A stretch of DNA of 64,000 nt from an uncultured Gemmatimonadota bacterium (GCA_951812955.1 OX638340.1:192001-256000), one strand, 5' to 3'. Shown: positions 1 through 64,000, numbered from the stretch's first letter. Notes: generated from the letters alone by a model not told the origin. Numbers and translations are program-made.

Positions 1-1
1 G

Positions 2-676
2 GAGGAAGACACGACGGGACCACGTCTGTTCGGCCTGTGCGGCCACGTGAAGAAACCCGGCATCTACGAGTACGACTCCGACGTCACGCTGCGGGAGTTG
101 ATCTACGACGCAGGCGGCGGCATACGGGACGGCAATCGGCTCAAGGGAGTCATCCCCGGCGGGATCTCGGCGCCGATCCTGACGCCGGAGGAGATCGATA
201 CCACCATGGGCTTCGGCGCCCTGGGCAAGCTGGGTTCCATGGGCGGAACCGGCGGGATCATCGTGATGGACGAGACCACCAGCATGGTGGACGCCCTGCT
301 GAACGCCTCCTCTTTCGCCGCCCACGAGTCATGCGGCCAGTGCACGCCCTGCCGCGAAGGCGTGCCATGGATGAACGACATCCTCCGCCGGATCCACAAC
401 GGCCGGGGTCGCGACGAGGACCTTGACCTGCTGCTGGATATCTGCAAGCAGATCCATGGCCATACGGTGTGCGTTTTTGGCCAGGCGCCGGGGGTCTGGC
501 CCGTACGGACCATTCTCGTCAAGTACTGGCCGGAATTCAGAGCCTGCATCGAACGGAAAGAACGGGTCGTCCTGCCCGTGGAGGAATCGTACCTGCAGCC
601 CGACCAGTATGAACACATACCCCCCGTACCCGGCAATTTCCGTATGAAAACCAACGAAGCCGACGCGGCTGGATGA
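2..676 (+). CDS. nuoF: NADH-quinone oxidoreductase subunit F, C-terminal part (5' end truncated by window edge)
   Basis: Reading frame open from nt 2; LFGLCGHVKKPGIYEY and the ESCGQCTPCREG Fe-S cysteine motif typical of NuoF; directly followed by nuoG-N. Confidence 0.88.
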   Translation, partial: EEDTTGPRLFGLCGHVKKPGIYEYDSDVTLRELIYDAGGGIRDGNRLKGVIPGGISAPILTPEEIDTTMGFGALGKLGSMGGTGGIIVMDETTSMVDALLNASSFAAHESCGQCTPCREGVPWMNDILRRIHNGRGRDEDLDLLLDICKQIHGHTVCVFGQAPGVWPVRTILVKYWPEFRACIERKERVVLPVEESYLQPDQYEHIPPVPGNFRMKTNEADAAG

Positions 677-683
677 GTATCCC

Positions 684-2294
684 ATGGCAACCATTACCAT
701 AGATGATCGGCAGTATACCGTCGAAGAAGGCCGCAACCTGATCGACGCGGCGGCGGACCTGGACATCGACATCCCCCATTTCTGCTATCACCCGGGGCTG
801 GCGCCGGACGGCAACTGCCGCATGTGCCTCACCGAAATGGAGATACGGCCCGGACAGTTCGGCATCGTCACGTCGTGCACGATCCGGATCAAGGACGGGA
901 TGAACTTCCGGTTCAATTCGCCGGCAGTGCTGGACAACCGCAAGGGGATCATGGAGTTCCTGCTCATCAACCACCCCCTGGACTGTCCCTGGTGCGACCA
1001 GGCCGGGGAGTGCAAACTGCAGGACCATTCCTTCGACCACGGCCGGGGTCACAGCCGGTTCGTCGAGACCAAGCGCGTACCGCCGAAGAAGGACCTCGGA
1101 CCGCACATCACGCTTTACACGACGCGCTGCATACTGTGCCAGCGCTGCACCCGTTTCTGCGACGAGATCACGGGGACGTCCGAACTCGGCGTCGTACAAA
1201 TGGGGAGCAAGTCCGAGATCGCGACCTTCGAGGGCGTCCCCCTGGACAATAAGATGTCGGGGAACGTGGCGGACATCTGTCCCGTCGGCGCCCTGGTCAC
1301 CAAGGATTTCCTCTACAAGCCCCGTATATGGCATTACGACAAGGTAGACACCCTCTGCCCGGGATGCGCCACCGGGTGCAACACCACCCTGGAAGTCATG
1401 CACCAGAAGATCTACCGCACCCGTCCCCGGCACAACGAGGCCGTCAACGGGCACTGGATGTGCGACGAGGGCCGGTTCTGCTACCATGACTGGCAGGACG
1501 TGGACCGGCTGAAAGCGCCGCTGAAGCGGGTGGACGGCGAATTGCGACAGGTTACGTGGCCCGAGGCCCTGGACGCCGCCGTTAGCGGCATACAGGCCCT
1601 CCTGGCGGACGAAGGGGATTCCGCCATGGGCGTGATCGGGTCGTCCATGGCGACCAACGAGGAGAACTACCTGCTCGGATTACTGGGCGCCGGAGCCTTC
1701 GGGTCTTCGCGGACCGGCCTCATCCGCAAGCCCGGTGGGGAAGCGTGGACGTCGAAGAGCGGATTTCACATCGACGCGGACAAGACGCCAAACAGCCGGG
1801 GCGCCGGCGACATGCTGGGTGTCGACTCGCTGGACGTCATCCTGCAGGGAATCGAAGACGGAACGATACGGGGGCTATACGTACTGGGCGGCGATATCGG
1901 ACAGACGCTGTCGCAGGAGGTCGCGGAGGCCTTCCGCAGGCTCGAATTCCTGGTGGTGCACGACGTGCGCCGGTCCGACCTTGCCGAGCTGGCCGACGTG
2001 GTCTTCCCGGGGGCGGTTCCCTTCGAGAAGACTGGTACCATGACCAATGCGCAGGGGCGCGTGCAACGCCTGAACGCCGCCTTTCCCCAGCCCGGCGGAG
2101 CACGGGAGGACGGTGCGATCCTCCGGTATGTTGGACTGCGCATGGGCGTTGAAATGGGCGAAGCCGACCCTGCCCGGATCCTGGAGGAAATCGCCCGAAG
2201 CGTGGGTGGATACGCGGGTCTCACCTATGACCTGATCGGCGATCAGGGCGCCATGACGGGCGGCGAAGAGCCGTCCGAGGCCGCGGGAGGTTAG
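684..2294 (+). CDS. nuoG: NADH-quinone oxidoreductase subunit G (short 536-aa form)
   Basis: N-terminal 2Fe-2S ferredoxin motif CYHPGLAPDGNCRMC, HPLDCPWCDQAGEC and CILCQRCTRFC 4Fe-4S motifs; position between nuoF and nuoH. Confidence 0.9.
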   Translation: MATITIDDRQYTVEEGRNLIDAAADLDIDIPHFCYHPGLAPDGNCRMCLTEMEIRPGQFGIVTSCTIRIKDGMNFRFNSPAVLDNRKGIMEFLLINHPLDCPWCDQAGECKLQDHSFDHGRGHSRFVETKRVPPKKDLGPHITLYTTRCILCQRCTRFCDEITGTSELGVVQMGSKSEIATFEGVPLDNKMSGNVADICPVGALVTKDFLYKPRIWHYDKVDTLCPGCATGCNTTLEVMHQKIYRTRPRHNEAVNGHWMCDEGRFCYHDWQDVDRLKAPLKRVDGELRQVTWPEALDAAVSGIQALLADEGDSAMGVIGSSMATNEENYLLGLLGAGAFGSSRTGLIRKPGGEAWTSKSGFHIDADKTPNSRGAGDMLGVDSLDVILQGIEDGTIRGLYVLGGDIGQTLSQEVAEAFRRLEFLVVHDVRRSDLAELADVVFPGAVPFEKTGTMTNAQGRVQRLNAAFPQPGGAREDGAILRYVGLRMGVEMGEADPARILEEIARSVGGYAGLTYDLIGDQGAMTGGEEPSEAAGG

Positions 2295-2298
2295 TGGA

Positions 2299-3357
2299 TT
2301 GATCGTCGACCCCATGATCCTGGAAGGCGCAATCGCCCTGGTCAAAATCGGCATCCTGCTGGGGGTGGTGTTCACCACCGTCGCCTACCTCACCTTCATG
2401 GAACGCCGGGTAAGCGCAATGATCCAGGACCGGCTCGGTCCCAATCGAGTCGGACCTTTGGGGCTGCTGCAGCCGCTGGCCGACGGCATCAAGTTCATGT
2501 GGAAGGAAGAGTTCATCCCGGCGAGCGCTGATCGCACCCTCTTCGCCATCGCGCCGGCCCTGATCCTGGTACCGGCCCTGTTGATCTTTGCCGTCATTCC
2601 CGTGGGCGGCGAAGTGACCATACCGGCCTTCACCCTCTTCGGCCTGCAGATCCAGGAAATCACGACCTCGCTGCAGATCATCGATCTGAACGTAGGGATC
2701 CTGTACATCCTGGGCATGACCTCCATCGCCGTATACGGGATCGCCCTGGGCGGATGGAGCGCAAACAACAAGTTCACCCTGCTGGGCGGGATCCGGTCGT
2801 CGGCGCAGATGATCAGCTACGAACTTTCGCTGGGCCTCTCCATCGTCGGCATCCTGATGCTCACGGGGTCTCTCCAGATGAGCCGGATCGTCGACGCGCA
2901 GGGCACCTTTCTCGACTGGTTCATTTTCCGGCAGCCGCTGGCATTCCTGATCTTCGTCATCGCGGCATTTGCAGAGAACAACCGGTTGCCCTTCGACCTG
3001 GTCGAGTGCGAACAGGAACTCGTCGGGGGCTTCCATACGGAATACAGCAGCATGCGGTTCTCCATGTTCATGATCGCGGAGTACGCCAGCATGATCGCGG
3101 CTTCCGCCTTGATGGCGACCCTCTTCTTCGGGGGATGGCACATGCCCTTCGAAGATCTGGTCGGACCGGGCCTGGTGACCCTTTACCAGGTGGCCGGGTT
3201 CCTGGTCAAGACGGGATTCTTCCTCTTCCTCTATATCTGGGTGAGGTGGTCGCTGCCGCGATTCCGGTATGATCAGCTCATGGCGATCGGATGGAAGGTG
3301 CTGCTGCCGCTGGCCCTGTTGAACGTGGTATTTACCGGTATTTGGATGCTGGTCTGA
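2299..3357 (+). CDS. nuoH: NADH-quinone oxidoreductase subunit H
   Basis: Polytopic membrane protein, 352 aa, conserved NuoH-like segments (GLLQPLADGIKF, ELVGGFHTEYS); operon position. Confidence 0.9.
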   Translation: MIVDPMILEGAIALVKIGILLGVVFTTVAYLTFMERRVSAMIQDRLGPNRVGPLGLLQPLADGIKFMWKEEFIPASADRTLFAIAPALILVPALLIFAVIPVGGEVTIPAFTLFGLQIQEITTSLQIIDLNVGILYILGMTSIAVYGIALGGWSANNKFTLLGGIRSSAQMISYELSLGLSIVGILMLTGSLQMSRIVDAQGTFLDWFIFRQPLAFLIFVIAAFAENNRLPFDLVECEQELVGGFHTEYSSMRFSMFMIAEYASMIAASALMATLFFGGWHMPFEDLVGPGLVTLYQVAGFLVKTGFFLFLYIWVRWSLPRFRYDQLMAIGWKVLLPLALLNVVFTGIWMLV

Positions 3358-3366
3358 CTCGGGAGA

Positions 3367-3951
3367 GTGCAACCCATGGCAATCGTCGTTGAAGCACGCA
3401 AGATGACCCTGGCGGAACGGCTGTACCTGCCGGCGGTGATCAAGGGCATGCTCCTTACCCTGACCCACCTGTTCAAGAAAAAGGTCACGATGCAGTACCC
3501 TGAGGTGCAGAAGGTCCTGCCGCCCGGATACCGCGGCGCCCACCGGCTCAACAAGGATGAGCAGGACCGGATCAAGTGCGTGGCCTGTGAAATGTGCGCC
3601 GTGGCCTGCCCCGCCGATTGCATCACCATCGAAGGCACGGAAACCGAGTGGGACGACCGGGAAAAGATCCCGCGCACCTTCCAGATCGACATGCTCCGGT
3701 GCATTTTCTGCGGCATGTGCGTGGAGGCCTGCCCGGAGGACGCCATCGATATGACGGACAACATCGATCTCGTGGCCACGACACGGGAAGAAATGATCTG
3801 GGACCGGGATCGGCTGCTGAAGAACTACGACGACACCCGGAACCAGGAGGGCACGCTAGGCCAGGTCCTTCGAAAGAGCCGGAAGGCTTTTACGCGACCC
3901 AGGGGAGACCAGCTTCCAGCTCCGGGCGGTCCGGGCGGTCATACGCATTGA
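3367..3951 (+). CDS. nuoI: NADH-quinone oxidoreductase subunit I (2x[4Fe-4S] ferredoxin)
   Basis: Two CxxCxxCxxxCP motifs (CVACEMCAVACP, CIFCGMCVEACP); operon position. Confidence 0.9.
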   Translation: MQPMAIVVEARKMTLAERLYLPAVIKGMLLTLTHLFKKKVTMQYPEVQKVLPPGYRGAHRLNKDEQDRIKCVACEMCAVACPADCITIEGTETEWDDREKIPRTFQIDMLRCIFCGMCVEACPEDAIDMTDNIDLVATTREEMIWDRDRLLKNYDDTRNQEGTLGQVLRKSRKAFTRPRGDQLPAPGGPGGHTH

Positions 3952-3997
3952 CGCATTGACGGGCTGCGGATAGCCCCCTACGGTATTTACGGTATCT

Positions 3998-4513
3998 ATG
4001 GAACTCTACTTCTTCCTGTTTTTCGCCTTCGTGGCCGTCGCGAGCAGCGTGGCGATGATCCTGCAGCGCAACCCGATTTACTGCGTGCTCCTGCTGATCA
4101 TGGTCATGATCTCCATCGCCGGCCTGTACCTGATGCTGGATGCCCAGTTCGTCGCGATCATCCAGATCGTCGTTTATGCCGGGGCCATCATGGTGCTGTT
4201 CCTTTTCGTCATCATGCTGCTCAACCTGAGCCGCGAGGAGGGCGGAATGTTCCGGATTCAGAAACCGACGGCCGTCATCCTGGCCGTGCTCCTGTTCCTG
4301 CCTGTGGCGGCCATGGTGATGTCGTACCCGGGCGGAGGGACGGCTCCGCCGGTGGAAGGGAGCCAGGCGGGATTCGGCGAGGTGGAACAGATCGGAACGT
4401 TGCTGTTCACGAAATACCTGCTGCCCGTGGAGATCGCGGCCGTGCTCCTGTTGATCGCTATCGTGGGGGCCGTGGTGCTGACGCGCAAGGGCACCGTTGC
4501 CACCGGCGAATGA
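3998..4513 (+). CDS. nuoJ: NADH-quinone oxidoreductase subunit J
   Basis: 171-aa hydrophobic protein in the nuoI-nuoK position. Confidence 0.85.
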   Translation: MELYFFLFFAFVAVASSVAMILQRNPIYCVLLLIMVMISIAGLYLMLDAQFVAIIQIVVYAGAIMVLFLFVIMLLNLSREEGGMFRIQKPTAVILAVLLFLPVAAMVMSYPGGGTAPPVEGSQAGFGEVEQIGTLLFTKYLLPVEIAAVLLLIAIVGAVVLTRKGTVATGE

Positions 4514-4542
4514 GAACCCGACATGCTGGAATCAAATAACCC

Positions 4543-4845
4543 ATGATCCCTGTCACTTATTACCTGATTCTCAGCGCGGTGCTTTTCCTGATCGGCACCA
4601 CCGGCGTGCTGATCCGTCGGAACGCGATCATCGTGCTGATGGGCATCGAGTTGATGCTCAACGGGGCCAACCTGTCGTTCGTGGCCTTCGCCCGGGAGTT
4701 TGGCATGGCCGACGGCCACATCTACGTTTTCCTCGTGATCACCGTGGCGGCCGCCGAGGTGGCGATCGGTCTTGCCCTGGTCATCCTGCTGTTCCGAAAC
4801 CGTGGAACGGTCAACATCGACGAGGTCCGATCCCTGCGCTGGTAA
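4543..4845 (+). CDS. nuoK: NADH-quinone oxidoreductase subunit K
   Basis: 100-aa three-helix membrane protein ([17 protein letters not shown]), operon position. Confidence 0.85.
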
Positions 4846-4866
4846 CGGGAGCCTTCGAGTACAAAC

Positions 4867-6792
4867 ATGACCGAATCCTTCAGCTACGTCTGGCTGATCC
4901 CCTTCCTGCCCCTGCTGGGCGCATTCATCAACGTATTCTGCAACCGGAATCCCCGGGTGTCCGGAATGATCGCCTGCGCCGCGGTGGCCACGTCCTTCCT
5001 GCTCGTGCTGGCCGTCTTCTTCCAGCTCATCGGGCTGCCGGCCGGGGAACGCAGCGTCGACGTGGTCGTCTATTCGTGGATAACGACCGGTACCTTCGCG
5101 GTGGACGTGGCCTTCCTGATCGATCCGCTTTCGACGGTCATGATGCTGGTGGTGACCGGCGTCGGACTGCTGATCCACGTCTATTCCATCGGATACATGG
5201 GCAAGGACACGTGCTGCGTCCGGTATTTCTCCTACCTGAACCTGTTCATGTTCGCCATGCTCATCCTCGTGATGGGCAACAACTTCCTCCTGATGTTCGT
5301 AGGCTGGGAGGGCGTCGGCCTCTGTTCCTACCTGCTGATCGGCTTCTGGTGCGAAAGGCAGTCCGCGGCCAACGCGGGCATGAAGGCCTTCGTGGTGAAC
5401 CGCGTCGGTGATTTCGCCTTCATCCTCGGCCTGCTCCTGATTTTCCTCTATGCCGGTTCGCTGACCTACGCCGACGTGTTCGCGGTAGACCCGAACGTAC
5501 TCGCCCCGGTCATCACTGCGATCACCCTGCTGCTCTTCATCGGGGCCATGGGCAAGTCCGCCCAGGTCCCCCTCCACGTCTGGCTTCCGGACGCCATGGA
5601 AGGCCCCACGCCGGTCAGCGCGCTGATTCACGCGGCCACCATGGTAACCGCTGGGGTGTACATGGTGGCCCGTTGCCACGCGCTCTTCGCGCAGTCAGCC
5701 ACGGCCATGACCGCCGTGGCCGTAGTCGGCGCGTTCACGGCCATTTTCGCCGCGTATATCGCCATGACCCAGTACGACATCAAACGCGTCCTCGCCTATT
5801 CCACCGTGAGCCAGCTGGGATACATGTTCCTGGCATGCGGTGTCGGTTATTTCACCGCGGGCATCTTCCACCTGGTCACCCACGCGTTTTTCAAGGCCCT
5901 GCTGTTCATGGGCGCGGGCAGCGTCATTCACGCCCTGGAACACGCCCTGGAAAAGGGCAAGGATCCACAGGACCTCCGCAACATGGGCGGGCTCAGCAGT
6001 CTGATGCCGGTAACCTATAAGTCCATGCTGCTGGCCACCCTGGCCATCGCGGGGATCGCGCCTTTCGCCGGATTCTTCAGCAAGGACCTGATCCTGCTGG
6101 GCGCCTTCGTCAACGCCCCCGTGCTGTGGGTAGTGGCCCTGGCCACCGCGGTAATGACCGCATTCTACATGTTCAGGCTGCTGTTCATGACCTTCGGCGG
6201 CAAGACCCGGATGAACCCGCCGGAGACGGAGAAGGTACACGAATCGTCCCGGGTCATTACCATACCTCTGGTCCTGCTGGCCATTCTTTCCACCGTGGGT
6301 GGTTTCATCGGTATTCCCCATGTTTTCGCGAAGGGCATGGACCGGTTCGGCGGATTCCTGGCTCCGGTGTTCTCCGGACTTCCGGAAGCGCCGGTTCCTT
6401 CTTCGAGCGTTGAACTGGCCCTGATGGTCCTGACTCTGCTGCTGGCCGCGGCCGGCATCTGGGGCGCCTACACGGTCTACATCCGGGGCAATACGGTTTT
6501 CGACCGCCTGGTTCCCCGCGCGCTGTATACGCTCTCGCTGAGGAAGTTCTACGTGGACGAGGTCTACGACGCCCTGATCGTCGGGCCGATCAGGAAGATT
6601 GCCTGGGGATTCTCACGCATCGTGGACGCCCTGATCATCGACGGCGGCCTGACCCTGGCCGCGCTCACGGTGCGCAGCGTGGGGAACGTGATCCGGTACT
6701 CGCAAACGGGTGTCGTTCAGCATTACGCGCTGATCATGGTCATCGGCGCACTGGTGGTAATCGTCTACGTCACCGGTTACCTGGGACCCTAA
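4867..6792 (+). CDS. nuoL: NADH-quinone oxidoreductase subunit L
   Basis: 641-aa antiporter-like subunit with long C-terminal extension; WLPDAMEGPTPVSALIHAATMVTAGVY motif. Confidence 0.9.
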   Translation: MTESFSYVWLIPFLPLLGAFINVFCNRNPRVSGMIACAAVATSFLLVLAVFFQLIGLPAGERSVDVVVYSWITTGTFAVDVAFLIDPLSTVMMLVVTGVGLLIHVYSIGYMGKDTCCVRYFSYLNLFMFAMLILVMGNNFLLMFVGWEGVGLCSYLLIGFWCERQSAANAGMKAFVVNRVGDFAFILGLLLIFLYAGSLTYADVFAVDPNVLAPVITAITLLLFIGAMGKSAQVPLHVWLPDAMEGPTPVSALIHAATMVTAGVYMVARCHALFAQSATAMTAVAVVGAFTAIFAAYIAMTQYDIKRVLAYSTVSQLGYMFLACGVGYFTAGIFHLVTHAFFKALLFMGAGSVIHALEHALEKGKDPQDLRNMGGLSSLMPVTYKSMLLATLAIAGIAPFAGFFSKDLILLGAFVNAPVLWVVALATAVMTAFYMFRLLFMTFGGKTRMNPPETEKVHESSRVITIPLVLLAILSTVGGFIGIPHVFAKGMDRFGGFLAPVFSGLPEAPVPSSSVELALMVLTLLLAAAGIWGAYTVYIRGNTVFDRLVPRALYTLSLRKFYVDEVYDALIVGPIRKIAWGFSRIVDALIIDGGLTLAALTVRSVGNVIRYSQTGVVQHYALIMVIGALVVIVYVTGYLGP

Positions 6793-6807
6793 CCGAAGGA
6801 CTCGAAG

Positions 6808-8370
6808 GTGCCGTTCATGACCGATCTGCCCCTGCTTTCCCTCATCATCTGGCTGCCTGTACTCGGCGCGATTCTCCTCCTCTTCGTCAAGGGGGACGTG
6901 GCTGCCCGGTGGGTGGGATTCGGCGTCACGGCGCTGGTGTTCATCCTCTTCGCGGTCTGTTTCGGGGCTTTCAAGTCACACATCGGCGATCCGCAGTTCG
7001 TGGAACGGATACCCTGGATCGAGACCCTGGGCGTGTCCTATTACGTCGGTGCGGACGGCATAAGCATTCTCCTCGCCGGGATCACCGCGCTCATGTGGCC
7101 CCTGGCGCTGCTCGGCACCTGGACGATCGTCACCGTGCGCGTCCGGGCCTACCAGGTATTCATGCTGCTGATGCAAACCACGCTGATGGGCGTGTTCTTC
7201 TCCCTCGACCTGTTCCAGTTCTTCCTCTTCTGGGAAGGCATGCTGATCCCCATGTATTTCCTGATCGGAATCTGGGGTTACGAACGGAGCAGCATGGCGG
7301 CGCTGAAGTTCTTCCTGTTCGCCATATTCGGCAGTCTGCTCATGCTGGCCGCCGTCATCACGCTGGCCTTTCTCTATCACCAGGCCCACGGCGTCCTCAC
7401 CTTCGAGATGGCGGCGCTGTATCAGCTTGCCATCCCGCCGGAAGTACAGTTCTGGCTCGCTCTCGCCTTTATCGCCGCTTTCGCCGTGAAGGTGCCCATG
7501 GTCCCGTTCCATACGTGGCTGCCCGATGCCATCGTCCTCGCCGTCGTACTCGTCAAGATGGCGGCCTACGGGTTCATTCGCCTGACCCTTCCCATGTTTC
7601 CCGATGCCCTGGCCGAACTGGCGCCCCTGATGTGCGGGGCGGCGGCGGCCGGAATCGTCTACGGCGCACTGATCGCCCTGGCGCAGTCCGATATTCGAAG
7701 GATGATCGCCTATTCCACCATCAGTCACGCGGGGTTCGTCGTACTCGGCGTATTCGCCCTGAATCAGCACGGTATCCAGGGCGCGGTCGTCCACATCGTC
7801 AGCCTGGCGCTGTCTACCGGTGGACTGTTCCTCGCCGCGATGATGCTCGTGCAGCGTCGGAATACCTGGGACATGGAGGCATACGGCGGACTCTGGCACA
7901 CGATCCCCGTATTTTCCGCTTTTCTCCTCATATTCTCCCTGGCCTCCGTCGGCCTGCCGGGCCTGAGCAATTTCGTCGGGGAATTCCTCATCCTGGTCGG
8001 GGTTTTTCAACAGCATGCGGCGATCGCGGTGGTTGCCGCCACCGGAGTCATCCTGGCGGCCGTCTACATGCTCCGGATGTACAGGAAGGTCATCTTCGGT
8101 CCTTTGACCAGGGACGAGAACAGGGGGATCAAGGATCTCTCGTTCAGGGAGACGGCCGTCCTCGCCTGCATGACGCTTTTCATCATCGGGATCGGGGTGT
8201 ATCCCAATCCGGTTCTGCGGACCATGGAGGCCTCGGTACAGAAACTCCTGGTCCAGACCCACCGACTCGCGGAGACGGCTCCGGCGGGAACGTCCGGGAC
8301 ATCCACCGAAGCGGCGTCGCGGCCGGTCGGCCTGGACGCGACCCGGGGAATCAGCCAGGATAATCGATGA
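6808..8370 (+). CDS. nuoM: NADH-quinone oxidoreductase subunit M
   Basis: 520-aa antiporter-like subunit (FHTWLPDA), operon position. Confidence 0.9.
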   Translation: MPFMTDLPLLSLIIWLPVLGAILLLFVKGDVAARWVGFGVTALVFILFAVCFGAFKSHIGDPQFVERIPWIETLGVSYYVGADGISILLAGITALMWPLALLGTWTIVTVRVRAYQVFMLLMQTTLMGVFFSLDLFQFFLFWEGMLIPMYFLIGIWGYERSSMAALKFFLFAIFGSLLMLAAVITLAFLYHQAHGVLTFEMAALYQLAIPPEVQFWLALAFIAAFAVKVPMVPFHTWLPDAIVLAVVLVKMAAYGFIRLTLPMFPDALAELAPLMCGAAAAGIVYGALIALAQSDIRRMIAYSTISHAGFVVLGVFALNQHGIQGAVVHIVSLALSTGGLFLAAMMLVQRRNTWDMEAYGGLWHTIPVFSAFLLIFSLASVGLPGLSNFVGEFLILVGVFQQHAAIAVVAATGVILAAVYMLRMYRKVIFGPLTRDENRGIKDLSFRETAVLACMTLFIIGIGVYPNPVLRTMEASVQKLLVQTHRLAETAPAGTSGTSTEAASRPVGLDATRGISQDNR

Positions 8371-9833
8371 ATATGGTACTGCCCGAAATAAACCTCTATG
8401 CCGTGATGCCGCAGATCTTCCTCGTGTCCTCCGCGACCGTGGTCTTGATCGTCGGTCTATTCGAGAGATTTCGCAGGGCCATACCATACCTCAGCCTGGT
8501 GCTCCTGGCGATTTCGGGCGTGGTTGCGGTAAACCAGCTGGGACAGGATCCCATCGCCTTTTCGGATACATCGCCGATGATGGTGTCGGACGATTTCAGC
8601 CTGGTGGCCACCCTGATATTCATCGCCGGCGCCATGCTGACCGTGCTGATTTCCGTCTCCTACGCCGAAGCCAGGTCGATTGGCCGCGGCGAGTATTACG
8701 CGCTGCTGATCTACGCCGTATCGGGCATGAGCATGATGGCGGCGGGCACCGACCTGTTCTCCTTCTTCCTGGGTCTTGAAGTGCTCTCCATTTCGCTCTA
8801 CGTGCTGATCGGCTTCGAACAGCGTGAAGCCGGTTCGAACGAAGGCGCGTTGAAGTATTTCCTGCTGGGGGCCTTCGCCAGCGGCTTCATCCTCTACGGA
8901 ATGGCCCTGCTCTACGGCGCCAGCGGCAGCACGGAGTACGAAGTCATAGCGCACACCCTGGCCGGGGAACGGAGCGACGCGGTGAATCTCCTGCTGCTCG
9001 GCGGCCTGGGTCTGTTGCTGGTCGGCATCGGATTCAAGATTTCCATGGTCCCGTTCCACGCCTGGACGCCGGACGTGTACCAGGGCGCGCCCACGCCCGT
9101 CGCTGCCTTTCTGTCCACCGGATCCAAGGCGGCCGGCTTCGTGGTGTTAATCAGGTTGCTTGATTCGGTTTTTTCCGGCCTCCAGGTGGATTGGATTCCG
9201 CTGATCTCGGTGCTGGCGGTCCTTACGATTGCCGTCGGAAACGTAGTAGCACTGGTTCAGTCCAACCTCAAAAGACTGCTGGCCTACTCCAGCATCGCCC
9301 ACGCCGGGTACATGCTCCTGCCCTTCATGTCAAACAGCCAGGACGGCAGCGCGAGCATCATATTCTACCTGATCGTGTACACGGCGATGAACCTGGGCGC
9401 TTTCGGCGTGCTGGCCGTGCTCACAGCCCGCGGATCGACATGCGCGACCCTGGACGACCTGGCCGGCCTTGGGAGCCGCCATCCCCTCCTTGCCGCGATC
9501 ATGGCAGTGGTCATGTTCTCTCTGGCCGGCATACCGCCCACAGCCGGATTCATGGCGAAGTTCTACCTCTTCAGCGCGGTGGTGACCGGGGGATACATCG
9601 AACTGGCCGTGATCGGCCTGCTTTTCAGCGGGGTGTCTCTGTATTACTACCTCCGAATCGTGATCTGGATGTACATGCGCCCCGCGGCCCGGGAATCAGC
9701 CGACGCGACCGGCCGCCTGTCCTACAGCGGCATGACGGCGCTATGCGTCTCCGCCCTGGCCATCCTGGCAGTGGGCGTTTTCCCCTCCGGGTTGCTGCAG
9801 CTGGCCCAGCGGGCCGTAATGACGCTGCCGTAA
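8367..9833 (+). CDS. nuoN: NADH-quinone oxidoreductase subunit N
   Basis: 488-aa antiporter-like subunit (PFHAWTPDVYQGAPTPV); ATGA start/stop overlap with nuoM. Confidence 0.9.
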   Translation: MNMVLPEINLYAVMPQIFLVSSATVVLIVGLFERFRRAIPYLSLVLLAISGVVAVNQLGQDPIAFSDTSPMMVSDDFSLVATLIFIAGAMLTVLISVSYAEARSIGRGEYYALLIYAVSGMSMMAAGTDLFSFFLGLEVLSISLYVLIGFEQREAGSNEGALKYFLLGAFASGFILYGMALLYGASGSTEYEVIAHTLAGERSDAVNLLLLGGLGLLLVGIGFKISMVPFHAWTPDVYQGAPTPVAAFLSTGSKAAGFVVLIRLLDSVFSGLQVDWIPLISVLAVLTIAVGNVVALVQSNLKRLLAYSSIAHAGYMLLPFMSNSQDGSASIIFYLIVYTAMNLGAFGVLAVLTARGSTCATLDDLAGLGSRHPLLAAIMAVVMFSLAGIPPTAGFMAKFYLFSAVVTGGYIELAVIGLLFSGVSLYYYLRIVIWMYMRPAARESADATGRLSYSGMTALCVSALAILAVGVFPSGLLQLAQRAVMTLP

Positions 9834-9893
9834 CCACGGACCTGCCGCCAACTCCAACTACGCGCCCACACCGGCGAATTGGGTTGACTTCCG

Positions 9894-9922
9894 GTCGAAT
9901 TCACACCATATTTGCATGTATT
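9894..9922 (+). promoter_or_regulatory. Candidate sigma70-type promoter (TTGACT-N17-CATATT) upstream of ispB-like gene
   Basis: TTGACT at 9894-9899, 17-nt spacer, CATATT at 9917-9922 in the nuoN/ispB intergenic region. Confidence 0.4.
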
Positions 9923-10043
9923 TCAGCGTGCGTAACCGCACAGCAAATCGGGGGCATTCATAGACTTCAGGACAATCAGCGCGCCGGTTCAGGGGCATCT
10001 CGATCGATTTGAAAGCAAGATCAGGGAGATCTCCAGATCCGAC

Positions 10044-10931
10044 GTGGAAGTCATCAACCAGATCTGGTCTCACCTGGTTCGCACCAAGGGCAAGCGGCTC
10101 AGGCCCGCGCTGGTTTTCCTTTCCGCCTCGGCATATGGCTCGCCGTGCAGAGAGACCATGCTGGCGGCATTTATCATCGAGCTCTGCCATACCGCGACGC
10201 TGATCCACGACGACGTGGTCGACCGGGCGACGACCCGGCGCGGACTGCCCACGCTGAATTCAGTCTGGGACAACCATGTCTCGGTGCTCATGGGCGACAA
10301 CGTGATCGCAAGGGTGTTGACGCTGATCGCGAAACTGGATTGTTCGAGGATCACGACGAAAATAGCGGAATGCGTCGAACGGCTGACCGAGGGCGAGTTG
10401 CACCAGGCCATACGCCGGTTCAACATCAGTACGACCGAGGCGGAGTATTACCGCATCATCAGCAACAAGACGTCTTCGCTCATTGCATGCGGCTGTGATT
10501 CCGGAGTTTACCTTTCGAGTCAGTCGGTCGAGACCGCCCGCCGGTTCGGCGAGTTCGGCGAGAAGCTCGGGATGGCGTTTCAGATTACCGACGACATCCT
10601 GAATTTCACGGGAGACGAGGACGTCATCGGCAAACCGAGAGGTAACGATTTCCGGGAAGGCACGGTTACCCTGCCCCTGATCCATGCCCTCCGCAACGCC
10701 TCCAGCGACGGAAACCGGCGCGTGGAGCAATTGCTTGAAACGGAGTGGAGCGACCGCGTCTGCGACGAGATCGTCGAATTCGTCCACGTCCACGACGGCA
10801 TCCGTTACGCGAAAGGCAAGGCGCTGGCATACGCGGAAGAGGCCAAGAAGATCCTGGCCGAAGAACCGGAGACCCCTGCGAAGCAAGCCCTGTTGAACAT
10901 GGTGGATTACGCCATTGAACGGGATCGATGA
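10044..10931 (+). CDS. ispB: Long-chain polyprenyl diphosphate synthase (IspB-like, octaprenyl/heptaprenyl)
   Basis: Trans-IPPS motifs IHDDVVD and ITDDIL; GTG is the first canonical start after the in-frame TAA at 9933, yet the conserved N-terminal helix appears to extend upstream (see finding). Confidence 0.8.
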   Translation: MEVINQIWSHLVRTKGKRLRPALVFLSASAYGSPCRETMLAAFIIELCHTATLIHDDVVDRATTRRGLPTLNSVWDNHVSVLMGDNVIARVLTLIAKLDCSRITTKIAECVERLTEGELHQAIRRFNISTTEAEYYRIISNKTSSLIACGCDSGVYLSSQSVETARRFGEFGEKLGMAFQITDDILNFTGDEDVIGKPRGNDFREGTVTLPLIHALRNASSDGNRRVEQLLETEWSDRVCDEIVEFVHVHDGIRYAKGKALAYAEEAKKILAEEPETPAKQALLNMVDYAIERDR

Positions 10932-10938
10932 TGCATGT

Positions 10939-11814
10939 ATGGATTCTATATCCGTAATCGTCATTACCTATAACGAAGAACCGCATATCGATTCCTGTCT
11001 GCGGAGCGTTTCATGGGTCGACGAAATCGTGGTGGTGGATTGCGGCAGCAGCGATCGCACGGTTGAGATCTGCAACGGCCACGAGAAAGTCCGGCTGTTT
11101 CATGTAGACCGGCACGGCAGTGGACAGCAGAAACAACAGGCCCTGGACCGGGCGGTTTCCGAATGGGTGCTGAACCTGGACGCGGACGAACGGCTCAGCG
11201 AATCCCTGCAGTCGGACATACGGCGCCTCCTCGAGACACCGGCGCCCTGCGACGGTTACCATATACCAAGGGAGAACTACTTCCTCGCCAGGCATATCCG
11301 GCACGCGGCGGGATGGGGAGACGACCGGCCGCTCCGGCTGCTCCGACGGACGAAGGCGGCCGTCACCCGGACCCAGGTGCACGAGACCTTCGTGGTGGAC
11401 GGACCGACCGGCAGGCTCGAATCTCCCCTGATACACGATGCCTACACCAGCCTGTACCAGTATATCGAGAAGCTGAACGAATACACGTCGATCGAGGTGA
11501 GAAACCGGCTCAAGGCGCGGCCGGACCGAAAGATTACCTGGGTGCACATTGCCCTCGCTCCCCTGGGCACGTTCTGGAAGTTGTACGTGATGAAACGAGG
11601 GTATCTCGATGGGATGCAAGGGCTTTTGCTTTGTGTCCTTTCATCTGTATCGGTCATGTCCGGGTACGCGAAGACATGGGAATACGGGATGTACAGGAAG
11701 CGGGGCGGCCGGATGTTCCCGCCCATTCGGACCGAGGAAGTAAGGACCCGGCAACCGGGCTACAACCGGCTGATCCGGGATGGCGACGAAGAATTCAACT
11801 GGAAGGATGATTGA
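10939..11814 (+). CDS. Glycosyltransferase family 2 (WaaE/KdtX-like LPS-core glycosyltransferase), paralog 1
   Basis: N-terminal SISVIVITYNEE...VVVDCGSSDRT...LNLDADERL GT-A motif set; ATG at 10939 preferred over upstream TTG at 10915. Confidence 0.8.
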   Translation: MDSISVIVITYNEEPHIDSCLRSVSWVDEIVVVDCGSSDRTVEICNGHEKVRLFHVDRHGSGQQKQQALDRAVSEWVLNLDADERLSESLQSDIRRLLETPAPCDGYHIPRENYFLARHIRHAAGWGDDRPLRLLRRTKAAVTRTQVHETFVVDGPTGRLESPLIHDAYTSLYQYIEKLNEYTSIEVRNRLKARPDRKITWVHIALAPLGTFWKLYVMKRGYLDGMQGLLLCVLSSVSVMSGYAKTWEYGMYRKRGGRMFPPIRTEEVRTRQPGYNRLIRDGDEEFNWKDD

Positions 11815-11820
11815 GACCCG

Positions 11821-12807
11821 ATGGGCCTGAAAGACACCTTTTACAAGACCGCGTCCCGGTACGAACCGCTTCAGCGGGTCCTGCGCAATGCCGTCGTCGC
11901 GCGTAAACTGCGATTTCCCGAAGTGATCAGCATCGAGTCTTCGAGTTTCTGCAATGCCGACTGCATCATGTGCCCGAGGGAGCTGCTCAGCCGCAAGAAG
12001 GGCAACATGTCCATGGAGCTGTACCGCAAGATCATCGACGAGTGCGCCGAGAACGCCCGGTACATCAAGCTCGTACAGCCCTTCATGTTCGGTGAGTCCT
12101 TCATCAACAAGCAACTCGTCGACATGATCGCGTATACGAAAAACCGGCTGCCCCGCGTGCCGGTCAGTGTGAGCACCAACGGTTCCCTCATCGATCCCCG
12201 GAAGGCCCAGGAGCTCATCGACTGCAAGCTGGACAAGATCAACATCGATATCGACGGGGCGACGGCGGACACCTTCGAAGCGGTGCGCGTGGGTCTCGAT
12301 TACAAACAGGTGGTGGAAAACGCGCGGTACTTGATGGAGCTGAAACGGTCCACCGCCAGCCGGACGCCCGAAATCACGGTGACGATCATCAATATGGAAG
12401 AAACCCAGCACGAAGTCGAGGCGTTCCGGGAGCTGTGGGCGCCCATCGCCGACAACGTGGTCGTGCAAAGCTACACCACGTGGACCGGAAGCGTGGATGA
12501 CAAGAACGTGGGTGATCAGGCCGCGGCTTCGGCGGTGGGCGGTTTCACCTTTCCCTGCAAGCATCCCTGGGAGGAGTTCGTCATCGCCAACGACGGCCGC
12601 GTGTCCATCTGCTGCCTCGATTTCGACTTCAAGGTGGAGGTGGGCGACGTATCGAAGCAATCGATCAGGGAGGTCTGGAACGGCGCTCCGATCGAGGAGA
12701 TCCGGCAGAAGATGATCGAGAACAGGTACGACGAACTCGAGATCTGCAGCCAGTGCAACAACTACATCTTTCAGACCGAATGCGCCTGGCACCAGGTGTG
12801 GAAGTGA
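11821..12807 (+). CDS. Radical SAM enzyme with C-terminal SPASM/twitch-type auxiliary cysteine cluster
   Basis: CNADCIMC (CxxxCxxC) near N-terminus; C-terminal cysteines CKHPW...ICCLD...CSQCNNY...C; sits inside the glycosyltransferase locus. Confidence 0.8.
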   Translation: MGLKDTFYKTASRYEPLQRVLRNAVVARKLRFPEVISIESSSFCNADCIMCPRELLSRKKGNMSMELYRKIIDECAENARYIKLVQPFMFGESFINKQLVDMIAYTKNRLPRVPVSVSTNGSLIDPRKAQELIDCKLDKINIDIDGATADTFEAVRVGLDYKQVVENARYLMELKRSTASRTPEITVTIINMEETQHEVEAFRELWAPIADNVVVQSYTTWTGSVDDKNVGDQAAASAVGGFTFPCKHPWEEFVIANDGRVSICCLDFDFKVEVGDVSKQSIREVWNGAPIEEIRQKMIENRYDELEICSQCNNYIFQTECAWHQVWK

Positions 12808-12887
12808 TGCCGGTCCACTCGTATCCCGCCTGAATGGGCAGGCCGCCCGGATACCCGTAAGCGTCCCCTTTTTAAATCTCCTTCGAC

Positions 12888-14045
12888 ATGAGGAATACCA
12901 TGGACCGCATGGCGCCCGCGCGCATCCTGCAGGTGTGTTCCTCCCTGGCCTGGGGTGGTACGGAGATGCACGTGCCGATCCTGTCGGGTAAACTCAGGGC
13001 CCGCGGCCACGACGTGCGTCTGGTGCTTCATCCGAAGGGATCGATCGCCGGCGAGTCACGGGAATTGGGTTTCCCGACCGAGACCATCCCCATCGGCGGA
13101 TACGTGAATCCGGTTACTACCTGTGCGCTGGGGCGGTGCATACGGCGCTTCAGGCCTCGTGTCATCCACCTCCACCTTTCCCGCGACCTCTGGCAGACCG
13201 TGCCCGCTGCGCGGTTGGCGGGATACGACGGGCCGGTCGTCCTCACCAAGCACGTGGGTTCCTACGTGACGAAAACGGACCCTCTGCACCGCTGGCTGTA
13301 CCGCCGCGTGTCCCGCGTCATTACGGTATCGGAGACGTTGAACCGGAACGTGCGCGAGACCTGTCCCATCGACCCGGAACGCGTAGTAACCGTGCATCCG
13401 GCTCTGGACCTGGAACGGTTCGATCCCACCGGTTACGATCGGATGGAAACGAGAAAGTCGCTTGGATTCCCGTCCGGCGCCGTCGTGGTGGGGACCGTGG
13501 GGCGCGTTTCTCCGGGAAAGGGGTACGAAGAGTTCCTGCAGGCCGCCCGGTTGCTCCGGGACCGCCATCCCGATGTGCCCCTGCGTTTCCTCGTGGCGGG
13601 CGAGGCCAGCTACGGAGAGGAAGCCTACCACGACGGAATCGTTCATTACGCCCGGGAACTCGACCTCGCTGAGACCGTTCTTTTCGCGGGTTTCAGGCGG
13701 GATATTCCCGCCTTGCTGAACGCCATGGACGTTTTTATATTTCCCTCCAGAGCGGAGGGATTCGGCGCGACCGTCATCGAGGCGATGGCCATGGGCGTTG
13801 CCTGCGTATCGACCCGGTCCGACGGGACGCTGGACACCGTGGAGGACGGGGTAACGGGCCTGGTCTTCCAGGGAGGCGACGCGGAAGGGCTTGCGCGGTC
13901 GGTCGAATCGCTGCTTACGGACGAGCAGTTGCGCACGCGCATCGCGGAGAACGGCTGCAGACAGGCCAGGGAACGCTTTAATCTCGATGCCATGACCGAC
14001 CGCGTGGAAGCGCTCTACGCCGAATCAAAAGCCCATCCCGCCTGA
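12888..14045 (+). CDS. Glycosyltransferase family 4 (GT-B, group 1)
   Basis: GT4 architecture: N-terminal WGGTEMHV, C-terminal FIFPSRAEGFGATVIEAMAMGVACV E-x7-E region. Confidence 0.8.
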   Translation: MRNTMDRMAPARILQVCSSLAWGGTEMHVPILSGKLRARGHDVRLVLHPKGSIAGESRELGFPTETIPIGGYVNPVTTCALGRCIRRFRPRVIHLHLSRDLWQTVPAARLAGYDGPVVLTKHVGSYVTKTDPLHRWLYRRVSRVITVSETLNRNVRETCPIDPERVVTVHPALDLERFDPTGYDRMETRKSLGFPSGAVVVGTVGRVSPGKGYEEFLQAARLLRDRHPDVPLRFLVAGEASYGEEAYHDGIVHYARELDLAETVLFAGFRRDIPALLNAMDVFIFPSRAEGFGATVIEAMAMGVACVSTRSDGTLDTVEDGVTGLVFQGGDAEGLARSVESLLTDEQLRTRIAENGCRQARERFNLDAMTDRVEALYAESKAHPA

Positions 14046-14063
14046 TCACGGTCCCGGCCCTTC

Positions 14064-15998
14064 ATGAACCTGTATCTCCGAATACTGTCCTATGTAAAGC
14101 CCTACTGGTACTTCATGGCCGGCGCCATGGTGTGCATGGCCTTCTTTGCGCTGACCAGCAGCGCAACGGTCTGGGTGGCCCTGCCCTTTCTGCAGACCCT
14201 GTTCGGCCATCAAACCGTACAGACGGACCAGTCCGGGCAGACCGGGCAAACCGTACAGACGGACCAGACCGGGCAGTCCGGGCAGACCGGGCAGTTCGAC
14301 TTGGCGCGGGATTCGGCGAACCGGTTGGAGCAACGGGCCGGGATGGCGGGCCTGCGCGAGTCGTTGAAGGATCGCACCAACGCCCTGATCACCCGGCCGA
14401 CCAGGCAGGCTACGCTGGAACGCCTCTGCCTGATCATCCTGTTCATCCTCCTGATCAAGAACATCAGCAGTTACCTGCAGGCCTACCTGATGGCCTACGC
14501 CGAGAACGGGGTCATCAAGGACCTACGGAACCATCTCTATATCCACCTTCACCGCCTTTCCCTGTCCTACTTCCACCGTGAACGCACGGGAGAGCTCATC
14601 TCCCGCGTGTCCTACGACGTCATGAAGATCAACGGGACGGTTTCCGCCGCCTTCGGGACGTTGATCAAGGAACCTATGCTGGTGGTGGTCTACCTCGCGA
14701 TCCTCTTGATCCTGAGCTGGCAATTGACGCTGGTCTCCCTGGTGCTTCTTCCCTTCAGCGTCCTCGTCATCACCACGGTGGGCAGGCGGCTGCGCCGGAG
14801 CAGCACCGCCTCACAGGAAGCCATGGCCGATCTGACCTCGACGCTCCAGGAGACCGTGGCCGGCGTACGGGTGGTCAAGGCCTTCAACATGGAATCCTTC
14901 GAGATCGGCAAGTTCAAGCGGCAGACCCAGCATTACTTCGCCACGCTGCTTCGACTGACCCACATGCACAACCTGGCCAGCCCCATCACGGAGATCCTGG
15001 GCAGCTTCGTCGGCCTGGCGATCCTCTGGTACGGCGGCCGGCAGGTCCTCGAAGGCGGCCTGCTTGCTCCGGAGGATTTCCTGACATTCTTTCTCGCCCT
15101 CTTTTCCATGATGAAACCGGTCAAGGAACTCGGACAGGTGCACAACCGAATCCAGGAGGGAATCGCGGCCGCCGACCGCGTGTTTTCGATCCTGGACACG
15201 GCGCCCGAAATCACGGACGCGCCCGAAGCGGAGCGGCTTCCCGACCTGCGGCGGGAAATCCGGTTCCACCGTGTTGCCTTCCGGTACGACAGGTCCGCCG
15301 AACCCGCCCTTGAGGATATCGATCTCGTGGTCCGATCGGGAGAGACCGTGGCCCTCGTGGGACCGAGCGGTGGTGGCAAGTCCACCCTGGTTGACCTCGT
15401 CGCACGGTTTTACGACCCGACCTGCGGGCGTATCGAGATAGATGGGAAAGACCTGCGTTCGGTCACCGTGGCGTCCCTCCGGGACAAGATGGGCATCGTG
15501 ACACAGGACGTGATCCTGTTCAACGACACGGTCCGCAACAATATCGCTTACGGCGTGCAGGACATGCCCGTGGACCGGATACAATCCGCCGCGGCTGCTG
15601 CCAACGCGGATGCCTTCATCGACCAGTTGCCCGATGGATACGAAACATATCTCGGGGAACGCGGCGTGCGTCTCTCCGGGGGCCAGCGCCAGCGTATCGC
15701 GATCGCAAGGGCCATCCTGAAGGATCCCCAGATCCTCATATTCGACGAGGCCACCTCCAGTCTGGATACCGAGTCCGAACTGCTGGTCCAGGAGGCCATC
15801 GACCGGTTGATGGCGGGGAGGACGGCCCTGGTCATCGCCCATCGCCTGTCGACCGTGCAGAAGGCGGACCGGGTGGTCGTGGTCGACCGTGGCCGTATCG
15901 TGCAGACCGGCGATCACGGATCGCTGATCCGGGAAGACGGCCTGTACCGGAAGCTCTACAATCTGCAGTTCCGGGACCAGGAACCCGTCGCGGAATAA
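14064..15998 (+). CDS. msbA: MsbA-like lipid A/glycolipid ABC exporter (fused TMD-NBD) with ~60-aa repeat-containing insertion in first extracytoplasmic loop
   Basis: Six-TM domain plus NBD with Walker A GPSGGGKST, signature LSGGQRQR, Walker B ILIFDEATS; 644 aa vs ~580 typical. Confidence 0.85.
   Translation: MNLYLRILSYVKPYWYFMAGAMVCMAFFALTSSATVWVALPFLQTLFGHQTVQTDQSGQTGQTVQTDQTGQSGQTGQFDLARDSANRLEQRAGMAGLRESLKDRTNALITRPTRQATLERLCLIILFILLIKNISSYLQAYLMAYAENGVIKDLRNHLYIHLHRLSLSYFHRERTGELISRVSYDVMKINGTVSAAFGTLIKEPMLVVVYLAILLILSWQLTLVSLVLLPFSVLVITTVGRRLRRSSTASQEAMADLTSTLQETVAGVRVVKAFNMESFEIGKFKRQTQHYFATLLRLTHMHNLASPITEILGSFVGLAILWYGGRQVLEGGLLAPEDFLTFFLALFSMMKPVKELGQVHNRIQEGIAAADRVFSILDTAPEITDAPEAERLPDLRREIRFHRVAFRYDRSAEPALEDIDLVVRSGETVALVGPSGGGKSTLVDLVARFYDPTCGRIEIDGKDLRSVTVASLRDKMGIVTQDVILFNDTVRNNIAYGVQDMPVDRIQSAAAAANADAFIDQLPDGYETYLGERGVRLSGGQRQRIAIARAILKDPQILIFDEATSSLDTESELLVQEAIDRLMAGRTALVIAHRLSTVQKADRVVVVDRGRIVQTGDHGSLIREDGLYRKLYNLQFRDQEPVAE
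14211..14294 (+). repeat. In-frame tandem repeat inside msbA encoding QTVQTDQ(S/T)GQTGQ units
   Basis: caaaccgtacagacggaccag...gggcagaccgggcag repeated twice with gggcag(a/t)ccgggcag sub-repeats. Confidence 0.85.
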
Positions 15999-16008
15999 CG
16001 GACGGTGG

Positions 16009-17154
16009 ATGATGTGGTATCCTATCGAGAAGCGTTTCAAGACCCGCGTGCTCAAATGGCTGGCAAGCCATCCCCTGGGACAGCGCCACGCGCCGCCCGG
16101 CACGGTCGATCCGGATGGCATCAACCGGATCCTGATCATCCGGCAGCATGATCAGTTCGGCGATTTCCTGCTGACCACCCCCGCGATCCGTGCGCTGCGT
16201 GCGCGGTTTCCCGATGCGCACCTGTCGCTGGTCGTCCGCGCCTACTTGTATCCCGTGGCCCAGGGCAATCCGGACGTGGACCAGGTCCTGGTTTTCCACG
16301 AATCCGGTTTTCGCTGGCGACCCCGAGACATCCGTTCTTTCGTCGACCTGATGCGCGGGTCCATCGACCTCGCCGTCGTGTTCAATACGGTATCCCATTC
16401 CTTCTCCAGCGACCTGATCGCCTGGCTCTCCGGCGCCCCCGTAGTCATGGGACCCGCGACACCCACTTTCGACCACCTCGATCATAATCCGTTCTACACG
16501 GTAAACGTACCCGTCAATCCCGAACCCAGGCACCAGATCCAGCGAAACCTGGACGTGGTCCGGTATGTAGGCGCGGATACGGAAGACCTTTCCTACGGTT
16601 ATGCCATGTCCGAGGATGAACGGGCCGGAGGACGTGAAGTAGTCGAAGGACAGGCAGGAGGTCCGACCGCGCCCGGAGGCCCCGTGGTCGCCGTCCACTT
16701 CGGAACCGGGGACGTGAGGAAACGATATCCGGTCGGACAACTGGCCCGCGTTTGCGACGAGTTGGCCACCCGACTCTCCGCCCGGATCCTGGTCATACCC
16801 GCACCGGGGGACGAGGCACTGCTGCGCGCCCTGTGCGACGCGGCATCCACGCCCCTGCGCGGGGTGCCGCCCATGTCGCTGCGGAGGGTAGCCGGAGTGC
16901 TCCACGCCGCGGATCTGCTCGTGTGCAATGATACCGGGGTACTTCACCTGGCCGCCGCGGTAGGAACGCCGACTCTTTCCTTCCACGCCACGAGTGATCC
17001 GGCCTACTGGAAACCGCCCGGCGCCGGGCACCGCGCCTTCTATGCCGTCAGCCGGCGGATCGATGAGATCCCGCCGGACCGGGTTTGCCGCGAAATTTCC
17101 GCCATGCTCGATGGTCCCCCCGGGGCCGGAACAGGCGAGATAATCCGCGTCTGA
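16009..17154 (+). CDS. Glycosyltransferase family 9 (LPS heptosyltransferase-like), paralog 1
   Basis: GT9 hallmarks: N-terminal ILIIRQHDQFGDFLLTTPAIRAL, C-terminal VCNDTGVLHLAAAVGTPTLSF. Confidence 0.8.
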   Translation: MMWYPIEKRFKTRVLKWLASHPLGQRHAPPGTVDPDGINRILIIRQHDQFGDFLLTTPAIRALRARFPDAHLSLVVRAYLYPVAQGNPDVDQVLVFHESGFRWRPRDIRSFVDLMRGSIDLAVVFNTVSHSFSSDLIAWLSGAPVVMGPATPTFDHLDHNPFYTVNVPVNPEPRHQIQRNLDVVRYVGADTEDLSYGYAMSEDERAGGREVVEGQAGGPTAPGGPVVAVHFGTGDVRKRYPVGQLARVCDELATRLSARILVIPAPGDEALLRALCDAASTPLRGVPPMSLRRVAGVLHAADLLVCNDTGVLHLAAAVGTPTLSFHATSDPAYWKPPGAGHRAFYAVSRRIDEIPPDRVCREISAMLDGPPGAGTGEIIRV

Positions 17155-17181
17155 ACCCGAATCGATTACGGGCTAATTATC

Positions 17182-17210
17182 TTGACAGGCACCCGGGCTT
17201 CCGGTACCAT
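17182..17210 (+). promoter_or_regulatory. Candidate promoter TTGACA-N17-TACCAT ahead of methyltransferase/DUF4212/SSS operon
   Basis: TTGACA 17182-17187, 17-nt spacer, TACCAT 17205-17210 in the 103-bp gap after the GT9 gene. Confidence 0.4.
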
Positions 17211-17257
17211 GTAGCCCGCTCGCGCGCAGGCCGCAACAGGCATGGAAACTGGTAAAC

Positions 17258-17758
17258 ATGGCGACCAAACTCGATATGGGCTGCGGTCCCTTCGGGAAAC
17301 TGGAAGGCGCCGTCGGCCTGGATATCAATGACGCGGCGCACGTGGACGTCGTGCACGATCTGGACGAGTACCCCTATCCCTTCGTCGACGGCCAGTTCGA
17401 TCATATCGAGATGTCCCACATTCTGGAACATATCCGCCAGCCGGCCAGGGCCATGGACGAAGTTTTCCGCATCGCGCGATCCGGGGCGTCGATCCGTATC
17501 GTCACGCCCCATTACTCTTCCCAGTTGTCCTATGGCGACCTGACCCACTATCATCACTTCGGCTACGTGACGATCACCCAGATGTGCCGGGACGGGCGGT
17601 TCCGAATGGACGGCTGCAGGCTGATTTTCAGCGACATCTACCGGGTACTGGGCATCAGCCTGTTCGCCAACTGGTTTCCCCGGCGTTGGGAGAAATACCT
17701 CGCGTTCATCTTCCCGGGCATGTACGTAGAGGCGAATCTGAGCGTTGTCAAAGCTTGA
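17258..17758 (+). CDS. Small class I SAM-dependent methyltransferase
   Basis: LDMGCGPFG glycine-rich SAM-binding motif I, acidic motif II (VHDLDE), 166 aa. Confidence 0.75.
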   Translation: MATKLDMGCGPFGKLEGAVGLDINDAAHVDVVHDLDEYPYPFVDGQFDHIEMSHILEHIRQPARAMDEVFRIARSGASIRIVTPHYSSQLSYGDLTHYHHFGYVTITQMCRDGRFRMDGCRLIFSDIYRVLGISLFANWFPRRWEKYLAFIFPGMYVEANLSVVKA

Positions 17759-17768
17759 ACGGAACGGG

Positions 17769-18098
17769 ATGAACCGGAGGGCCGACATGGCCGCATCGAC
17801 AGATACCACCGGAAACAAGGCCGCACGGGCCCTGCGCCGGTACTGGCGGGCCAATATTCGGTTCATGGCCGTGTTGCTCGGGCTGTGGGCCCTGGCCGGA
17901 CTGGGCGCCGGCATCCTGTTCGCGGACGCGCTCAACGCTTACCGGATATCCGGCACCGGCTTTCCCCTGGGTTTCTGGTTCGCCCACCAGGGCAGCATCA
18001 TCGTGTTCGTGCTGCTCATCCTGGCCTACTGCCTCTACATGAACCGCCTGGATAAACGGCACCGTCGCGAACTCGAAAGTACGGAACAGGAAGGTTAG
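17769..18098 (+). CDS. DUF4212-type small membrane protein (putative accessory subunit of sodium:solute symporter)
   Basis: ~110-aa two-TM protein immediately upstream of an SSS-family permease, the conserved DUF4212/SSS pairing; start chosen at ATG 17769 (ORF opens at 17745 overlapping the MT gene). Confidence 0.6.
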   Translation: MNRRADMAASTDTTGNKAARALRRYWRANIRFMAVLLGLWALAGLGAGILFADALNAYRISGTGFPLGFWFAHQGSIIVFVLLILAYCLYMNRLDKRHRRELESTEQEG

Positions 18099-18107
18099 AA
18101 TCGGCCT

Positions 18108-19961
<1,854 letters not shown>

Positions 19962-19979
19962 TCGACGGGAGCCGGCGCC

Positions 19980-20768
19980 ATGTCCATTTCCGTCATAGTC
20001 ATAGCCCGGGACGAAGCCCTCCGGATCGAAACCTGCCTGCAGAGCGCGCGCTTCGCCGACGAGATCGTGCTCGTGGACTCCGGGAGCACGGACGACACCG
20101 TCGCCATCGCGCGGAAGTACGCCGACCAGGTCATCGAATCGGAGTGGCGTGGCTACGGCGCGACCAAGCAACTGGCCCTGGAGCACGCCAGCGGGGACTG
20201 GGTACTCTGGCTGGACGCGGACGAACGCGTCCCGCCGGACCTGCGGGATGAGATCCTCGCCACAGTGGATGCCGGCGAGCATGCCGGATACCGCATCGCT
20301 CGGAAGACGTTTTTCCTGGGACGCTGGATTCGCCACTGCGGCTGGTATCCCGACTACGTACTCCGCCTGTTCCGGCGTGCGGCCGAACCCCGGTTTACCG
20401 ACGACGAGGTCCACGAGTCGCTGCGCATCCAGGGCACGACCGGCGATCTGAAACACCCGATGATTCACGATACCGATCCCACACTCCACCACTACCTCCG
20501 CAAGTTCAACAGTTTTACCAGTCTCGGCGCCCGCCAGCTATACCTGTCTGGCCGGCGTTTCCGTTTGACAGATCTGGTGTTCCGTCCGATTTTTACCCTG
20601 GTGAAAATGTACGTGCTGAAGCGGGGTTTCCTGGATGGCCTGCCCGGCTTCATCTTGTGCGGCCTTTCCGCCTGTTACGTTTTCGCCAAGTACGCCAAGT
20701 TATGGCACCTGCACGCCCGCGGCTCCGCCGACTTCGAATCGGGCGCGGCGGGCGGCCAGTCCTCCTGA
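19980..20768 (+). CDS. Glycosyltransferase family 2 (WaaE/KdtX-like), paralog 2
   Basis: SISVIVIARDEA...VLVDSGSTDDT...WLDADERV; same architecture as 10939-11814. Confidence 0.8.
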   Translation: MSISVIVIARDEALRIETCLQSARFADEIVLVDSGSTDDTVAIARKYADQVIESEWRGYGATKQLALEHASGDWVLWLDADERVPPDLRDEILATVDAGEHAGYRIARKTFFLGRWIRHCGWYPDYVLRLFRRAAEPRFTDDEVHESLRIQGTTGDLKHPMIHDTDPTLHHYLRKFNSFTSLGARQLYLSGRRFRLTDLVFRPIFTLVKMYVLKRGFLDGLPGFILCGLSACYVFAKYAKLWHLHARGSADFESGAAGGQSS

Positions 20769-20793
20769 AACCGCACCTTCACCGGCGACTCCC

Positions 20794-21606
20794 ATGCAAA
20801 CGCTGTCCGTCGTGGTAATCACCCGCAATGAGGAACGGAAACTCCGCTGCTGCCTGGATCCCGTCTCCTGGGCCGACGACATCGTCGTAGTAGACAGTTA
20901 CAGCACCGACGCCACGGTGGAAATCGCGGAAACCTACACCGGCCGCGTGTTTCGTCGGGCCTGGTCCGGCTTTGCCGACCAGCGGAATTTCGGCATGGAG
21001 CAGGCCCGCGGGGAATGGATACTCTTTCTCGACGCGGATGAATACGTCACCGGCGGGCTCGAGCAGCGTATTCGCGAATTGTTGCGGGACGGCGGGGACT
21101 ACGACGCCTACAAGATCCATCGCCTGGAACACTTCCTTCGGTTTCCGATCAGACACGGGACCCTCAATCCGAGTTACCAGCCCCGGCTGCTGAGAAAAGG
21201 GAAGGGGTACTGGACGGGCGGCGCGCACGCCCATATCGAGGTAGACGGCCACGGCGAACTGGGCCTGATCCACGAGGACCTCTACCATGATTCGCACAAC
21301 TCGCTCTCCGATTTCATCGAACGGATCAACCAGTACACCACGGTGGACGCGGAAGAGCGTATTCTGGCGGGGCAGCGTGTGGGACGACTGCGCCTGGTGC
21401 TTTCACCTGTCGGGATGGCCTGGAAGTGCTATATCGTTAAAAAGGGGTACCGGGACGGGTTCCCCGGCCTGCTGTTCAGCCTTTGTATGGGGATCTATTC
21501 GTTCCTGAGGCTGGTCAAGGTCTGGCAGCACGGATCCCGGGTAGAGGAGCGTACGGAAGGCCGGGCGAAGGATAACCCGGAAGGCCGGGCGCAGTCGCCG
21601 TCGTGA
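20794..21606 (+). CDS. Glycosyltransferase family 2 (WaaE/KdtX-like), paralog 3
   Basis: TLSVVVITRNEE...VVVDSYSTDAT...FLDADEYV; ATG at 20794 chosen (upstream part of ORF overlaps previous gene). Confidence 0.8.
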   Translation: MQTLSVVVITRNEERKLRCCLDPVSWADDIVVVDSYSTDATVEIAETYTGRVFRRAWSGFADQRNFGMEQARGEWILFLDADEYVTGGLEQRIRELLRDGGDYDAYKIHRLEHFLRFPIRHGTLNPSYQPRLLRKGKGYWTGGAHAHIEVDGHGELGLIHEDLYHDSHNSLSDFIERINQYTTVDAEERILAGQRVGRLRLVLSPVGMAWKCYIVKKGYRDGFPGLLFSLCMGIYSFLRLVKVWQHGSRVEERTEGRAKDNPEGRAQSPS

Positions 21607-21626
21607 AGGACAATTCGGACTGAATC

Positions 21627-22586
21627 ATGTCACAGGACGAACGATGCAGTATCGTGATACCGACGTGGAACGCGGGTTCATTGATCGAACGGTGCCTGCG
21701 CGCACTGAAGGATCACGGGGAAGCGGACCGTACGGAGATCGTAGTGGTCGACGACGGCGGCACGGACGACTCCGTCGAAAGGATAGAGGCGGCCTGTCCG
21801 GATGCGGTCCTGGCCAGGCACGGGGAGAACAGGGGTTTTGCCGCGGCGTGCAACACGGGCGTGGCCCGGGCTTCGCACGAAGTCGTGGTCCTGCTCAACA
21901 ACGACATCGTCGCCACCGGCCCGTTCCTGGATCCGCTCCTTTCCCATTTCCGGGATGACCGGGTGTTCGCTGTCAATCCCCGGGTCTACCACGCCTCGGA
22001 TCGGCGTCCCGGCGGCGGGTTGGTGCGGGGGTACATGCACTGCGGGCTGTTACGACTCAGGTGGGCCGAAAGCGAGTCCCGGCGCGAAGCCGGAGGACTC
22101 ACGCTGTACGCCAACGGGGCCGCCATGGCGGTTTCCAGGGAAAAGTACCTGTCGCTCGGTGGATTCGACACCCTGTACGCGCCCTTTTACTCGGAAGACC
22201 TGGACCTGTCCTACCGTGCGTACCAGCGGGGATGGACCGTGCAATATGAACCGGAAAGCCGGCTTGACCACGATCACGGCGCCACGATCGGCGCCCGACA
22301 TGATCAGACCCGCATCGACCGGGTCAGCATGAGAAACCGGATCCTCTTCGTGTGGCGCAACGTACGGGACGGGCGGTACCTGGCCGGTCATGTCCTTTGG
22401 ATGATCGCCCGCTCGTTCGGCGCGATGCTGAAGGGCGATCTGGCCTTTCTTGGGGCGCTTGTGGACGCGACGGCCCGGTGGGGCGCGGTGATGAAGCGGC
22501 GGCGGTCCGATCAGGAACCCGTGGTCTCCGACCGCGAGATCCTGCGATCCACATCCAGGTGGGCCGGTCGCGAACAGGCCGGATAG
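21627..22586 (+). CDS. Glycosyltransferase family 2 (larger GT-A type)
   Basis: CSIVIPTWNAG...VVVDDGGTDDS...LLNNDIV...YSEDLDLSYR (DxD and ED motifs). Confidence 0.75.
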   Translation: MSQDERCSIVIPTWNAGSLIERCLRALKDHGEADRTEIVVVDDGGTDDSVERIEAACPDAVLARHGENRGFAAACNTGVARASHEVVVLLNNDIVATGPFLDPLLSHFRDDRVFAVNPRVYHASDRRPGGGLVRGYMHCGLLRLRWAESESRREAGGLTLYANGAAMAVSREKYLSLGGFDTLYAPFYSEDLDLSYRAYQRGWTVQYEPESRLDHDHGATIGARHDQTRIDRVSMRNRILFVWRNVRDGRYLAGHVLWMIARSFGAMLKGDLAFLGALVDATARWGAVMKRRRSDQEPVVSDREILRSTSRWAGREQAG

Positions 22587-22637
22587 TCGGATTCTGCGCG
22601 CGCTCGGATTCTGCACTTGCTCGGATTCTGCACGACA
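22587..22637 (+). repeat. Three contiguous 17-bp direct repeats (TCGGATTCTGC core) in GT2/GT9 intergenic region
   Basis: tcggattctgcgcgcgc / tcggattctgcacttgc / tcggattctgcacgaca back-to-back immediately upstream of the GT9 start at 22658. Confidence 0.9.
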
Positions 22638-22657
22638 AATGGATAAGTTTGACTACC

Positions 22658-23701
22658 ATGAAAGCACCGGAACTGGATCGGATCCTCATTTCCCGTTTGC
22701 GGTTCATCGGCGATGTCGTGCTTACCACGCCGGTGATCAGGGCGCTGAAGCGTCAGTACCCGGAAGCGGGCCTCTACTTCTTGGCGGAGTCGGGACCCGC
22801 GGCGGTCCTCGCCCGGAACCCCTACCTGGAAGAAGTGATCGTGCTGCCGGATGAGCTCCTTCCAGGCCGGGCCGTCCTGACCCGGTGCGCTGCCCAGGTG
22901 CGGTTCCTTCGTTCATTGCGAAAGCGGCGGTTCGACCTGTCGATCGATCTCTTTGGCAATCCCCGAAGCGCGTTGCTGACCCTGGCCACGGGTGCGCGGT
23001 ACCGGGTCGGCTATGATGTTCGGGGAAGGGGCCGGGCGTATAATGTCAAGATCAGGCGGACCGAATCCCGCCGGGTGCTCGATGCCTACCTGGACGCCGT
23101 ACGGACGATAGGGGTTCCGGTCGAGGACGATCGCACCGAAGTGCATTTCTCCGTGGAAGACGCGAAGTGGGCGGACTCCTGGCTGAAGGCGCGGGGAATC
23201 GACGGAACCCGTCCGATTGTCGCCTTGAACCCCGGCGCCAGCTGGCCCGCCAAGACCTGGAGCGCGGGGCGGTTCGCCGAACTGGCGGCGGGGTTGACCG
23301 GAGAACTGAATGCGGCGGTCCTGCTGGTGGCGGGACCGGGTCAGCGGGATTTCATGAATGTAACAGACGCGCTGACCGCTCATGACTGTCCCGTCGTGCA
23401 TACCGATTCGCTCACCCGTCTGGCGGCGTTGATCCACCGCTGCCGCCTGTACGTTTCAAATGACTGTGGCCCGATGCATATCGCTGTCGCCGTGGGCACG
23501 CCTACGATCGGCCTCTTCGGACCGAGCCGGCCGGAGATCTGGTTTCCCTATTCGGCTGAGGAAGGGCACGTAGCACTGCAGGCCGAAACGGACAACTGCT
23601 GCGGCCGCGATTTCTGCATAAGGTCGACGCCCTGCATCGAATCGATCTCGCCGCGCAAAGTGCTCGACACCGCGGAATCTCTGCTAGGCCGGTCCGTTTA
23701 A
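22658..23701 (+). CDS. Glycosyltransferase family 9 (heptosyltransferase-like), paralog 2
   Basis: ILISRLRFIGDVVLTTPVIRAL ... VSNDCGPMHIAVAVGTPTIGLFG. Confidence 0.8.
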   Translation: MKAPELDRILISRLRFIGDVVLTTPVIRALKRQYPEAGLYFLAESGPAAVLARNPYLEEVIVLPDELLPGRAVLTRCAAQVRFLRSLRKRRFDLSIDLFGNPRSALLTLATGARYRVGYDVRGRGRAYNVKIRRTESRRVLDAYLDAVRTIGVPVEDDRTEVHFSVEDAKWADSWLKARGIDGTRPIVALNPGASWPAKTWSAGRFAELAAGLTGELNAAVLLVAGPGQRDFMNVTDALTAHDCPVVHTDSLTRLAALIHRCRLYVSNDCGPMHIAVAVGTPTIGLFGPSRPEIWFPYSAEEGHVALQAETDNCCGRDFCIRSTPCIESISPRKVLDTAESLLGRSV

Positions 23702-23721
23702 TCACCCAACCGGAATAATCC

Positions 23722-24762
23722 ATGCCCGTATCACCCGAACGAATCCTGGTCATTAAACTGCGAGCCACAGGTGACGTCGTTCTATCTACTCCCGTAATCG
23801 AAAACCTGAAGCGGCGGTTTCCCGGGGCCCGTATCACATTTCTGACGGAAGAGGCCTCCGCTGACGTATTGAGATGGAATGAATTCCTGGATGACCTCAT
23901 CGTGCTGCCGGTTCGTCGGTGGAAACGCGCCGGTTTCCGGCGGTCCTGGCGCGAGCAGGCTCGTTTCTACCGTAACCTGCGCCGCAGGCGTTTCGATCTC
24001 GCGATAGACCTCTTCGGCAACCCGCGCAGCGCCGTGCTGACCTGGCTGAGCGGGGCGGCGAACCGGGTCGGCTACGCCTTCAGGGGGCGTCGCCTCGCCT
24101 ACAACACCGTGGTTGCGCCCCCGGAACGGGCGGGGCACGAGGTCCTTTTCCACCTCGAGGCCCTCGAGGCCCTGGACATCCCGGTTGTCACCAGCCGGCC
24201 AGCCGTCACCATACCCGGGACGGCCGAAGGAAAGGCGCGCCGGTGGCTGCGTGGGCATATCCAGGAAAGCCGCGCGGTCGTTGGGCTGAATCCAGGTGGC
24301 GGATGGGCAATCAAGCGGTGGCCGCCGGACAGTTTCGGCCGCCTGGCAGACGCCCTGATCGATGAATTCGGCGTGGAAGTCCTGGTCATGTGGGGTCCGG
24401 GCGAAGAGGCGCTCGTCGAAGCGGTGGCCGGCGCCATGCGTAACCGTCCCTTCGTTATCCCCGCGGTAACGCTCGCGGAACTCGGCGCCTACCTCAAACG
24501 CTGCTGCCTGCTGGTCAGTAACGACAGCGGTCCGATGCACATGGCCGCGGCGCTGGACGTTCCGACGATCGGTATTTTCGGTCCAACCGATCCCCGGGCC
24601 CAGGGGCCATGGGGCGATGGTCACGGTGTGGTGCGGAAGGAAAGTGTCGACTGTCTCGGCTGCAACCGGGTCGAATGTCCCATCGGCAACATTTGCATGA
24701 CGACGCTGGAACCCCGAGAGGTACTCGAGAAGATACAGCCATACATTCCAGTCGAAGCTTGA
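23722..24762 (+). CDS. Glycosyltransferase family 9 (heptosyltransferase-like), paralog 3
   Basis: ILVIKLRATGDVVLSTPVIENL ... VSNDSGPMHMAAALDVPTIGIFG. Confidence 0.8.
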   Translation: MPVSPERILVIKLRATGDVVLSTPVIENLKRRFPGARITFLTEEASADVLRWNEFLDDLIVLPVRRWKRAGFRRSWREQARFYRNLRRRRFDLAIDLFGNPRSAVLTWLSGAANRVGYAFRGRRLAYNTVVAPPERAGHEVLFHLEALEALDIPVVTSRPAVTIPGTAEGKARRWLRGHIQESRAVVGLNPGGGWAIKRWPPDSFGRLADALIDEFGVEVLVMWGPGEEALVEAVAGAMRNRPFVIPAVTLAELGAYLKRCCLLVSNDSGPMHMAAALDVPTIGIFGPTDPRAQGPWGDGHGVVRKESVDCLGCNRVECPIGNICMTTLEPREVLEKIQPYIPVEA

Positions 24763-24787
24763 CATTAACCGGTCCACATGTTATATT
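24759..24787 (+). promoter_or_regulatory. Candidate promoter TTGACA-N17-TATATT for rng
   Basis: TTGACA 24759-24764 (overlapping the stop of the preceding gene), 17-nt spacer, TATATT 24782-24787. Confidence 0.5.
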
Positions 24788-24847
24788 TTACTACTTTGGA
24801 ACGCTTACTTTAACCGGCTCTCCTGGAGCCAGACAGAAGGTTTTTAT

Positions 24848-26380
24848 TTGCGGAAAGATATCATAGTTGAGACGGCCACGCACGAAACGCGCATTGCCAT
24901 GCTCGAGGACAACCATCTCGTTGAGCTTCTGGTCGAACGCCCGGAACACGAACGCGTGGTCGGGAATATCTGCAAGGGCGTTGTAACGGCGGTCATACCG
25001 AGTATTCAGGCAGCCTTCGTCGATATCGGCATGGACAAGGCGGCCTTCCTGCAGGCGTCGGATGTCACCGGAGGGGCCGACTGGATCGATTTCGATGACG
25101 ACGAAAACCAGGATTCCGGATCCGGCAGGAGCAGAGACCGGGAATACCGGATACAGGAGATGGTCAAAGAAGGCCAGGAAATCGTAGTCCAGATTACGAA
25201 GGAGTCGATCGGCACCAAGGGACCTCGGGTCACCTCCCAGATATCTCTGCCGGGCAGGTTTCTCGTGCTGGTTCCCCATGCCAATTACGTCGGCGTGTCG
25301 CGACGGATCGACGACTGGAGCGAAAAGCGCAGGCTCAGGGACCTGGCCCGAAGCCTCAAGTCCGACGACTTCGGGGTCATCGTGCGGACGGCCGCACTGG
25401 GCAAATCGGATTCCGAGTTGAAGAACGATCTCAAGCAGTTGACCAAGATCTCGAAGAATATCGAGAAACAGGTCGGGAATACATCGGCCCCCGCCATGAT
25501 CCACAAGGACGTCGAAATGACGTCGGGGATGATACGCGATCTGTTCACGCCCGATATCGACAGTGTAATCATCGATTCGAAGGCGGTATACAAGGAGATC
25601 CTCGCATACCTCAAGGGGGTGGCCCCCCAGCTCCGCTCGCGCGTTCACATGTACGATGGGACGGCGCCGGTGTTCGACGCCTACGGGATCGAAAACGAGA
25701 TCGGCAAGGCGCTGCACCGGAAAGTATGGCTGAAGAATGGCGGATACATACTCATCGAGCCCACAGAAGCGCTGGTGACGATAGACGTGAATTCGGGGCG
25801 GTACGCGGGCTCCAAGGGGCACGAGGAAACGGTGTACCAGACCAACCTGGAAGCCTGCGCGGAGGTCGCCCGGCAGCTTCGGCTCAGGGACATCGGGGGC
25901 ATCATCGTTATAGATTTCATTGACATGGAAGACCGTGGAAACCGCCGCCAGGTGCACCAGGAGATGGAAAAGGTCATGGCGCACGACCGCGCGCGGACAC
26001 GCATGTCCAAGGAGATCAGCGAATTCGGACTGATAGAGATGACCCGCCAGCGGATCCGTCCCAGCCTGCTCTTCACCTTCAGCGAAGCGTGCCCGGTGTG
26101 CGACGGAACCGGACGAATCATGTCGCGCCTTACCATGGTAACCCAGATCGGCCGGTGGCTGAAGCGGGCGAAGCCGGGCTTGAGAGAACGAAGGCTCAAG
26201 CTCAAAGTCCATCCCACCGTGGCGTTGAGTCTGAACGAAAACGGCCGGGAGAAACTGGTGAACCTGCAAGACGAATACAAGATGCAACTTCAGATCGAGG
26301 AAGATCCGTTTCTTCACGTGGAGGAGTTCCGCGTGTTTTCGGGCAAACGGGACCTGGACGTGACCGACGAGTTTAAGTGA
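24848..26380 (+). CDS. rng: Ribonuclease G (RNase E/G family, short form)
   Basis: N-terminal S1 domain VGNICKGVVTAVIPSIQAAFVDIG, catalytic region VTIDVNSG, Zn-link CPVCDGTG; 510 aa; TTG start. Confidence 0.8.
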   Translation: MRKDIIVETATHETRIAMLEDNHLVELLVERPEHERVVGNICKGVVTAVIPSIQAAFVDIGMDKAAFLQASDVTGGADWIDFDDDENQDSGSGRSRDREYRIQEMVKEGQEIVVQITKESIGTKGPRVTSQISLPGRFLVLVPHANYVGVSRRIDDWSEKRRLRDLARSLKSDDFGVIVRTAALGKSDSELKNDLKQLTKISKNIEKQVGNTSAPAMIHKDVEMTSGMIRDLFTPDIDSVIIDSKAVYKEILAYLKGVAPQLRSRVHMYDGTAPVFDAYGIENEIGKALHRKVWLKNGGYILIEPTEALVTIDVNSGRYAGSKGHEETVYQTNLEACAEVARQLRLRDIGGIIVIDFIDMEDRGNRRQVHQEMEKVMAHDRARTRMSKEISEFGLIEMTRQRIRPSLLFTFSEACPVCDGTGRIMSRLTMVTQIGRWLKRAKPGLRERRLKLKVHPTVALSLNENGREKLVNLQDEYKMQLQIEEDPFLHVEEFRVFSGKRDLDVTDEFK

Positions 26381-26407
26381 CTGGACCAAATGAACAAGGA
26401 GTGATCG

Positions 26408-26734
26408 ATGTACGCTGTGATCAGATCGGGCGATCAGCAGTTCAGTGTCAACGAGGGGGATGAGATCCAGGTCGAGAAGATTGCCGCCGAAGTGGGCGAG
26501 GAGATCACCATCGACCAGGTACTCCTCCTGGGCGGCGGGGAGACGCTGGTCGGTACGCCGACGGTGGCCGGTGCTACCGTGACGGCCAGGGTAACGGAAC
26601 AGGGGCGTCATCCCAAAATCGTGGTGTTCAAGATGAAACGCCGTAAGAACTACCGCCGGAAGAGGGGGCACAGGCAGCATTATACCGCGCTCGAAATAAC
26701 CGGCATCAACTACGACCCAAGCGTGACCAACTGA
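26408..26734 (+). CDS. rplU: 50S ribosomal protein L21
   Basis: [14 protein letters not shown]... canonical L21. Confidence 0.92.
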
Positions 26735-26752
26735 TTTGAGAGGAGCCTTGAC

Positions 26753-27007
26753 ATGGCCCACAAGAAAGGCGTAGGGAGTTCTCGCAACGGTAGAGACAGC
26801 AATCCCAAGTTTCTCGGCGTGAAAACCGGAGACGGCATGCGCGTCCGGGCTGGCAACATCCTCGTTCGGCAGCGGGGAACGCGTATTCTACCTGGAACGA
26901 ACGTCGGGCGCGGCAACGACGACACACTCTTTGCCCTCGCGGATGGCGTCGTTCAGTTCCGCCGGCTCGGGAAGAGCCGTACGCAGGTCCATATCGCCAA
27001 CGGGTGA
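26753..27007 (+). CDS. rpmA: 50S ribosomal protein L27
   Basis: [24 protein letters not shown] canonical L27. Confidence 0.92.
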
Positions 27008-27011
27008 TCCC

Positions 27012-29231
27012 ATGGCGATCGCCGATGACGCCGTCGTTCGAAAGGCGAAAGACGGGATTTTCGCCTTCCTCGAGGGACAGTTCCGGGGCGGGCTGATCGA
27101 TGAAGGACTCTACGAACAGGCCCGCCGCAACGTAGTCCCGAATCTCCGCAACTGGCTGACCGACCCTCACATCATCCGGCTGTCCCCCCGGCTCGGAGAA
27201 GGACTGAGAACCGCGGTCGAAGCGGACAGGTGGGCCGAACTGATCGAAGCCTTCGTGGACGAGATCAAGTTCGGCACAGCAGGTATACGCGGCAAGGCCG
27301 CGATGTCGGATGAAGAACTGCAGATCCTTTCCCGCGACGGCATGGATGCCCCCATCCTCAAGGGGCCGAATACACTCAACAACATCGTTCTTCTGCTGAA
27401 ATCCACGGGCGTGGCGAAATACGCTGTCGATCATGGGCTCAGGGCCATCGTCATCGGATATGACAGCCGGGTCGCGGGCCAGGACTTCGCGCGGCTGGTG
27501 TCCCGGGTTTTCCTGGCGGCGGGAATGAAGGTCTACCTGTTCGACGAAGCCTGCCCATATCCGGAAATGACCTTCGCCATTCCAACGCTGGGCGCCGACA
27601 TGGGTATCCTGATCTCAGCGAGCCACAACGACCGCAGATACAATGGCTACAAGCTTTCTGCCGGTACGGGATCGCAGTTTCCACCGGGGGAACGTGCCGT
27701 AATCTACAACGACTACATCAGGAGAACGACCCCGGCCCATATAGCCCTCGTGGACTACAATGAAGCCGGCGTCGATCCGGATCACCCCGATGATCCTGGC
27801 CGGGACGGCAACAGGCTCGTGTTTCTGGGCGGGGCGGCTCCGTTGTCCGGCTTCGACTACCTGGACCGTCCTCTCGTCGATATCCACCGGATGTACCAGG
27901 ACCAGATCCGGGGCTTCATATCCGACCCGGCCATGACGAAGTCCTGGGCACCCACCGTCGGGATCGGGTATTGCGCCTTCCACGGGGCCGGGCGTAAGGC
28001 CGTGCCGCGGTTGCTGAAGGACTTCAGTTTCACCCGCGTGAACCGGATAACCAGGCACCAGTTGAACGAGCTCAACGGCCTTTTCCCCGCCTTCCAGGAT
28101 CACCCGGAACAACAACCGGACCCCGGTGATCCCATGGCTGCGGAGATTGCCGTGAACGCTTACCGGGAACAGTACGGCGCGGAAGATCTGGAAGGCCTCG
28201 ACCTCATGATCGGTACCGACCCGGATGCCGACAGGGCGGGACTGGTGATCAAGGTCCCCCGGGAATTCCGGGCGTACCACGAGAACAGGTCCCATATCCT
28301 TTTGTCGGCCGACGATGCCTGGTCCCTGCTGCTCTGGTACCGCCTGTCCAGGGATACCGGGGATTCGCGGGCGTTTCGACCCCGGCCGGAGGAGTCCTTC
28401 GTCGTGCTTTCCCATATTACGACCGACGCACTGGTCCGGCTCGCGCGAAAGTACGGGCTTGGCGTCATCAAGACCTGGGTCGGTTTCGGCTTGATCGCCA
28501 ATGCGGTCGAACGCGTGTGGTCAGGAGACGACCTGTCGGATCCCCGTTTCAGGGACATCATCTATCAGACCGTGGATATGGATGGTAAGCCTCGAAGCTA
28601 CAATGTGGGGTGCCTTGAACAAAGTAACGGGTTCAGTATACTGGGTGGCCCGCCGGCCACGGCCGAGGCCATGGGAACGAACGGGCACGTGCGGGACAAG
28701 GACGGGGTCTTTGCCGCGATCCTGCTCGCCGAGGTGGCGGCCTATGCCGCGTCCATCGGGACGACGATCTATGACCTGATAGACGAAAAGATCTACCTGG
28801 ATCCGGACATCGGATGTTTCGTGACCGATGTCGTGCCCGTTCCGCAGTGGGGAGAATTCGCGGGACTGGAGGGGTTGACGCGGAAGATCGTTTGCCTCAG
28901 GCGATGCGCCGACCTGGGGGAACGCGTCCGGGAAGGCGAATCCATATCGCTGGACGGTCTTCCGGTGCTGTCATCGGAAACCTTCGTCGCGGGCAAGTAC
29001 GCGGATGCGCACCAGTGGCCCGGTTTTCCCGATGAGGGCATTCGGTTCTACTTCGACGAGGAAAGACTGAATTACATGACCGTGCGTCCATCGGGCACGT
29101 CCCAATGCTTCAGGTTTCACATGCAGTTGCAGGTGGAGAACCCGACACGGCACCGCCTGGCGCAACAGAAGTACGAGGCCAGGCTGCGTGCCCGGAGGAT
29201 GATCGCCGCGATGCGCGAACGGATCATGTAG
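27012..29231 (+). CDS. Alpha-D-phosphohexomutase superfamily protein (PGM/PMM-like), 739 aa with N-terminal extension
   Basis: GTAGIRG; phosphoserine loop ISASHND; metal loop GTDPDADR; phosphate-binding RPSGTSQ; ATG at 27012 right after rpmA stop. Confidence 0.75.
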   Translation: MAIADDAVVRKAKDGIFAFLEGQFRGGLIDEGLYEQARRNVVPNLRNWLTDPHIIRLSPRLGEGLRTAVEADRWAELIEAFVDEIKFGTAGIRGKAAMSDEELQILSRDGMDAPILKGPNTLNNIVLLLKSTGVAKYAVDHGLRAIVIGYDSRVAGQDFARLVSRVFLAAGMKVYLFDEACPYPEMTFAIPTLGADMGILISASHNDRRYNGYKLSAGTGSQFPPGERAVIYNDYIRRTTPAHIALVDYNEAGVDPDHPDDPGRDGNRLVFLGGAAPLSGFDYLDRPLVDIHRMYQDQIRGFISDPAMTKSWAPTVGIGYCAFHGAGRKAVPRLLKDFSFTRVNRITRHQLNELNGLFPAFQDHPEQQPDPGDPMAAEIAVNAYREQYGAEDLEGLDLMIGTDPDADRAGLVIKVPREFRAYHENRSHILLSADDAWSLLLWYRLSRDTGDSRAFRPRPEESFVVLSHITTDALVRLARKYGLGVIKTWVGFGLIANAVERVWSGDDLSDPRFRDIIYQTVDMDGKPRSYNVGCLEQSNGFSILGGPPATAEAMGTNGHVRDKDGVFAAILLAEVAAYAASIGTTIYDLIDEKIYLDPDIGCFVTDVVPVPQWGEFAGLEGLTRKIVCLRRCADLGERVREGESISLDGLPVLSSETFVAGKYADAHQWPGFPDEGIRFYFDEERLNYMTVRPSGTSQCFRFHMQLQVENPTRHRLAQQKYEARLRARRMIAAMRERIM

Positions 29232-29304
29232 CGTACTACGTCCGCTGACTGCCGATGGGGTGGTATGGTGGCTTCAGCGGTTGGCCGATGGAAGCGGATA
29301 AGCC

Positions 29305-31125
29305 TTATATGGCGAAAAAGGACCTCAGATTGTTCTCGATGTCCGCGTCTTCGCGCAGCTTGGTCAGCCATTCCTCGTACAGCTGATTCTGCTTCTGAAG
29401 CAGCAGCTGCCGTTTCAGGCCATCTTTCACCATTTCGTAGGTTGTCTCGTCGACCGGCTCTCTGGTTACCAGTTGAATGAGGTAGTAACCCCTTTCCCCT
29501 TCGACCACTTCGCTGAGCGCACCGGTCTCCGCCAGCTGGAACGCGCCCTTGATGAAAGCCAGATCCTGTCCGATTCTAGGGATGAAAGCCTGTTGTCGCG
29601 AAATGGGATCCGTGGCGATGACACGGTCCGCCAGGACGCCGCTCAATGCGTCCAGGTTCCCGGCGCCGAGGCCCGCCCTGACCTCCTCGCCCCGCAGCCT
29701 GGCCCGTTCCATTTTCTGATTCCGCACGAGGATCGACCGGATGCGCAACGCCACTTCCTCCAGGGGCAGTACGCCGGCCGGCTTTTCCTCCGCGTTCGCG
29801 AGTACGTAAAAACCGTTGGCGTTTTCCAGTACTTCGCTGATGTCGCCGGGTTCCGAGTCGAAGGTGAAGGACGAAGCGCCGACCAGGTACCCGATGCCCG
29901 GGATGAACCCGTCGGGGCGGTCGGTGAAAAACCCGGTGGTTTCGATCTCCAGGGAATCCGGCATGCCGAGGACGGTTTCGGCCAGGCTGCTTTCGAGTGC
30001 CCGGGTTCGAAGCTGTCCCGCCTGCTCGAGCAGCGTGGCGAGGGTCTGCTGGCCGGTGATGGTCTTCAAGAGAATATGGCGCGCGCGGACCTGCTCAGCG
30101 CCATCCCTGTCCGTAGCCTCTTCCACCTGGATAATGTGCCATCCGTGCTGCGTTTTTACAGGTTCCGAGATGGAGCCCGGTGGCGTTGCGAAGGCGACCG
30201 CCTCAAATTCCGGGACCATGGTGTTTCTTCCGAAAAACCCCAGGTCTCCCCCTTCTGCGGCATTGGATGCGTCCTCGGAGAAGTCCCTGGCCAGTGTTGC
30301 GAAATCGGCGCCGTCGACGAGCTGCCCGTATAGCTCCTCGATCTGGCGTTCGACGCGCTGGGAATCGGCCACGCTCGGTTGCTTCGGAATCATGACGTAG
30401 GTTAACGAAACCCGGTCGTCCTCCATGAAGGCTTCGGCATGATCCGCGTAGTACGCGGCGATGTCGCCGTCGGTGATCGATTCCGGTTCCACTTCCTGGT
30501 CTTCAGGATCGAAAAAGAGGTATTTGGCCGTCAACTGCTCGTTTTGTTCCTCAAAAGCCTGCCTTACTTCCAGATCCGTGACGCGCGCGCCCGAGATCAC
30601 CCGATTGATGAGCTTCCGCCGGGGCAGCAGCGTGCGGTACTGGTCTTCGAGGAACGCCCAGCCTTCGACGGCCGGGTCGTTCAGCGCCTGGAGATACTTG
30701 GTCTGGTCGAATTCGCCGTCCGTCTGGAACATCTCCTGCTGCCGGACATATTCCGGTGGATTGTTGCGAATCGCTTCCAGTATTTCGGCGTCGGTTACGA
30801 AAATCCCCTGTCTTCCGATTTGCTGTCCGAGCAACGTGAGTTCGATGCGCCGGTCCCATACCTCGTTTATGATTTCCCGGCTCCTGAATTCGTCCAGGGT
30901 GCCGCCCTGCTGCTGGCGTTCGATTTCCTGCACCCGTTCCACTTCAAACCGCATTTCCTCATAGGACACCGATTCACCGTTTATCGATCCCACGGTGTTC
31001 TGCCCCCCCGGCCCCCTGCCCGCCATGTCGGCGCCCCATTCCAGGCCGATCAGACCGATGAAGGCTATGACCAGGATAATCATGACGACGTGGGTTCGTT
31101 CTCTCAGTAGTTTCATCAATGCCAT
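29305..31125 (-). CDS. ppiD: Periplasmic chaperone / peptidyl-prolyl isomerase PpiD-like (SurA-N domain + parvulin domain)
   Basis: N-terminal membrane anchor, SurA-like N domain, PpiC-type rotamase segment (TQHGWHIIQVE); ATG at 31125 preceded by AAGGAG; only minus-strand gene in window. Confidence 0.75.
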   Translation of the reverse strand: MALMKLLRERTHVVMIILVIAFIGLIGLEWGADMAGRGPGGQNTVGSINGESVSYEEMRFEVERVQEIERQQQGGTLDEFRSREIINEVWDRRIELTLLGQQIGRQGIFVTDAEILEAIRNNPPEYVRQQEMFQTDGEFDQTKYLQALNDPAVEGWAFLEDQYRTLLPRRKLINRVISGARVTDLEVRQAFEEQNEQLTAKYLFFDPEDQEVEPESITDGDIAAYYADHAEAFMEDDRVSLTYVMIPKQPSVADSQRVERQIEELYGQLVDGADFATLARDFSEDASNAAEGGDLGFFGRNTMVPEFEAVAFATPPGSISEPVKTQHGWHIIQVEEATDRDGAEQVRARHILLKTITGQQTLATLLEQAGQLRTRALESSLAETVLGMPDSLEIETTGFFTDRPDGFIPGIGYLVGASSFTFDSEPGDISEVLENANGFYVLANAEEKPAGVLPLEEVALRIRSILVRNQKMERARLRGEEVRAGLGAGNLDALSGVLADRVIATDPISRQQAFIPRIGQDLAFIKGAFQLAETGALSEVVEGERGYYLIQLVTREPVDETTYEMVKDGLKRQLLLQKQNQLYEEWLTKLREDADIENNLRSFFAI

Positions 31126-31270
31126 ATTGCCTGCGCTCCTTGCGGACTTGTGCCGTTCGTTCCTCCAGCATGTTTCCGGACGTATGGAAAAAGACACGTA
31201 AATATAAGGGACCGGCTTTTCGTCGGCAACTCATTTGTCCCGGACGGGCGGGCCTGAAGGCAAAAGATGC

Positions 31271-31299
31271 TTGACAGTCTGCCAGACTCCACCTATTTT
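31271..31299 (+). promoter_or_regulatory. Candidate promoter TTGACA-N17-TATTTT for rpmE-prfA-prmC
   Basis: TTGACA 31271-31276, 17-nt spacer, TATTTT 31294-31299; AAGGAG RBS before rpmE. Confidence 0.5.
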
Positions 31300-31373
31300 T
31301 GGCTGGGCGCTTAAACAAACAAGCAGCCCGGCGATGCTTATAACACGGCCGATGACCTCAAGGAGTCAGCCTG

Positions 31374-31577
31374 ATGAAGAGTGGAATTCACCCTGAGTAC
31401 AAGGAAATCACGGTAAGCTGCGCCTGCGGCAATACTTTTAAGACTCGCTCGACGATCGATACGATCCACGTTGAGATCTGCTCGGCTTGCCATCCCTTCT
31501 ACACCGGAAAGCAGAAAATGGTCGACAGCGCAGGCCGCGTGGAACGCTTCAACCGGAAGTACGGAATCAAAGAGTAA
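31374..31577 (+). CDS. rpmE: 50S ribosomal protein L31 (Zn-ribbon type, CxxC...CxxC)
   Basis: MKSGIHPEY...CACGN...[10 protein letters not shown]. Confidence 0.9.
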
Positions 31578-31671
31578 GCCGCGATCGTAGTCGCCCGACC
31601 CTTCCAGGCCCGACAGTCCAGGCTGTTCCCGACTGTCGGATGCCGCCGCTCCCCTACCTTGCCATGCCTCC

Positions 31672-32754
<1,083 letters not shown>

Positions 32755-32775
32755 CGCCATCCCCGGAAATGGCCC

Positions 32776-33735
32776 ATGAACAGACTTGAATGCCCTGCCG
32801 CGTTGACCGTGCTACAGGCGGTCGACTGGGCAGCCCGCAAGCTGGACGGCCGGGCGAATCCCGCCAGCCGCGTCGAATCCGAAATCCTGCTGGGGGAGGT
32901 GTGCGCATCAAGCCGTCTCGCGTTGTACCTCGACCATGCCAGGCGTCTCGACATACTGGAGACTTCCCGGTTTTCGGCGCTGGTCAGCCGAAGAGTGCGC
33001 GGGGAACCAGTCCAGTATCTTACGGGTAGTGCGGAGTTTTACGGCCGTGAGTTCCTGGTATCGCCGGCCGTGCTGATCCCCCGGCCCGAGACCGAGCGGA
33101 TTGTAGACCACGTGCGTCCCTTTCTGAATGGGATTCGGCGCGTGCCCGTAGGAAACCCGGGCATGCGGGCCCGGGCGCGGAATACCGGCGGAACGCCTTC
33201 CGACCGCCCCGTTCATTTCGCGGACGTCGGCACTGGATCAGGGGTCCTCGCGGTCACGCTCGCCCTGGAATGCCCGTCGGTTCGGGGGTATGCAACCGAT
33301 GTCTCCGACGAGGCCCTGGGGATCGCGCGCAGAAATGCGGGCCGCCTGCTCCGGGACCGTAGCCGGATTGCCTTCGCGCGGGGTTCGTTACTGGCGCCGT
33401 TGAACGCGTCATCCATCCCCGCTTTGGACCTCATCGTGTCCAACCCGCCTTATGTCACTTCGCGGGAGATGGACAGCCTGCCGGATGAGATTCGCGCGTT
33501 TGAACCACGGCTGGCCCTCCATGGCGGCGAAGATGGCCTGATATGCTACCGCGAACTCATCGACCAGGCCCCGGCGTACCTGAAAAAAGGCGGGATGATC
33601 GCCCTGGAGATCGGCTCGGAACAGTCCGCGGCGGTGTCTCGTTTATTGACGGACCGCCGTGTATTCGGAAACATGAAGATCGTGAAGGATTACAATGGCC
33701 TGGACCGTATCGTGTCCGCCATCCACGTCGGGTGA
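32776..33735 (+). CDS. prmC: Release factor glutamine N5-methyltransferase PrmC/HemK
   Basis: SAM-binding DVGTGSG, catalytic NPPY; follows prfA. Confidence 0.88.
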   Translation: MNRLECPAALTVLQAVDWAARKLDGRANPASRVESEILLGEVCASSRLALYLDHARRLDILETSRFSALVSRRVRGEPVQYLTGSAEFYGREFLVSPAVLIPRPETERIVDHVRPFLNGIRRVPVGNPGMRARARNTGGTPSDRPVHFADVGTGSGVLAVTLALECPSVRGYATDVSDEALGIARRNAGRLLRDRSRIAFARGSLLAPLNASSIPALDLIVSNPPYVTSREMDSLPDEIRAFEPRLALHGGEDGLICYRELIDQAPAYLKKGGMIALEIGSEQSAAVSRLLTDRRVFGNMKIVKDYNGLDRIVSAIHVG

Positions 33736-33765
33736 TCCCCGGCTTCACCGACCGGAAGGTGCACC

Positions 33766-34584
33766 ATGCTGAACAACCGTCGCATCATGATACTTGGAAC
33801 TGGAAACATGGGATCCTGCCTGCTCGGCGGCATACGCAGAGCAAATCTCGTTCCCCCGGAACAAATCGTGATTACCGGTCTGCGGTCCGATTACCTCAAG
33901 GACCTGGCGGAGCAATGGGATGTTAGCTGGACAACGGACAACCGCAAAGCGGTGCGTGAAGCGGATATCGTCATGATCTGCCTCAAGCCCCAGGCCATAG
34001 AACGCGTGGTGGATCAAGTACGCGACTGTCTCCGTCCCGATCAGCTGCTGATTACGATCGCGGCGGGAATGACGACGACCTCGATTACGGAAATGGCACG
34101 CACCGAGAATCCTGTCGTCCGGGTGATGCCGAATATCGCCTCCCTGGTGGACGAGGGGGCTGCGGCTATTTCGCCGGGCACGTACGCCGGCGAAGAACAT
34201 AAACAGATTGCAGCCCGGATCTTCCAGGCGGTAGGGCGCGTCGTTTTCGTGAACGAGCATCTTCTGGACGCGGTAACCGGTCTCAGCGGCAGCGGCCCCG
34301 CCTATATATATATGGTAATAGAGGCATTGTCAGACGGCGGTGTGAAAATGGGCCTGCCCCGAGATGTCGCCCTGGACCTCGCGGCCCAGACCGTACTTGG
34401 CGCCGCGCGGCTTATTCAGGAGACCGGCAAGCATCCCGCGGTGTTGCGCGACCAGGTACTTACGCCGGGCGGCACCACCATCGCAGCGGTACATGACCTG
34501 GAAATCCGCGGATTGCGAAGCATGTTGATCAGCGCGGTCGAGACCGCCACGCGGCGATCAAGAGAACTCCGAGACGGCAATTAG
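33766..34584 (+). CDS. proC: Pyrroline-5-carboxylate reductase
   Basis: N-terminal Rossmann ILGTGNMG; P5CR C-terminal dimerisation domain (SGSGPAYIYMVIEAL, TPGGTTIAA). Confidence 0.9.
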   Translation: MLNNRRIMILGTGNMGSCLLGGIRRANLVPPEQIVITGLRSDYLKDLAEQWDVSWTTDNRKAVREADIVMICLKPQAIERVVDQVRDCLRPDQLLITIAAGMTTTSITEMARTENPVVRVMPNIASLVDEGAAAISPGTYAGEEHKQIAARIFQAVGRVVFVNEHLLDAVTGLSGSGPAYIYMVIEALSDGGVKMGLPRDVALDLAAQTVLGAARLIQETGKHPAVLRDQVLTPGGTTIAAVHDLEIRGLRSMLISAVETATRRSRELRDGN

Positions 34585-34908
34585 ACTCTCCCCGGGTCTT
34601 TTGAGAAACAGGGCCGGATGCTGCCGGCAGGCCGGCGCGCCCTGAAATGAATCGTCCGGATTCGGCAAGACCCCATCGCATTTTAATCCACACAGGCTGA
34701 CAAAAAGGATTTCACGTTCGGGAGGAATCCTCCCGGGGGCGTCTTTGCGCGTGAACGGCGCCATATAGTGCCTGAACCGACGGTATTTCGTAGTATATGG
34801 TGTCAACACCTGATGTGTATCAACACACATATAGTCTTTTGCGCACGTAGGAGTTACGAAGATTCCCTTATCCAAAGGTAAAGAAAATCGATGTAAGTCC
34901 ATTTTTTA

Positions 34909-34937
34909 TTGACAATATGGGGGGTGCTATGTAGTAT
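34909..34937 (+). promoter_or_regulatory. Pmra-type promoter TTGACA-N17-TAGTAT for the dcw cluster
   Basis: Perfect -35 TTGACA 34909-34914, 17-nt spacer, TAGTAT 34932-34937, ~120 nt upstream of mraZ. Confidence 0.6.
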
Positions 34938-34938
34938 A

Positions 34939-34963
34939 GTGGGTAGAAGTGGGACGAAGTGGG
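34939..34963 (+). promoter_or_regulatory. Putative MraZ operator: three GTGGG direct repeats at 10-bp spacing
   Basis: GTGGG at 34939-34943, 34949-34953, 34959-34963 (GTGGG-N5-GTGGG-N5-GTGGG) immediately downstream of the -10, overlapping the expected transcription start. Confidence 0.6.
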
Positions 34964-35060
34964 TCCCAGAACATCCTGATTACCAAACACTTGTATAGTA
35001 ATCGTAAATAACTACCTCAGGACAGGGTGTTTACTCCTTTGTGTTACAGGGAGATCGTGA

Positions 35061-35501
35061 ATGGTTAACTTCCTGGGTTCATACACCTACACCGTGGACC
35101 ACAAAGGCCGGGTCAATGTCCCTGTGAAGTTTCGCAAGCACATCCGGACCGACGAGGACGACACGCTGATCATCACGCGGGGACTCGATGGATGTCTTTT
35201 CGTCTATCCAATCGACGAATGGGAACAGATCGACACCCGATTGCGAGAACTGCCCGTCACAAGGCAGAACACGCGGATCTTCATCAGGATGCTCTCGTCG
35301 GAGGCCGTGGCAGTCTCCATGGACAAGCAGGGTCGTATCGCCCTTCCCAGGCAGCTGATCGAACGCGCCGGCATTGAAACGGAAGTACTGATCATCGGAA
35401 CGCTTGACCACTTTGAACTCTGGAGTCCCGGGGAGTATGAGAAAGTAATGAACGAATCGGGACATACATACGAAGAGATCGCGGAGTCCCTGTTCGTTTG
35501 A
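35061..35501 (+). CDS. mraZ: Transcriptional regulator MraZ
   Basis: Two SpoVT/AbrB-like halves with DHKGRVNVP and DKQGRIALP motifs. Confidence 0.92.
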   Translation: MVNFLGSYTYTVDHKGRVNVPVKFRKHIRTDEDDTLIITRGLDGCLFVYPIDEWEQIDTRLRELPVTRQNTRIFIRMLSSEAVAVSMDKQGRIALPRQLIERAGIETEVLIIGTLDHFELWSPGEYEKVMNESGHTYEEIAESLFV

Positions 35502-36511
35502 TGCTTTCCACCCATGCGGCTCCGTTAAATCACGGAATGATCATGGGTCTGGCAGACAAGTACAATCATGTTCCCGTTCTTGCGGGGAAGGTAGCCGAGA
35601 TGCTCGTCTGGAACACTTCCGGCACATATGTAGACGGTACAATCGGCGGAGGCGGTCACGCGCGCGCCATACTGGAGCGGCTTGGCGAATCCGGACGGTT
35701 GATCGGGCTGGACAGGGATTCCGAAGCGGTCGGCGCGGCAGGTGCGCGGCTTGCGCGGGGAAGTACTCCTCGCGTGGAGATCCTGCAACGGGACTATACG
35801 GAGTTGGCGTCCGTGCTGGAAGCGAAACGCATCTCCCGGGTGGACGGACTGATTCTGGACCTTGGCATTTCGTCCTACCAGGTCGATACGCCTGATCGCG
35901 GATTTTCATTCCAGTCCGACGGTCCGCTCGACATGCGCATGGACCGGGGCAAGCCGTTGACCGCGGCTCATATCGTCAACGAAAGTTCCCGGGATGAACT
36001 CGAGCGGATCATACGGGAATACGGCGAGGAACGGCAGGCGCGCGGCGTCGCGAACGCGATCGTCAGAACCCGCGACAGGGCGCCGCTGACTTCCACCGCC
36101 AGGCTGGCTGATACGATCAGGTCCGCGGTCCGCCGCAGATGGGCGGTCAAGTCCTGCGCCCGGGTGTTCCAGGCACTAAGAATCGCCGTCAACCAGGAAC
36201 TGGACAAATTGAAATTGGTTTTGGATACCATGCTTCCCCTCCTGAGCAACCGGGGTCGTTTCGGTATCATATCCTATCATTCACTGGAAGATCGACTGGT
36301 CAAGCGGACATTCGAAACCTGGGCATCGGACTGCATTTGTCCGCCCGGCTTTCCACAGTGCGTCTGCCAGCACAGGCGCGTTGCCGTGCTACATACGAAA
36401 CGGGCCGTCGTGGCCTCCCGTGAAGAAGTCGCGAAAAACCCGCGGGCGCGAAGCGCCAGGTTCCGGATGATTGAACGTTTGCCCGACGATCAACACGCAC
36501 ACTGTAATTAA
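35498..36511 (+). CDS. rsmH: 16S rRNA (cytosine1402-N4)-methyltransferase RsmH/MraW
   Basis: HVPVL...DGTIGGGGHA, LILDLGISSYQVD; start may be at internal ATG 35534/35540. Confidence 0.9.
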   Translation: MMLSTHAAPLNHGMIMGLADKYNHVPVLAGKVAEMLVWNTSGTYVDGTIGGGGHARAILERLGESGRLIGLDRDSEAVGAAGARLARGSTPRVEILQRDYTELASVLEAKRISRVDGLILDLGISSYQVDTPDRGFSFQSDGPLDMRMDRGKPLTAAHIVNESSRDELERIIREYGEERQARGVANAIVRTRDRAPLTSTARLADTIRSAVRRRWAVKSCARVFQALRIAVNQELDKLKLVLDTMLPLLSNRGRFGIISYHSLEDRLVKRTFETWASDCICPPGFPQCVCQHRRVAVLHTKRAVVASREEVAKNPRARSARFRMIERLPDDQHAHCN

Positions 36512-36541
36512 CATCTTTAATTCAGAACGGAGAAGCCCGTC

Positions 36542-36964
36542 ATGAAATCCGCTATCAGATTCCGCAGCGACCACTCGTACATGGGACAATTGATCGGCTG
36601 GATCGGTACGATCGCGCTCGTAACGTCGCTGAGCATGGGTTACATCTGGCACCAGGTGGAAACCACGACGCTGATGCGGGAGATCATCGAACTGAAGGAT
36701 CAGAAAGAAGCCTTGAAAAAGGAAAGCGCCTATTTGCACGTGCGGATCGTTCGGCTCGCGGAACAGCTTCGGAACGAAACAGTGGCCATGAGTCGTTTCG
36801 ATTTGGAACACGCTGCAGTCGGACAGGTTGTGAACATGGATGCGGTAGACACGGCCATGGCTTTGGCCAACACCGAGCCCGATGTAAGGGCGATTGCGGG
36901 TAAGCCGGCGGATGACGCGTTGATCCTTGCCTCGTACCCTGCGGCTCACGTGGATACCCGATGA
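36542..36964 (+). CDS. ftsL: Cell division protein FtsL-like (single TM + coiled coil)
   Basis: Position between rsmH and ftsI; N-terminal TM then coiled-coil heptads (IIELKDQKEALKKESAYLHVRIVRL). Confidence 0.6.
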   Translation: MKSAIRFRSDHSYMGQLIGWIGTIALVTSLSMGYIWHQVETTTLMREIIELKDQKEALKKESAYLHVRIVRLAEQLRNETVAMSRFDLEHAAVGQVVNMDAVDTAMALANTEPDVRAIAGKPADDALILASYPAAHVDTR

Positions 36965-36976
36965 GGGAATACCGTT

Positions 36977-39040
36977 ATGGTCGCGAAATCCTGTATGCGC
37001 AGACTGACCCTCCTGGCCGTAGTCGGAGTGGTACTGTGTGCAGGTCTCGGGATTCGTATCGCGCTAATTCAGATTCGCGACGGCGAGGCCTACAGGCAGC
37101 GGGCGCGTGACCAACAGCACCGGGTGGTCACCATCGACCCCCGCCGGGGCCGTATCTTCGACCGCAACCGTAACACGCTGGCGCTGAGTGTCGAGTTCGA
37201 CTCCTTCGGTATCCAGGATCTCGACCGGGACCGGTACGGCCCCTCCGATATCGGAAACCTGGCCGTTCAGCTTTCCCAGATCACCGGCGAAGATCCCCAG
37301 CATATCATCGACCGGGTTTCCGAGACCTCCGACTTCAGGTATTTGGTCCGCTGGGTGAATCCCGAAACCAGTGAACGGATTAGAAGCCTCTCCACCTATC
37401 CCTTGTTCGAACCCTATATACGCACGCAAAAGGAAGCCAGGCGGGTCTATCCCTATCGGACCGCGGCCGGCCAGATACTGGGTTTCAGCGTAGATGGTTC
37501 CGGTCGGGCCGGGTTCGAAATGGAACACAACCAGCTGTTATCTGGTTTAGAAGGGTACAGCGTGGTGCAGATAGACGCTCAGCGACGGGCGTATTCGTGG
37601 CTTGATGCCTACCAGAATCCGGCGGAGAACGGCGCGGACGTCGTACTGACGATCGATATCGCTGCCCAGGTTGCCGCGGAAGAGGCGCTGGAGGAGGCGA
37701 TAGCGTGGCACGGGGCGCTCGGCGGTATGGTCATCATGATGGATCCGGCGAACGGCGACATACTGGCCATGGCCAGTTCTCCGGACTTCGATCCGAATAC
37801 ACCGGGACGGTTTCCATTCGAAGCCCAGAAGATCAGGCCGGTGGTGGATATCTACGAACCTGGGTCGACTTTCAAGATCGTAGCAGCGACCGCGGCCCTG
37901 GAGACCGGTGCGTTCTCTCTTGAGGACCGGATCGATACCAGTGCAGGCCGGATCGAGGTGGGCGCGCAGACGATATCAGACCACGAGGTCTACGACGAAC
38001 TGAGCGTACGGGAAGTCATCGAGCGGTCCAGCAACGTGGGTACCGTCAAAATCGCCCTGGCCCTCGGTGAAAAGGAGTTTTTCAAATACACCCGGGCCTT
38101 CGGTTTCGGCATGAAAACGGGCGTGGCCCTCCCGGGCGAGGCAAGAGGTATCCTGCATAAACCGGCCGTTTGGTCCATGTCCACGCTTCCCGCCATGGCC
38201 ATCGGCTACGGGGTTTCCGTCACCGGAGTACAACTCGCGACCGCCTATTGCGCCGTAGCCAACGGAGGCCTGCTCCTGCGACCTCGGATAATCAGATCCA
38301 TCCTGAGAAACGACGGTTCCGTGCAGACCGAACCGCGGTTTGTCGTTCGCAGGGTGATGAAAGAGGAGACCGCCGAAGCCTTACTGGGCGTATTCGCCGG
38401 AGTGGTGGACCAGGGTACGGGCACAAAGGCCGCGGTAACGGGTTTCAAGGTCGCGGGAAAGACCGGCACAGCCTGGAAGACCCGTGAGGACGGCAGGGGA
38501 TACACCAGGAATTACCGGTCGTCGTTTGCCGGGATGTTTCCGGCGAATGACCCGGAAATCGTCGTGCTCGTCATGATCGACGAGCCGAAGAAACGCGGCT
38601 TCTATGGCGGATCCGTGGCCGCGCCGGTTTTCAACAAAATCGTTCGCCGCCTCGTCCATCTGCCGGACGGACCCGTTGAGTCGGTTCCCGAATCCGATGA
38701 CGGCCTGCCCCTTCACCTGGCCTCCATCAAGCCTGGTTCGTCCTCGGGCAGCAGACCGCAGGGTTCTGCTACGGCATCGGGAGGACCGATGACTGGAGAC
38801 TTACTGCAGCTTGGCGGCCACTGGGAAATCGAACGTCCCGGTACCGGGGCGGAACAGGCACCGGTGCCGCTTCCGTCGGTGACAGGCATGAGCGTTAGAG
38901 AAGCCGTAAGGACCCTGGCCGAACAGGGTATTGAAGCAACCATAGTCGGTAAGGGCTACGTCCGACGCCAGATTCCTTCACCGGGCCGCATGGTCTATCC
39001 CGGCGATCGATGCCTCATCGAATGTGGTCCCTACAACTAG
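36977..39040 (+). CDS. ftsI: Peptidoglycan D,D-transpeptidase FtsI (class B PBP) with C-terminal PASTA-like domain
   Basis: SxxK GSTFKIV, SxN RSSN, KTG(T) AGKTGTA; C-terminal ~70 aa PVPLPSVTGMSVREAVRTLAEQGIEATIVGKGYVRRQ resembles PASTA. Confidence 0.88.
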   Translation: MVAKSCMRRLTLLAVVGVVLCAGLGIRIALIQIRDGEAYRQRARDQQHRVVTIDPRRGRIFDRNRNTLALSVEFDSFGIQDLDRDRYGPSDIGNLAVQLSQITGEDPQHIIDRVSETSDFRYLVRWVNPETSERIRSLSTYPLFEPYIRTQKEARRVYPYRTAAGQILGFSVDGSGRAGFEMEHNQLLSGLEGYSVVQIDAQRRAYSWLDAYQNPAENGADVVLTIDIAAQVAAEEALEEAIAWHGALGGMVIMMDPANGDILAMASSPDFDPNTPGRFPFEAQKIRPVVDIYEPGSTFKIVAATAALETGAFSLEDRIDTSAGRIEVGAQTISDHEVYDELSVREVIERSSNVGTVKIALALGEKEFFKYTRAFGFGMKTGVALPGEARGILHKPAVWSMSTLPAMAIGYGVSVTGVQLATAYCAVANGGLLLRPRIIRSILRNDGSVQTEPRFVVRRVMKEETAEALLGVFAGVVDQGTGTKAAVTGFKVAGKTGTAWKTREDGRGYTRNYRSSFAGMFPANDPEIVVLVMIDEPKKRGFYGGSVAAPVFNKIVRRLVHLPDGPVESVPESDDGLPLHLASIKPGSSSGSRPQGSATASGGPMTGDLLQLGGHWEIERPGTGAEQAPVPLPSVTGMSVREAVRTLAEQGIEATIVGKGYVRRQIPSPGRMVYPGDRCLIECGPYN

Positions 39041-39090
39041 CCGATTCATCGTTCATGAGGGTGAGGACGACGGCATAGAGGGTCAAGGCG

Positions 39091-40635
39091 TTGAAACAGC
39101 TTTCGAAATTGCTGGCCGCGTTACCTCAAAAAAAAGTCATCAGCCGGCTGAATGCCTCGAACCGGGCGGACCGGGCGGACCGGGCAGTCCAGGCGGACTA
39201 TGCGGACCATGCGGACCATGCGGACCAGGAGATTGGAACCATAGTCCATGACTCGAGGTCCGTAGAGCCAGGCGATGTTTTTGTCGCGCTCCGCGAGCCT
39301 TCGGGCCGCGACGGCCGCAGGTACGCCCGCGACGCGGTTGCACGGGGCGCTTCGGTAGTGGTACAGGAAAGCGAGGAGGGCCTGGATGACGCGATCGTGA
39401 TAAGCGTTCCGGACACTTCCAGGGCTCTGGGCTTGATGGCCGCGGCGTACTACGGTCAGCCGGCGACCGACCTTTGTCTGATCGGTATTACGGGGACCAA
39501 CGGAAAGACGACCGTGTCATTGCTGGTCGAGGCTATCCTTCGGGAATGTGGCTGGGCCGTGGGCGGGATCGGCACGCTGGGCAGCCGGTTCATGGGCAAT
39601 GTGCTCGACTGGAAACTGGGCCACACCACGCCCTATCCGATGGAGCTGCACGGCACCCTGAGGAAGATCCGGGACCGGGGAGGCGAATGCGTCGTCATGG
39701 AAGTATCCTCTCACAGCCTGGTCTGGCAACGCCTGTCCGGCCTGCGATTCACCACGGGCGTCTTTACGAATCTCTCCAGGGAACACCTGGACGACCACAA
39801 GACCTTCGACGCTTACAAGGAAGCGAAGATGGTGCTTTTCTCGAAATACCTCGAGGAGAAAGGCAACGCCGTCCTGAACATGGACGATCCGGCCTATGTC
39901 CATTTCAAGGACGCATCGCGCGCACAGGTGCGATCATACGGACTGGACAAGAAGGCTGACGTCCGCAGGGCGGGTCCAATAGGATACTATGCTGACCGGA
40001 CCGTCATGAAAGTGCAGATTCAATCCGGTCCCCCTTTCAACGTGACCTTGCCTCTCCTGGGTCGTTTCAACGCGTACAACGCCCTGGCAGCCATATCCGT
40101 GGGGCTGGGATTCGGCATCGACTGTGAACTGATGAGCCGGGCCATGTCACGAGTCAGGGTACCCGGCCGGCTTGAGCGCGTCGAGGCTGGACAGCCTTTC
40201 AACGTGCTCGTGGATTTCGCCCATACGCCCGACGCACTCGGCGCCGTACTGTCCGCCTGCCGGGAATGGACCCGTGGAAGCCTGACCGTCGTATTCGGTT
40301 GCGGCGGGGACCGTGATCCCGGCAAGCGGCCGCTGATGGCCCGTGCGGCGTCCACCCACGCCGACGTAGTCATCGTGACGACCGACAACCCGAGAACGGA
40401 ACCGCCCGACCGGATCATAAGAGATATCGAGCCGGGTCTCCTGCCCCACGTCCGGTCCCATATAGTCCAGGACCGCGGCGAAGCGATCCATAAGGCCCTC
40501 AGCGATGCCGGCGAAGGAGACACCGTGCTGATCGCCGGAAGAGGAGACACGGCCTACCAGATCGTTGGCGAATCGCAAATCGAGTTCGACGACCGGTTCA
40601 AGGCCAGGGAATGTCTCGAGGCGCACTATGGATAA
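39091..40635 (+). CDS. murE: UDP-MurNAc-L-Ala-D-Glu:meso-DAP ligase MurE (with ~25-aa repeat-rich N-terminal extension)
   Basis: GITGTNGKTT P-loop, DNPR and meso-DAP-type C-terminal motifs. Confidence 0.9.
   Translation: MKQLSKLLAALPQKKVISRLNASNRADRADRAVQADYADHADHADQEIGTIVHDSRSVEPGDVFVALREPSGRDGRRYARDAVARGASVVVQESEEGLDDAIVISVPDTSRALGLMAAAYYGQPATDLCLIGITGTNGKTTVSLLVEAILRECGWAVGGIGTLGSRFMGNVLDWKLGHTTPYPMELHGTLRKIRDRGGECVVMEVSSHSLVWQRLSGLRFTTGVFTNLSREHLDDHKTFDAYKEAKMVLFSKYLEEKGNAVLNMDDPAYVHFKDASRAQVRSYGLDKKADVRRAGPIGYYADRTVMKVQIQSGPPFNVTLPLLGRFNAYNALAAISVGLGFGIDCELMSRAMSRVRVPGRLERVEAGQPFNVLVDFAHTPDALGAVLSACREWTRGSLTVVFGCGGDRDPGKRPLMARAASTHADVVIVTTDNPRTEPPDRIIRDIEPGLLPHVRSHIVQDRGEAIHKALSDAGEGDTVLIAGRGDTAYQIVGESQIEFDDRFKARECLEAHYG
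39160..39227 (+). repeat. In-frame 9-nt tandem repeats in murE 5' region (ccgggcgga x3-like then gcggac(c/t)at x4) encoding RADRADRAVQADYADHADHAD
   Basis: aaccgggcggaccgggcggaccgggcag...gcggactatgcggaccatgcggaccatgcggaccag; preceded by an A8 homopolymer at 39129-39136. Confidence 0.85.
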
Positions 40636-42049
40636 CCGCAATGGGTCGGCGGCGCCCACGTTGCTGGAAATAGCCGATATCATGGGCGGGAGACTGCATG
40701 TATCCATCCCCGCGCTTGGTCACAGACGGATCACGGGCGTTTGTTCCGATACGCGGCGTATCGCGGAGGGCAACCTGTTCGTCGCGATTGCAGGTGAACG
40801 GTACGACGGTCACGATTTCGTGCCTGAAGCCATGCGCTCGGGAGCGTGTGCGTCGCTGGTTGCGGCCGATTGGCTCGCGGGTCGGCCGGACCGGGAGACT
40901 CCGGATGACGCGCGGATCGTCGTGCCGGAAGTACTTCCGGCCCTGCAGGCATTCGCCGGTTGGCACCGAAGACGATTCGATCTGCCGGTAATCGCGGTTA
41001 CGGGTTCCAGCGGGAAGACCACCACGAAGAACATGATGGCCGCCGTGCTGGGAGAGCGCTACAGGGTTTTCAAAACACCGGGGAACCTGAATAGCCAGCT
41101 GGGAGTCTCCGAATCGCTGTTCTCGCTGCACGAAGGCCACGGCGCGGCGGTACTTGAACTGGGTATGAACCGGGCAGGTGAACTGACCCGGCTGTCCCGA
41201 ATGACCTGTCCATCCGTTGGCGTGATTACCAATGTGGGGCCCGCGCATATCGAGTTTTTCGAATCGATCGAAGGAATCGCCCGGGCCAAGGGCGAAATTC
41301 TCGACAATCTGCCAGGGGCGGGAAGCGCGGTGCTAAACGCCGACGACCCCCTCGTCATGAAGCAGGCCGTTCGCAGTCCGGCGCGAGTCGTTACGTTTGG
41401 ACGCAGCGAGGGAGCCGACGTAAGGCTGGCAAGCGCAACGACCGCACTGACCGGATCGACTTTCGCCTTGTCGGATGGCGCATCCTTTCGAATAAACCTG
41501 TTGGGGGAACACCAGGTCATGAATGCAATGGCCGCCGTGGCGGTGGGCAGGATTTCGGGAATCGACGACCAGGACATCGCTCGCGCGTTGCGAAACTTGG
41601 ATCCCACGCCCATGCGCATGGAATACAGGAAGGTGGGCGCCGTGCACCTGATCGACGACACATACAATGCCAATCCGTCGTCGATGAAGGCGGCCCTGGA
41701 CACGCTGGCGACTGCCGGAGGCCGTAAACTGGTCGTCCTCGGGGATATGCTGGAACTGGGCGAACTGGGCATGGCGGCGCACAGGGAAATCGGAAAACGC
41801 GCCGCGGATGTGGCGGAACGGATCGTCACGGTGGGAGAACTGGCCCGCGAAATCGCCGGAGCCGCGATGCATGCGGGGATGCCGGCGTCGCGCGTCTCGT
41901 CCTGCCTTTCCAACGACGAGGCGGTCGCTGAGGTAATGGCGGGAATCGAAGCCGTCGACGTCATACTCGTCAAGGGATCGCGCGGCATGCGGATGGAAAC
42001 GATCGTTGAATCCCTGGAACTAGCACTGGGCCATACCGAAACGGAGTGA
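40628..42049 (+). CDS. murF: UDP-MurNAc-tripeptide:D-Ala-D-Ala ligase MurF
   Basis: GSSGKTTTK P-loop; ATG 40628 overlaps murE stop; Mur ligase middle/C domains. Confidence 0.9.
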   Translation: MDNRNGSAAPTLLEIADIMGGRLHVSIPALGHRRITGVCSDTRRIAEGNLFVAIAGERYDGHDFVPEAMRSGACASLVAADWLAGRPDRETPDDARIVVPEVLPALQAFAGWHRRRFDLPVIAVTGSSGKTTTKNMMAAVLGERYRVFKTPGNLNSQLGVSESLFSLHEGHGAAVLELGMNRAGELTRLSRMTCPSVGVITNVGPAHIEFFESIEGIARAKGEILDNLPGAGSAVLNADDPLVMKQAVRSPARVVTFGRSEGADVRLASATTALTGSTFALSDGASFRINLLGEHQVMNAMAAVAVGRISGIDDQDIARALRNLDPTPMRMEYRKVGAVHLIDDTYNANPSSMKAALDTLATAGGRKLVVLGDMLELGELGMAAHREIGKRAADVAERIVTVGELAREIAGAAMHAGMPASRVSSCLSNDEAVAEVMAGIEAVDVILVKGSRGMRMETIVESLELALGHTETE

Positions 42050-42053
42050 TTCC

Positions 42054-43196
42054 GTGTTACATCAGCGAATCGATCTTCCACTGCTGGTTTCATCCCTGCT
42101 CCTCCTGGGCGTGGGATCGGTCATGATTTACAGCGCGAGTTCAGCCGTTGCCGAAGAGATGTTTTCCGGCGACAGTGGTTTCTTCGTCAAACGCTACCTG
42201 GTCAGGTTGATTCTCGGAATCGTCATCCTGGTCCTGTTCGCCAGCCTGAATTACCAGAAACTCGGGAAGTGGTCCCCATTACTGGTTGCCGTCGGCATGG
42301 TGTTTCTCGTGCTCCTCTTTGTTCCCGGTATCGGCCTGACCATCCGGGGCGCGACCCGCACCTTGAGCATGTTCTCCACGACGATTCAGCCCGCGGAAGG
42401 GATCAAGGTCGCCCTGGTCATATACCTGGCCTACTGGCTGGACAGGCGCCAGAACGTCATGGACCGTTTCTTCATCGGATTTCTGCCCGGAATAGCGGTG
42501 GTCGCGGCAGCCTGCCTGCTGATTGTCCTGCAGCCGGATTATGGTACCGCGATCGTGCTTGCCGCAACCTCGTTCGCGATGCTCTACATCGGCCGCGCGC
42601 GGATGCTGCACCTGGCAAGCACCGTGGGAATCATGTTGCCGGTCCTTTTCTACAGACTGTATTCGTCGGCTCACAGCCGGCAGCGTCTCATGGCTTATTT
42701 CGATCGGCTTTTCGGCAATTCCGTCGATCAGTCCGTCAATCTGCAAGGTGCGGACTACCAACTGCAACAAGCGCTGATCAGTCTGGGTACAGGCGGCGTA
42801 TTTGGAAACGGTCTGGGACAAAGCCGTCAGAAGTTTCTGTTCCTTCCCGATCCCCACACTGACTTCGTGTTCGCGGTGATTGGCGAAGAACTCGGTTTTC
42901 TGGGGTCGATGGCGGTGCTGGGCCTCTTTGTCGTATTCGCCTGGAGGGGTTTCAGGGTCGCCCGCATGGCACCTGACACCTTCGGGTTTTTCCTGGCGTC
43001 CGGGCTTACTATTCTTATCACACTGCACGTGCTGGTGAACATCGGTGTGGTGACGGGCATGCTCCCCACCACGGGGCTTCCGCTACCCTTCCTGAGCTAT
43101 GGCGGGTCCTGGCTGCTTTTCTGCATGATGAGCATCGGGATACTGCTGAACATTTCCAGAATGACATACCGGTGCCAGAGACTGAAATATGACTGA
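42054..43196 (+). CDS. ftsW: SEDS-family peptidoglycan glycosyltransferase FtsW
   Basis: LPDPHTDFVFAVIGEELGF, LPLPFLSYGGSWLL SEDS motifs; directly follows murF (no mraY/murD between). Confidence 0.85.
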   Translation: MLHQRIDLPLLVSSLLLLGVGSVMIYSASSAVAEEMFSGDSGFFVKRYLVRLILGIVILVLFASLNYQKLGKWSPLLVAVGMVFLVLLFVPGIGLTIRGATRTLSMFSTTIQPAEGIKVALVIYLAYWLDRRQNVMDRFFIGFLPGIAVVAAACLLIVLQPDYGTAIVLAATSFAMLYIGRARMLHLASTVGIMLPVLFYRLYSSAHSRQRLMAYFDRLFGNSVDQSVNLQGADYQLQQALISLGTGGVFGNGLGQSRQKFLFLPDPHTDFVFAVIGEELGFLGSMAVLGLFVVFAWRGFRVARMAPDTFGFFLASGLTILITLHVLVNIGVVTGMLPTTGLPLPFLSYGGSWLLFCMMSIGILLNISRMTYRCQRLKYD

Positions 43197-44607
43197 TCGG
43201 CAAAATACGGACATTGCATGCCGTCACGCGCATTTCATCGGCATAGGCGGAATCGGAATGAGCGGTCTGGCTGAACTGATGCTCGAATTTGGTTACGAAG
43301 TGAGCGGATCGGACCTGCGGCGAACACAGCTGACGGACCGGCTCAGCGGTCTCGGAGCGTCCGTCTTCCACAGCCACGACCCGGGCAACGCGGCGGGTGC
43401 GGACCTGATCGTGTACTCTTCCGCAATTCCGGAGGACAATCCCGAACTCGAAGCGGCCCGTAGGCATGGCGTACGTTTGGTCCGCCGCGCCGAACTGCTC
43501 GGTATACTGATGCGCGGGGCACGAAGTATCGCCGTGGCGGGCGCTCACGGCAAGACGTCCACGTCGGCGATGATCGTAAACGTACTGGCCGCCGCGGGCC
43601 TGGATCCGACCGCCGCCATAGGCGGGATCATGACGGAGAACGGATCCAACGTCCGGCACGGCAGCGGATCGTGGATGGTCGCGGAAGCCGATGAATATGA
43701 TCGTTCGTTCCATGCGCTGGCTCCGACTACGGCAGTAATCACATCGGTGGACGCAGACCACCTGGAATACTACGGATCGCAGGAAGCCATAGATGCAGCC
43801 TTCACTACTTTCGCCCATCTCGTACCCGAGGACAGGCCGTTGTTCGTGTGTGCCGACGACCCGGGCATCCGCAGGATCAGTCCCGCGCTGCGCCGACGGC
43901 TGGTGACCTACGGCCTTTCCGGTCACGCCTGCATCCGGGCAGACCGGGTGGCGACCGAAGGCTGGAGCATTTCCGCCGAAGTATTCGTGCGGGACGTTCC
44001 GGCCGGCCGGCTGGTTTTGCCTCAGCCCGGCGAGTGCAACCTGGTCAATGCCCTGGCGGCCATCAGTGTGGCCGACTACCTCGAAATACCCGTCGAGCGG
44101 ACCCTGGCGGCCCTGGCGGATTACCGGGGACTGAGGAGACGTTTCGAAGTACTCGGAAGGATTCAAGGTGTGGAGGTAGTGGACGACTATGCCCACCATC
44201 CCGTCGAAATCGAGGCGGCGTTGCTCGCCCTGTCAAACGCGGGAGCCCGGCGCATGTTCGTCATATTCCAACCCCACCTCTTCAGCCGAACGCAGCATCT
44301 GTGCCGCGAATTCGGGCGCGTACTCGGGCGGTTTCCCGCATATCGGAAGATCGTTACGGACGTGTACCCCTCCAGGGAAACGCCGCGGGAGGGGGTTACG
44401 GGTGAGTTGATCGTCAGGGCGTCGAGCGCATTCGGAGGAGGCGTCGCGTACATGCCGGACAAGAACCGCATCGCGACCACCCTGGTGGACGATCTCGAGA
44501 AAGGGGACATGGTGCTGACGCTCGGCGCGGGGGACATCGACGAAGTAGGACGGCAGGTTTGCGAACTACTTAGGAAACGCGGGGTCAGGTCCCATGCATG
44601 TATATGA
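43189..44607 (+). CDS. murC: UDP-N-acetylmuramate:L-alanine ligase MurC
   Basis: HFIGIGGIGMSGLAE N-terminal Rossmann, GAHGKTSTSAM P-loop; directly follows ftsW (no murG between). Confidence 0.9.
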   Translation: MTDRQNTDIACRHAHFIGIGGIGMSGLAELMLEFGYEVSGSDLRRTQLTDRLSGLGASVFHSHDPGNAAGADLIVYSSAIPEDNPELEAARRHGVRLVRRAELLGILMRGARSIAVAGAHGKTSTSAMIVNVLAAAGLDPTAAIGGIMTENGSNVRHGSGSWMVAEADEYDRSFHALAPTTAVITSVDADHLEYYGSQEAIDAAFTTFAHLVPEDRPLFVCADDPGIRRISPALRRRLVTYGLSGHACIRADRVATEGWSISAEVFVRDVPAGRLVLPQPGECNLVNALAAISVADYLEIPVERTLAALADYRGLRRRFEVLGRIQGVEVVDDYAHHPVEIEAALLALSNAGARRMFVIFQPHLFSRTQHLCREFGRVLGRFPAYRKIVTDVYPSRETPREGVTGELIVRASSAFGGGVAYMPDKNRIATTLVDDLEKGDMVLTLGAGDIDEVGRQVCELLRKRGVRSHACI

Positions 44608-45520
44608 AATGCTCAGTGGGTCGATCGCTTCCGAACGGCTGCGGTGCGACGAGGGCCTTGATCGGCATTCTACTTACCGGGTCGGAGGGCCGGCGGACGT
44701 GATGTGCCTGCCTCGAACCCGATCGGAACTGCTGGATGTCGTCACCGCTGCAAGCGTGCGCGGGATACCCTGGCTGGTGGTGGGAAACGGGAGCAATATC
44801 CTCTTCTCGGATGACGGATTCCGCGGTCTGGTGATCAAGATAAGAGGCGCGGTCCCGGTGGAGGGGACGCTGTGGCAATTGGCGCAGGAAGGTGATTTCA
44901 TCCGGGCGGGCGCGGGCGTCAGCCTGCCTCGACTCGCCAGGTCGGCGGCGGCCGCGGGACTGAGCGGACTGGAGTTCTGCACCGGGATACCCGGCGTGGT
45001 TGGCGGATCCATCCGGGGCAACGCCGGCGCTCACGGGAGTGATCTGGGCGCTGTAGTGGAGTCTGTGGAAATGATTCGGCCATCCGGTGACATCGTGACG
45101 ATCAGGGCTTCGGAGGCCGGGTTTTCCTATCGGGAAAGTGAAATTGAGCCGGACAGCATCGTGACCGGGGCGGTGTTCAGGCTGACGCCGGATGAACCGG
45201 AGAACGTGCAAGAACGCATAAGGGTCTTCACCGAATACAGAAAGCGCACGCAGCCGTCCTCCGATCAGAGTGCCGGGTGCATGTTTAAAAACCCGGTGGG
45301 CGACAGTGCCGGAAGGCTGATCGACGCGGCCGGGTGCAAAGGACTTCAGGTCGGCGGATCGAGGGTGTCCGAAATCCACGGTAATTTCGTAATCAACCTG
45401 GGTGGTGCAACGGCGTCGGACGCGTTGCGGTTGATCGACCTGGTTCGCGAACGGGTCTTCGAGCGAACCGGCGTAGCCCTCGAACTCGAGGTGCGCGTGA
45501 TGAAATCGGGCGTGGTATGA
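44594..45520 (+). CDS. murB: UDP-N-acetylenolpyruvoylglucosamine reductase MurB
   Basis: FAD-binding VGGPADV...LVVGNGSNILFSD, C-terminal MurB domain GNFVINLGGATASD. Confidence 0.88.
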   Translation: MHVYEMLSGSIASERLRCDEGLDRHSTYRVGGPADVMCLPRTRSELLDVVTAASVRGIPWLVVGNGSNILFSDDGFRGLVIKIRGAVPVEGTLWQLAQEGDFIRAGAGVSLPRLARSAAAAGLSGLEFCTGIPGVVGGSIRGNAGAHGSDLGAVVESVEMIRPSGDIVTIRASEAGFSYRESEIEPDSIVTGAVFRLTPDEPENVQERIRVFTEYRKRTQPSSDQSAGCMFKNPVGDSAGRLIDAAGCKGLQVGGSRVSEIHGNFVINLGGATASDALRLIDLVRERVFERTGVALELEVRVMKSGVV

Positions 45521-46359
45521 ATTCGAACAGGATGCGTTTCACATTCCGTTTGATGACCGGACTTGCGATTGTCCTGCTCGCCTCAGGTACGACGGCCGGA
45601 CTGGTCATGGGAGGCCTGGCGCTGTCCAGGTGGACTGAGAACTCGCCGGTTTTCAATCTGGACGCCATCGTCGTCGAGGGGAACAGGATCGCTGGCAAGG
45701 AGGACATCATCCGGGTTTCCGGCCTCGAAATGGGCAAGAACATCTGGTCGGCCGACCTCGAGGAGACCGGACGGCGACTCATGCTCGACACGCGGTTCGA
45801 TCGGGTCGCGCTGAGCAGGAGGTTACCCGGTACCGTCGTCGTTCGGGTGAAGGAACTGCAGCCCATCGCCATTGTACAGCTGGATCGCCTCTACGGAGTC
45901 TCCGAACGCGCCGAGCTGATCCCGCTTTCACCGGGAAACGGGTTGCCGGACCTTCCCGTGATTACCATCGACGCTTCAGGTTTCCGGCCGGAGTCAGGCG
46001 CCGCGGAATCGCGGGACCTTCATTTCGAAACGCTCAGGGAAGCCATGCTGGTCGATCCCGAGATGGGCCGCGCCCTCTACCTCATGCGGGTGCTCAGAGC
46101 GATGTCTCCGGGGATGTACGACGAGTTATCCGAGATTCACATGTCCAGACCGAATGACCCGATCGCCTACATGGTGGAAGGCGGATTGGCCATACGGTTC
46201 GGAACGGGACACTACCCCCGGAAGATCGAGATGCTCAGACGAACTGTGGAGCGGTTGGAAGCCGACGCCATCAGGACCCGGTTGATCGATCTGAGGTTCA
46301 AGGACCAGGTTATCGTCCGCCCGGTTGTATCCAGCCGGTCCCTGGACAGGCGTTCGTAG
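45517..46359 (+). CDS. ftsQ: Cell division protein FtsQ/DivIB (POTRA domain)
   Basis: N-terminal TM, POTRA segment IVVEGNRIAGKEDIIRVSGLEMGKNIW; ATGA overlap with murB; no ddl between murB and ftsQ. Confidence 0.8.
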   Translation: MNSNRMRFTFRLMTGLAIVLLASGTTAGLVMGGLALSRWTENSPVFNLDAIVVEGNRIAGKEDIIRVSGLEMGKNIWSADLEETGRRLMLDTRFDRVALSRRLPGTVVVRVKELQPIAIVQLDRLYGVSERAELIPLSPGNGLPDLPVITIDASGFRPESGAAESRDLHFETLREAMLVDPEMGRALYLMRVLRAMSPGMYDELSEIHMSRPNDPIAYMVEGGLAIRFGTGHYPRKIEMLRRTVERLEADAIRTRLIDLRFKDQVIVRPVVSSRSLDRRS

Positions 46360-46377
46360 CGGTAAAAGGAGTTTCGC

Positions 46378-47598
46378 ATGGCCCGTGAATGTATAGCTGC
46401 ACTCGACCTGGGCACGACCAAAACGGTCGTGTTGATCGGCGAGATGACTGACGCCGGCCTCCGGATCCTGGGCGAGGGTACGTGCCGGTCCCAGGGCCTC
46501 CGGCGAGGCGTCCCGGTCAATATGGACGAAGCTGCCCGTTCGATCGCGGAGACGATTCAGGTCGCGGAACAGGCGGCCGAAGCCAGGATAAGCGAGGTCT
46601 ATGTCGGGTGTTCCGGCGATCACATCGAAAGTGTCAACAGCAGAGGCGTCGTGGCCATTTCGTCCGACGGGGGACGGGGCGTGACGCGTAAGGACGTTGC
46701 TCGCGCCTTCGATTCCGCGACGGCCCTGAGGATTCCCATGGACCGCCAGGTCATCCATGTGCTCGCACAGGACTATATCGTGGACGACCAGTGCGGTATC
46801 CGCGACCCGTGCGGCATGTCCGGCGTCCGGCTTGAAGTGCTGGTGCACATCGTGACCGGGGCGATCACCTCGTTGCGGAATGTACGCAATTGCATCATGC
46901 AGTCCGGAATTCAAGTCCGGGAAATCGTCCTCGATTCGCTCGCCGCGAGCCAGGCGGTGCTCACATCCGACGAAAAAGAGCTGGGTGTCGTTCTCCTCGA
47001 CCTCGGCGGGGGCACCACGAACATCGCGCTGTTCCAAGACGGCAGCATCCGGCATTCGTCGGTTATTCCCGCCGGAGGAATCAACCTTACGAACGATATC
47101 GCGATCGGTCTCCGCACCCCGCATGAAGATGCCGAACGAATAAAGCGGCACTACGCGAGCGCGGTATATGTCCGCTCGGAAAGGGACAACATGATTGAAG
47201 TACCCGGGGTCGGCGGACGCGAGTCGCGTATGGTGACGCGGGAGGAATTGGCGTTCGTGGTCGGCCCACGGATCAAGGAGCTTCTGGTCCTCGCTCGGGA
47301 GACGATCAGGAACAGTGGATTCGAACACCTGGTCCGCACCGGTATCGTTATCACAGGGGGCGGTGCGCTGATGCCGGGTATTGCGAAACTGACGGAACAG
47401 GTCTTCGGCATGTCCGCGAAAATCGGTGCGCCGGAGGAAGTTCACGGCCTGGCCGATGATGGGAACGCCCCCCTGTACGCAACCGGTGTAGGCTTGTTGC
47501 GCCACGCAGCGGACAGCTCGTCAGGAAAAAAGTGGCACCATGATACGGAAGGAGGATGGCTGGATCGTGTGAGAAGCCGGATCGTAGCCATGTTGTAG
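46378..47598 (+). CDS. ftsA: Cell division protein FtsA
   Basis: Actin-fold motifs IAALDLGTTK, VLLDLGGGTTNIALF; position before ftsZ. Confidence 0.9.
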   Translation: MARECIAALDLGTTKTVVLIGEMTDAGLRILGEGTCRSQGLRRGVPVNMDEAARSIAETIQVAEQAAEARISEVYVGCSGDHIESVNSRGVVAISSDGGRGVTRKDVARAFDSATALRIPMDRQVIHVLAQDYIVDDQCGIRDPCGMSGVRLEVLVHIVTGAITSLRNVRNCIMQSGIQVREIVLDSLAASQAVLTSDEKELGVVLLDLGGGTTNIALFQDGSIRHSSVIPAGGINLTNDIAIGLRTPHEDAERIKRHYASAVYVRSERDNMIEVPGVGGRESRMVTREELAFVVGPRIKELLVLARETIRNSGFEHLVRTGIVITGGGALMPGIAKLTEQVFGMSAKIGAPEEVHGLADDGNAPLYATGVGLLRHAADSSSGKKWHHDTEGGWLDRVRSRIVAML

Positions 47599-47666
47599 CA
47601 CACACCATGCGCTATCGTACGGATTCGGCGGTTTGCTAACTCAAACCCCACAGAAGGAGGCAGGAA

Positions 47667-48839
47667 ATGTCTACTTTCGACTTTGATGCGGAACCGGGAT
47701 TGTTTGCCCGCATGAAAATAATCGGCGTAGGCGGCGCAGGAAAGAACGCCGTCAACCACATGGTTGAAATCGGCGTCCCGGGCGTTGATTTTCTAGTCGC
47801 CAACACCGACGCGCAGGACCTGGCGGGTTCCAATGTGAAGTACAAGATACAGCTGGGACAGGAAACTACCCGTGGACTCGGCGCCGGCGCTAATCCCGAC
47901 GTGGGCCGCAAAGCCGCGGAGGAAAGCCGGGACGAAATCGCGGAACACCTGACCGACATCGACATGGTGTTCATCACGGCGGGTATGGGGGGAGGCACGG
48001 GAAGCGGCGCCGCGCCGGTGATTGCCCAGATTGCGAAGGAACTGGGTGTGCTGGCCGTCGGCGTCGTGACCAAGCCGTTCGCGTTCGAGGGACCCAAGCG
48101 TGCGGCGAACGCCGAGACCGGGCTCTCAGCTTTGAAGGAACATGTAGATACGGTGGTCATCATACCAAACCAGAAACTGAAGGAGGCCGTGAGCCGCAAC
48201 ACCACATTCAAAGACGCGCTCAAGGTGGCCGACGAAGTCCTGTTGCAGGCCACGCGCGGCATTTCGGACCTGGTTACACTGCCCGGATTGATCAATGTCG
48301 ATTTCGCCGATATCAGGACGACCATGGAGAACAAGGGCGAAGCCCTGATGGGAACCGGCGAAGCCGATGGCGACAAGCGTGCGCTGGAAGCGGCGGAACG
48401 GGCCATGCGGCACCCGTTGCTGGCGGACATGGACATCGACGGGGCCAAGGATATTCTGCTCAATATATCGGGCGGCCAGGACATGACCCTGTTCGAAGTG
48501 GAAGAGGTGATGACCACGGTTCAGGCGGCCGCGGGACATACCAACATCATCATGGGTACGGTCCTCGACGAAAGCCTCGACGGCAAGGTCCGCGTAACGG
48601 TGATCGCCACGGGGCTGGACCAGTCGATGGCTGCCCCTGACGATATGTTGACGCGTAACATCCTGAAGTTTCAGCCGGACCGCCCTAACGAACTGGAAAC
48701 GCCGGCCTTTCAGCGTGTCAAGCGCAACGGGTTCGATACGGAAGAAGTGACCGTCGGCGACCCTTCTGACGACGCGGTCGACAACAACGGGCTGGACGTG
48801 CCGACCTACATGCGTCGCAGGCGGGCTTTCGGTTCGTAG
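47667..48839 (+). CDS. ftsZ: Cell division GTPase FtsZ
   Basis: Tubulin signature GGGTGSGAAPV, IGVGGAGKNAV; GAAGGAGG RBS. Confidence 0.95.
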   Translation: MSTFDFDAEPGLFARMKIIGVGGAGKNAVNHMVEIGVPGVDFLVANTDAQDLAGSNVKYKIQLGQETTRGLGAGANPDVGRKAAEESRDEIAEHLTDIDMVFITAGMGGGTGSGAAPVIAQIAKELGVLAVGVVTKPFAFEGPKRAANAETGLSALKEHVDTVVIIPNQKLKEAVSRNTTFKDALKVADEVLLQATRGISDLVTLPGLINVDFADIRTTMENKGEALMGTGEADGDKRALEAAERAMRHPLLADMDIDGAKDILLNISGGQDMTLFEVEEVMTTVQAAAGHTNIIMGTVLDESLDGKVRVTVIATGLDQSMAAPDDMLTRNILKFQPDRPNELETPAFQRVKRNGFDTEEVTVGDPSDDAVDNNGLDVPTYMRRRRAFGS

Positions 48840-48902
48840 CATTCCGCATCATTCCGCGCCCGCAAGGGCGATTCGGGTGACTGCCATACAGGGTGAATTT
48901 GA

Positions 48903-48931
48903 TTGACAGACCCGCGTCGGCGCGGTATTTT
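48903..48931 (+). promoter_or_regulatory. Candidate promoter TTGACA-N17-TATTTT for valS
   Basis: TTGACA 48903-48908, 17-nt spacer, TATTTT 48926-48931 in the ftsZ/valS gap. Confidence 0.5.
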
Positions 48932-49079
48932 GAGGCAGGCGATTTTCGCGTTGCTGCTTTCAAGATACCGTCCCGATGGAGGGCGTAGTCTTACCTGTTC
49001 CGGTATACAGTCTGATTACGGCCATTCCATAACCTGTTCTATTTAGTAACGCTCGATACGACAGGGAGAAACATCCTAG

Positions 49080-51749
49080 ATGGCCGAGGGCTTGTCCCCG
49101 CAATACGATCCCGGAACCGTCGAACGGAAGTGGTACGCTTTCTGGGAAGAAAACCAGTTCTTTCACGCCGACCCCGACTCCGGCAAGCCGCCCTATTCCA
49201 TCGTTATACCCCCTCCCAACATCACCGGCATACTCCATCTCGGACACGTGCTGAACAACACGATCCAGGACGTGCTTATCCGATTCAAGCGCATGCAGGG
49301 CTTCGAAACCCTCTGGATGCCGGGAACGGATCATGCCGGTATCGCCACGCATGTCGTAGTCGAAAGGATGCTCGCCGAGCGGGGCATCGACCGAGAGGAA
49401 ATAGGTCGAGAGAGATTTGTGGAGGAAGTATGGAAATGGCGGGAGCAGTACGGCGGCACGATCGTCCGCCAGTTGAAGGAACTCGGTTGCTCATGTGACT
49501 GGAAGCGCGAGCGTTTCACCTTGGATGAAGGGCTTTCCAGGGCGGTTGCCACGGTATTCGTCGCGCTTTTCGAAAAGAAGATGATCTATCGGGGCGATCG
49601 CATCATCAACTGGTGCACCCGCTGCAATACAGCCCTGTCCAATGAGGAAGCCGTTCCCCTGGAAGAGCAGGGATCGCTGTGGCAGATCCGATATCCCCTG
49701 GAAAACCGAGATGGAGGGATCAGTATCGCCACGACGAGACCGGAGACCATGCTCGGTGACGCGGCGGTCGCGGTCCATCCGGAGGACGACCGTCACGCAC
49801 ACCTGGTGGGCGAACGGGTGAAGCTGCCTTTGACGGATCGGACCATCCCGGTCATTGCGGACGCGGAACTGGTGGACATGGCATTCGGAACGGGTGCCGT
49901 TAAAGTGACGCCGGCCCATGATTTCAACGATTTCATCATCGGCAACAAACACGATTTACCCCGAGTCGTGGTTATGGACGAGGACGGCGTGATGAACGAT
50001 GCCGCGGGCCTCGTCTACAAGGGACTGGACCGGTTCGACTGCAGGCGCAGGGTCGTGAAAGACCTCGAAGATCTCGGCTTGCTCGAAGGGATCGATGGGC
50101 ACGTCCATGCCGTGCGCCACTGCCAGCGTTGCGACTCGGTCCTCGAACCCCGGCTTTCACGACAGTGGTTTCTGAAGACCCGGCCACTCGCCCTGCGCCT
50201 CCTGCACGCCCTCGAAAAGGACGGATTGCCGGGTTTTACGCCGGAGCACTGGAAAAAGACGTACCGCCACTGGCTGGAGAACATCGAAGACTGGTGTCTT
50301 TCCCGGCAGCTGTGGTGGGGGCACCGCATCCCGGTCTGGTATTGCGAGTCGTGCGAAAGCGCGCACGCGGGCGTCGAAGCGCCCGCCGGTTGCGGCAGTT
50401 GCGGCCACGGCGTCCTGCGTCAGGACGAAGACGTGCTCGACACGTGGTTTTCCTCGGCCCTCTGGCCCTTTTCGACCATGGGCTGGCCGGACCGGACCGG
50501 GGAACTCCGAACCTTCTATCCCACTTCCACACTGGTTACCGGCCACGATATCCTGTTCTTCTGGGTCGTTCGCATGATGATGATGGGTTATGAGTTCATG
50601 GACGACCGGCCCTTCGACGACGTCTATCTGACGAGCCTGGTCCGCGACATTAAGGGACGCAAACTGAGCAAATCGCTCGGTAATTCGCCCGATCCCCTCG
50701 AGGTCATGGACACCTACGGCACCGACGCGCTGCGATACGCGATGATGCTGATCGCGCCGCACGGACAGGACTTGCTCTATTCCAACGAACAGGTTGAGGT
50801 GGGCCGTAATTTCGCGAACAAGATGTGGAACGCCGCACGGCTGGTGCTTATGCATCAAAAGCAGCCCGCACCCCAACACCTGATTCCCGAAAACCTCTGG
50901 GACCGCTGGATTTTGTCACGAATGGCGAGAACCGTCGATCAGGTAACCCAGTCCCTGGAGAGATACGCTTTCCACGAGACGGCGCTGCTGCTATACGATT
51001 TTTTCTGGCACGACTACTGCGATTGGTATCTCGAAACGATAAAGCAACGGGTCTACGACGAATCGAATCTCGATTCCGGGGAACAGGCACGGCGCACGGC
51101 CCTGCTTGTACTGGAACGGACGCTACGCCTGTTTCATCCGTTCATGCCGTTCATCACCGAGGAAATCTGGCAGCAGTTGAGGCCCTATCTGGCGGATGAT
51201 GACGCGGAACCGCCCGGCATCGTCGTAGCTCCCTGGCCGGAGGCGCATCCGGATTGGATTCAAACGGACGCCGAAGGGGACGTTCGCTTCGTACAGGAAT
51301 TGATCGGGGCCATCCGGGGCGTACGAGCCGATTTCCGGGTTCATCCTACCCGGGAAATGACGGTGTACTGCCAGGTCGCGGACACCGGGCTGATTGACGT
51401 GCTGTCCGGCGAGGCCGCGACGGTCCGGTCTCTGGCCAGAAGCGAATTGGTGTTTGTCGACGGCGACGGGGACCGGCCGGCCGGTTGCGCGTCCGGCGTG
51501 CTGCGAGACATGGAGTTCTACATCCCACTTATTGGACTGATCGACCTGGAGATCGAAACGGAACGTCTTTCGAAGGAGAGGAACCGGGTCGAGCAGGAGC
51601 TGGAAAAGGTCCGCAAGCGCCTGTCGAATGGCCAGTTCGTAAACAAGGCGCCAGCGGATGTCGTAGAGAAGGAAAAGAACAAGCAGAACGACTACGAGGA
51701 CATGATCGGCAGACTGAATCGGAATCTCGAAATGATTTGTGCCGGATGA
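49080..51749 (+). CDS. valS: Valine--tRNA ligase
   Basis: HIGH-type PNITGILHLGH, KMSKS-type KLSKSLGN, CP1 editing domain, C-terminal coiled coil. Confidence 0.95.
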   Translation: MAEGLSPQYDPGTVERKWYAFWEENQFFHADPDSGKPPYSIVIPPPNITGILHLGHVLNNTIQDVLIRFKRMQGFETLWMPGTDHAGIATHVVVERMLAERGIDREEIGRERFVEEVWKWREQYGGTIVRQLKELGCSCDWKRERFTLDEGLSRAVATVFVALFEKKMIYRGDRIINWCTRCNTALSNEEAVPLEEQGSLWQIRYPLENRDGGISIATTRPETMLGDAAVAVHPEDDRHAHLVGERVKLPLTDRTIPVIADAELVDMAFGTGAVKVTPAHDFNDFIIGNKHDLPRVVVMDEDGVMNDAAGLVYKGLDRFDCRRRVVKDLEDLGLLEGIDGHVHAVRHCQRCDSVLEPRLSRQWFLKTRPLALRLLHALEKDGLPGFTPEHWKKTYRHWLENIEDWCLSRQLWWGHRIPVWYCESCESAHAGVEAPAGCGSCGHGVLRQDEDVLDTWFSSALWPFSTMGWPDRTGELRTFYPTSTLVTGHDILFFWVVRMMMMGYEFMDDRPFDDVYLTSLVRDIKGRKLSKSLGNSPDPLEVMDTYGTDALRYAMMLIAPHGQDLLYSNEQVEVGRNFANKMWNAARLVLMHQKQPAPQHLIPENLWDRWILSRMARTVDQVTQSLERYAFHETALLLYDFFWHDYCDWYLETIKQRVYDESNLDSGEQARRTALLVLERTLRLFHPFMPFITEEIWQQLRPYLADDDAEPPGIVVAPWPEAHPDWIQTDAEGDVRFVQELIGAIRGVRADFRVHPTREMTVYCQVADTGLIDVLSGEAATVRSLARSELVFVDGDGDRPAGCASGVLRDMEFYIPLIGLIDLEIETERLSKERNRVEQELEKVRKRLSNGQFVNKAPADVVEKEKNKQNDYEDMIGRLNRNLEMICAG

Positions 51750-52573
51750 GCGTCGAACGCTATATTGATTTACACGCCCACAGCGACTGTTCGGATGGCG
51801 TCGATACCCCCGAAGAGCTCGTTGCCAAGGCCCGCGCCGCCGGTTTGCACGCACTGGCGATCACTGACCACGACGCGGTGGACGGCGTTGAGCGGGCGCG
51901 TCGCGTTTCTCCCGGGGACCTGGAGATCGTGTCCGGCGTGGAACTCAGTGCGAGGGAAGGCGCTTCCGACGTGCATGTGCTGGGTTATTGCTTCGATCCG
52001 GCCAACCCGGAGTTGCTTGCTTATCTGGAAACCTTCAGGTCAAACCGGTTGAGCCGGGCGGAAGGAATCGTACAGAAGCTCAATGACCTGGGCGTGACGC
52101 TCGAACTGGAATCGGTCTTCGCCCACGCGCGGGACGCCAAAGCCAGCATTGGCAGACCGCATATCGCCCGGGCGTTGGTGGAAAGCCGCCAGGTCGGTTC
52201 CATGCAGGACGCCTTTACGAAGTACCTCGGCAATCATGCCCCCGCCTATGTGCCCAAGATGCTGTTCACTGTCGGGAATGCGGTTCAGATCATTCACGAC
52301 GCGGGCGGCGTGGCGGTGCTGGCCCACCCGGGTTCCCTTCGGCGGGACGAGTTGATTCCCGGATTCATCGAATCCGGATTGGACGGCCTGGAGGTCATCC
52401 ACCCGGACCACTCGTCAACGGTCCGTCGTTATTACGGACAACTGGCGTCAAAGAACAGGCTGGTTACAACGGGTGGATCGGACTACCACGGACCGCGGCC
52501 GGACCGATGCGGCCTGGGTGGAATGAAGGTTCCTTATCGACATCTGGCCGACTTGAAACGGATTTCGGACTGA
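51746..52573 (+). CDS. PHP-domain metal-dependent phosphoesterase (TrpH/YciV-like)
   Basis: IDLHAHSDCSDG and LAITDHD histidine motifs of PHP family; ATGA start/stop overlap with valS. Confidence 0.8.
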   Translation: MSVERYIDLHAHSDCSDGVDTPEELVAKARAAGLHALAITDHDAVDGVERARRVSPGDLEIVSGVELSAREGASDVHVLGYCFDPANPELLAYLETFRSNRLSRAEGIVQKLNDLGVTLELESVFAHARDAKASIGRPHIARALVESRQVGSMQDAFTKYLGNHAPAYVPKMLFTVGNAVQIIHDAGGVAVLAHPGSLRRDELIPGFIESGLDGLEVIHPDHSSTVRRYYGQLASKNRLVTTGGSDYHGPRPDRCGLGGMKVPYRHLADLKRISD

Positions 52574-52633
52574 ATCCAGCTGACTTGCCGCGCTTTCGGT
52601 CTAGGGTTTCAGAAGGAATCAAGGAGACGAAAT

Positions 52634-53668
52634 ATGCGTTTTATCCTGCCGGACTTCTTTTCTAATGATATCGGCATCGATCTGGGTACGGCCAATACGC
52701 TCGTATATGTCCGTGGCAGAGGCATTGTGATCAACGAGCCATCCGTGGTGGCCGTCAATACCAAGTCCGGGAAAGTCGTCGCCGTCGGTGCCGAGGCTAA
52801 AGTCATGCTCGGAAGGGAGCCGCCCGATCTCAAGGCGCACCGGCCGTTGCGCGATGGCGTGATTGCCGACTTCGAGTATACGGAAGCGATGATTCGATAC
52901 TTCATCCGCAAGGTCCTCAAGAATTCATTCTTCATTCGGCCACGCGTCGTGGCATGTATTCCCTCGGGAGTGACCGACGTTGAAATGAGGGCGGTCCGGG
53001 ATTCGGCGGAGCGAGCGGGCGCCAAGGAAGTGATGTTGATATCCGAGCCCATGGCGGCCGCTATCGGTTGTTCGTTGCCCGTGGATGAACCGGTGGGCAG
53101 CATGATCATCGATATCGGCGGCGGGACGTCGGAGATCGCCGTGATCTCCCTTGGCGGCATCGTGACGGCAAAGTCGGTACGCATCGGCGGCGATGAAATG
53201 GACGAGGCAATCATCAACCACATGAAGAACGACTGCAACCTTCAGATCGGCTACAATATGGCCGAACAGATCAAGTGGAATCTCGGGTCGGCCTATCCGG
53301 TGTTCGACAAGGAACTGGATATGACGGTAAAGGGGCTCGATCTGATCGACAGGATACCACGTTCTGTAGTTGTCGATTCCCTGGCGATTCGCAGGGTACT
53401 TTCCCAGCCGCTCGACGGGGTGATCATGGCAGTGCGGCAAACCCTGGAATTGACACCGGCGGAACTGGCGGCCGATATTATCGATCGCGGTATCATCATA
53501 AGCGGAGGCGGGTCCCGGCTGCCCGGCCTGGACAGGCAGATCACGAAGGAGACCAAGCTGCCGGTAAGGCTCGATGAGGAGCCTATGACGTCCGTTGTTC
53601 GGGGAGCGGGAAAGATCATAGAGAACTTTGCCGCTTACGAGACTATGCTGAGCGTCCTGAAGGACTAG
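52634..53668 (+). CDS. mreB: Rod shape-determining protein MreB
   Basis: IGIDLGTANTLVYV, IIDIGGGTSEIAVIS actin-like motifs. Confidence 0.95.
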   Translation: MRFILPDFFSNDIGIDLGTANTLVYVRGRGIVINEPSVVAVNTKSGKVVAVGAEAKVMLGREPPDLKAHRPLRDGVIADFEYTEAMIRYFIRKVLKNSFFIRPRVVACIPSGVTDVEMRAVRDSAERAGAKEVMLISEPMAAAIGCSLPVDEPVGSMIIDIGGGTSEIAVISLGGIVTAKSVRIGGDEMDEAIINHMKNDCNLQIGYNMAEQIKWNLGSAYPVFDKELDMTVKGLDLIDRIPRSVVVDSLAIRRVLSQPLDGVIMAVRQTLELTPAELAADIIDRGIIISGGGSRLPGLDRQITKETKLPVRLDEEPMTSVVRGAGKIIENFAAYETMLSVLKD

Positions 53669-53669
53669 C

Positions 53670-54485
53670 ATGTTCCGGTTCTTTTACGTTCTGTATCACC
53701 AACGCCAGTACACAGCTTTCGCGCTCGCCATGGTCATCTCGATCCTGCTTCTGACGGCGTCCCCGCAGCGGCAGATCGGTGTCATGCGGATCGTCTGGTT
53801 GACTGTGCTGACGCCTTTTCAGGAAGCGTTCGCCTTCATTCCGTCGTATTTCAACCTCAAATCCGAAAACCAGCTGCTGCGACAGAAACTCGTCCAGATG
53901 CAATTGCAGACCGCCGATCTCGAGGAACGAAGATTTGAAAACCAGCGGCTGCGCGGGCTCCTCAGTCTGAAGGACAGAAAGAAGTATACCTATGTGCCCG
54001 CCGAAGTCGTCGGCTGGAATACCGATCAGAGGCTGAACACCATTATCATCGATGTCGGTCGTTTCGATCAGATCCGCAAGTACATGGCCGTAGTGATGGA
54101 AGACGGTGTCCTGGGTAGAATCATCGAAGTCGGCCTGACTTCGTCCTACGTGCAATTGCTTTCCGACAGAAACTGCCGTATCAGCGGCCTGGTCCAGCGA
54201 AGCCGGGAACAGGGAATCATCCGCTACCAGAATGAAGCGTTGTATATGCAGTTGCCATTACGGGCAGACGTCCGTCTAGGCGACCGCGTGGTGACATCCG
54301 GCCTGGGGGAGACCTTTCCTTCGGGATTGCCCGTTGGCAGTATAAGCCGGATCGCACTCGGAAGCCGGAACCTTTTCAAGCAGGTAACGATCACTCCCGC
54401 GGTGGAACTGAATCGTCTGGAGGAGGTGTTTGTGATCGCGGGTGAAGAAACACCTGCCGCGGCCGATTCGCTCCAGGTCGAGTAA
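53670..54485 (+). CDS. mreC: Rod shape-determining protein MreC
   Basis: N-terminal TM, coiled coil (NQLLRQKLVQMQLQTADLEERRFENQRL), beta-rich C-terminal domain; position. Confidence 0.8.
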   Translation: MFRFFYVLYHQRQYTAFALAMVISILLLTASPQRQIGVMRIVWLTVLTPFQEAFAFIPSYFNLKSENQLLRQKLVQMQLQTADLEERRFENQRLRGLLSLKDRKKYTYVPAEVVGWNTDQRLNTIIIDVGRFDQIRKYMAVVMEDGVLGRIIEVGLTSSYVQLLSDRNCRISGLVQRSREQGIIRYQNEALYMQLPLRADVRLGDRVVTSGLGETFPSGLPVGSISRIALGSRNLFKQVTITPAVELNRLEEVFVIAGEETPAAADSLQVE

Positions 54486-54526
54486 TCTCGGGTTCGACGA
54501 GCCGGTTTTTATGATCCAGCTATTCC

Positions 54527-55027
54527 ATGCACTTAAAACACGCTATCCTACTGTTCCTGGCATTTGTAATCGACAGTACCTGGGGACACGAAATCGCCAT
54601 ACGGACTATCAGGCCGGATTTCGTACTGATGATCCTGATCTTTGGCGCGATGGGATCGGGCGCCTTCTGGGGGACCATCCTGGGCTTCAGCGTAGGGCTC
54701 ATGGAGGATTTCAACAGCACGCCTGTGAACCTGGGACTCAATGCCATGTGCAATACGCTGATCGCATACGGCGTGGGAATTGCCGGAAAAACGCTCTACA
54801 GGGACAGTCTCTCTACCCTGCTGCTCACGCTGCTTGCCGCCAGCCTGGTCCACGCCGTCATTTACTGGCTGGTATTCACCCGGTTCCAACTGGCTGAATC
54901 TGTATTCATGCTGGCAACGGTCTCATTGCCCACGATGCTTTACACCGTCTCCGTAGCCCTGTTGCTCGTGCTCGGATTGACCTATCGACAGGGACAGATC
55001 AATGTCCGGTGGCTTTTCCCAGAATGA
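54527..55027 (+). CDS. mreD: Rod shape-determining protein MreD
   Basis: 166-aa polytopic membrane protein following mreC. Confidence 0.7.
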   Translation: MHLKHAILLFLAFVIDSTWGHEIAIRTIRPDFVLMILIFGAMGSGAFWGTILGFSVGLMEDFNSTPVNLGLNAMCNTLIAYGVGIAGKTLYRDSLSTLLLTLLAASLVHAVIYWLVFTRFQLAESVFMLATVSLPTMLYTVSVALLLVLGLTYRQGQINVRWLFPE

Positions 55028-56822
55028 CAATTCCTCGCACAGGGGCCAGTTGTACCTGTTTATGGGCATCGTAACGGCACTCTTTCTGCTACTGGCCGTT
55101 CGCCTGTTTTATTTTCAGGTCATTTCGGGCGAGGAGTACCGGGCGCATTCGGAACGGAACCGGATTCGGCCGGTCGTGCTCGAAGCGCTGCGTGGATTGA
55201 TCCTGGACCGCTACGGGGTCGTCCTGGCGGAGAACAGTCCATCCTATACCATTGACGCCGTTCCTTTCGAGACCTCCGACGAAACAGTGGACTACTTGGG
55301 GGAACTCACCGGGCAGGATGTCCAGGCTATTCGAAGGCGTATTCGCGATCCGTCCGTGAACCGGTTCAATCCCATACCCGTTCAGCGGAACGTTTCCTTT
55401 AATATCGCGTCCCAGGTCGAAGAACACTTGCTGGACCTTCCCGGTGTATTCGTTCAGATAACCCCCGGCCGGATGTACGGCAAGGGAACGCTGGCGAGCC
55501 ACGTGCTCGGTTACGTTTCCGAAATAAGCCGTGCGGAACTCGATGGACTGGCCGACGAAGGATATCGATCCGGCGACATCATCGGAAAACTGGGGGTAGA
55601 AAAGTCCTTTGAACAACACCTTCGCGGCCAGAACGGCCTGGAGTTCATGGAAGTCAACGCGCGCGGCGAGGAACTCGGACCACTGCCCGGCATGCCGGTC
55701 CTTCTGCCGGAGACGGGAAACAACGTTTATCTGACCCTGGATACCCGGATTCAGTCCGTAGCCGAGGAGGCGGTTCCCGACAGCCTGGCCGGAGCGCTGG
55801 TCGCGGTGGAACCCAGGACAGGCGCGGTCATCGCGATCGTCAGCAGGCCCGGATACGACCCGAACCTGTTCACGGAGTGGATTCCCCAGGAGACGTGGGA
55901 TACGCTTCGCAATCATCCACTGAAGCCGCTGTTGGACCGGACCCGGGACGGGCAGTATCCGCCGGCTTCGACGATGAAAATCGTAACAGCCAGCGCCGCG
56001 CTGGAAGAAGATCTGGTCACGCCGAACTCGGTATTCCGTTCCTGTAACCGAGGTTACCAATTTGGCAATCGCTGGGCGGGTTGCTGGACCTCCGGTCACG
56101 GTTCCATGTCATTCAGGGATGCTATGACCAATTCCTGCGATGTCTATTTCTACCAGGTGGGACACCTGCTTGGATTGGATCGATGGGGCAGGTACGCGCG
56201 GGGCTTCGGCTTCGGAGTCCCTTCCGGTATCGACGCGGGCGTCGAACAGGCCGGACTGGTACCCGATGCCGACTATTACGATCCGGCGAAGAACCGTGTC
56301 TGGACTCCCGGCAAGATTCTCAACCTGGCGATCGGCCAGGGCGAGCTGCTCGTTACTCCCCTGCAGATGGCAATGATGACAGCCGCGGTGGCGAATGGAG
56401 GCGTGCTGTACAAGCCATACATACTCGACCGGGTTGAATCGGCCGACGGAGAAACGGTGACAACCGGCGAGCCGAGGATCAGGGACTGGCTGCCTGTTTC
56501 CGTCGAAACACTGCGTCTGATCCAGGATTCCATGATCGCTGTGGTGAACGAAGGAACCGCGAGGTCGGCGCAACTGCCCTACGCGCAATTGGCGGGGAAG
56601 ACGGGCACGGCGGAGAATCCGCACGGCCTGGATCATTCGTGGTTTATCGCGTACGCTCCGGCGGAAGCGCCCCGTATAGCCGTTGCTGCGGTCATGGAGA
56701 ACGCGCCTTCGGGCTCTGCCGTACCCGTCGTACGGAAGGTAATCGACGCCTATCTCTCCCTGGAGAACCGACCTGTTGCCGGCCGCATCGACGAAGATTC
56801 CGCGGATTACGCCATACCCTAG
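55002..56822 (+). CDS. mrdA: Peptidoglycan D,D-transpeptidase MrdA (PBP2)
   Basis: SxxK ASTMKIV, SxN SCD-region, KTGT AGKTGTA; start may be internal ATG ~55062. Confidence 0.88.
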   Translation: MSGGFSQNDNSSHRGQLYLFMGIVTALFLLLAVRLFYFQVISGEEYRAHSERNRIRPVVLEALRGLILDRYGVVLAENSPSYTIDAVPFETSDETVDYLGELTGQDVQAIRRRIRDPSVNRFNPIPVQRNVSFNIASQVEEHLLDLPGVFVQITPGRMYGKGTLASHVLGYVSEISRAELDGLADEGYRSGDIIGKLGVEKSFEQHLRGQNGLEFMEVNARGEELGPLPGMPVLLPETGNNVYLTLDTRIQSVAEEAVPDSLAGALVAVEPRTGAVIAIVSRPGYDPNLFTEWIPQETWDTLRNHPLKPLLDRTRDGQYPPASTMKIVTASAALEEDLVTPNSVFRSCNRGYQFGNRWAGCWTSGHGSMSFRDAMTNSCDVYFYQVGHLLGLDRWGRYARGFGFGVPSGIDAGVEQAGLVPDADYYDPAKNRVWTPGKILNLAIGQGELLVTPLQMAMMTAAVANGGVLYKPYILDRVESADGETVTTGEPRIRDWLPVSVETLRLIQDSMIAVVNEGTARSAQLPYAQLAGKTGTAENPHGLDHSWFIAYAPAEAPRIAVAAVMENAPSGSAVPVVRKVIDAYLSLENRPVAGRIDEDSADYAIP

Positions 56823-56841
56823 GAAATACGCCTGAAATCCC

Positions 56842-58059
56842 ATGGAAATCCACTTAAACCGCACACTCGTCATCATATCCCTCCTGTTGTCCGTGATCGG
56901 CATTATCGTGATCTACAGCGCCACGCGGGACGTAACCGGTCTGGGCATGTCCCGTTTCATGCTGCAGTCCATGTGGTTCCTGACCGGTATCGGGGTCATG
57001 TACGTGACTTCGGTGTTGCCGACCCGGTTCCTTCAGGCCATTACCATCCCGGTATTCGTGCTGGTGATGGTCCTGCTGGTCATCGTTCTGACCACCGAGA
57101 CAGTCAAGGGGTCCAGCCGGTGGATCAGATTCGGCTTTATCGGCATACAGCCTTCCGAGCTGGCGAAAATCGCCGTCATCATGGCGCTCGCACTGTATCT
57201 TTCCCAGGTGCGGTCCAACATTCACCGGCCATCGGTTATAGCCACCTGCGGGTTTATCGTGGCGCTGCCCGTTTTCCTGATTCTGTCGCAGCCCGACCTG
57301 GGCACTTCCATCGTTTTTGGAGCGATCCTATGCGGCGTGCTGCTCTGGGCGGGGTTGAGCGTCCTCGAACTGATTCTCATGGTTTCTCCCCTGATCGGTG
57401 TCGTTATCGGCGTCGTGAGCGGGTTCGACTGGGTAATCTGGTCGGTATTCATTCTGAGCGTGGCCGGGATCATGTATCTGAAGCGGCCTCCCCGGTTCGT
57501 CACCATATTCCTGATCGTGGCTCATCTGGGCGTTGGCCTGGGCGCCGAACCGCTCTGGGATTCGCTGCACGACTATCAGCAGCAGCGCGTCGAAACCTTT
57601 CTGAATCCTCAGGTCGATCCCAAAGGCGCGGGTTACCAGATCATCCAATCCAAAATCGCCATCGGATCAGGCGGATTGACCGGGCGTGGGTTTCTGCAGG
57701 GATCTCAAACCCACCTTGCGTTCCTCCCCGAACAGCACACTGATTTCATCTTCTCCGTCATCGCCGAGGAATTCGGGTTCTTGGGCTCGATCGCCGTCCT
57801 CGGGCTGTACTACGTCTTCATACTCATCGGCATCAATATCGCCATGAACGTCAAGAGCCGGTACCAGGCCATGCTGGCGGCCGGTTGCGTTTCCGTTTTC
57901 ACTTTTCACGTGGTCATGAACATTGGGATGGCCGTCGGTGTGCTGCCGATCGCCGGCGTACCCCTTCCTTTTCTCAGCTACGGCGGCTCTTTTTTAATGT
58001 CCAGCCTGATACTGTGCGGCCTGTTGTTGAATGTCTGGCGTCATCGATTTGACTACTGA
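56842..58059 (+). CDS. rodA: SEDS-family peptidoglycan glycosyltransferase RodA (MrdB)
   Basis: LPEQHTDFIFSVIAEEFGF, LPLPFLSYGGSFLM; follows mrdA. Confidence 0.9.
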   Translation: MEIHLNRTLVIISLLLSVIGIIVIYSATRDVTGLGMSRFMLQSMWFLTGIGVMYVTSVLPTRFLQAITIPVFVLVMVLLVIVLTTETVKGSSRWIRFGFIGIQPSELAKIAVIMALALYLSQVRSNIHRPSVIATCGFIVALPVFLILSQPDLGTSIVFGAILCGVLLWAGLSVLELILMVSPLIGVVIGVVSGFDWVIWSVFILSVAGIMYLKRPPRFVTIFLIVAHLGVGLGAEPLWDSLHDYQQQRVETFLNPQVDPKGAGYQIIQSKIAIGSGGLTGRGFLQGSQTHLAFLPEQHTDFIFSVIAEEFGFLGSIAVLGLYYVFILIGINIAMNVKSRYQAMLAAGCVSVFTFHVVMNIGMAVGVLPIAGVPLPFLSYGGSFLMSSLILCGLLLNVWRHRFDY

Positions 58060-58091
58060 ATCCCATCTCCCGTCGCGAACAAGGATATAAA

Positions 58092-58925
58092 ATGCATCCC
58101 ATACTTTTTGAGATCGGCCCACTGACTGTACGAACCTACGGCCTTTTGCTTGCCGTATCCTTCATGGTTGGGATTCTCCTGGCGCTTAGACGATCCAGGG
58201 CCCGTGGCTTGAACCAGAACAAGATGGTCAACATGAGCCTGCTCATCATGCTCACGGGCATCGTCGGCGCCAGGATCATGTATGTCATACCCCACTGGAA
58301 CGAGTTCAGTGCGAACCCCCTCGATATCATCAGTCCCTTTCAAAGCTCCGGTTCGATCGGTCTGACCGGATTGACCCTGTACGGCGGATTCATCGCGGCG
58401 GTCCTGGCATCCATACTGTACCTTCGCATGAACAGGCTGTCGGTATGGAAGGCCTGCGACGCCTTTGCACCGAGTATCGCCCTCGGTATCGGGATCAGCC
58501 GCGTCGGTTGCTTTATGAACGGCTGCTGTTTCGGACTTCCCACCGAGTCGGCCCTGGGTGTAGTCTTCCCGGCGTTCAGCGCGGCGGGCTCTTTCTATCC
58601 GGACGTCTCGCTTCATCCCGCCCAGCTGTACAACGCCGTACTGGGCTTCAGCCTCTTCGGCCTGTTGATGTGGCTGGACCGTAAGCCTCGATTCGACGGA
58701 TTCCTCTTTGCCATGCTGCTGATTACAGAACCCATCACTCGGTTTTTCGTCGATCTGTTCAGGTACTATGAATCCAGCATGACGCTGGGCAACCTGGGCG
58801 GCGCGGTCCTTTCGGTAAACCAGGGGATCAGTATCGTTTTGTGCGGCGTTGGGTTCCTCCTCCTGGGGTGGCTCAGAAACCGCGCCCGGCGACGTTCGGA
58901 TCGGAGTCGGCCCCGTCGTGCGTGA
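58092..58925 (+). CDS. lgt: Phosphatidylglycerol:prolipoprotein diacylglyceryl transferase
   Basis: Lgt signature region FPDVSLHPAQLYNAVLGFSLFGLLMWL and G-rich TM helices. Confidence 0.88.
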   Translation: MHPILFEIGPLTVRTYGLLLAVSFMVGILLALRRSRARGLNQNKMVNMSLLIMLTGIVGARIMYVIPHWNEFSANPLDIISPFQSSGSIGLTGLTLYGGFIAAVLASILYLRMNRLSVWKACDAFAPSIALGIGISRVGCFMNGCCFGLPTESALGVVFPAFSAAGSFYPDVSLHPAQLYNAVLGFSLFGLLMWLDRKPRFDGFLFAMLLITEPITRFFVDLFRYYESSMTLGNLGGAVLSVNQGISIVLCGVGFLLLGWLRNRARRRSDRSRPRRA

Positions 58926-58958
58926 CGTAATCCGGTACGGCGGTCCATTTTCTTTCGC

Positions 58959-59062
58959 GCTTCAGTCCAGCCATCATCCGTGCTGACGCGGGCCGATGAT
59001 CCGCCGGAACGCTTCAGTCCAGCCATCATCCTTGCTGACGCGGGCCGTTGATCCGCCGGAAC
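58959..59062 (+). repeat. 52-bp direct tandem repeat, 2 copies (2 mismatches) in lgt/comF intergenic region
   Basis: gcttcagtccagccatcatcc(g/t)tgctgacgcgggccg(a/t)tgatccgccggaac at 58959-59010 and 59011-59062. Confidence 0.9.
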
Positions 59063-59204
59063 GATTACGCCGGTATCTCGCACAATATGCGAGAAACGGG
59101 CTGCGGTTATAGACTGATATAAGAAAGGAACCGCTGGAAACAGGTTTCGCTTCGACGGACGCGCCGGTCTTCGGTGATCCCCTTCCTATACGAATCGATC
59201 GTGC

Positions 59205-59966
59205 ATGCTTCGTTCAGCATCGATCGGACAGAGTCCCAAAGCCCAATTAACCAACATGTTACGTACGGTAGGCAGCGCGGTAATGGACCTGGTCTATCCC
59301 CCATGCTGCGTGTCCTGCCGGGTCCGGGTTTTCGATGGCTGCCGCGTAATCTGCAGGGTCTGCGAATCGGGACTGCTGCCGATTGATGCGCCATTCTGCG
59401 AACGATGCGGCAATCCGCTGGACACACCGGTAGTCCCCTGTCCGGCCTGCCCGGGCCGTACGTTCTATTTCGACGGCGCAATTTCCGGGTTCGAGTTCAA
59501 CCGGCCGCTACAGGATCTAATCCATCAGCTCAAGTACCGGAACCGGCCCGGCATCGGGTTGTTCCTGGGATCCTTACTGGCAAAAAGGGTTGAACAGGAA
59601 CCGGGGATGCCGCATATTACGGGCGTTATGCCCGTGCCCCTGCATCCCTTGAGAAACCGGGAAAGGGGGTATAACCAGAGCGCGTACATCGCGCGGGGTA
59701 TATCGGATGTAATGGGGATTCCGGTATTGGAAAACGTGCTTGCCCGGACCCGTAACACCCCGACGCAGACCTCGTTGAGTCCCGAAGAACGAATGGCCAA
59801 TGTCGAGGGCGTATTCGAAATCTGCGATGTCGAGGCCGTGCGTGACGCCACGATATCGCTTGTAGACGATATATTCACGACTGGGGCAACGATTAACAGT
59901 TGCGCCCGAGCTTTGCTTCAGGCCGGCGCCGAAAGGGTATTCGCCCTGACCGTTGCGCGCGCCTGA
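59205..59966 (+). CDS. comF: ComF-family protein (phosphoribosyltransferase domain, ComFC-like)
   Basis: N-terminal Zn-finger cysteines (PPCCVSC...CRVC...CERCG...CPAC), C-terminal PRTase loop LVDDIFTTGAT; alternative ATG at 59256. Confidence 0.75.
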   Translation: MLRSASIGQSPKAQLTNMLRTVGSAVMDLVYPPCCVSCRVRVFDGCRVICRVCESGLLPIDAPFCERCGNPLDTPVVPCPACPGRTFYFDGAISGFEFNRPLQDLIHQLKYRNRPGIGLFLGSLLAKRVEQEPGMPHITGVMPVPLHPLRNRERGYNQSAYIARGISDVMGIPVLENVLARTRNTPTQTSLSPEERMANVEGVFEICDVEAVRDATISLVDDIFTTGATINSCARALLQAGAERVFALTVARA

Positions 59967-59995
59967 AACCCCTCCGTTTCACATTCAGGCGGGAG

Positions 59996-61039
59996 ATGAA
60001 ATCACAAATGCAAATCGGCATATTGACGGGTGGCGGCGATTGTCCGGGATTGAACGCCGCGATCCGGGCGGTGACAAGGCGCTCGATCAAGACCTATGGA
60101 TCGACGGTCCTGGGTATACGTAATGGATGGGCTGGATTGATAAACAACAATACCAGTCCACTCGACCTGGTTTCCGTATCGGGTATCCTTCACAGGGGCG
60201 GCACCATCCTGGGCACTTCCAGGACCAACCCGTTGAAGAACGAAGGAGATATCGATCGAATCCAGGAGAACGTCGGGAAACTGGGCCTGGACGCGGTGGT
60301 CGCCATAGGCGGCGAGGATACACTTGGCGCCGCGGCTGCCTTGAACGAAGCCGGCATACCCATGGTGGGCCTGCCGAAGACGATCGACAATGACATCGTC
60401 GGAACGGACATGACATTCGGTTTCGACACGGCGGTGACGATTGCCACAGACGCCATAGACCGCCTGCATACTACCGCGGAGTCCCACCACCGTGTGATGG
60501 TCATCGAGGTGATGGGGAGGCATACCGGCTGGATAGCGATCAAGTCGGGTATCGCCGGTGGAGCAGACTGCATCCTGATCCCGGAGGTGCCCATGACTCT
60601 GGACGAGGTCTGCGCACTCGTCAAACAGCGCATTGACCGGGGCAAGACCTTCAGCCTCGTCGTGGTAGCCGAAGGCTTCACGATGAAGGATTCCCAGGGC
60701 CACGTGACCCAGGATGACCAGGTAGATGAATTTGGACACGTGCGCCTGGGCGGTATCGGTGAAGTGATCGGCGCCGAGATCGAACGGCGGGCGCGGATAG
60801 AAACCCGTGTGACCACACTGGGATACACTCAGCGCGGAGGATCTCCGACGCCCTACGACCGGGTCCTGGCGACGAGATACGGAGTCACCGCGGCCGACCT
60901 GGTTCACAGCGGCGATTTTGGCAAGATGGTGGCACTGAAGGGCTCGAAGATCGGAACGGTGCCGCTCGCCGAAGTGACCGGCAGGATACGCACCGTCGAC
61001 ATGGAACTGTATGACATTGCCCAGGTATTTTTCGGTTAG
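59996..61039 (+). CDS. pfk: 6-phosphofructokinase, probably pyrophosphate-dependent type
   Basis: GGDCPGLNA, IGGEDT (Asp at the Gly104-equivalent) and PKTIDND (Lys at the Gly124-equivalent), the PPi-PFK signature pair. Confidence 0.82.
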   Translation: MKSQMQIGILTGGGDCPGLNAAIRAVTRRSIKTYGSTVLGIRNGWAGLINNNTSPLDLVSVSGILHRGGTILGTSRTNPLKNEGDIDRIQENVGKLGLDAVVAIGGEDTLGAAAALNEAGIPMVGLPKTIDNDIVGTDMTFGFDTAVTIATDAIDRLHTTAESHHRVMVIEVMGRHTGWIAIKSGIAGGADCILIPEVPMTLDEVCALVKQRIDRGKTFSLVVVAEGFTMKDSQGHVTQDDQVDEFGHVRLGGIGEVIGAEIERRARIETRVTTLGYTQRGGSPTPYDRVLATRYGVTAADLVHSGDFGKMVALKGSKIGTVPLAEVTGRIRTVDMELYDIAQVFFG

Positions 61040-61051
61040 TAAAACAACGGA

Positions 61052-61843
61052 GTGGATTTGAGTACGGCGTCGCGCCGGTTGATTATCGCCGGCAATTGGA
61101 AAATGCATACCGACGTGGTCGACGGCGCTTCGCTGGTCGCCGAGGTGGTCGAGTGCACGGCATCGCTTGCACTGGCCGCGGACCTTGTGCTGTGCCCTCC
61201 TTTTACCCATCTTGCCGTGGCCGCCACGCAGTTGTCACGCAGTTCGATTTCACTGGGCGCCCAGAACATGCACCAGGCGCCGGAAGGCGCGTACACGGGG
61301 GAAGTGTCGGCCAGAATGCTGTTGACTTCGGGGTGCAGGTACGTTATATTGGGGCACTCTGAAAGGCGGACGTATTTCGACGAAACGAATCACTCCGTCA
61401 ACGAAAAAGTGAAATCGGCCATTGCGGCGGGTCTAACCCCGATCCTCTGCGTCGGCGAGACGCTTCAGGACCGCGAAGCCGGCCGTACCGAACAGGTTGT
61501 CGACGAGCAGGTACGACAGGGTCTGTCGGATACGAAGCCGGAAAGTGCCGAAGATCTCGTCCTGGCTTACGAGCCGGTCTGGGCGATCGGGACCGGAAGG
61601 GTAGCCACGCCCGATCAGGCGGACCGGGTGCATGGTCACCTGAGGACGGTGATCGCGGATATGTATGACGACGATTTCGCCAGTCGGATCCGAATTCAGT
61701 ACGGGGGAAGTGTCAAACCTGAAAACGCGGGCGCGTTGATGTCCCGTCCGCACATTGATGGAGCACTTGTGGGTGGAGCCAGCCTGGACGCCTCGTCTTT
61801 CGAGGCCATTGTCCGGGCCGGACTGGGATTTGACGGCGGCTAA
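61052..61843 (+). CDS. tpiA: Triosephosphate isomerase
   Basis: IAGNWKMH, catalytic His in ILGHSERR, AYEPVWAIGTG; GTG/TTG start. Confidence 0.9.
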   Translation: MDLSTASRRLIIAGNWKMHTDVVDGASLVAEVVECTASLALAADLVLCPPFTHLAVAATQLSRSSISLGAQNMHQAPEGAYTGEVSARMLLTSGCRYVILGHSERRTYFDETNHSVNEKVKSAIAAGLTPILCVGETLQDREAGRTEQVVDEQVRQGLSDTKPESAEDLVLAYEPVWAIGTGRVATPDQADRVHGHLRTVIADMYDDDFASRIRIQYGGSVKPENAGALMSRPHIDGALVGGASLDASSFEAIVRAGLGFDGG

Positions 61844-61890
61844 CGAATCCTGATCCGCTGCCGCCTTTCGCCAATCGAAGGATACATACC

Positions 61891-62262
61891 GTGTTTACCA
61901 CCGCAGTTGCAATACACGTCGTGGTCTGTCTCGTTTTGATCCTGTCTGTCCTGTTGCAGTCGGGCAAGGGCGGTGGCTTGTCCAGCGCTTTCGGAGCGGG
62001 TGGCCCAACCGGCGGCATGGCCGGCCAGATGTTCGGCGGCCGGGGCGCCGCGACTTTCCTGGGTAAGGTGACGACCATATTGGCGACGCTTTACATGCTG
62101 ATCGTCATCGGTCTGAACCTGTTGCCCGACGATGCGCAACGCACACGCAGCATTATCCAGGAAGAAGCCCTGAGAAACCAGCAGGCGTCTCCCGCCCAGG
62201 GATTGCCCGACGCGGAATCGGGACTGCCCGCCGCTCCAGCGGACCAAGGGACCACGCCCTGA
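61891..62262 (+). CDS. secG: Protein-export membrane protein SecG
   Basis: VLLQSGKGGGLSSAFGAG SecG signature, two TM, 123 aa; GTG start. Confidence 0.85.
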   Translation: MFTTAVAIHVVVCLVLILSVLLQSGKGGGLSSAFGAGGPTGGMAGQMFGGRGAATFLGKVTTILATLYMLIVIGLNLLPDDAQRTRSIIQEEALRNQQASPAQGLPDAESGLPAAPADQGTTP

Positions 62263-62310
62263 CCCGTCGACCATCTCGCGGCGGTCCTTCCGCCGGGAAA
62301 TCGACGTGAC

Positions 62311-62394
62311 GCCGAAGTGGTGGAATTGGTAGACACGCTGTCTTGAGGGGGCAGTGGGAGAAATCCCGTCGCGGTTCGAATCCGCGCTTCGGCA
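62311..62394 (+). tRNA. leuU: tRNA-Leu (anticodon GAG), class II with long variable arm
   Basis: Acceptor GCCGAAG/CTTCGGC, D-loop AATTGGTAGA, anticodon stem CTGTC/GGCAG with loop TTGAGGG (anticodon GAG), long variable arm, T-arm CGCGG-TTCGAAT-CCGCG, discriminator A. Confidence 0.85.
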
Positions 62395-62455
62395 TCCTTA
62401 CCTTTACCTTTACACGCGTCTAACTTACCAGTCCACGTCATCCGGAAGGCGTCCT

Positions 62456-64000
62456 ATGCGTCCGGTGCGTCCATTGGTTCGCATGATCGCAGGCCTTGCG
62501 ACCCTCGCGATCGTCTCCACGTCCCCCGGCCAAAGCCAGCGGACGAATTCGGTAGGCAAGATCATGCCTCCGGATGCCGCTCCCCTGTCCCGTCAAATCA
62601 TCCGCGTGATGAACATGGAGCCGCGCGGCCTCGATTCCGGCATCCATCCCTACGACGACGAAGGGCTGGTCCTGAGACCCTTCGAAATGCTGATGTGGCG
62701 GGACGAATTCATGCGTCCGATACCGGGCGCGGCCGAACGTTACGAGCGTTCCGAAGATGGACTGACGTGGACGTTCCACCTGCGGCCCGGCGCCCGGTGG
62801 AGCGACGGCCGCCCGGTCACCGCGCACGACTTCGTCTATACGTTCAGGCGCAACATCGATCCTGCGTCGGGAAACATCTACGCGAACTTCTATTACGATT
62901 TCAAGAATGCGCGGGCGATAAACCAGGGTTGGATCGAGGACATCGAACAGCTGGGCGTACGTGCGCTGGACGACCTGACTCTGGTGATCGAGACCGAACA
63001 GCCGACGCCCTACCTACTATACATCATCTCATTTCCGGACACCTTTCCTGCGCCGCGCTGGGCCGTGGAAAAGTATGGGCGCAAATGGACAGAACAGGGC
63101 AACATCGTCACCAACAGCGGCTTCAAGATGGCCGAGTGGGCGCCCGGCAGCCACATCAAATACGTGCCGGATCCCATGTATAACGGTCCCCACAAGCCCT
63201 TTCTGGAACAGGTCGTCCAGTTGTTCCGCGAGGCCGCGGTGGCCAACATACTGCCCTATGAGAATGACGAGGTGGACATGGAAGCCGTCGATCTCGCGGA
63301 GCTCCACCGCATAGAAAACGACCCCCGCCTGGGGAAGGAGATCGTCCGTTCGCCGAGTTACCAGACCTGGTACTTTATCTTCCGAACCCGGGAACCGCCC
63401 TTTGATGACGTCCGGGTCCGGGAAGCTTTCACCCGGGCCATCGACCGCGAGTCGATCTGCCGCGTTATTCTCCAGGGTGCTGGCATCCCGGCTTACTCGA
63501 TGATTCCGCCTGGTTTCGACGCCTACGCGGGGCCGGAATACAAGCTGTATCAGGGTTATGATCCGGGACGGGCCCGGCAGCTCATGGCAGAGGCCGGCTA
63601 CCCGAGGGGGCGGGGGTTCCCAACCGTAGAAACCTGGCTCAGGGCGCCCAATCCCATCACCCGCCGTATCGCCGAGGCGATTCAGGGGATGTTGCGAACA
63701 GATCTCGGGGTGAATATCACTTTCCGCAGCAGCGATATGGGTTCCTACATGAGCGCACTCTTCGACTGGCAGATACCCCTCGGTTTCATTGCCTGGGGAG
63801 CGGATTATCTCGACCCGAGGAACATGCTGGACATGACCTGGCATTCGCGGCCGCGCGGGGCGCAGCGGCAGGATTGGACCCATCCGGCCTTCGACGATCT
63901 CGTGGACCGGGCGATCGCGGAGCCCGATCCCGCCCGGCGCACGGAGATGTACCGGCAGGCCGAACGGATCCTCGTATCCGACTACGGCGGCGCCTTCATC
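62456..64000 (+). CDS. ABC transporter substrate-binding protein, family 5 (oligo/dipeptide-binding, OppA/DppA-like); 3' end beyond window
   Basis: ATG at 62456, signal peptide (MRPVRPLVRMIAGLATLAIVSTSPGQS), open frame to window end with no stop; conserved SBP_bac_5-like segments; not in ORF track because no stop in window. Confidence 0.8.
   Translation, partial: MRPVRPLVRMIAGLATLAIVSTSPGQSQRTNSVGKIMPPDAAPLSRQIIRVMNMEPRGLDSGIHPYDDEGLVLRPFEMLMWRDEFMRPIPGAAERYERSEDGLTWTFHLRPGARWSDGRPVTAHDFVYTFRRNIDPASGNIYANFYYDFKNARAINQGWIEDIEQLGVRALDDLTLVIETEQPTPYLLYIISFPDTFPAPRWAVEKYGRKWTEQGNIVTNSGFKMAEWAPGSHIKYVPDPMYNGPHKPFLEQVVQLFREAAVANILPYENDEVDMEAVDLAELHRIENDPRLGKEIVRSPSYQTWYFIFRTREPPFDDVRVREAFTRAIDRESICRVILQGAGIPAYSMIPPGFDAYAGPEYKLYQGYDPGRARQLMAEAGYPRGRGFPTVETWLRAPNPITRRIAEAIQGMLRTDLGVNITFRSSDMGSYMSALFDWQIPLGFIAWGADYLDPRNMLDMTWHSRPRGAQRQDWTHPAFDDLVDRAIAEPDPARRTEMYRQAERILVSDYGGAFI

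Follow-up and report, generated by a model that had tools for sequence, protein, structure and literature searches.

A dcw cluster lacking mraY, murD, murG and ddl in an uncultured Gemmatimonadota bacterium and its relatives

The E. coli-type dcw cluster has the gene order mraZ-rsmH-ftsL-ftsI-murE-murF-mraY-murD-ftsW-murG-murC-ddlB-ftsQ-ftsA-ftsZ, and in Firmicutes murC, murF and ddl are located elsewhere. The history of the cluster has been described as "mainly gene loss or gene delocalization", as Chloroflexi and Planctomycetes have sub-clusters, the genes are fully dispersed in Cyanobacteria, and ddlB and murB have separate locations in the FBC superphylum (PMC8871954). In the same work mraY was grouped with the genes "kept in the cluster" and was used as the best phylogenetic marker.

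The window analysed here is a 64 kb stretch of DNA from an uncultured Gemmatimonadota bacterium. On its plus strand we found twelve co-directional and tightly packed genes in the order mraZ-rsmH-ftsL-ftsI-murE-murF-ftsW-murC-murB-ftsQ-ftsA-ftsZ (Table 1); this order, first read from the sequence alone, was borne out by the coordinates and, for every gene but the ftsL-like one, by Pfam and NCBIfam models. All twelve retained genes have the order and orientation of the canonical cluster, the spacing is likewise tight or overlapping, and the ends are also alike, with mraZ-rsmH behind a promoter and GTGGG-repeat operator at the 5′ end and ftsQ-ftsA-ftsZ at the 3′ end. The window differs in having no mraY and murD between murF and ftsW, no murG between ftsW and murC, and no ddl. 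Unlike the E. coli cluster it contains murB, which is directly followed by ftsQ, as in those FCB outgroups that have murB.

Table 1. Features of the dcw cluster and the neighbouring elongasome cluster in the window.
Feature	Position	Strand	Evidence or remark
Promoter-like site TTGACA-17 nt-TAGTAT, Pmra-like, upstream of mraZ	34909..34937	+	consensus scan and conservation
Putative MraZ operator, three direct GTGGG repeats, 10-nt period (GTGGGTAGAAGTGGGACGAAGTGGG)	34939..34963	+	pattern search
mraZ	35061..35501	+	TIGR00242 136 bits (cut-off 98); PF02381
rsmH (mraW)	35498..36511	+	TIGR00006 316 bits (cut-off 154)
ftsL-like gene	36542..36964	+	assigned from position and topology only
ftsI (class B PBP, C-terminal PASTA)	36977..39040	+	PF00905, PF03717, PF03793
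murE (meso-DAP type)	39091..40635	+	NF001126 477 bits (cut-off 373)
murF	40628..42049	+	TIGR01143 407 bits (cut-off 289)
murF/ftsW spacer, 4 nt	42050..42053	+	site of mraY and murD in canonical clusters
ftsW (SEDS)	42054..43196	+	TIGR02614 346.9 bits (cut-off 337.5); PF01098
ftsW/murC overlap, 8 nt	43189..43196	+	site of murG in canonical clusters
murC	43189..44607	+	TIGR01082 442 bits (cut-off 335)
murB	44594..45520	+	NF010480 324 bits (cut-off 259)
ftsQ	45517..46359	+	PF08478 POTRA_1; weak match to FtsQ model NF004039
ftsA	46378..47598	+	PF14450, PF02491 (FtsA, SHS2_FTSA)
ftsZ	47667..48839	+	PF00091, PF12327 (Tubulin, FtsZ_C)
Terminator-like hairpin 3′ of ftsZ, weak	48912..48925	+	consensus scan, not above shuffled expectation
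Elongasome cluster mreB-mreC-mreD-pbp2-rodA	52634..58059	+	PF06723, PF04085, PF04093, PF00905+PF03717, PF01098

The ftsL-like ORF matched no family in Pfam or NCBIfam; its translation of 140 aa contains a single transmembrane helix with a coiled-coil segment behind it, and a gene of this kind was found at the same position in all loci of the clade described below. The product of ftsI carries Transpeptidase, PBP_dimer and PASTA domains. The start of murF is most likely the ATG at 40628 and not the TTG at 40565 of the longest ORF, and the resulting length of 473 aa is that called in eight other assemblies of the species. The start codon of rsmH is uncertain, and the gene callers of other assemblies choose nearby starts.

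The sequence-only reading gave all junctions as 4 bp or overlapping, which holds for murF/ftsW, ftsW/murC and murB/ftsQ (4-nt overlap), but other junctions measure 12-68 nt. Overlaps were also found at murE/murF (8 nt) and murC/murB (14 nt). This spacing suggests translational coupling at murE/murF, ftsW/murC, murC/murB and murB/ftsQ, and is consistent with transcription of the cluster as a single operon.

When the sequences upstream of mraZ from 13 clade genomes are aligned, the promoter-like block proves to be conserved; the promoter scan total was no better than the shuffled expectation, and it is this conservation and the position of the site that support it. The GTGGG triple repeat occurs once in the window, where chance would give 0.1 matches, and is conserved across the clade. 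Among 120 metagenome contigs with a stricter repeat pattern, 71 carried an mraZ homologue on the same stretch, adjoining the match where checked. We take these repeats to be an MraZ box, after the TGGGN repeats of E. coli Pmra.

The absence of mraY, murD, murG and ddl from the cluster was confirmed. Among the called ORFs of the window (about 100 aa or more, except a few short or doubtful ones), Pfam detected neither PF00953 nor GT28 nor Ddl; tblastn of MraY, MurD and MurG of relatives against the 64 kb revealed only the paralogous ligases MurE, MurF and MurC; and profile HMMs of MraY and of MurG, each made from 120 sequences and searched against the six-frame translation of the 64 kb with the sensitivity set to maximum, gave nothing at E<1. 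No homologue or remnant of mraY, murD or murG was found in the window or in 24 clade loci. The lipid-linked steps concern two genes, mraY and murG, and not three as had been counted. At the position of ddl, murB overlaps ftsQ by 4 nt. All four genes are absent as claimed, but ddl does not belong with the departure of mraY, murD and murG: every FCB relative sampled has its ddl outside the cluster, a trait already described for the FBC superphylum (PMC8871954).

Canonical outgroup loci from Eisenbacteria, Marinimicrobia, Krumholzibacteriia and Nitrospinae (L025, L027, L036 and L040) read murF-mraY-murD-ftsW-murG-murC, with MraY (TIGR00445), MurD (TIGR01087) and MurG (TIGR01133) all above cut-off. 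Three Latescibacterota loci (L029, L030 and L043) read murF-ftsW-murG-murC, as does a fourth (L038) over the part that its contig covers. The three are like the window in having no mraY and murD between murF and ftsW and no ddl, with the other genes in the same order; they differ in that murG is kept (TIGR01133, 297-311 bits), and their FtsW is 41-44% identical to that of the window. Thus the absence of mraY-murD is common to the clade and three other Latescibacterota genomes, and in this sample only that of murG is confined to the clade. Because a sister grouping of the clade with the murG-keeping Latescibacterota was unsupported in the dcw-protein tree (8% bootstrap), a single shared mraY-murD event is not established.

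The uncoupling of the membrane steps had been called unusual. For mraY this stands, since all 21 unrelated metagenomic clusters have mraY behind murE or murF (two of them with one ORF between), but the escape of genes from dcw is itself a known pattern. As in the known reductions and dispersals, essential genes for the wall have dropped out of a cluster that is conserved in other respects and would remain in the genome; the difference is that here mraY, murD and murG leave, and murC and murB, often outside elsewhere, stay. This gene combination appears to be undescribed but is a modest variant of the known pattern of dcw reduction.

The reduced layout was found in at least 24 related species, mostly represented by sponge or marine metagenome genomes. 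In these 24 species-level genomes, with FtsW identity down to 62%, the order proC-mraZ...ftsZ-valS is kept and murF, ftsW and murC are adjacent. The murF/ftsW spacer measures 3-19 nt in 23 of the 24 species, the remaining locus (L020) being left out of this range for its frameshifted murF. Of the 23 loci that extend to murC, 14 show the same 8-nt ftsW/murC overlap; in the rest the two genes overlap by up to 17 nt or are separated by up to 178 nt. The genomes are MAGs that have been deposited under Latescibacterota or "Gemmatimonadetes", and many of them come from sponges and corals. They form a monophyletic clade (100%) in the dcw-protein tree, which did not place its position. The clade is probably the PAUC34f/SAUL lineage; PAUC34f has been described as a sponge-associated sister of Latescibacteria (PMC7081726).

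A deletion or collapse of mraY-murD and murG at the murF/ftsW and ftsW/murC junctions during assembly is practically out of the question: the same adjacency occurs in the 24 species, assembled independently by different groups from long and short reads and including closed chromosomes of about 3.7-3.9 Mb (e.g. OY762445.1, OZ241920.1 and OZ245326.1), and the same order in eight further assemblies of the same species (ENA, NCBI, Logan), and both junctions are proper stop/start arrangements. It is also very improbable that the cluster is less reduced than it seems, with a SEDS gene that is not ftsW or with one of the ligases really being MurD. The FtsW score lies just over the equivalog cut-off, and the SpoVE model gives 327 bits (cut-off 448.8), which would leave room for such a misannotation. 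Against it, the RodA model scores lower (274 bits, cut-off 336.7), a separate rodA (56842-58059) adjoins pbp2 and mreBCD at 52.6-58.1 kb, apart from the cluster shared by ftsI and ftsW, and by position 42054-43196 is orthologous to ftsW of all the outgroup clusters; the predicted product is thus FtsW. The three ligases pass their own equivalog or subfamily cut-offs, and their MurD scores of 91-108 bits are far under the 212-bit cut-off.

MurE requires the product of MurD, and lipid II requires MraY and MurG. The sequence-only reading held that the organism makes peptidoglycan, with two class B PBPs and two SEDS proteins. Domain scans confirmed both pairs, the second class B PBP lying at 55002-56822 and rodA being the second SEDS protein, and the window holds a full MreBCD-PBP2-RodA set. 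Compared with three relatives, ftsI, murE, murF, ftsW, murC and murB gave dN/dS of 0.07-0.29; SxxK, SxN and KTG motifs are present in both class B PBPs (STFK297, SSN351 and KTG495 in FtsI), and MurE has DNPR at residue 432. Because the wall genes are under purifying selection and their catalytic motifs are intact, peptidoglycan synthesis is clearly maintained, and we infer from pathway logic that the missing genes are almost certainly encoded elsewhere in the genome.

Two other explanations concern these missing genes. Their true loss, in which the whole genome would lack canonical MraY, MurD and MurG and non-orthologous enzymes would make lipid II or another envelope polymer, is in keeping with the database searches, in which no clade orthologue appeared among the best 120 of at least 8000 matches for MraY, nor among the best 120 of at least 8000 for the MurG profile; an alternative MurG-like synthase has been reported in actinomycetes (PMC8092295). 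If true, the precursor would come from unrecognised enzymes while MurC, MurE, MurF, MurB and both SEDS-bPBP pairs were kept. Four candidate MraYs that we looked up belong to canonical clusters of other lineages. The negatives are weak, because the clade is about equally distant from every available query (~40-46% identity) and its orthologues would rank far below the matches listed; searches of this depth would miss a lineage with only ~40-55% identity to the queries. The intact and selected MurC, MurE, MurF, MurB, FtsW, FtsI, RodA and PBP2 also speak against loss, since MurE and MurF would have no substrate if MurD were missing, nor the SEDS/bPBP pairs if lipid II were, and neither the cluster nor its surroundings contain a candidate for a replacement (PF00953 or GT28-like). 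We therefore regard true loss as highly unlikely. Within relocation, foreign mraY-murD and murG might have entered at other sites through horizontal transfer, after which the native copies in the cluster were deleted. Clean excisions without remnant are expected when redundant copies are deleted, and the clade orthologues closely resemble neither Eisenbacteria MraY nor Latescibacterota MurG, which fits deep divergence or foreign origin. However, every retained dcw protein is equally distant from relatives (~40-46% identity), so the missing close MraY and MurG need no transfer, and we hold this course of events to be possible but rather unlikely.

The explanation that we prefer, and consider very probable taken as a whole, is that the reduced dcw operon is genuine and vertically inherited, with mraY, murD, murG and ddl encoded elsewhere. 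The operon would have been passed on vertically in a deep clade, and in the wider FCB group ddl would have left the cluster before. Between murF and ftsW, mraY and murD would have been cleanly excised, and likewise murG between ftsW and murC, in both cases leaving no remnant. The mraY-murD removal, shared with the three Latescibacterota genomes, may have come first and that of murG later, or the events may have been independent. The lineage would still make meso-DAP peptidoglycan, and for this reason the genes of MurD, MraY, MurG and Ddl would lie at other sites of the ~3.8 Mb chromosome and would not be expressed as part of the Pmra/MraZ transcription unit.

The layout is real and specific to this lineage, a variant of a well-known cluster and not a new system. 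That the uncoupled membrane steps are under distinct regulation, as had been proposed, is speculation; relocated genes, if any, would now lie outside the conserved promoter and MraZ-box operator of the cluster.

[quoted passage not shown] The junctions were also as first described: murF and ftsW are 4 nt apart, ftsW and murC overlap by 8 nt, and murB and ftsQ overlap by 4 nt; in addition, a 14-nt overlap was found between murC and murB in the window sequence. The most likely start of murF, judged from the sequence, is an ATG that would overlap the murE stop by 8 nt, and the same start was picked by gene callers on other assemblies.

Genes of the dcw cluster and the elongation cluster in the window
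Feature	Position	Strand	Basis and remarks
mraZ	35061-35501	+	ORF listing, family scan
rsmH	35498-36511	+	ORF listing, family scan
FtsL-like ORF	36542-36964	+	one transmembrane helix and coiled coil; no family match
ftsI	36977-39040	+	family scan; C-terminal PASTA domain, residues 631-677
murE	39091-40635	+	own NCBIfam cut-off passed
murF	40628 (ATG, most likely start)-42049	+	own NCBIfam cut-off passed
ftsW	42054-43196	+	FtsW equivalog passed
murC	43189-44607	+	own NCBIfam cut-off passed
murB	44594-45520	+	ORF listing, family scan
ftsQ	45517-46359	+	ORF listing, family scan
ftsA	46378-47598	+	ORF listing, family scan
ftsZ	47667-48839	+	ORF listing, family scan
mreB-mreC-mreD-pbp2-rodA cluster	52.6-58.1 kb		Pfam scan; separate from dcw

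Within the 64-kb window, the claim that mraY, murD, murG and ddl are absent was borne out by Pfam, tblastn and six-frame HMM searches. The Pfam scan, which took in called ORFs from about 100 aa upwards except for a few short or doubtful ones, revealed no MraY (PF00953), GT28 or Ddl, and tblastn of the window with MraY, MurD and MurG from related loci matched paralogous ligases only. Profiles were also made from 120 sequences each of MraY and MurG; with every filter disabled, these HMMs gave no match at E<1 in the six-frame translations of the window or of any of the 24 related loci, and thus no pseudogene remnants exist there. Antisense or overlapping ORFs as hidden mraY, murD or murG were rejected through the tblastn and six-frame searches. 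A MurD hidden among the three Mur ligases was likewise rejected, since each passed its own cut-off and the MurD cut-off was far from reached. Misidentification of FtsW was rejected as well: the protein scored 346.9 bits against the equivalog cut-off of 337.5, its RodA score was lower, and a separate rodA is present in the window.

The other window content by Pfam included nuoF-N, RNase G, L21, prfA, prmC, proC, valS, mre genes, lgt, pfk and tpiA. A glycan/LPS-core-like cluster at 10044-24762 encodes a polyprenyl synthase, two GT2, a GT4, a radical SAM/SPASM protein, an MsbA-like ABC exporter and three GT9 heptosyltransferases; only oddly composed ORFs were seen at about 20.1-20.5 kb and 21.8-22.3 kb. 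Within 35061-58925, about 3.8 kb separates the dcw cluster from the elongation cluster (mreB-mreC-mreD-pbp2-rodA-lgt); this interval holds valS and a short unassigned stretch. The lineage appears rod-type because MreBCD, RodA and PBP2 are present. The PASTA domain of FtsI occurs in an otherwise diderm-looking organism (three GT9 heptosyltransferases, a SurA-like chaperone and Lgt), and this architecture was also found in two unrelated canonical clusters (L049, L050).

Through an FtsW protein scan of species-representative genomes we obtained 47 loci, of which L001-L024 each come from a different species, 24 in all, with FtsW identities between 62% and 97%. These loci, called the clade here together with the window lineage, bear the title Latescibacterota, Gemmatimonadetes or "bacterium", and sponges or corals are the source of many. 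Those reaching both ends read proC-mraZ-rsmH-ftsL-ftsI-murE-murF-ftsW-murC-murB-ftsQ-(ftsA)-ftsZ-valS, and the shorter ones agree as far as they extend; the dcw-valS adjacency is kept wherever a locus reaches past ftsZ. The murF/ftsW spacer is 3-19 nt in 23 of the 24 species (murF of L020 is frameshifted), and the 8-nt ftsW/murC overlap was found in 14 of the 23 measurable loci, the remainder lying between an overlap of 17 nt and a gap of no more than 178 nt. In L018 (13465-15601) and L019 (13462-15704), ftsQ is followed directly by ftsZ without ftsA between, and the ftsA query matched only distant MreB-like genes about 5 kb off; further dcw genes thus seem to have moved out or been lost in parts of the clade. 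The L018 ftsZ match is split, possibly by a frameshift. Base composition differs by about 20 percentage points among clade members (41% GC in L019 and in another relative, L151; 48-51% in L022 and L023; 60% in L001 and the window), with the sponge-associated members at the high-GC end.

An assembly artefact, in which genes were dropped at the dcw junctions, had been named by the sequence-only reading as one of the findings that would overturn its claim. This explanation is rejected, since the same murF-ftsW-murC adjacency occurs in 24 species, including several whose genomes are closed chromosomes of 3.5-3.96 Mb, and since the window MraZ was traced to 21 contigs of the window species (ENA, NCBI, Logan), with the same order in all eight assemblies examined. 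Exact look-ups of the window FtsW and FtsZ sequences found no record. True absence of mraY, murD and murG from the genome is highly improbable. The dN/dS values of ftsI, murE, murF, ftsW, murC, murB, ftsA and ftsZ were 0.07-0.29 against three relatives of increasing distance; the SxxK, SxN and KTG motifs are kept in FtsI and PBP2, and MurE retains the DNPR motif, the meso-DAP signature. The substrate of MurE depends on MurD, and the SEDS/bPBP synthases depend on the products of MraY and MurG. By these sequence features the evidence says that the organism would still need the missing genes, and purifying selection, intact motifs and pathway biochemistry together indicate that mraY, murD, murG and ddl are most likely encoded elsewhere in the genome of about 3.8 Mb. 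The genes may have left by transposition or by xenologous displacement; the clean junctions without remnants fit both.

A protein search with an Eisenbacteria MraY revealed no clade mraY among the best 120 of at least 8000 matches, where identity formed a plateau at 63-67%. Four matches (P0084, P0034, P0089 and P0074), picked because they had a Latescibacterota label, lay on long contigs or counted many NCBI members, were rejected as each lies in the canonical cluster of another lineage. A profile of three Latescibacterota MurGs found no clade murG among its best 120 matches, which comprised about 12 close relatives and then a plateau of 44-60%. The clade is roughly equidistant from every query at hand (about 40-46% identity for Mur ligases), and its MraY and MurG orthologues are therefore not expected among the best 120.

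The comparison with relatives suggested by the sequence-only reading showed a canonical cluster in the outgroups and a reduced one in three other Latescibacterota. The order murF-mraY-murD-ftsW-murG-murC was found in Eisenbacteria (L025, L026, L031, L037), Marinimicrobia (L027, L028, L039), a Nitrospinae MAG (L036) and Krumholzibacteriia-type loci (L040, L041), and in the two loci scanned (L025, L027) the inserted genes passed the MraY, MurD and MurG equivalogs. The Latescibacterota L029, L030 and L043, in contrast, read murF-ftsW-murG-murC, with murG kept and mraY and murD gone; in the part covered by its contig, L038 likewise has ftsW next to murF. FCB relatives with murB have it directly before ftsQ, others lack murB as well, and there is no room for ddl in the cluster of any FCB relative sampled, in agreement with a published account in which the FBC superphylum has lost ddlB and murB from dcw (PMC8871954). 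From these gene orders, the absence of murG is specific to the clade within the sample, that of mraY-murD is common to the clade and one other group, and that of ddl is ancestral. As a rough background, mraY comes next after murE or murF in all 21 unrelated dcw clusters extending past these genes among the metagenome matches listed in the operator scan, two of them with one intervening ORF.

Other variants were also seen. L032 and L034 read ftsI-murF-mraY-ftsW-murG-ftsQ, with murE, murD, murC and murB absent from the cluster, and L068 and L071 read murF-mraY-ftsW-murG without murD. Two low-GC metagenome contigs (L056, 1863-2774; L158, 557-1468) carry an ORF 51% identical to FtsZ in an unusual place between murF and mraY. 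The "closed" Latescibacterota MAG L048 (CP070631.1, 9575-15021) has mraY-murD-ftsW-murG amid other short genes, with a C-terminal piece of MurF (141 aa) and a 60-aa piece of MurC as its flanks, which suggests a chimeric or stitched assembly.

In a bootstrapped neighbour-joining tree of nine dcw proteins the clade was recovered at 100%, and its joining with the three murG-retaining Latescibacterota reached 8% only. One shared mraY-murD departure or two independent ones are both possible. From record titles we infer that the clade is PAUC34f, a sponge-associated group placed as sister of Latescibacteria by 16S-based literature (PMC7081726), and this placement would favour a single event.

Upstream of mraZ, a promoter-like site resembling Pmra (TTGACA-17-TAGTAT, 34909-34937) is common to all 13 clade genomes aligned. 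It is followed directly 3' by three clade-conserved GTGGG repeats of 10-nt period (34939-34963), and a second invariant block, CAAACACTTGTA, lies 3' of the repeats within 34905-34995. The three-repeat pattern resembles the MraZ operator of E. coli Pmra, and by this analogy the repeats fit a putative MraZ operator. A stricter repeat pattern was matched in metagenome contigs of many phyla; among the 120 listed, an mraZ homologue lay on the same stretch in 71. The matches listed for GTGGGTANNANTGGGNNNANGTGGG were mraZ-upstream sites of many phyla and of one clade relative (L151), and no isolated mraY or murG carrying the operator was among them. A terminator-like hairpin was found 3' of ftsZ in a scan that performed no better than chance. 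The twelve genes may form a single transcription unit under MraZ control, translationally coupled where they overlap, and the relocated genes would now lie outside it; their "distinct regulation", raised by the sequence-only reading, is a hypothesis.

Few gene orders in bacteria are conserved as strongly as that of the dcw cluster. The assembly of Mur complexes and a balanced stoichiometry have been proposed as reasons for it (PMC10214165), and whole phyla are marked by missing dcw members, with mraY treated as a gene kept in the cluster (PMC8871954). The window case belongs to this known pattern of genes leaving dcw, but compared with the known dispersals (PMC8871954) it is mraY, murD and murG that leave, whereas murC and murB, often outside elsewhere, stay. 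In the literature found on PAUC34f, SAUL and Latescibacteria, neither dcw order nor peptidoglycan genes are mentioned, and we came across no description of this arrangement for Latescibacterota or PAUC34f. The model of wall synthesis is unchanged unless the missing genes are truly absent. If the mraY-murD departure was a single event, it may serve as a rearrangement marker among Latescibacterota lineages. With twelve genes tightly packed, yet the lipid I/lipid II enzymes and MurD removed, the cluster offers a small natural test of the ideas on the Mur complex and stoichiometry.
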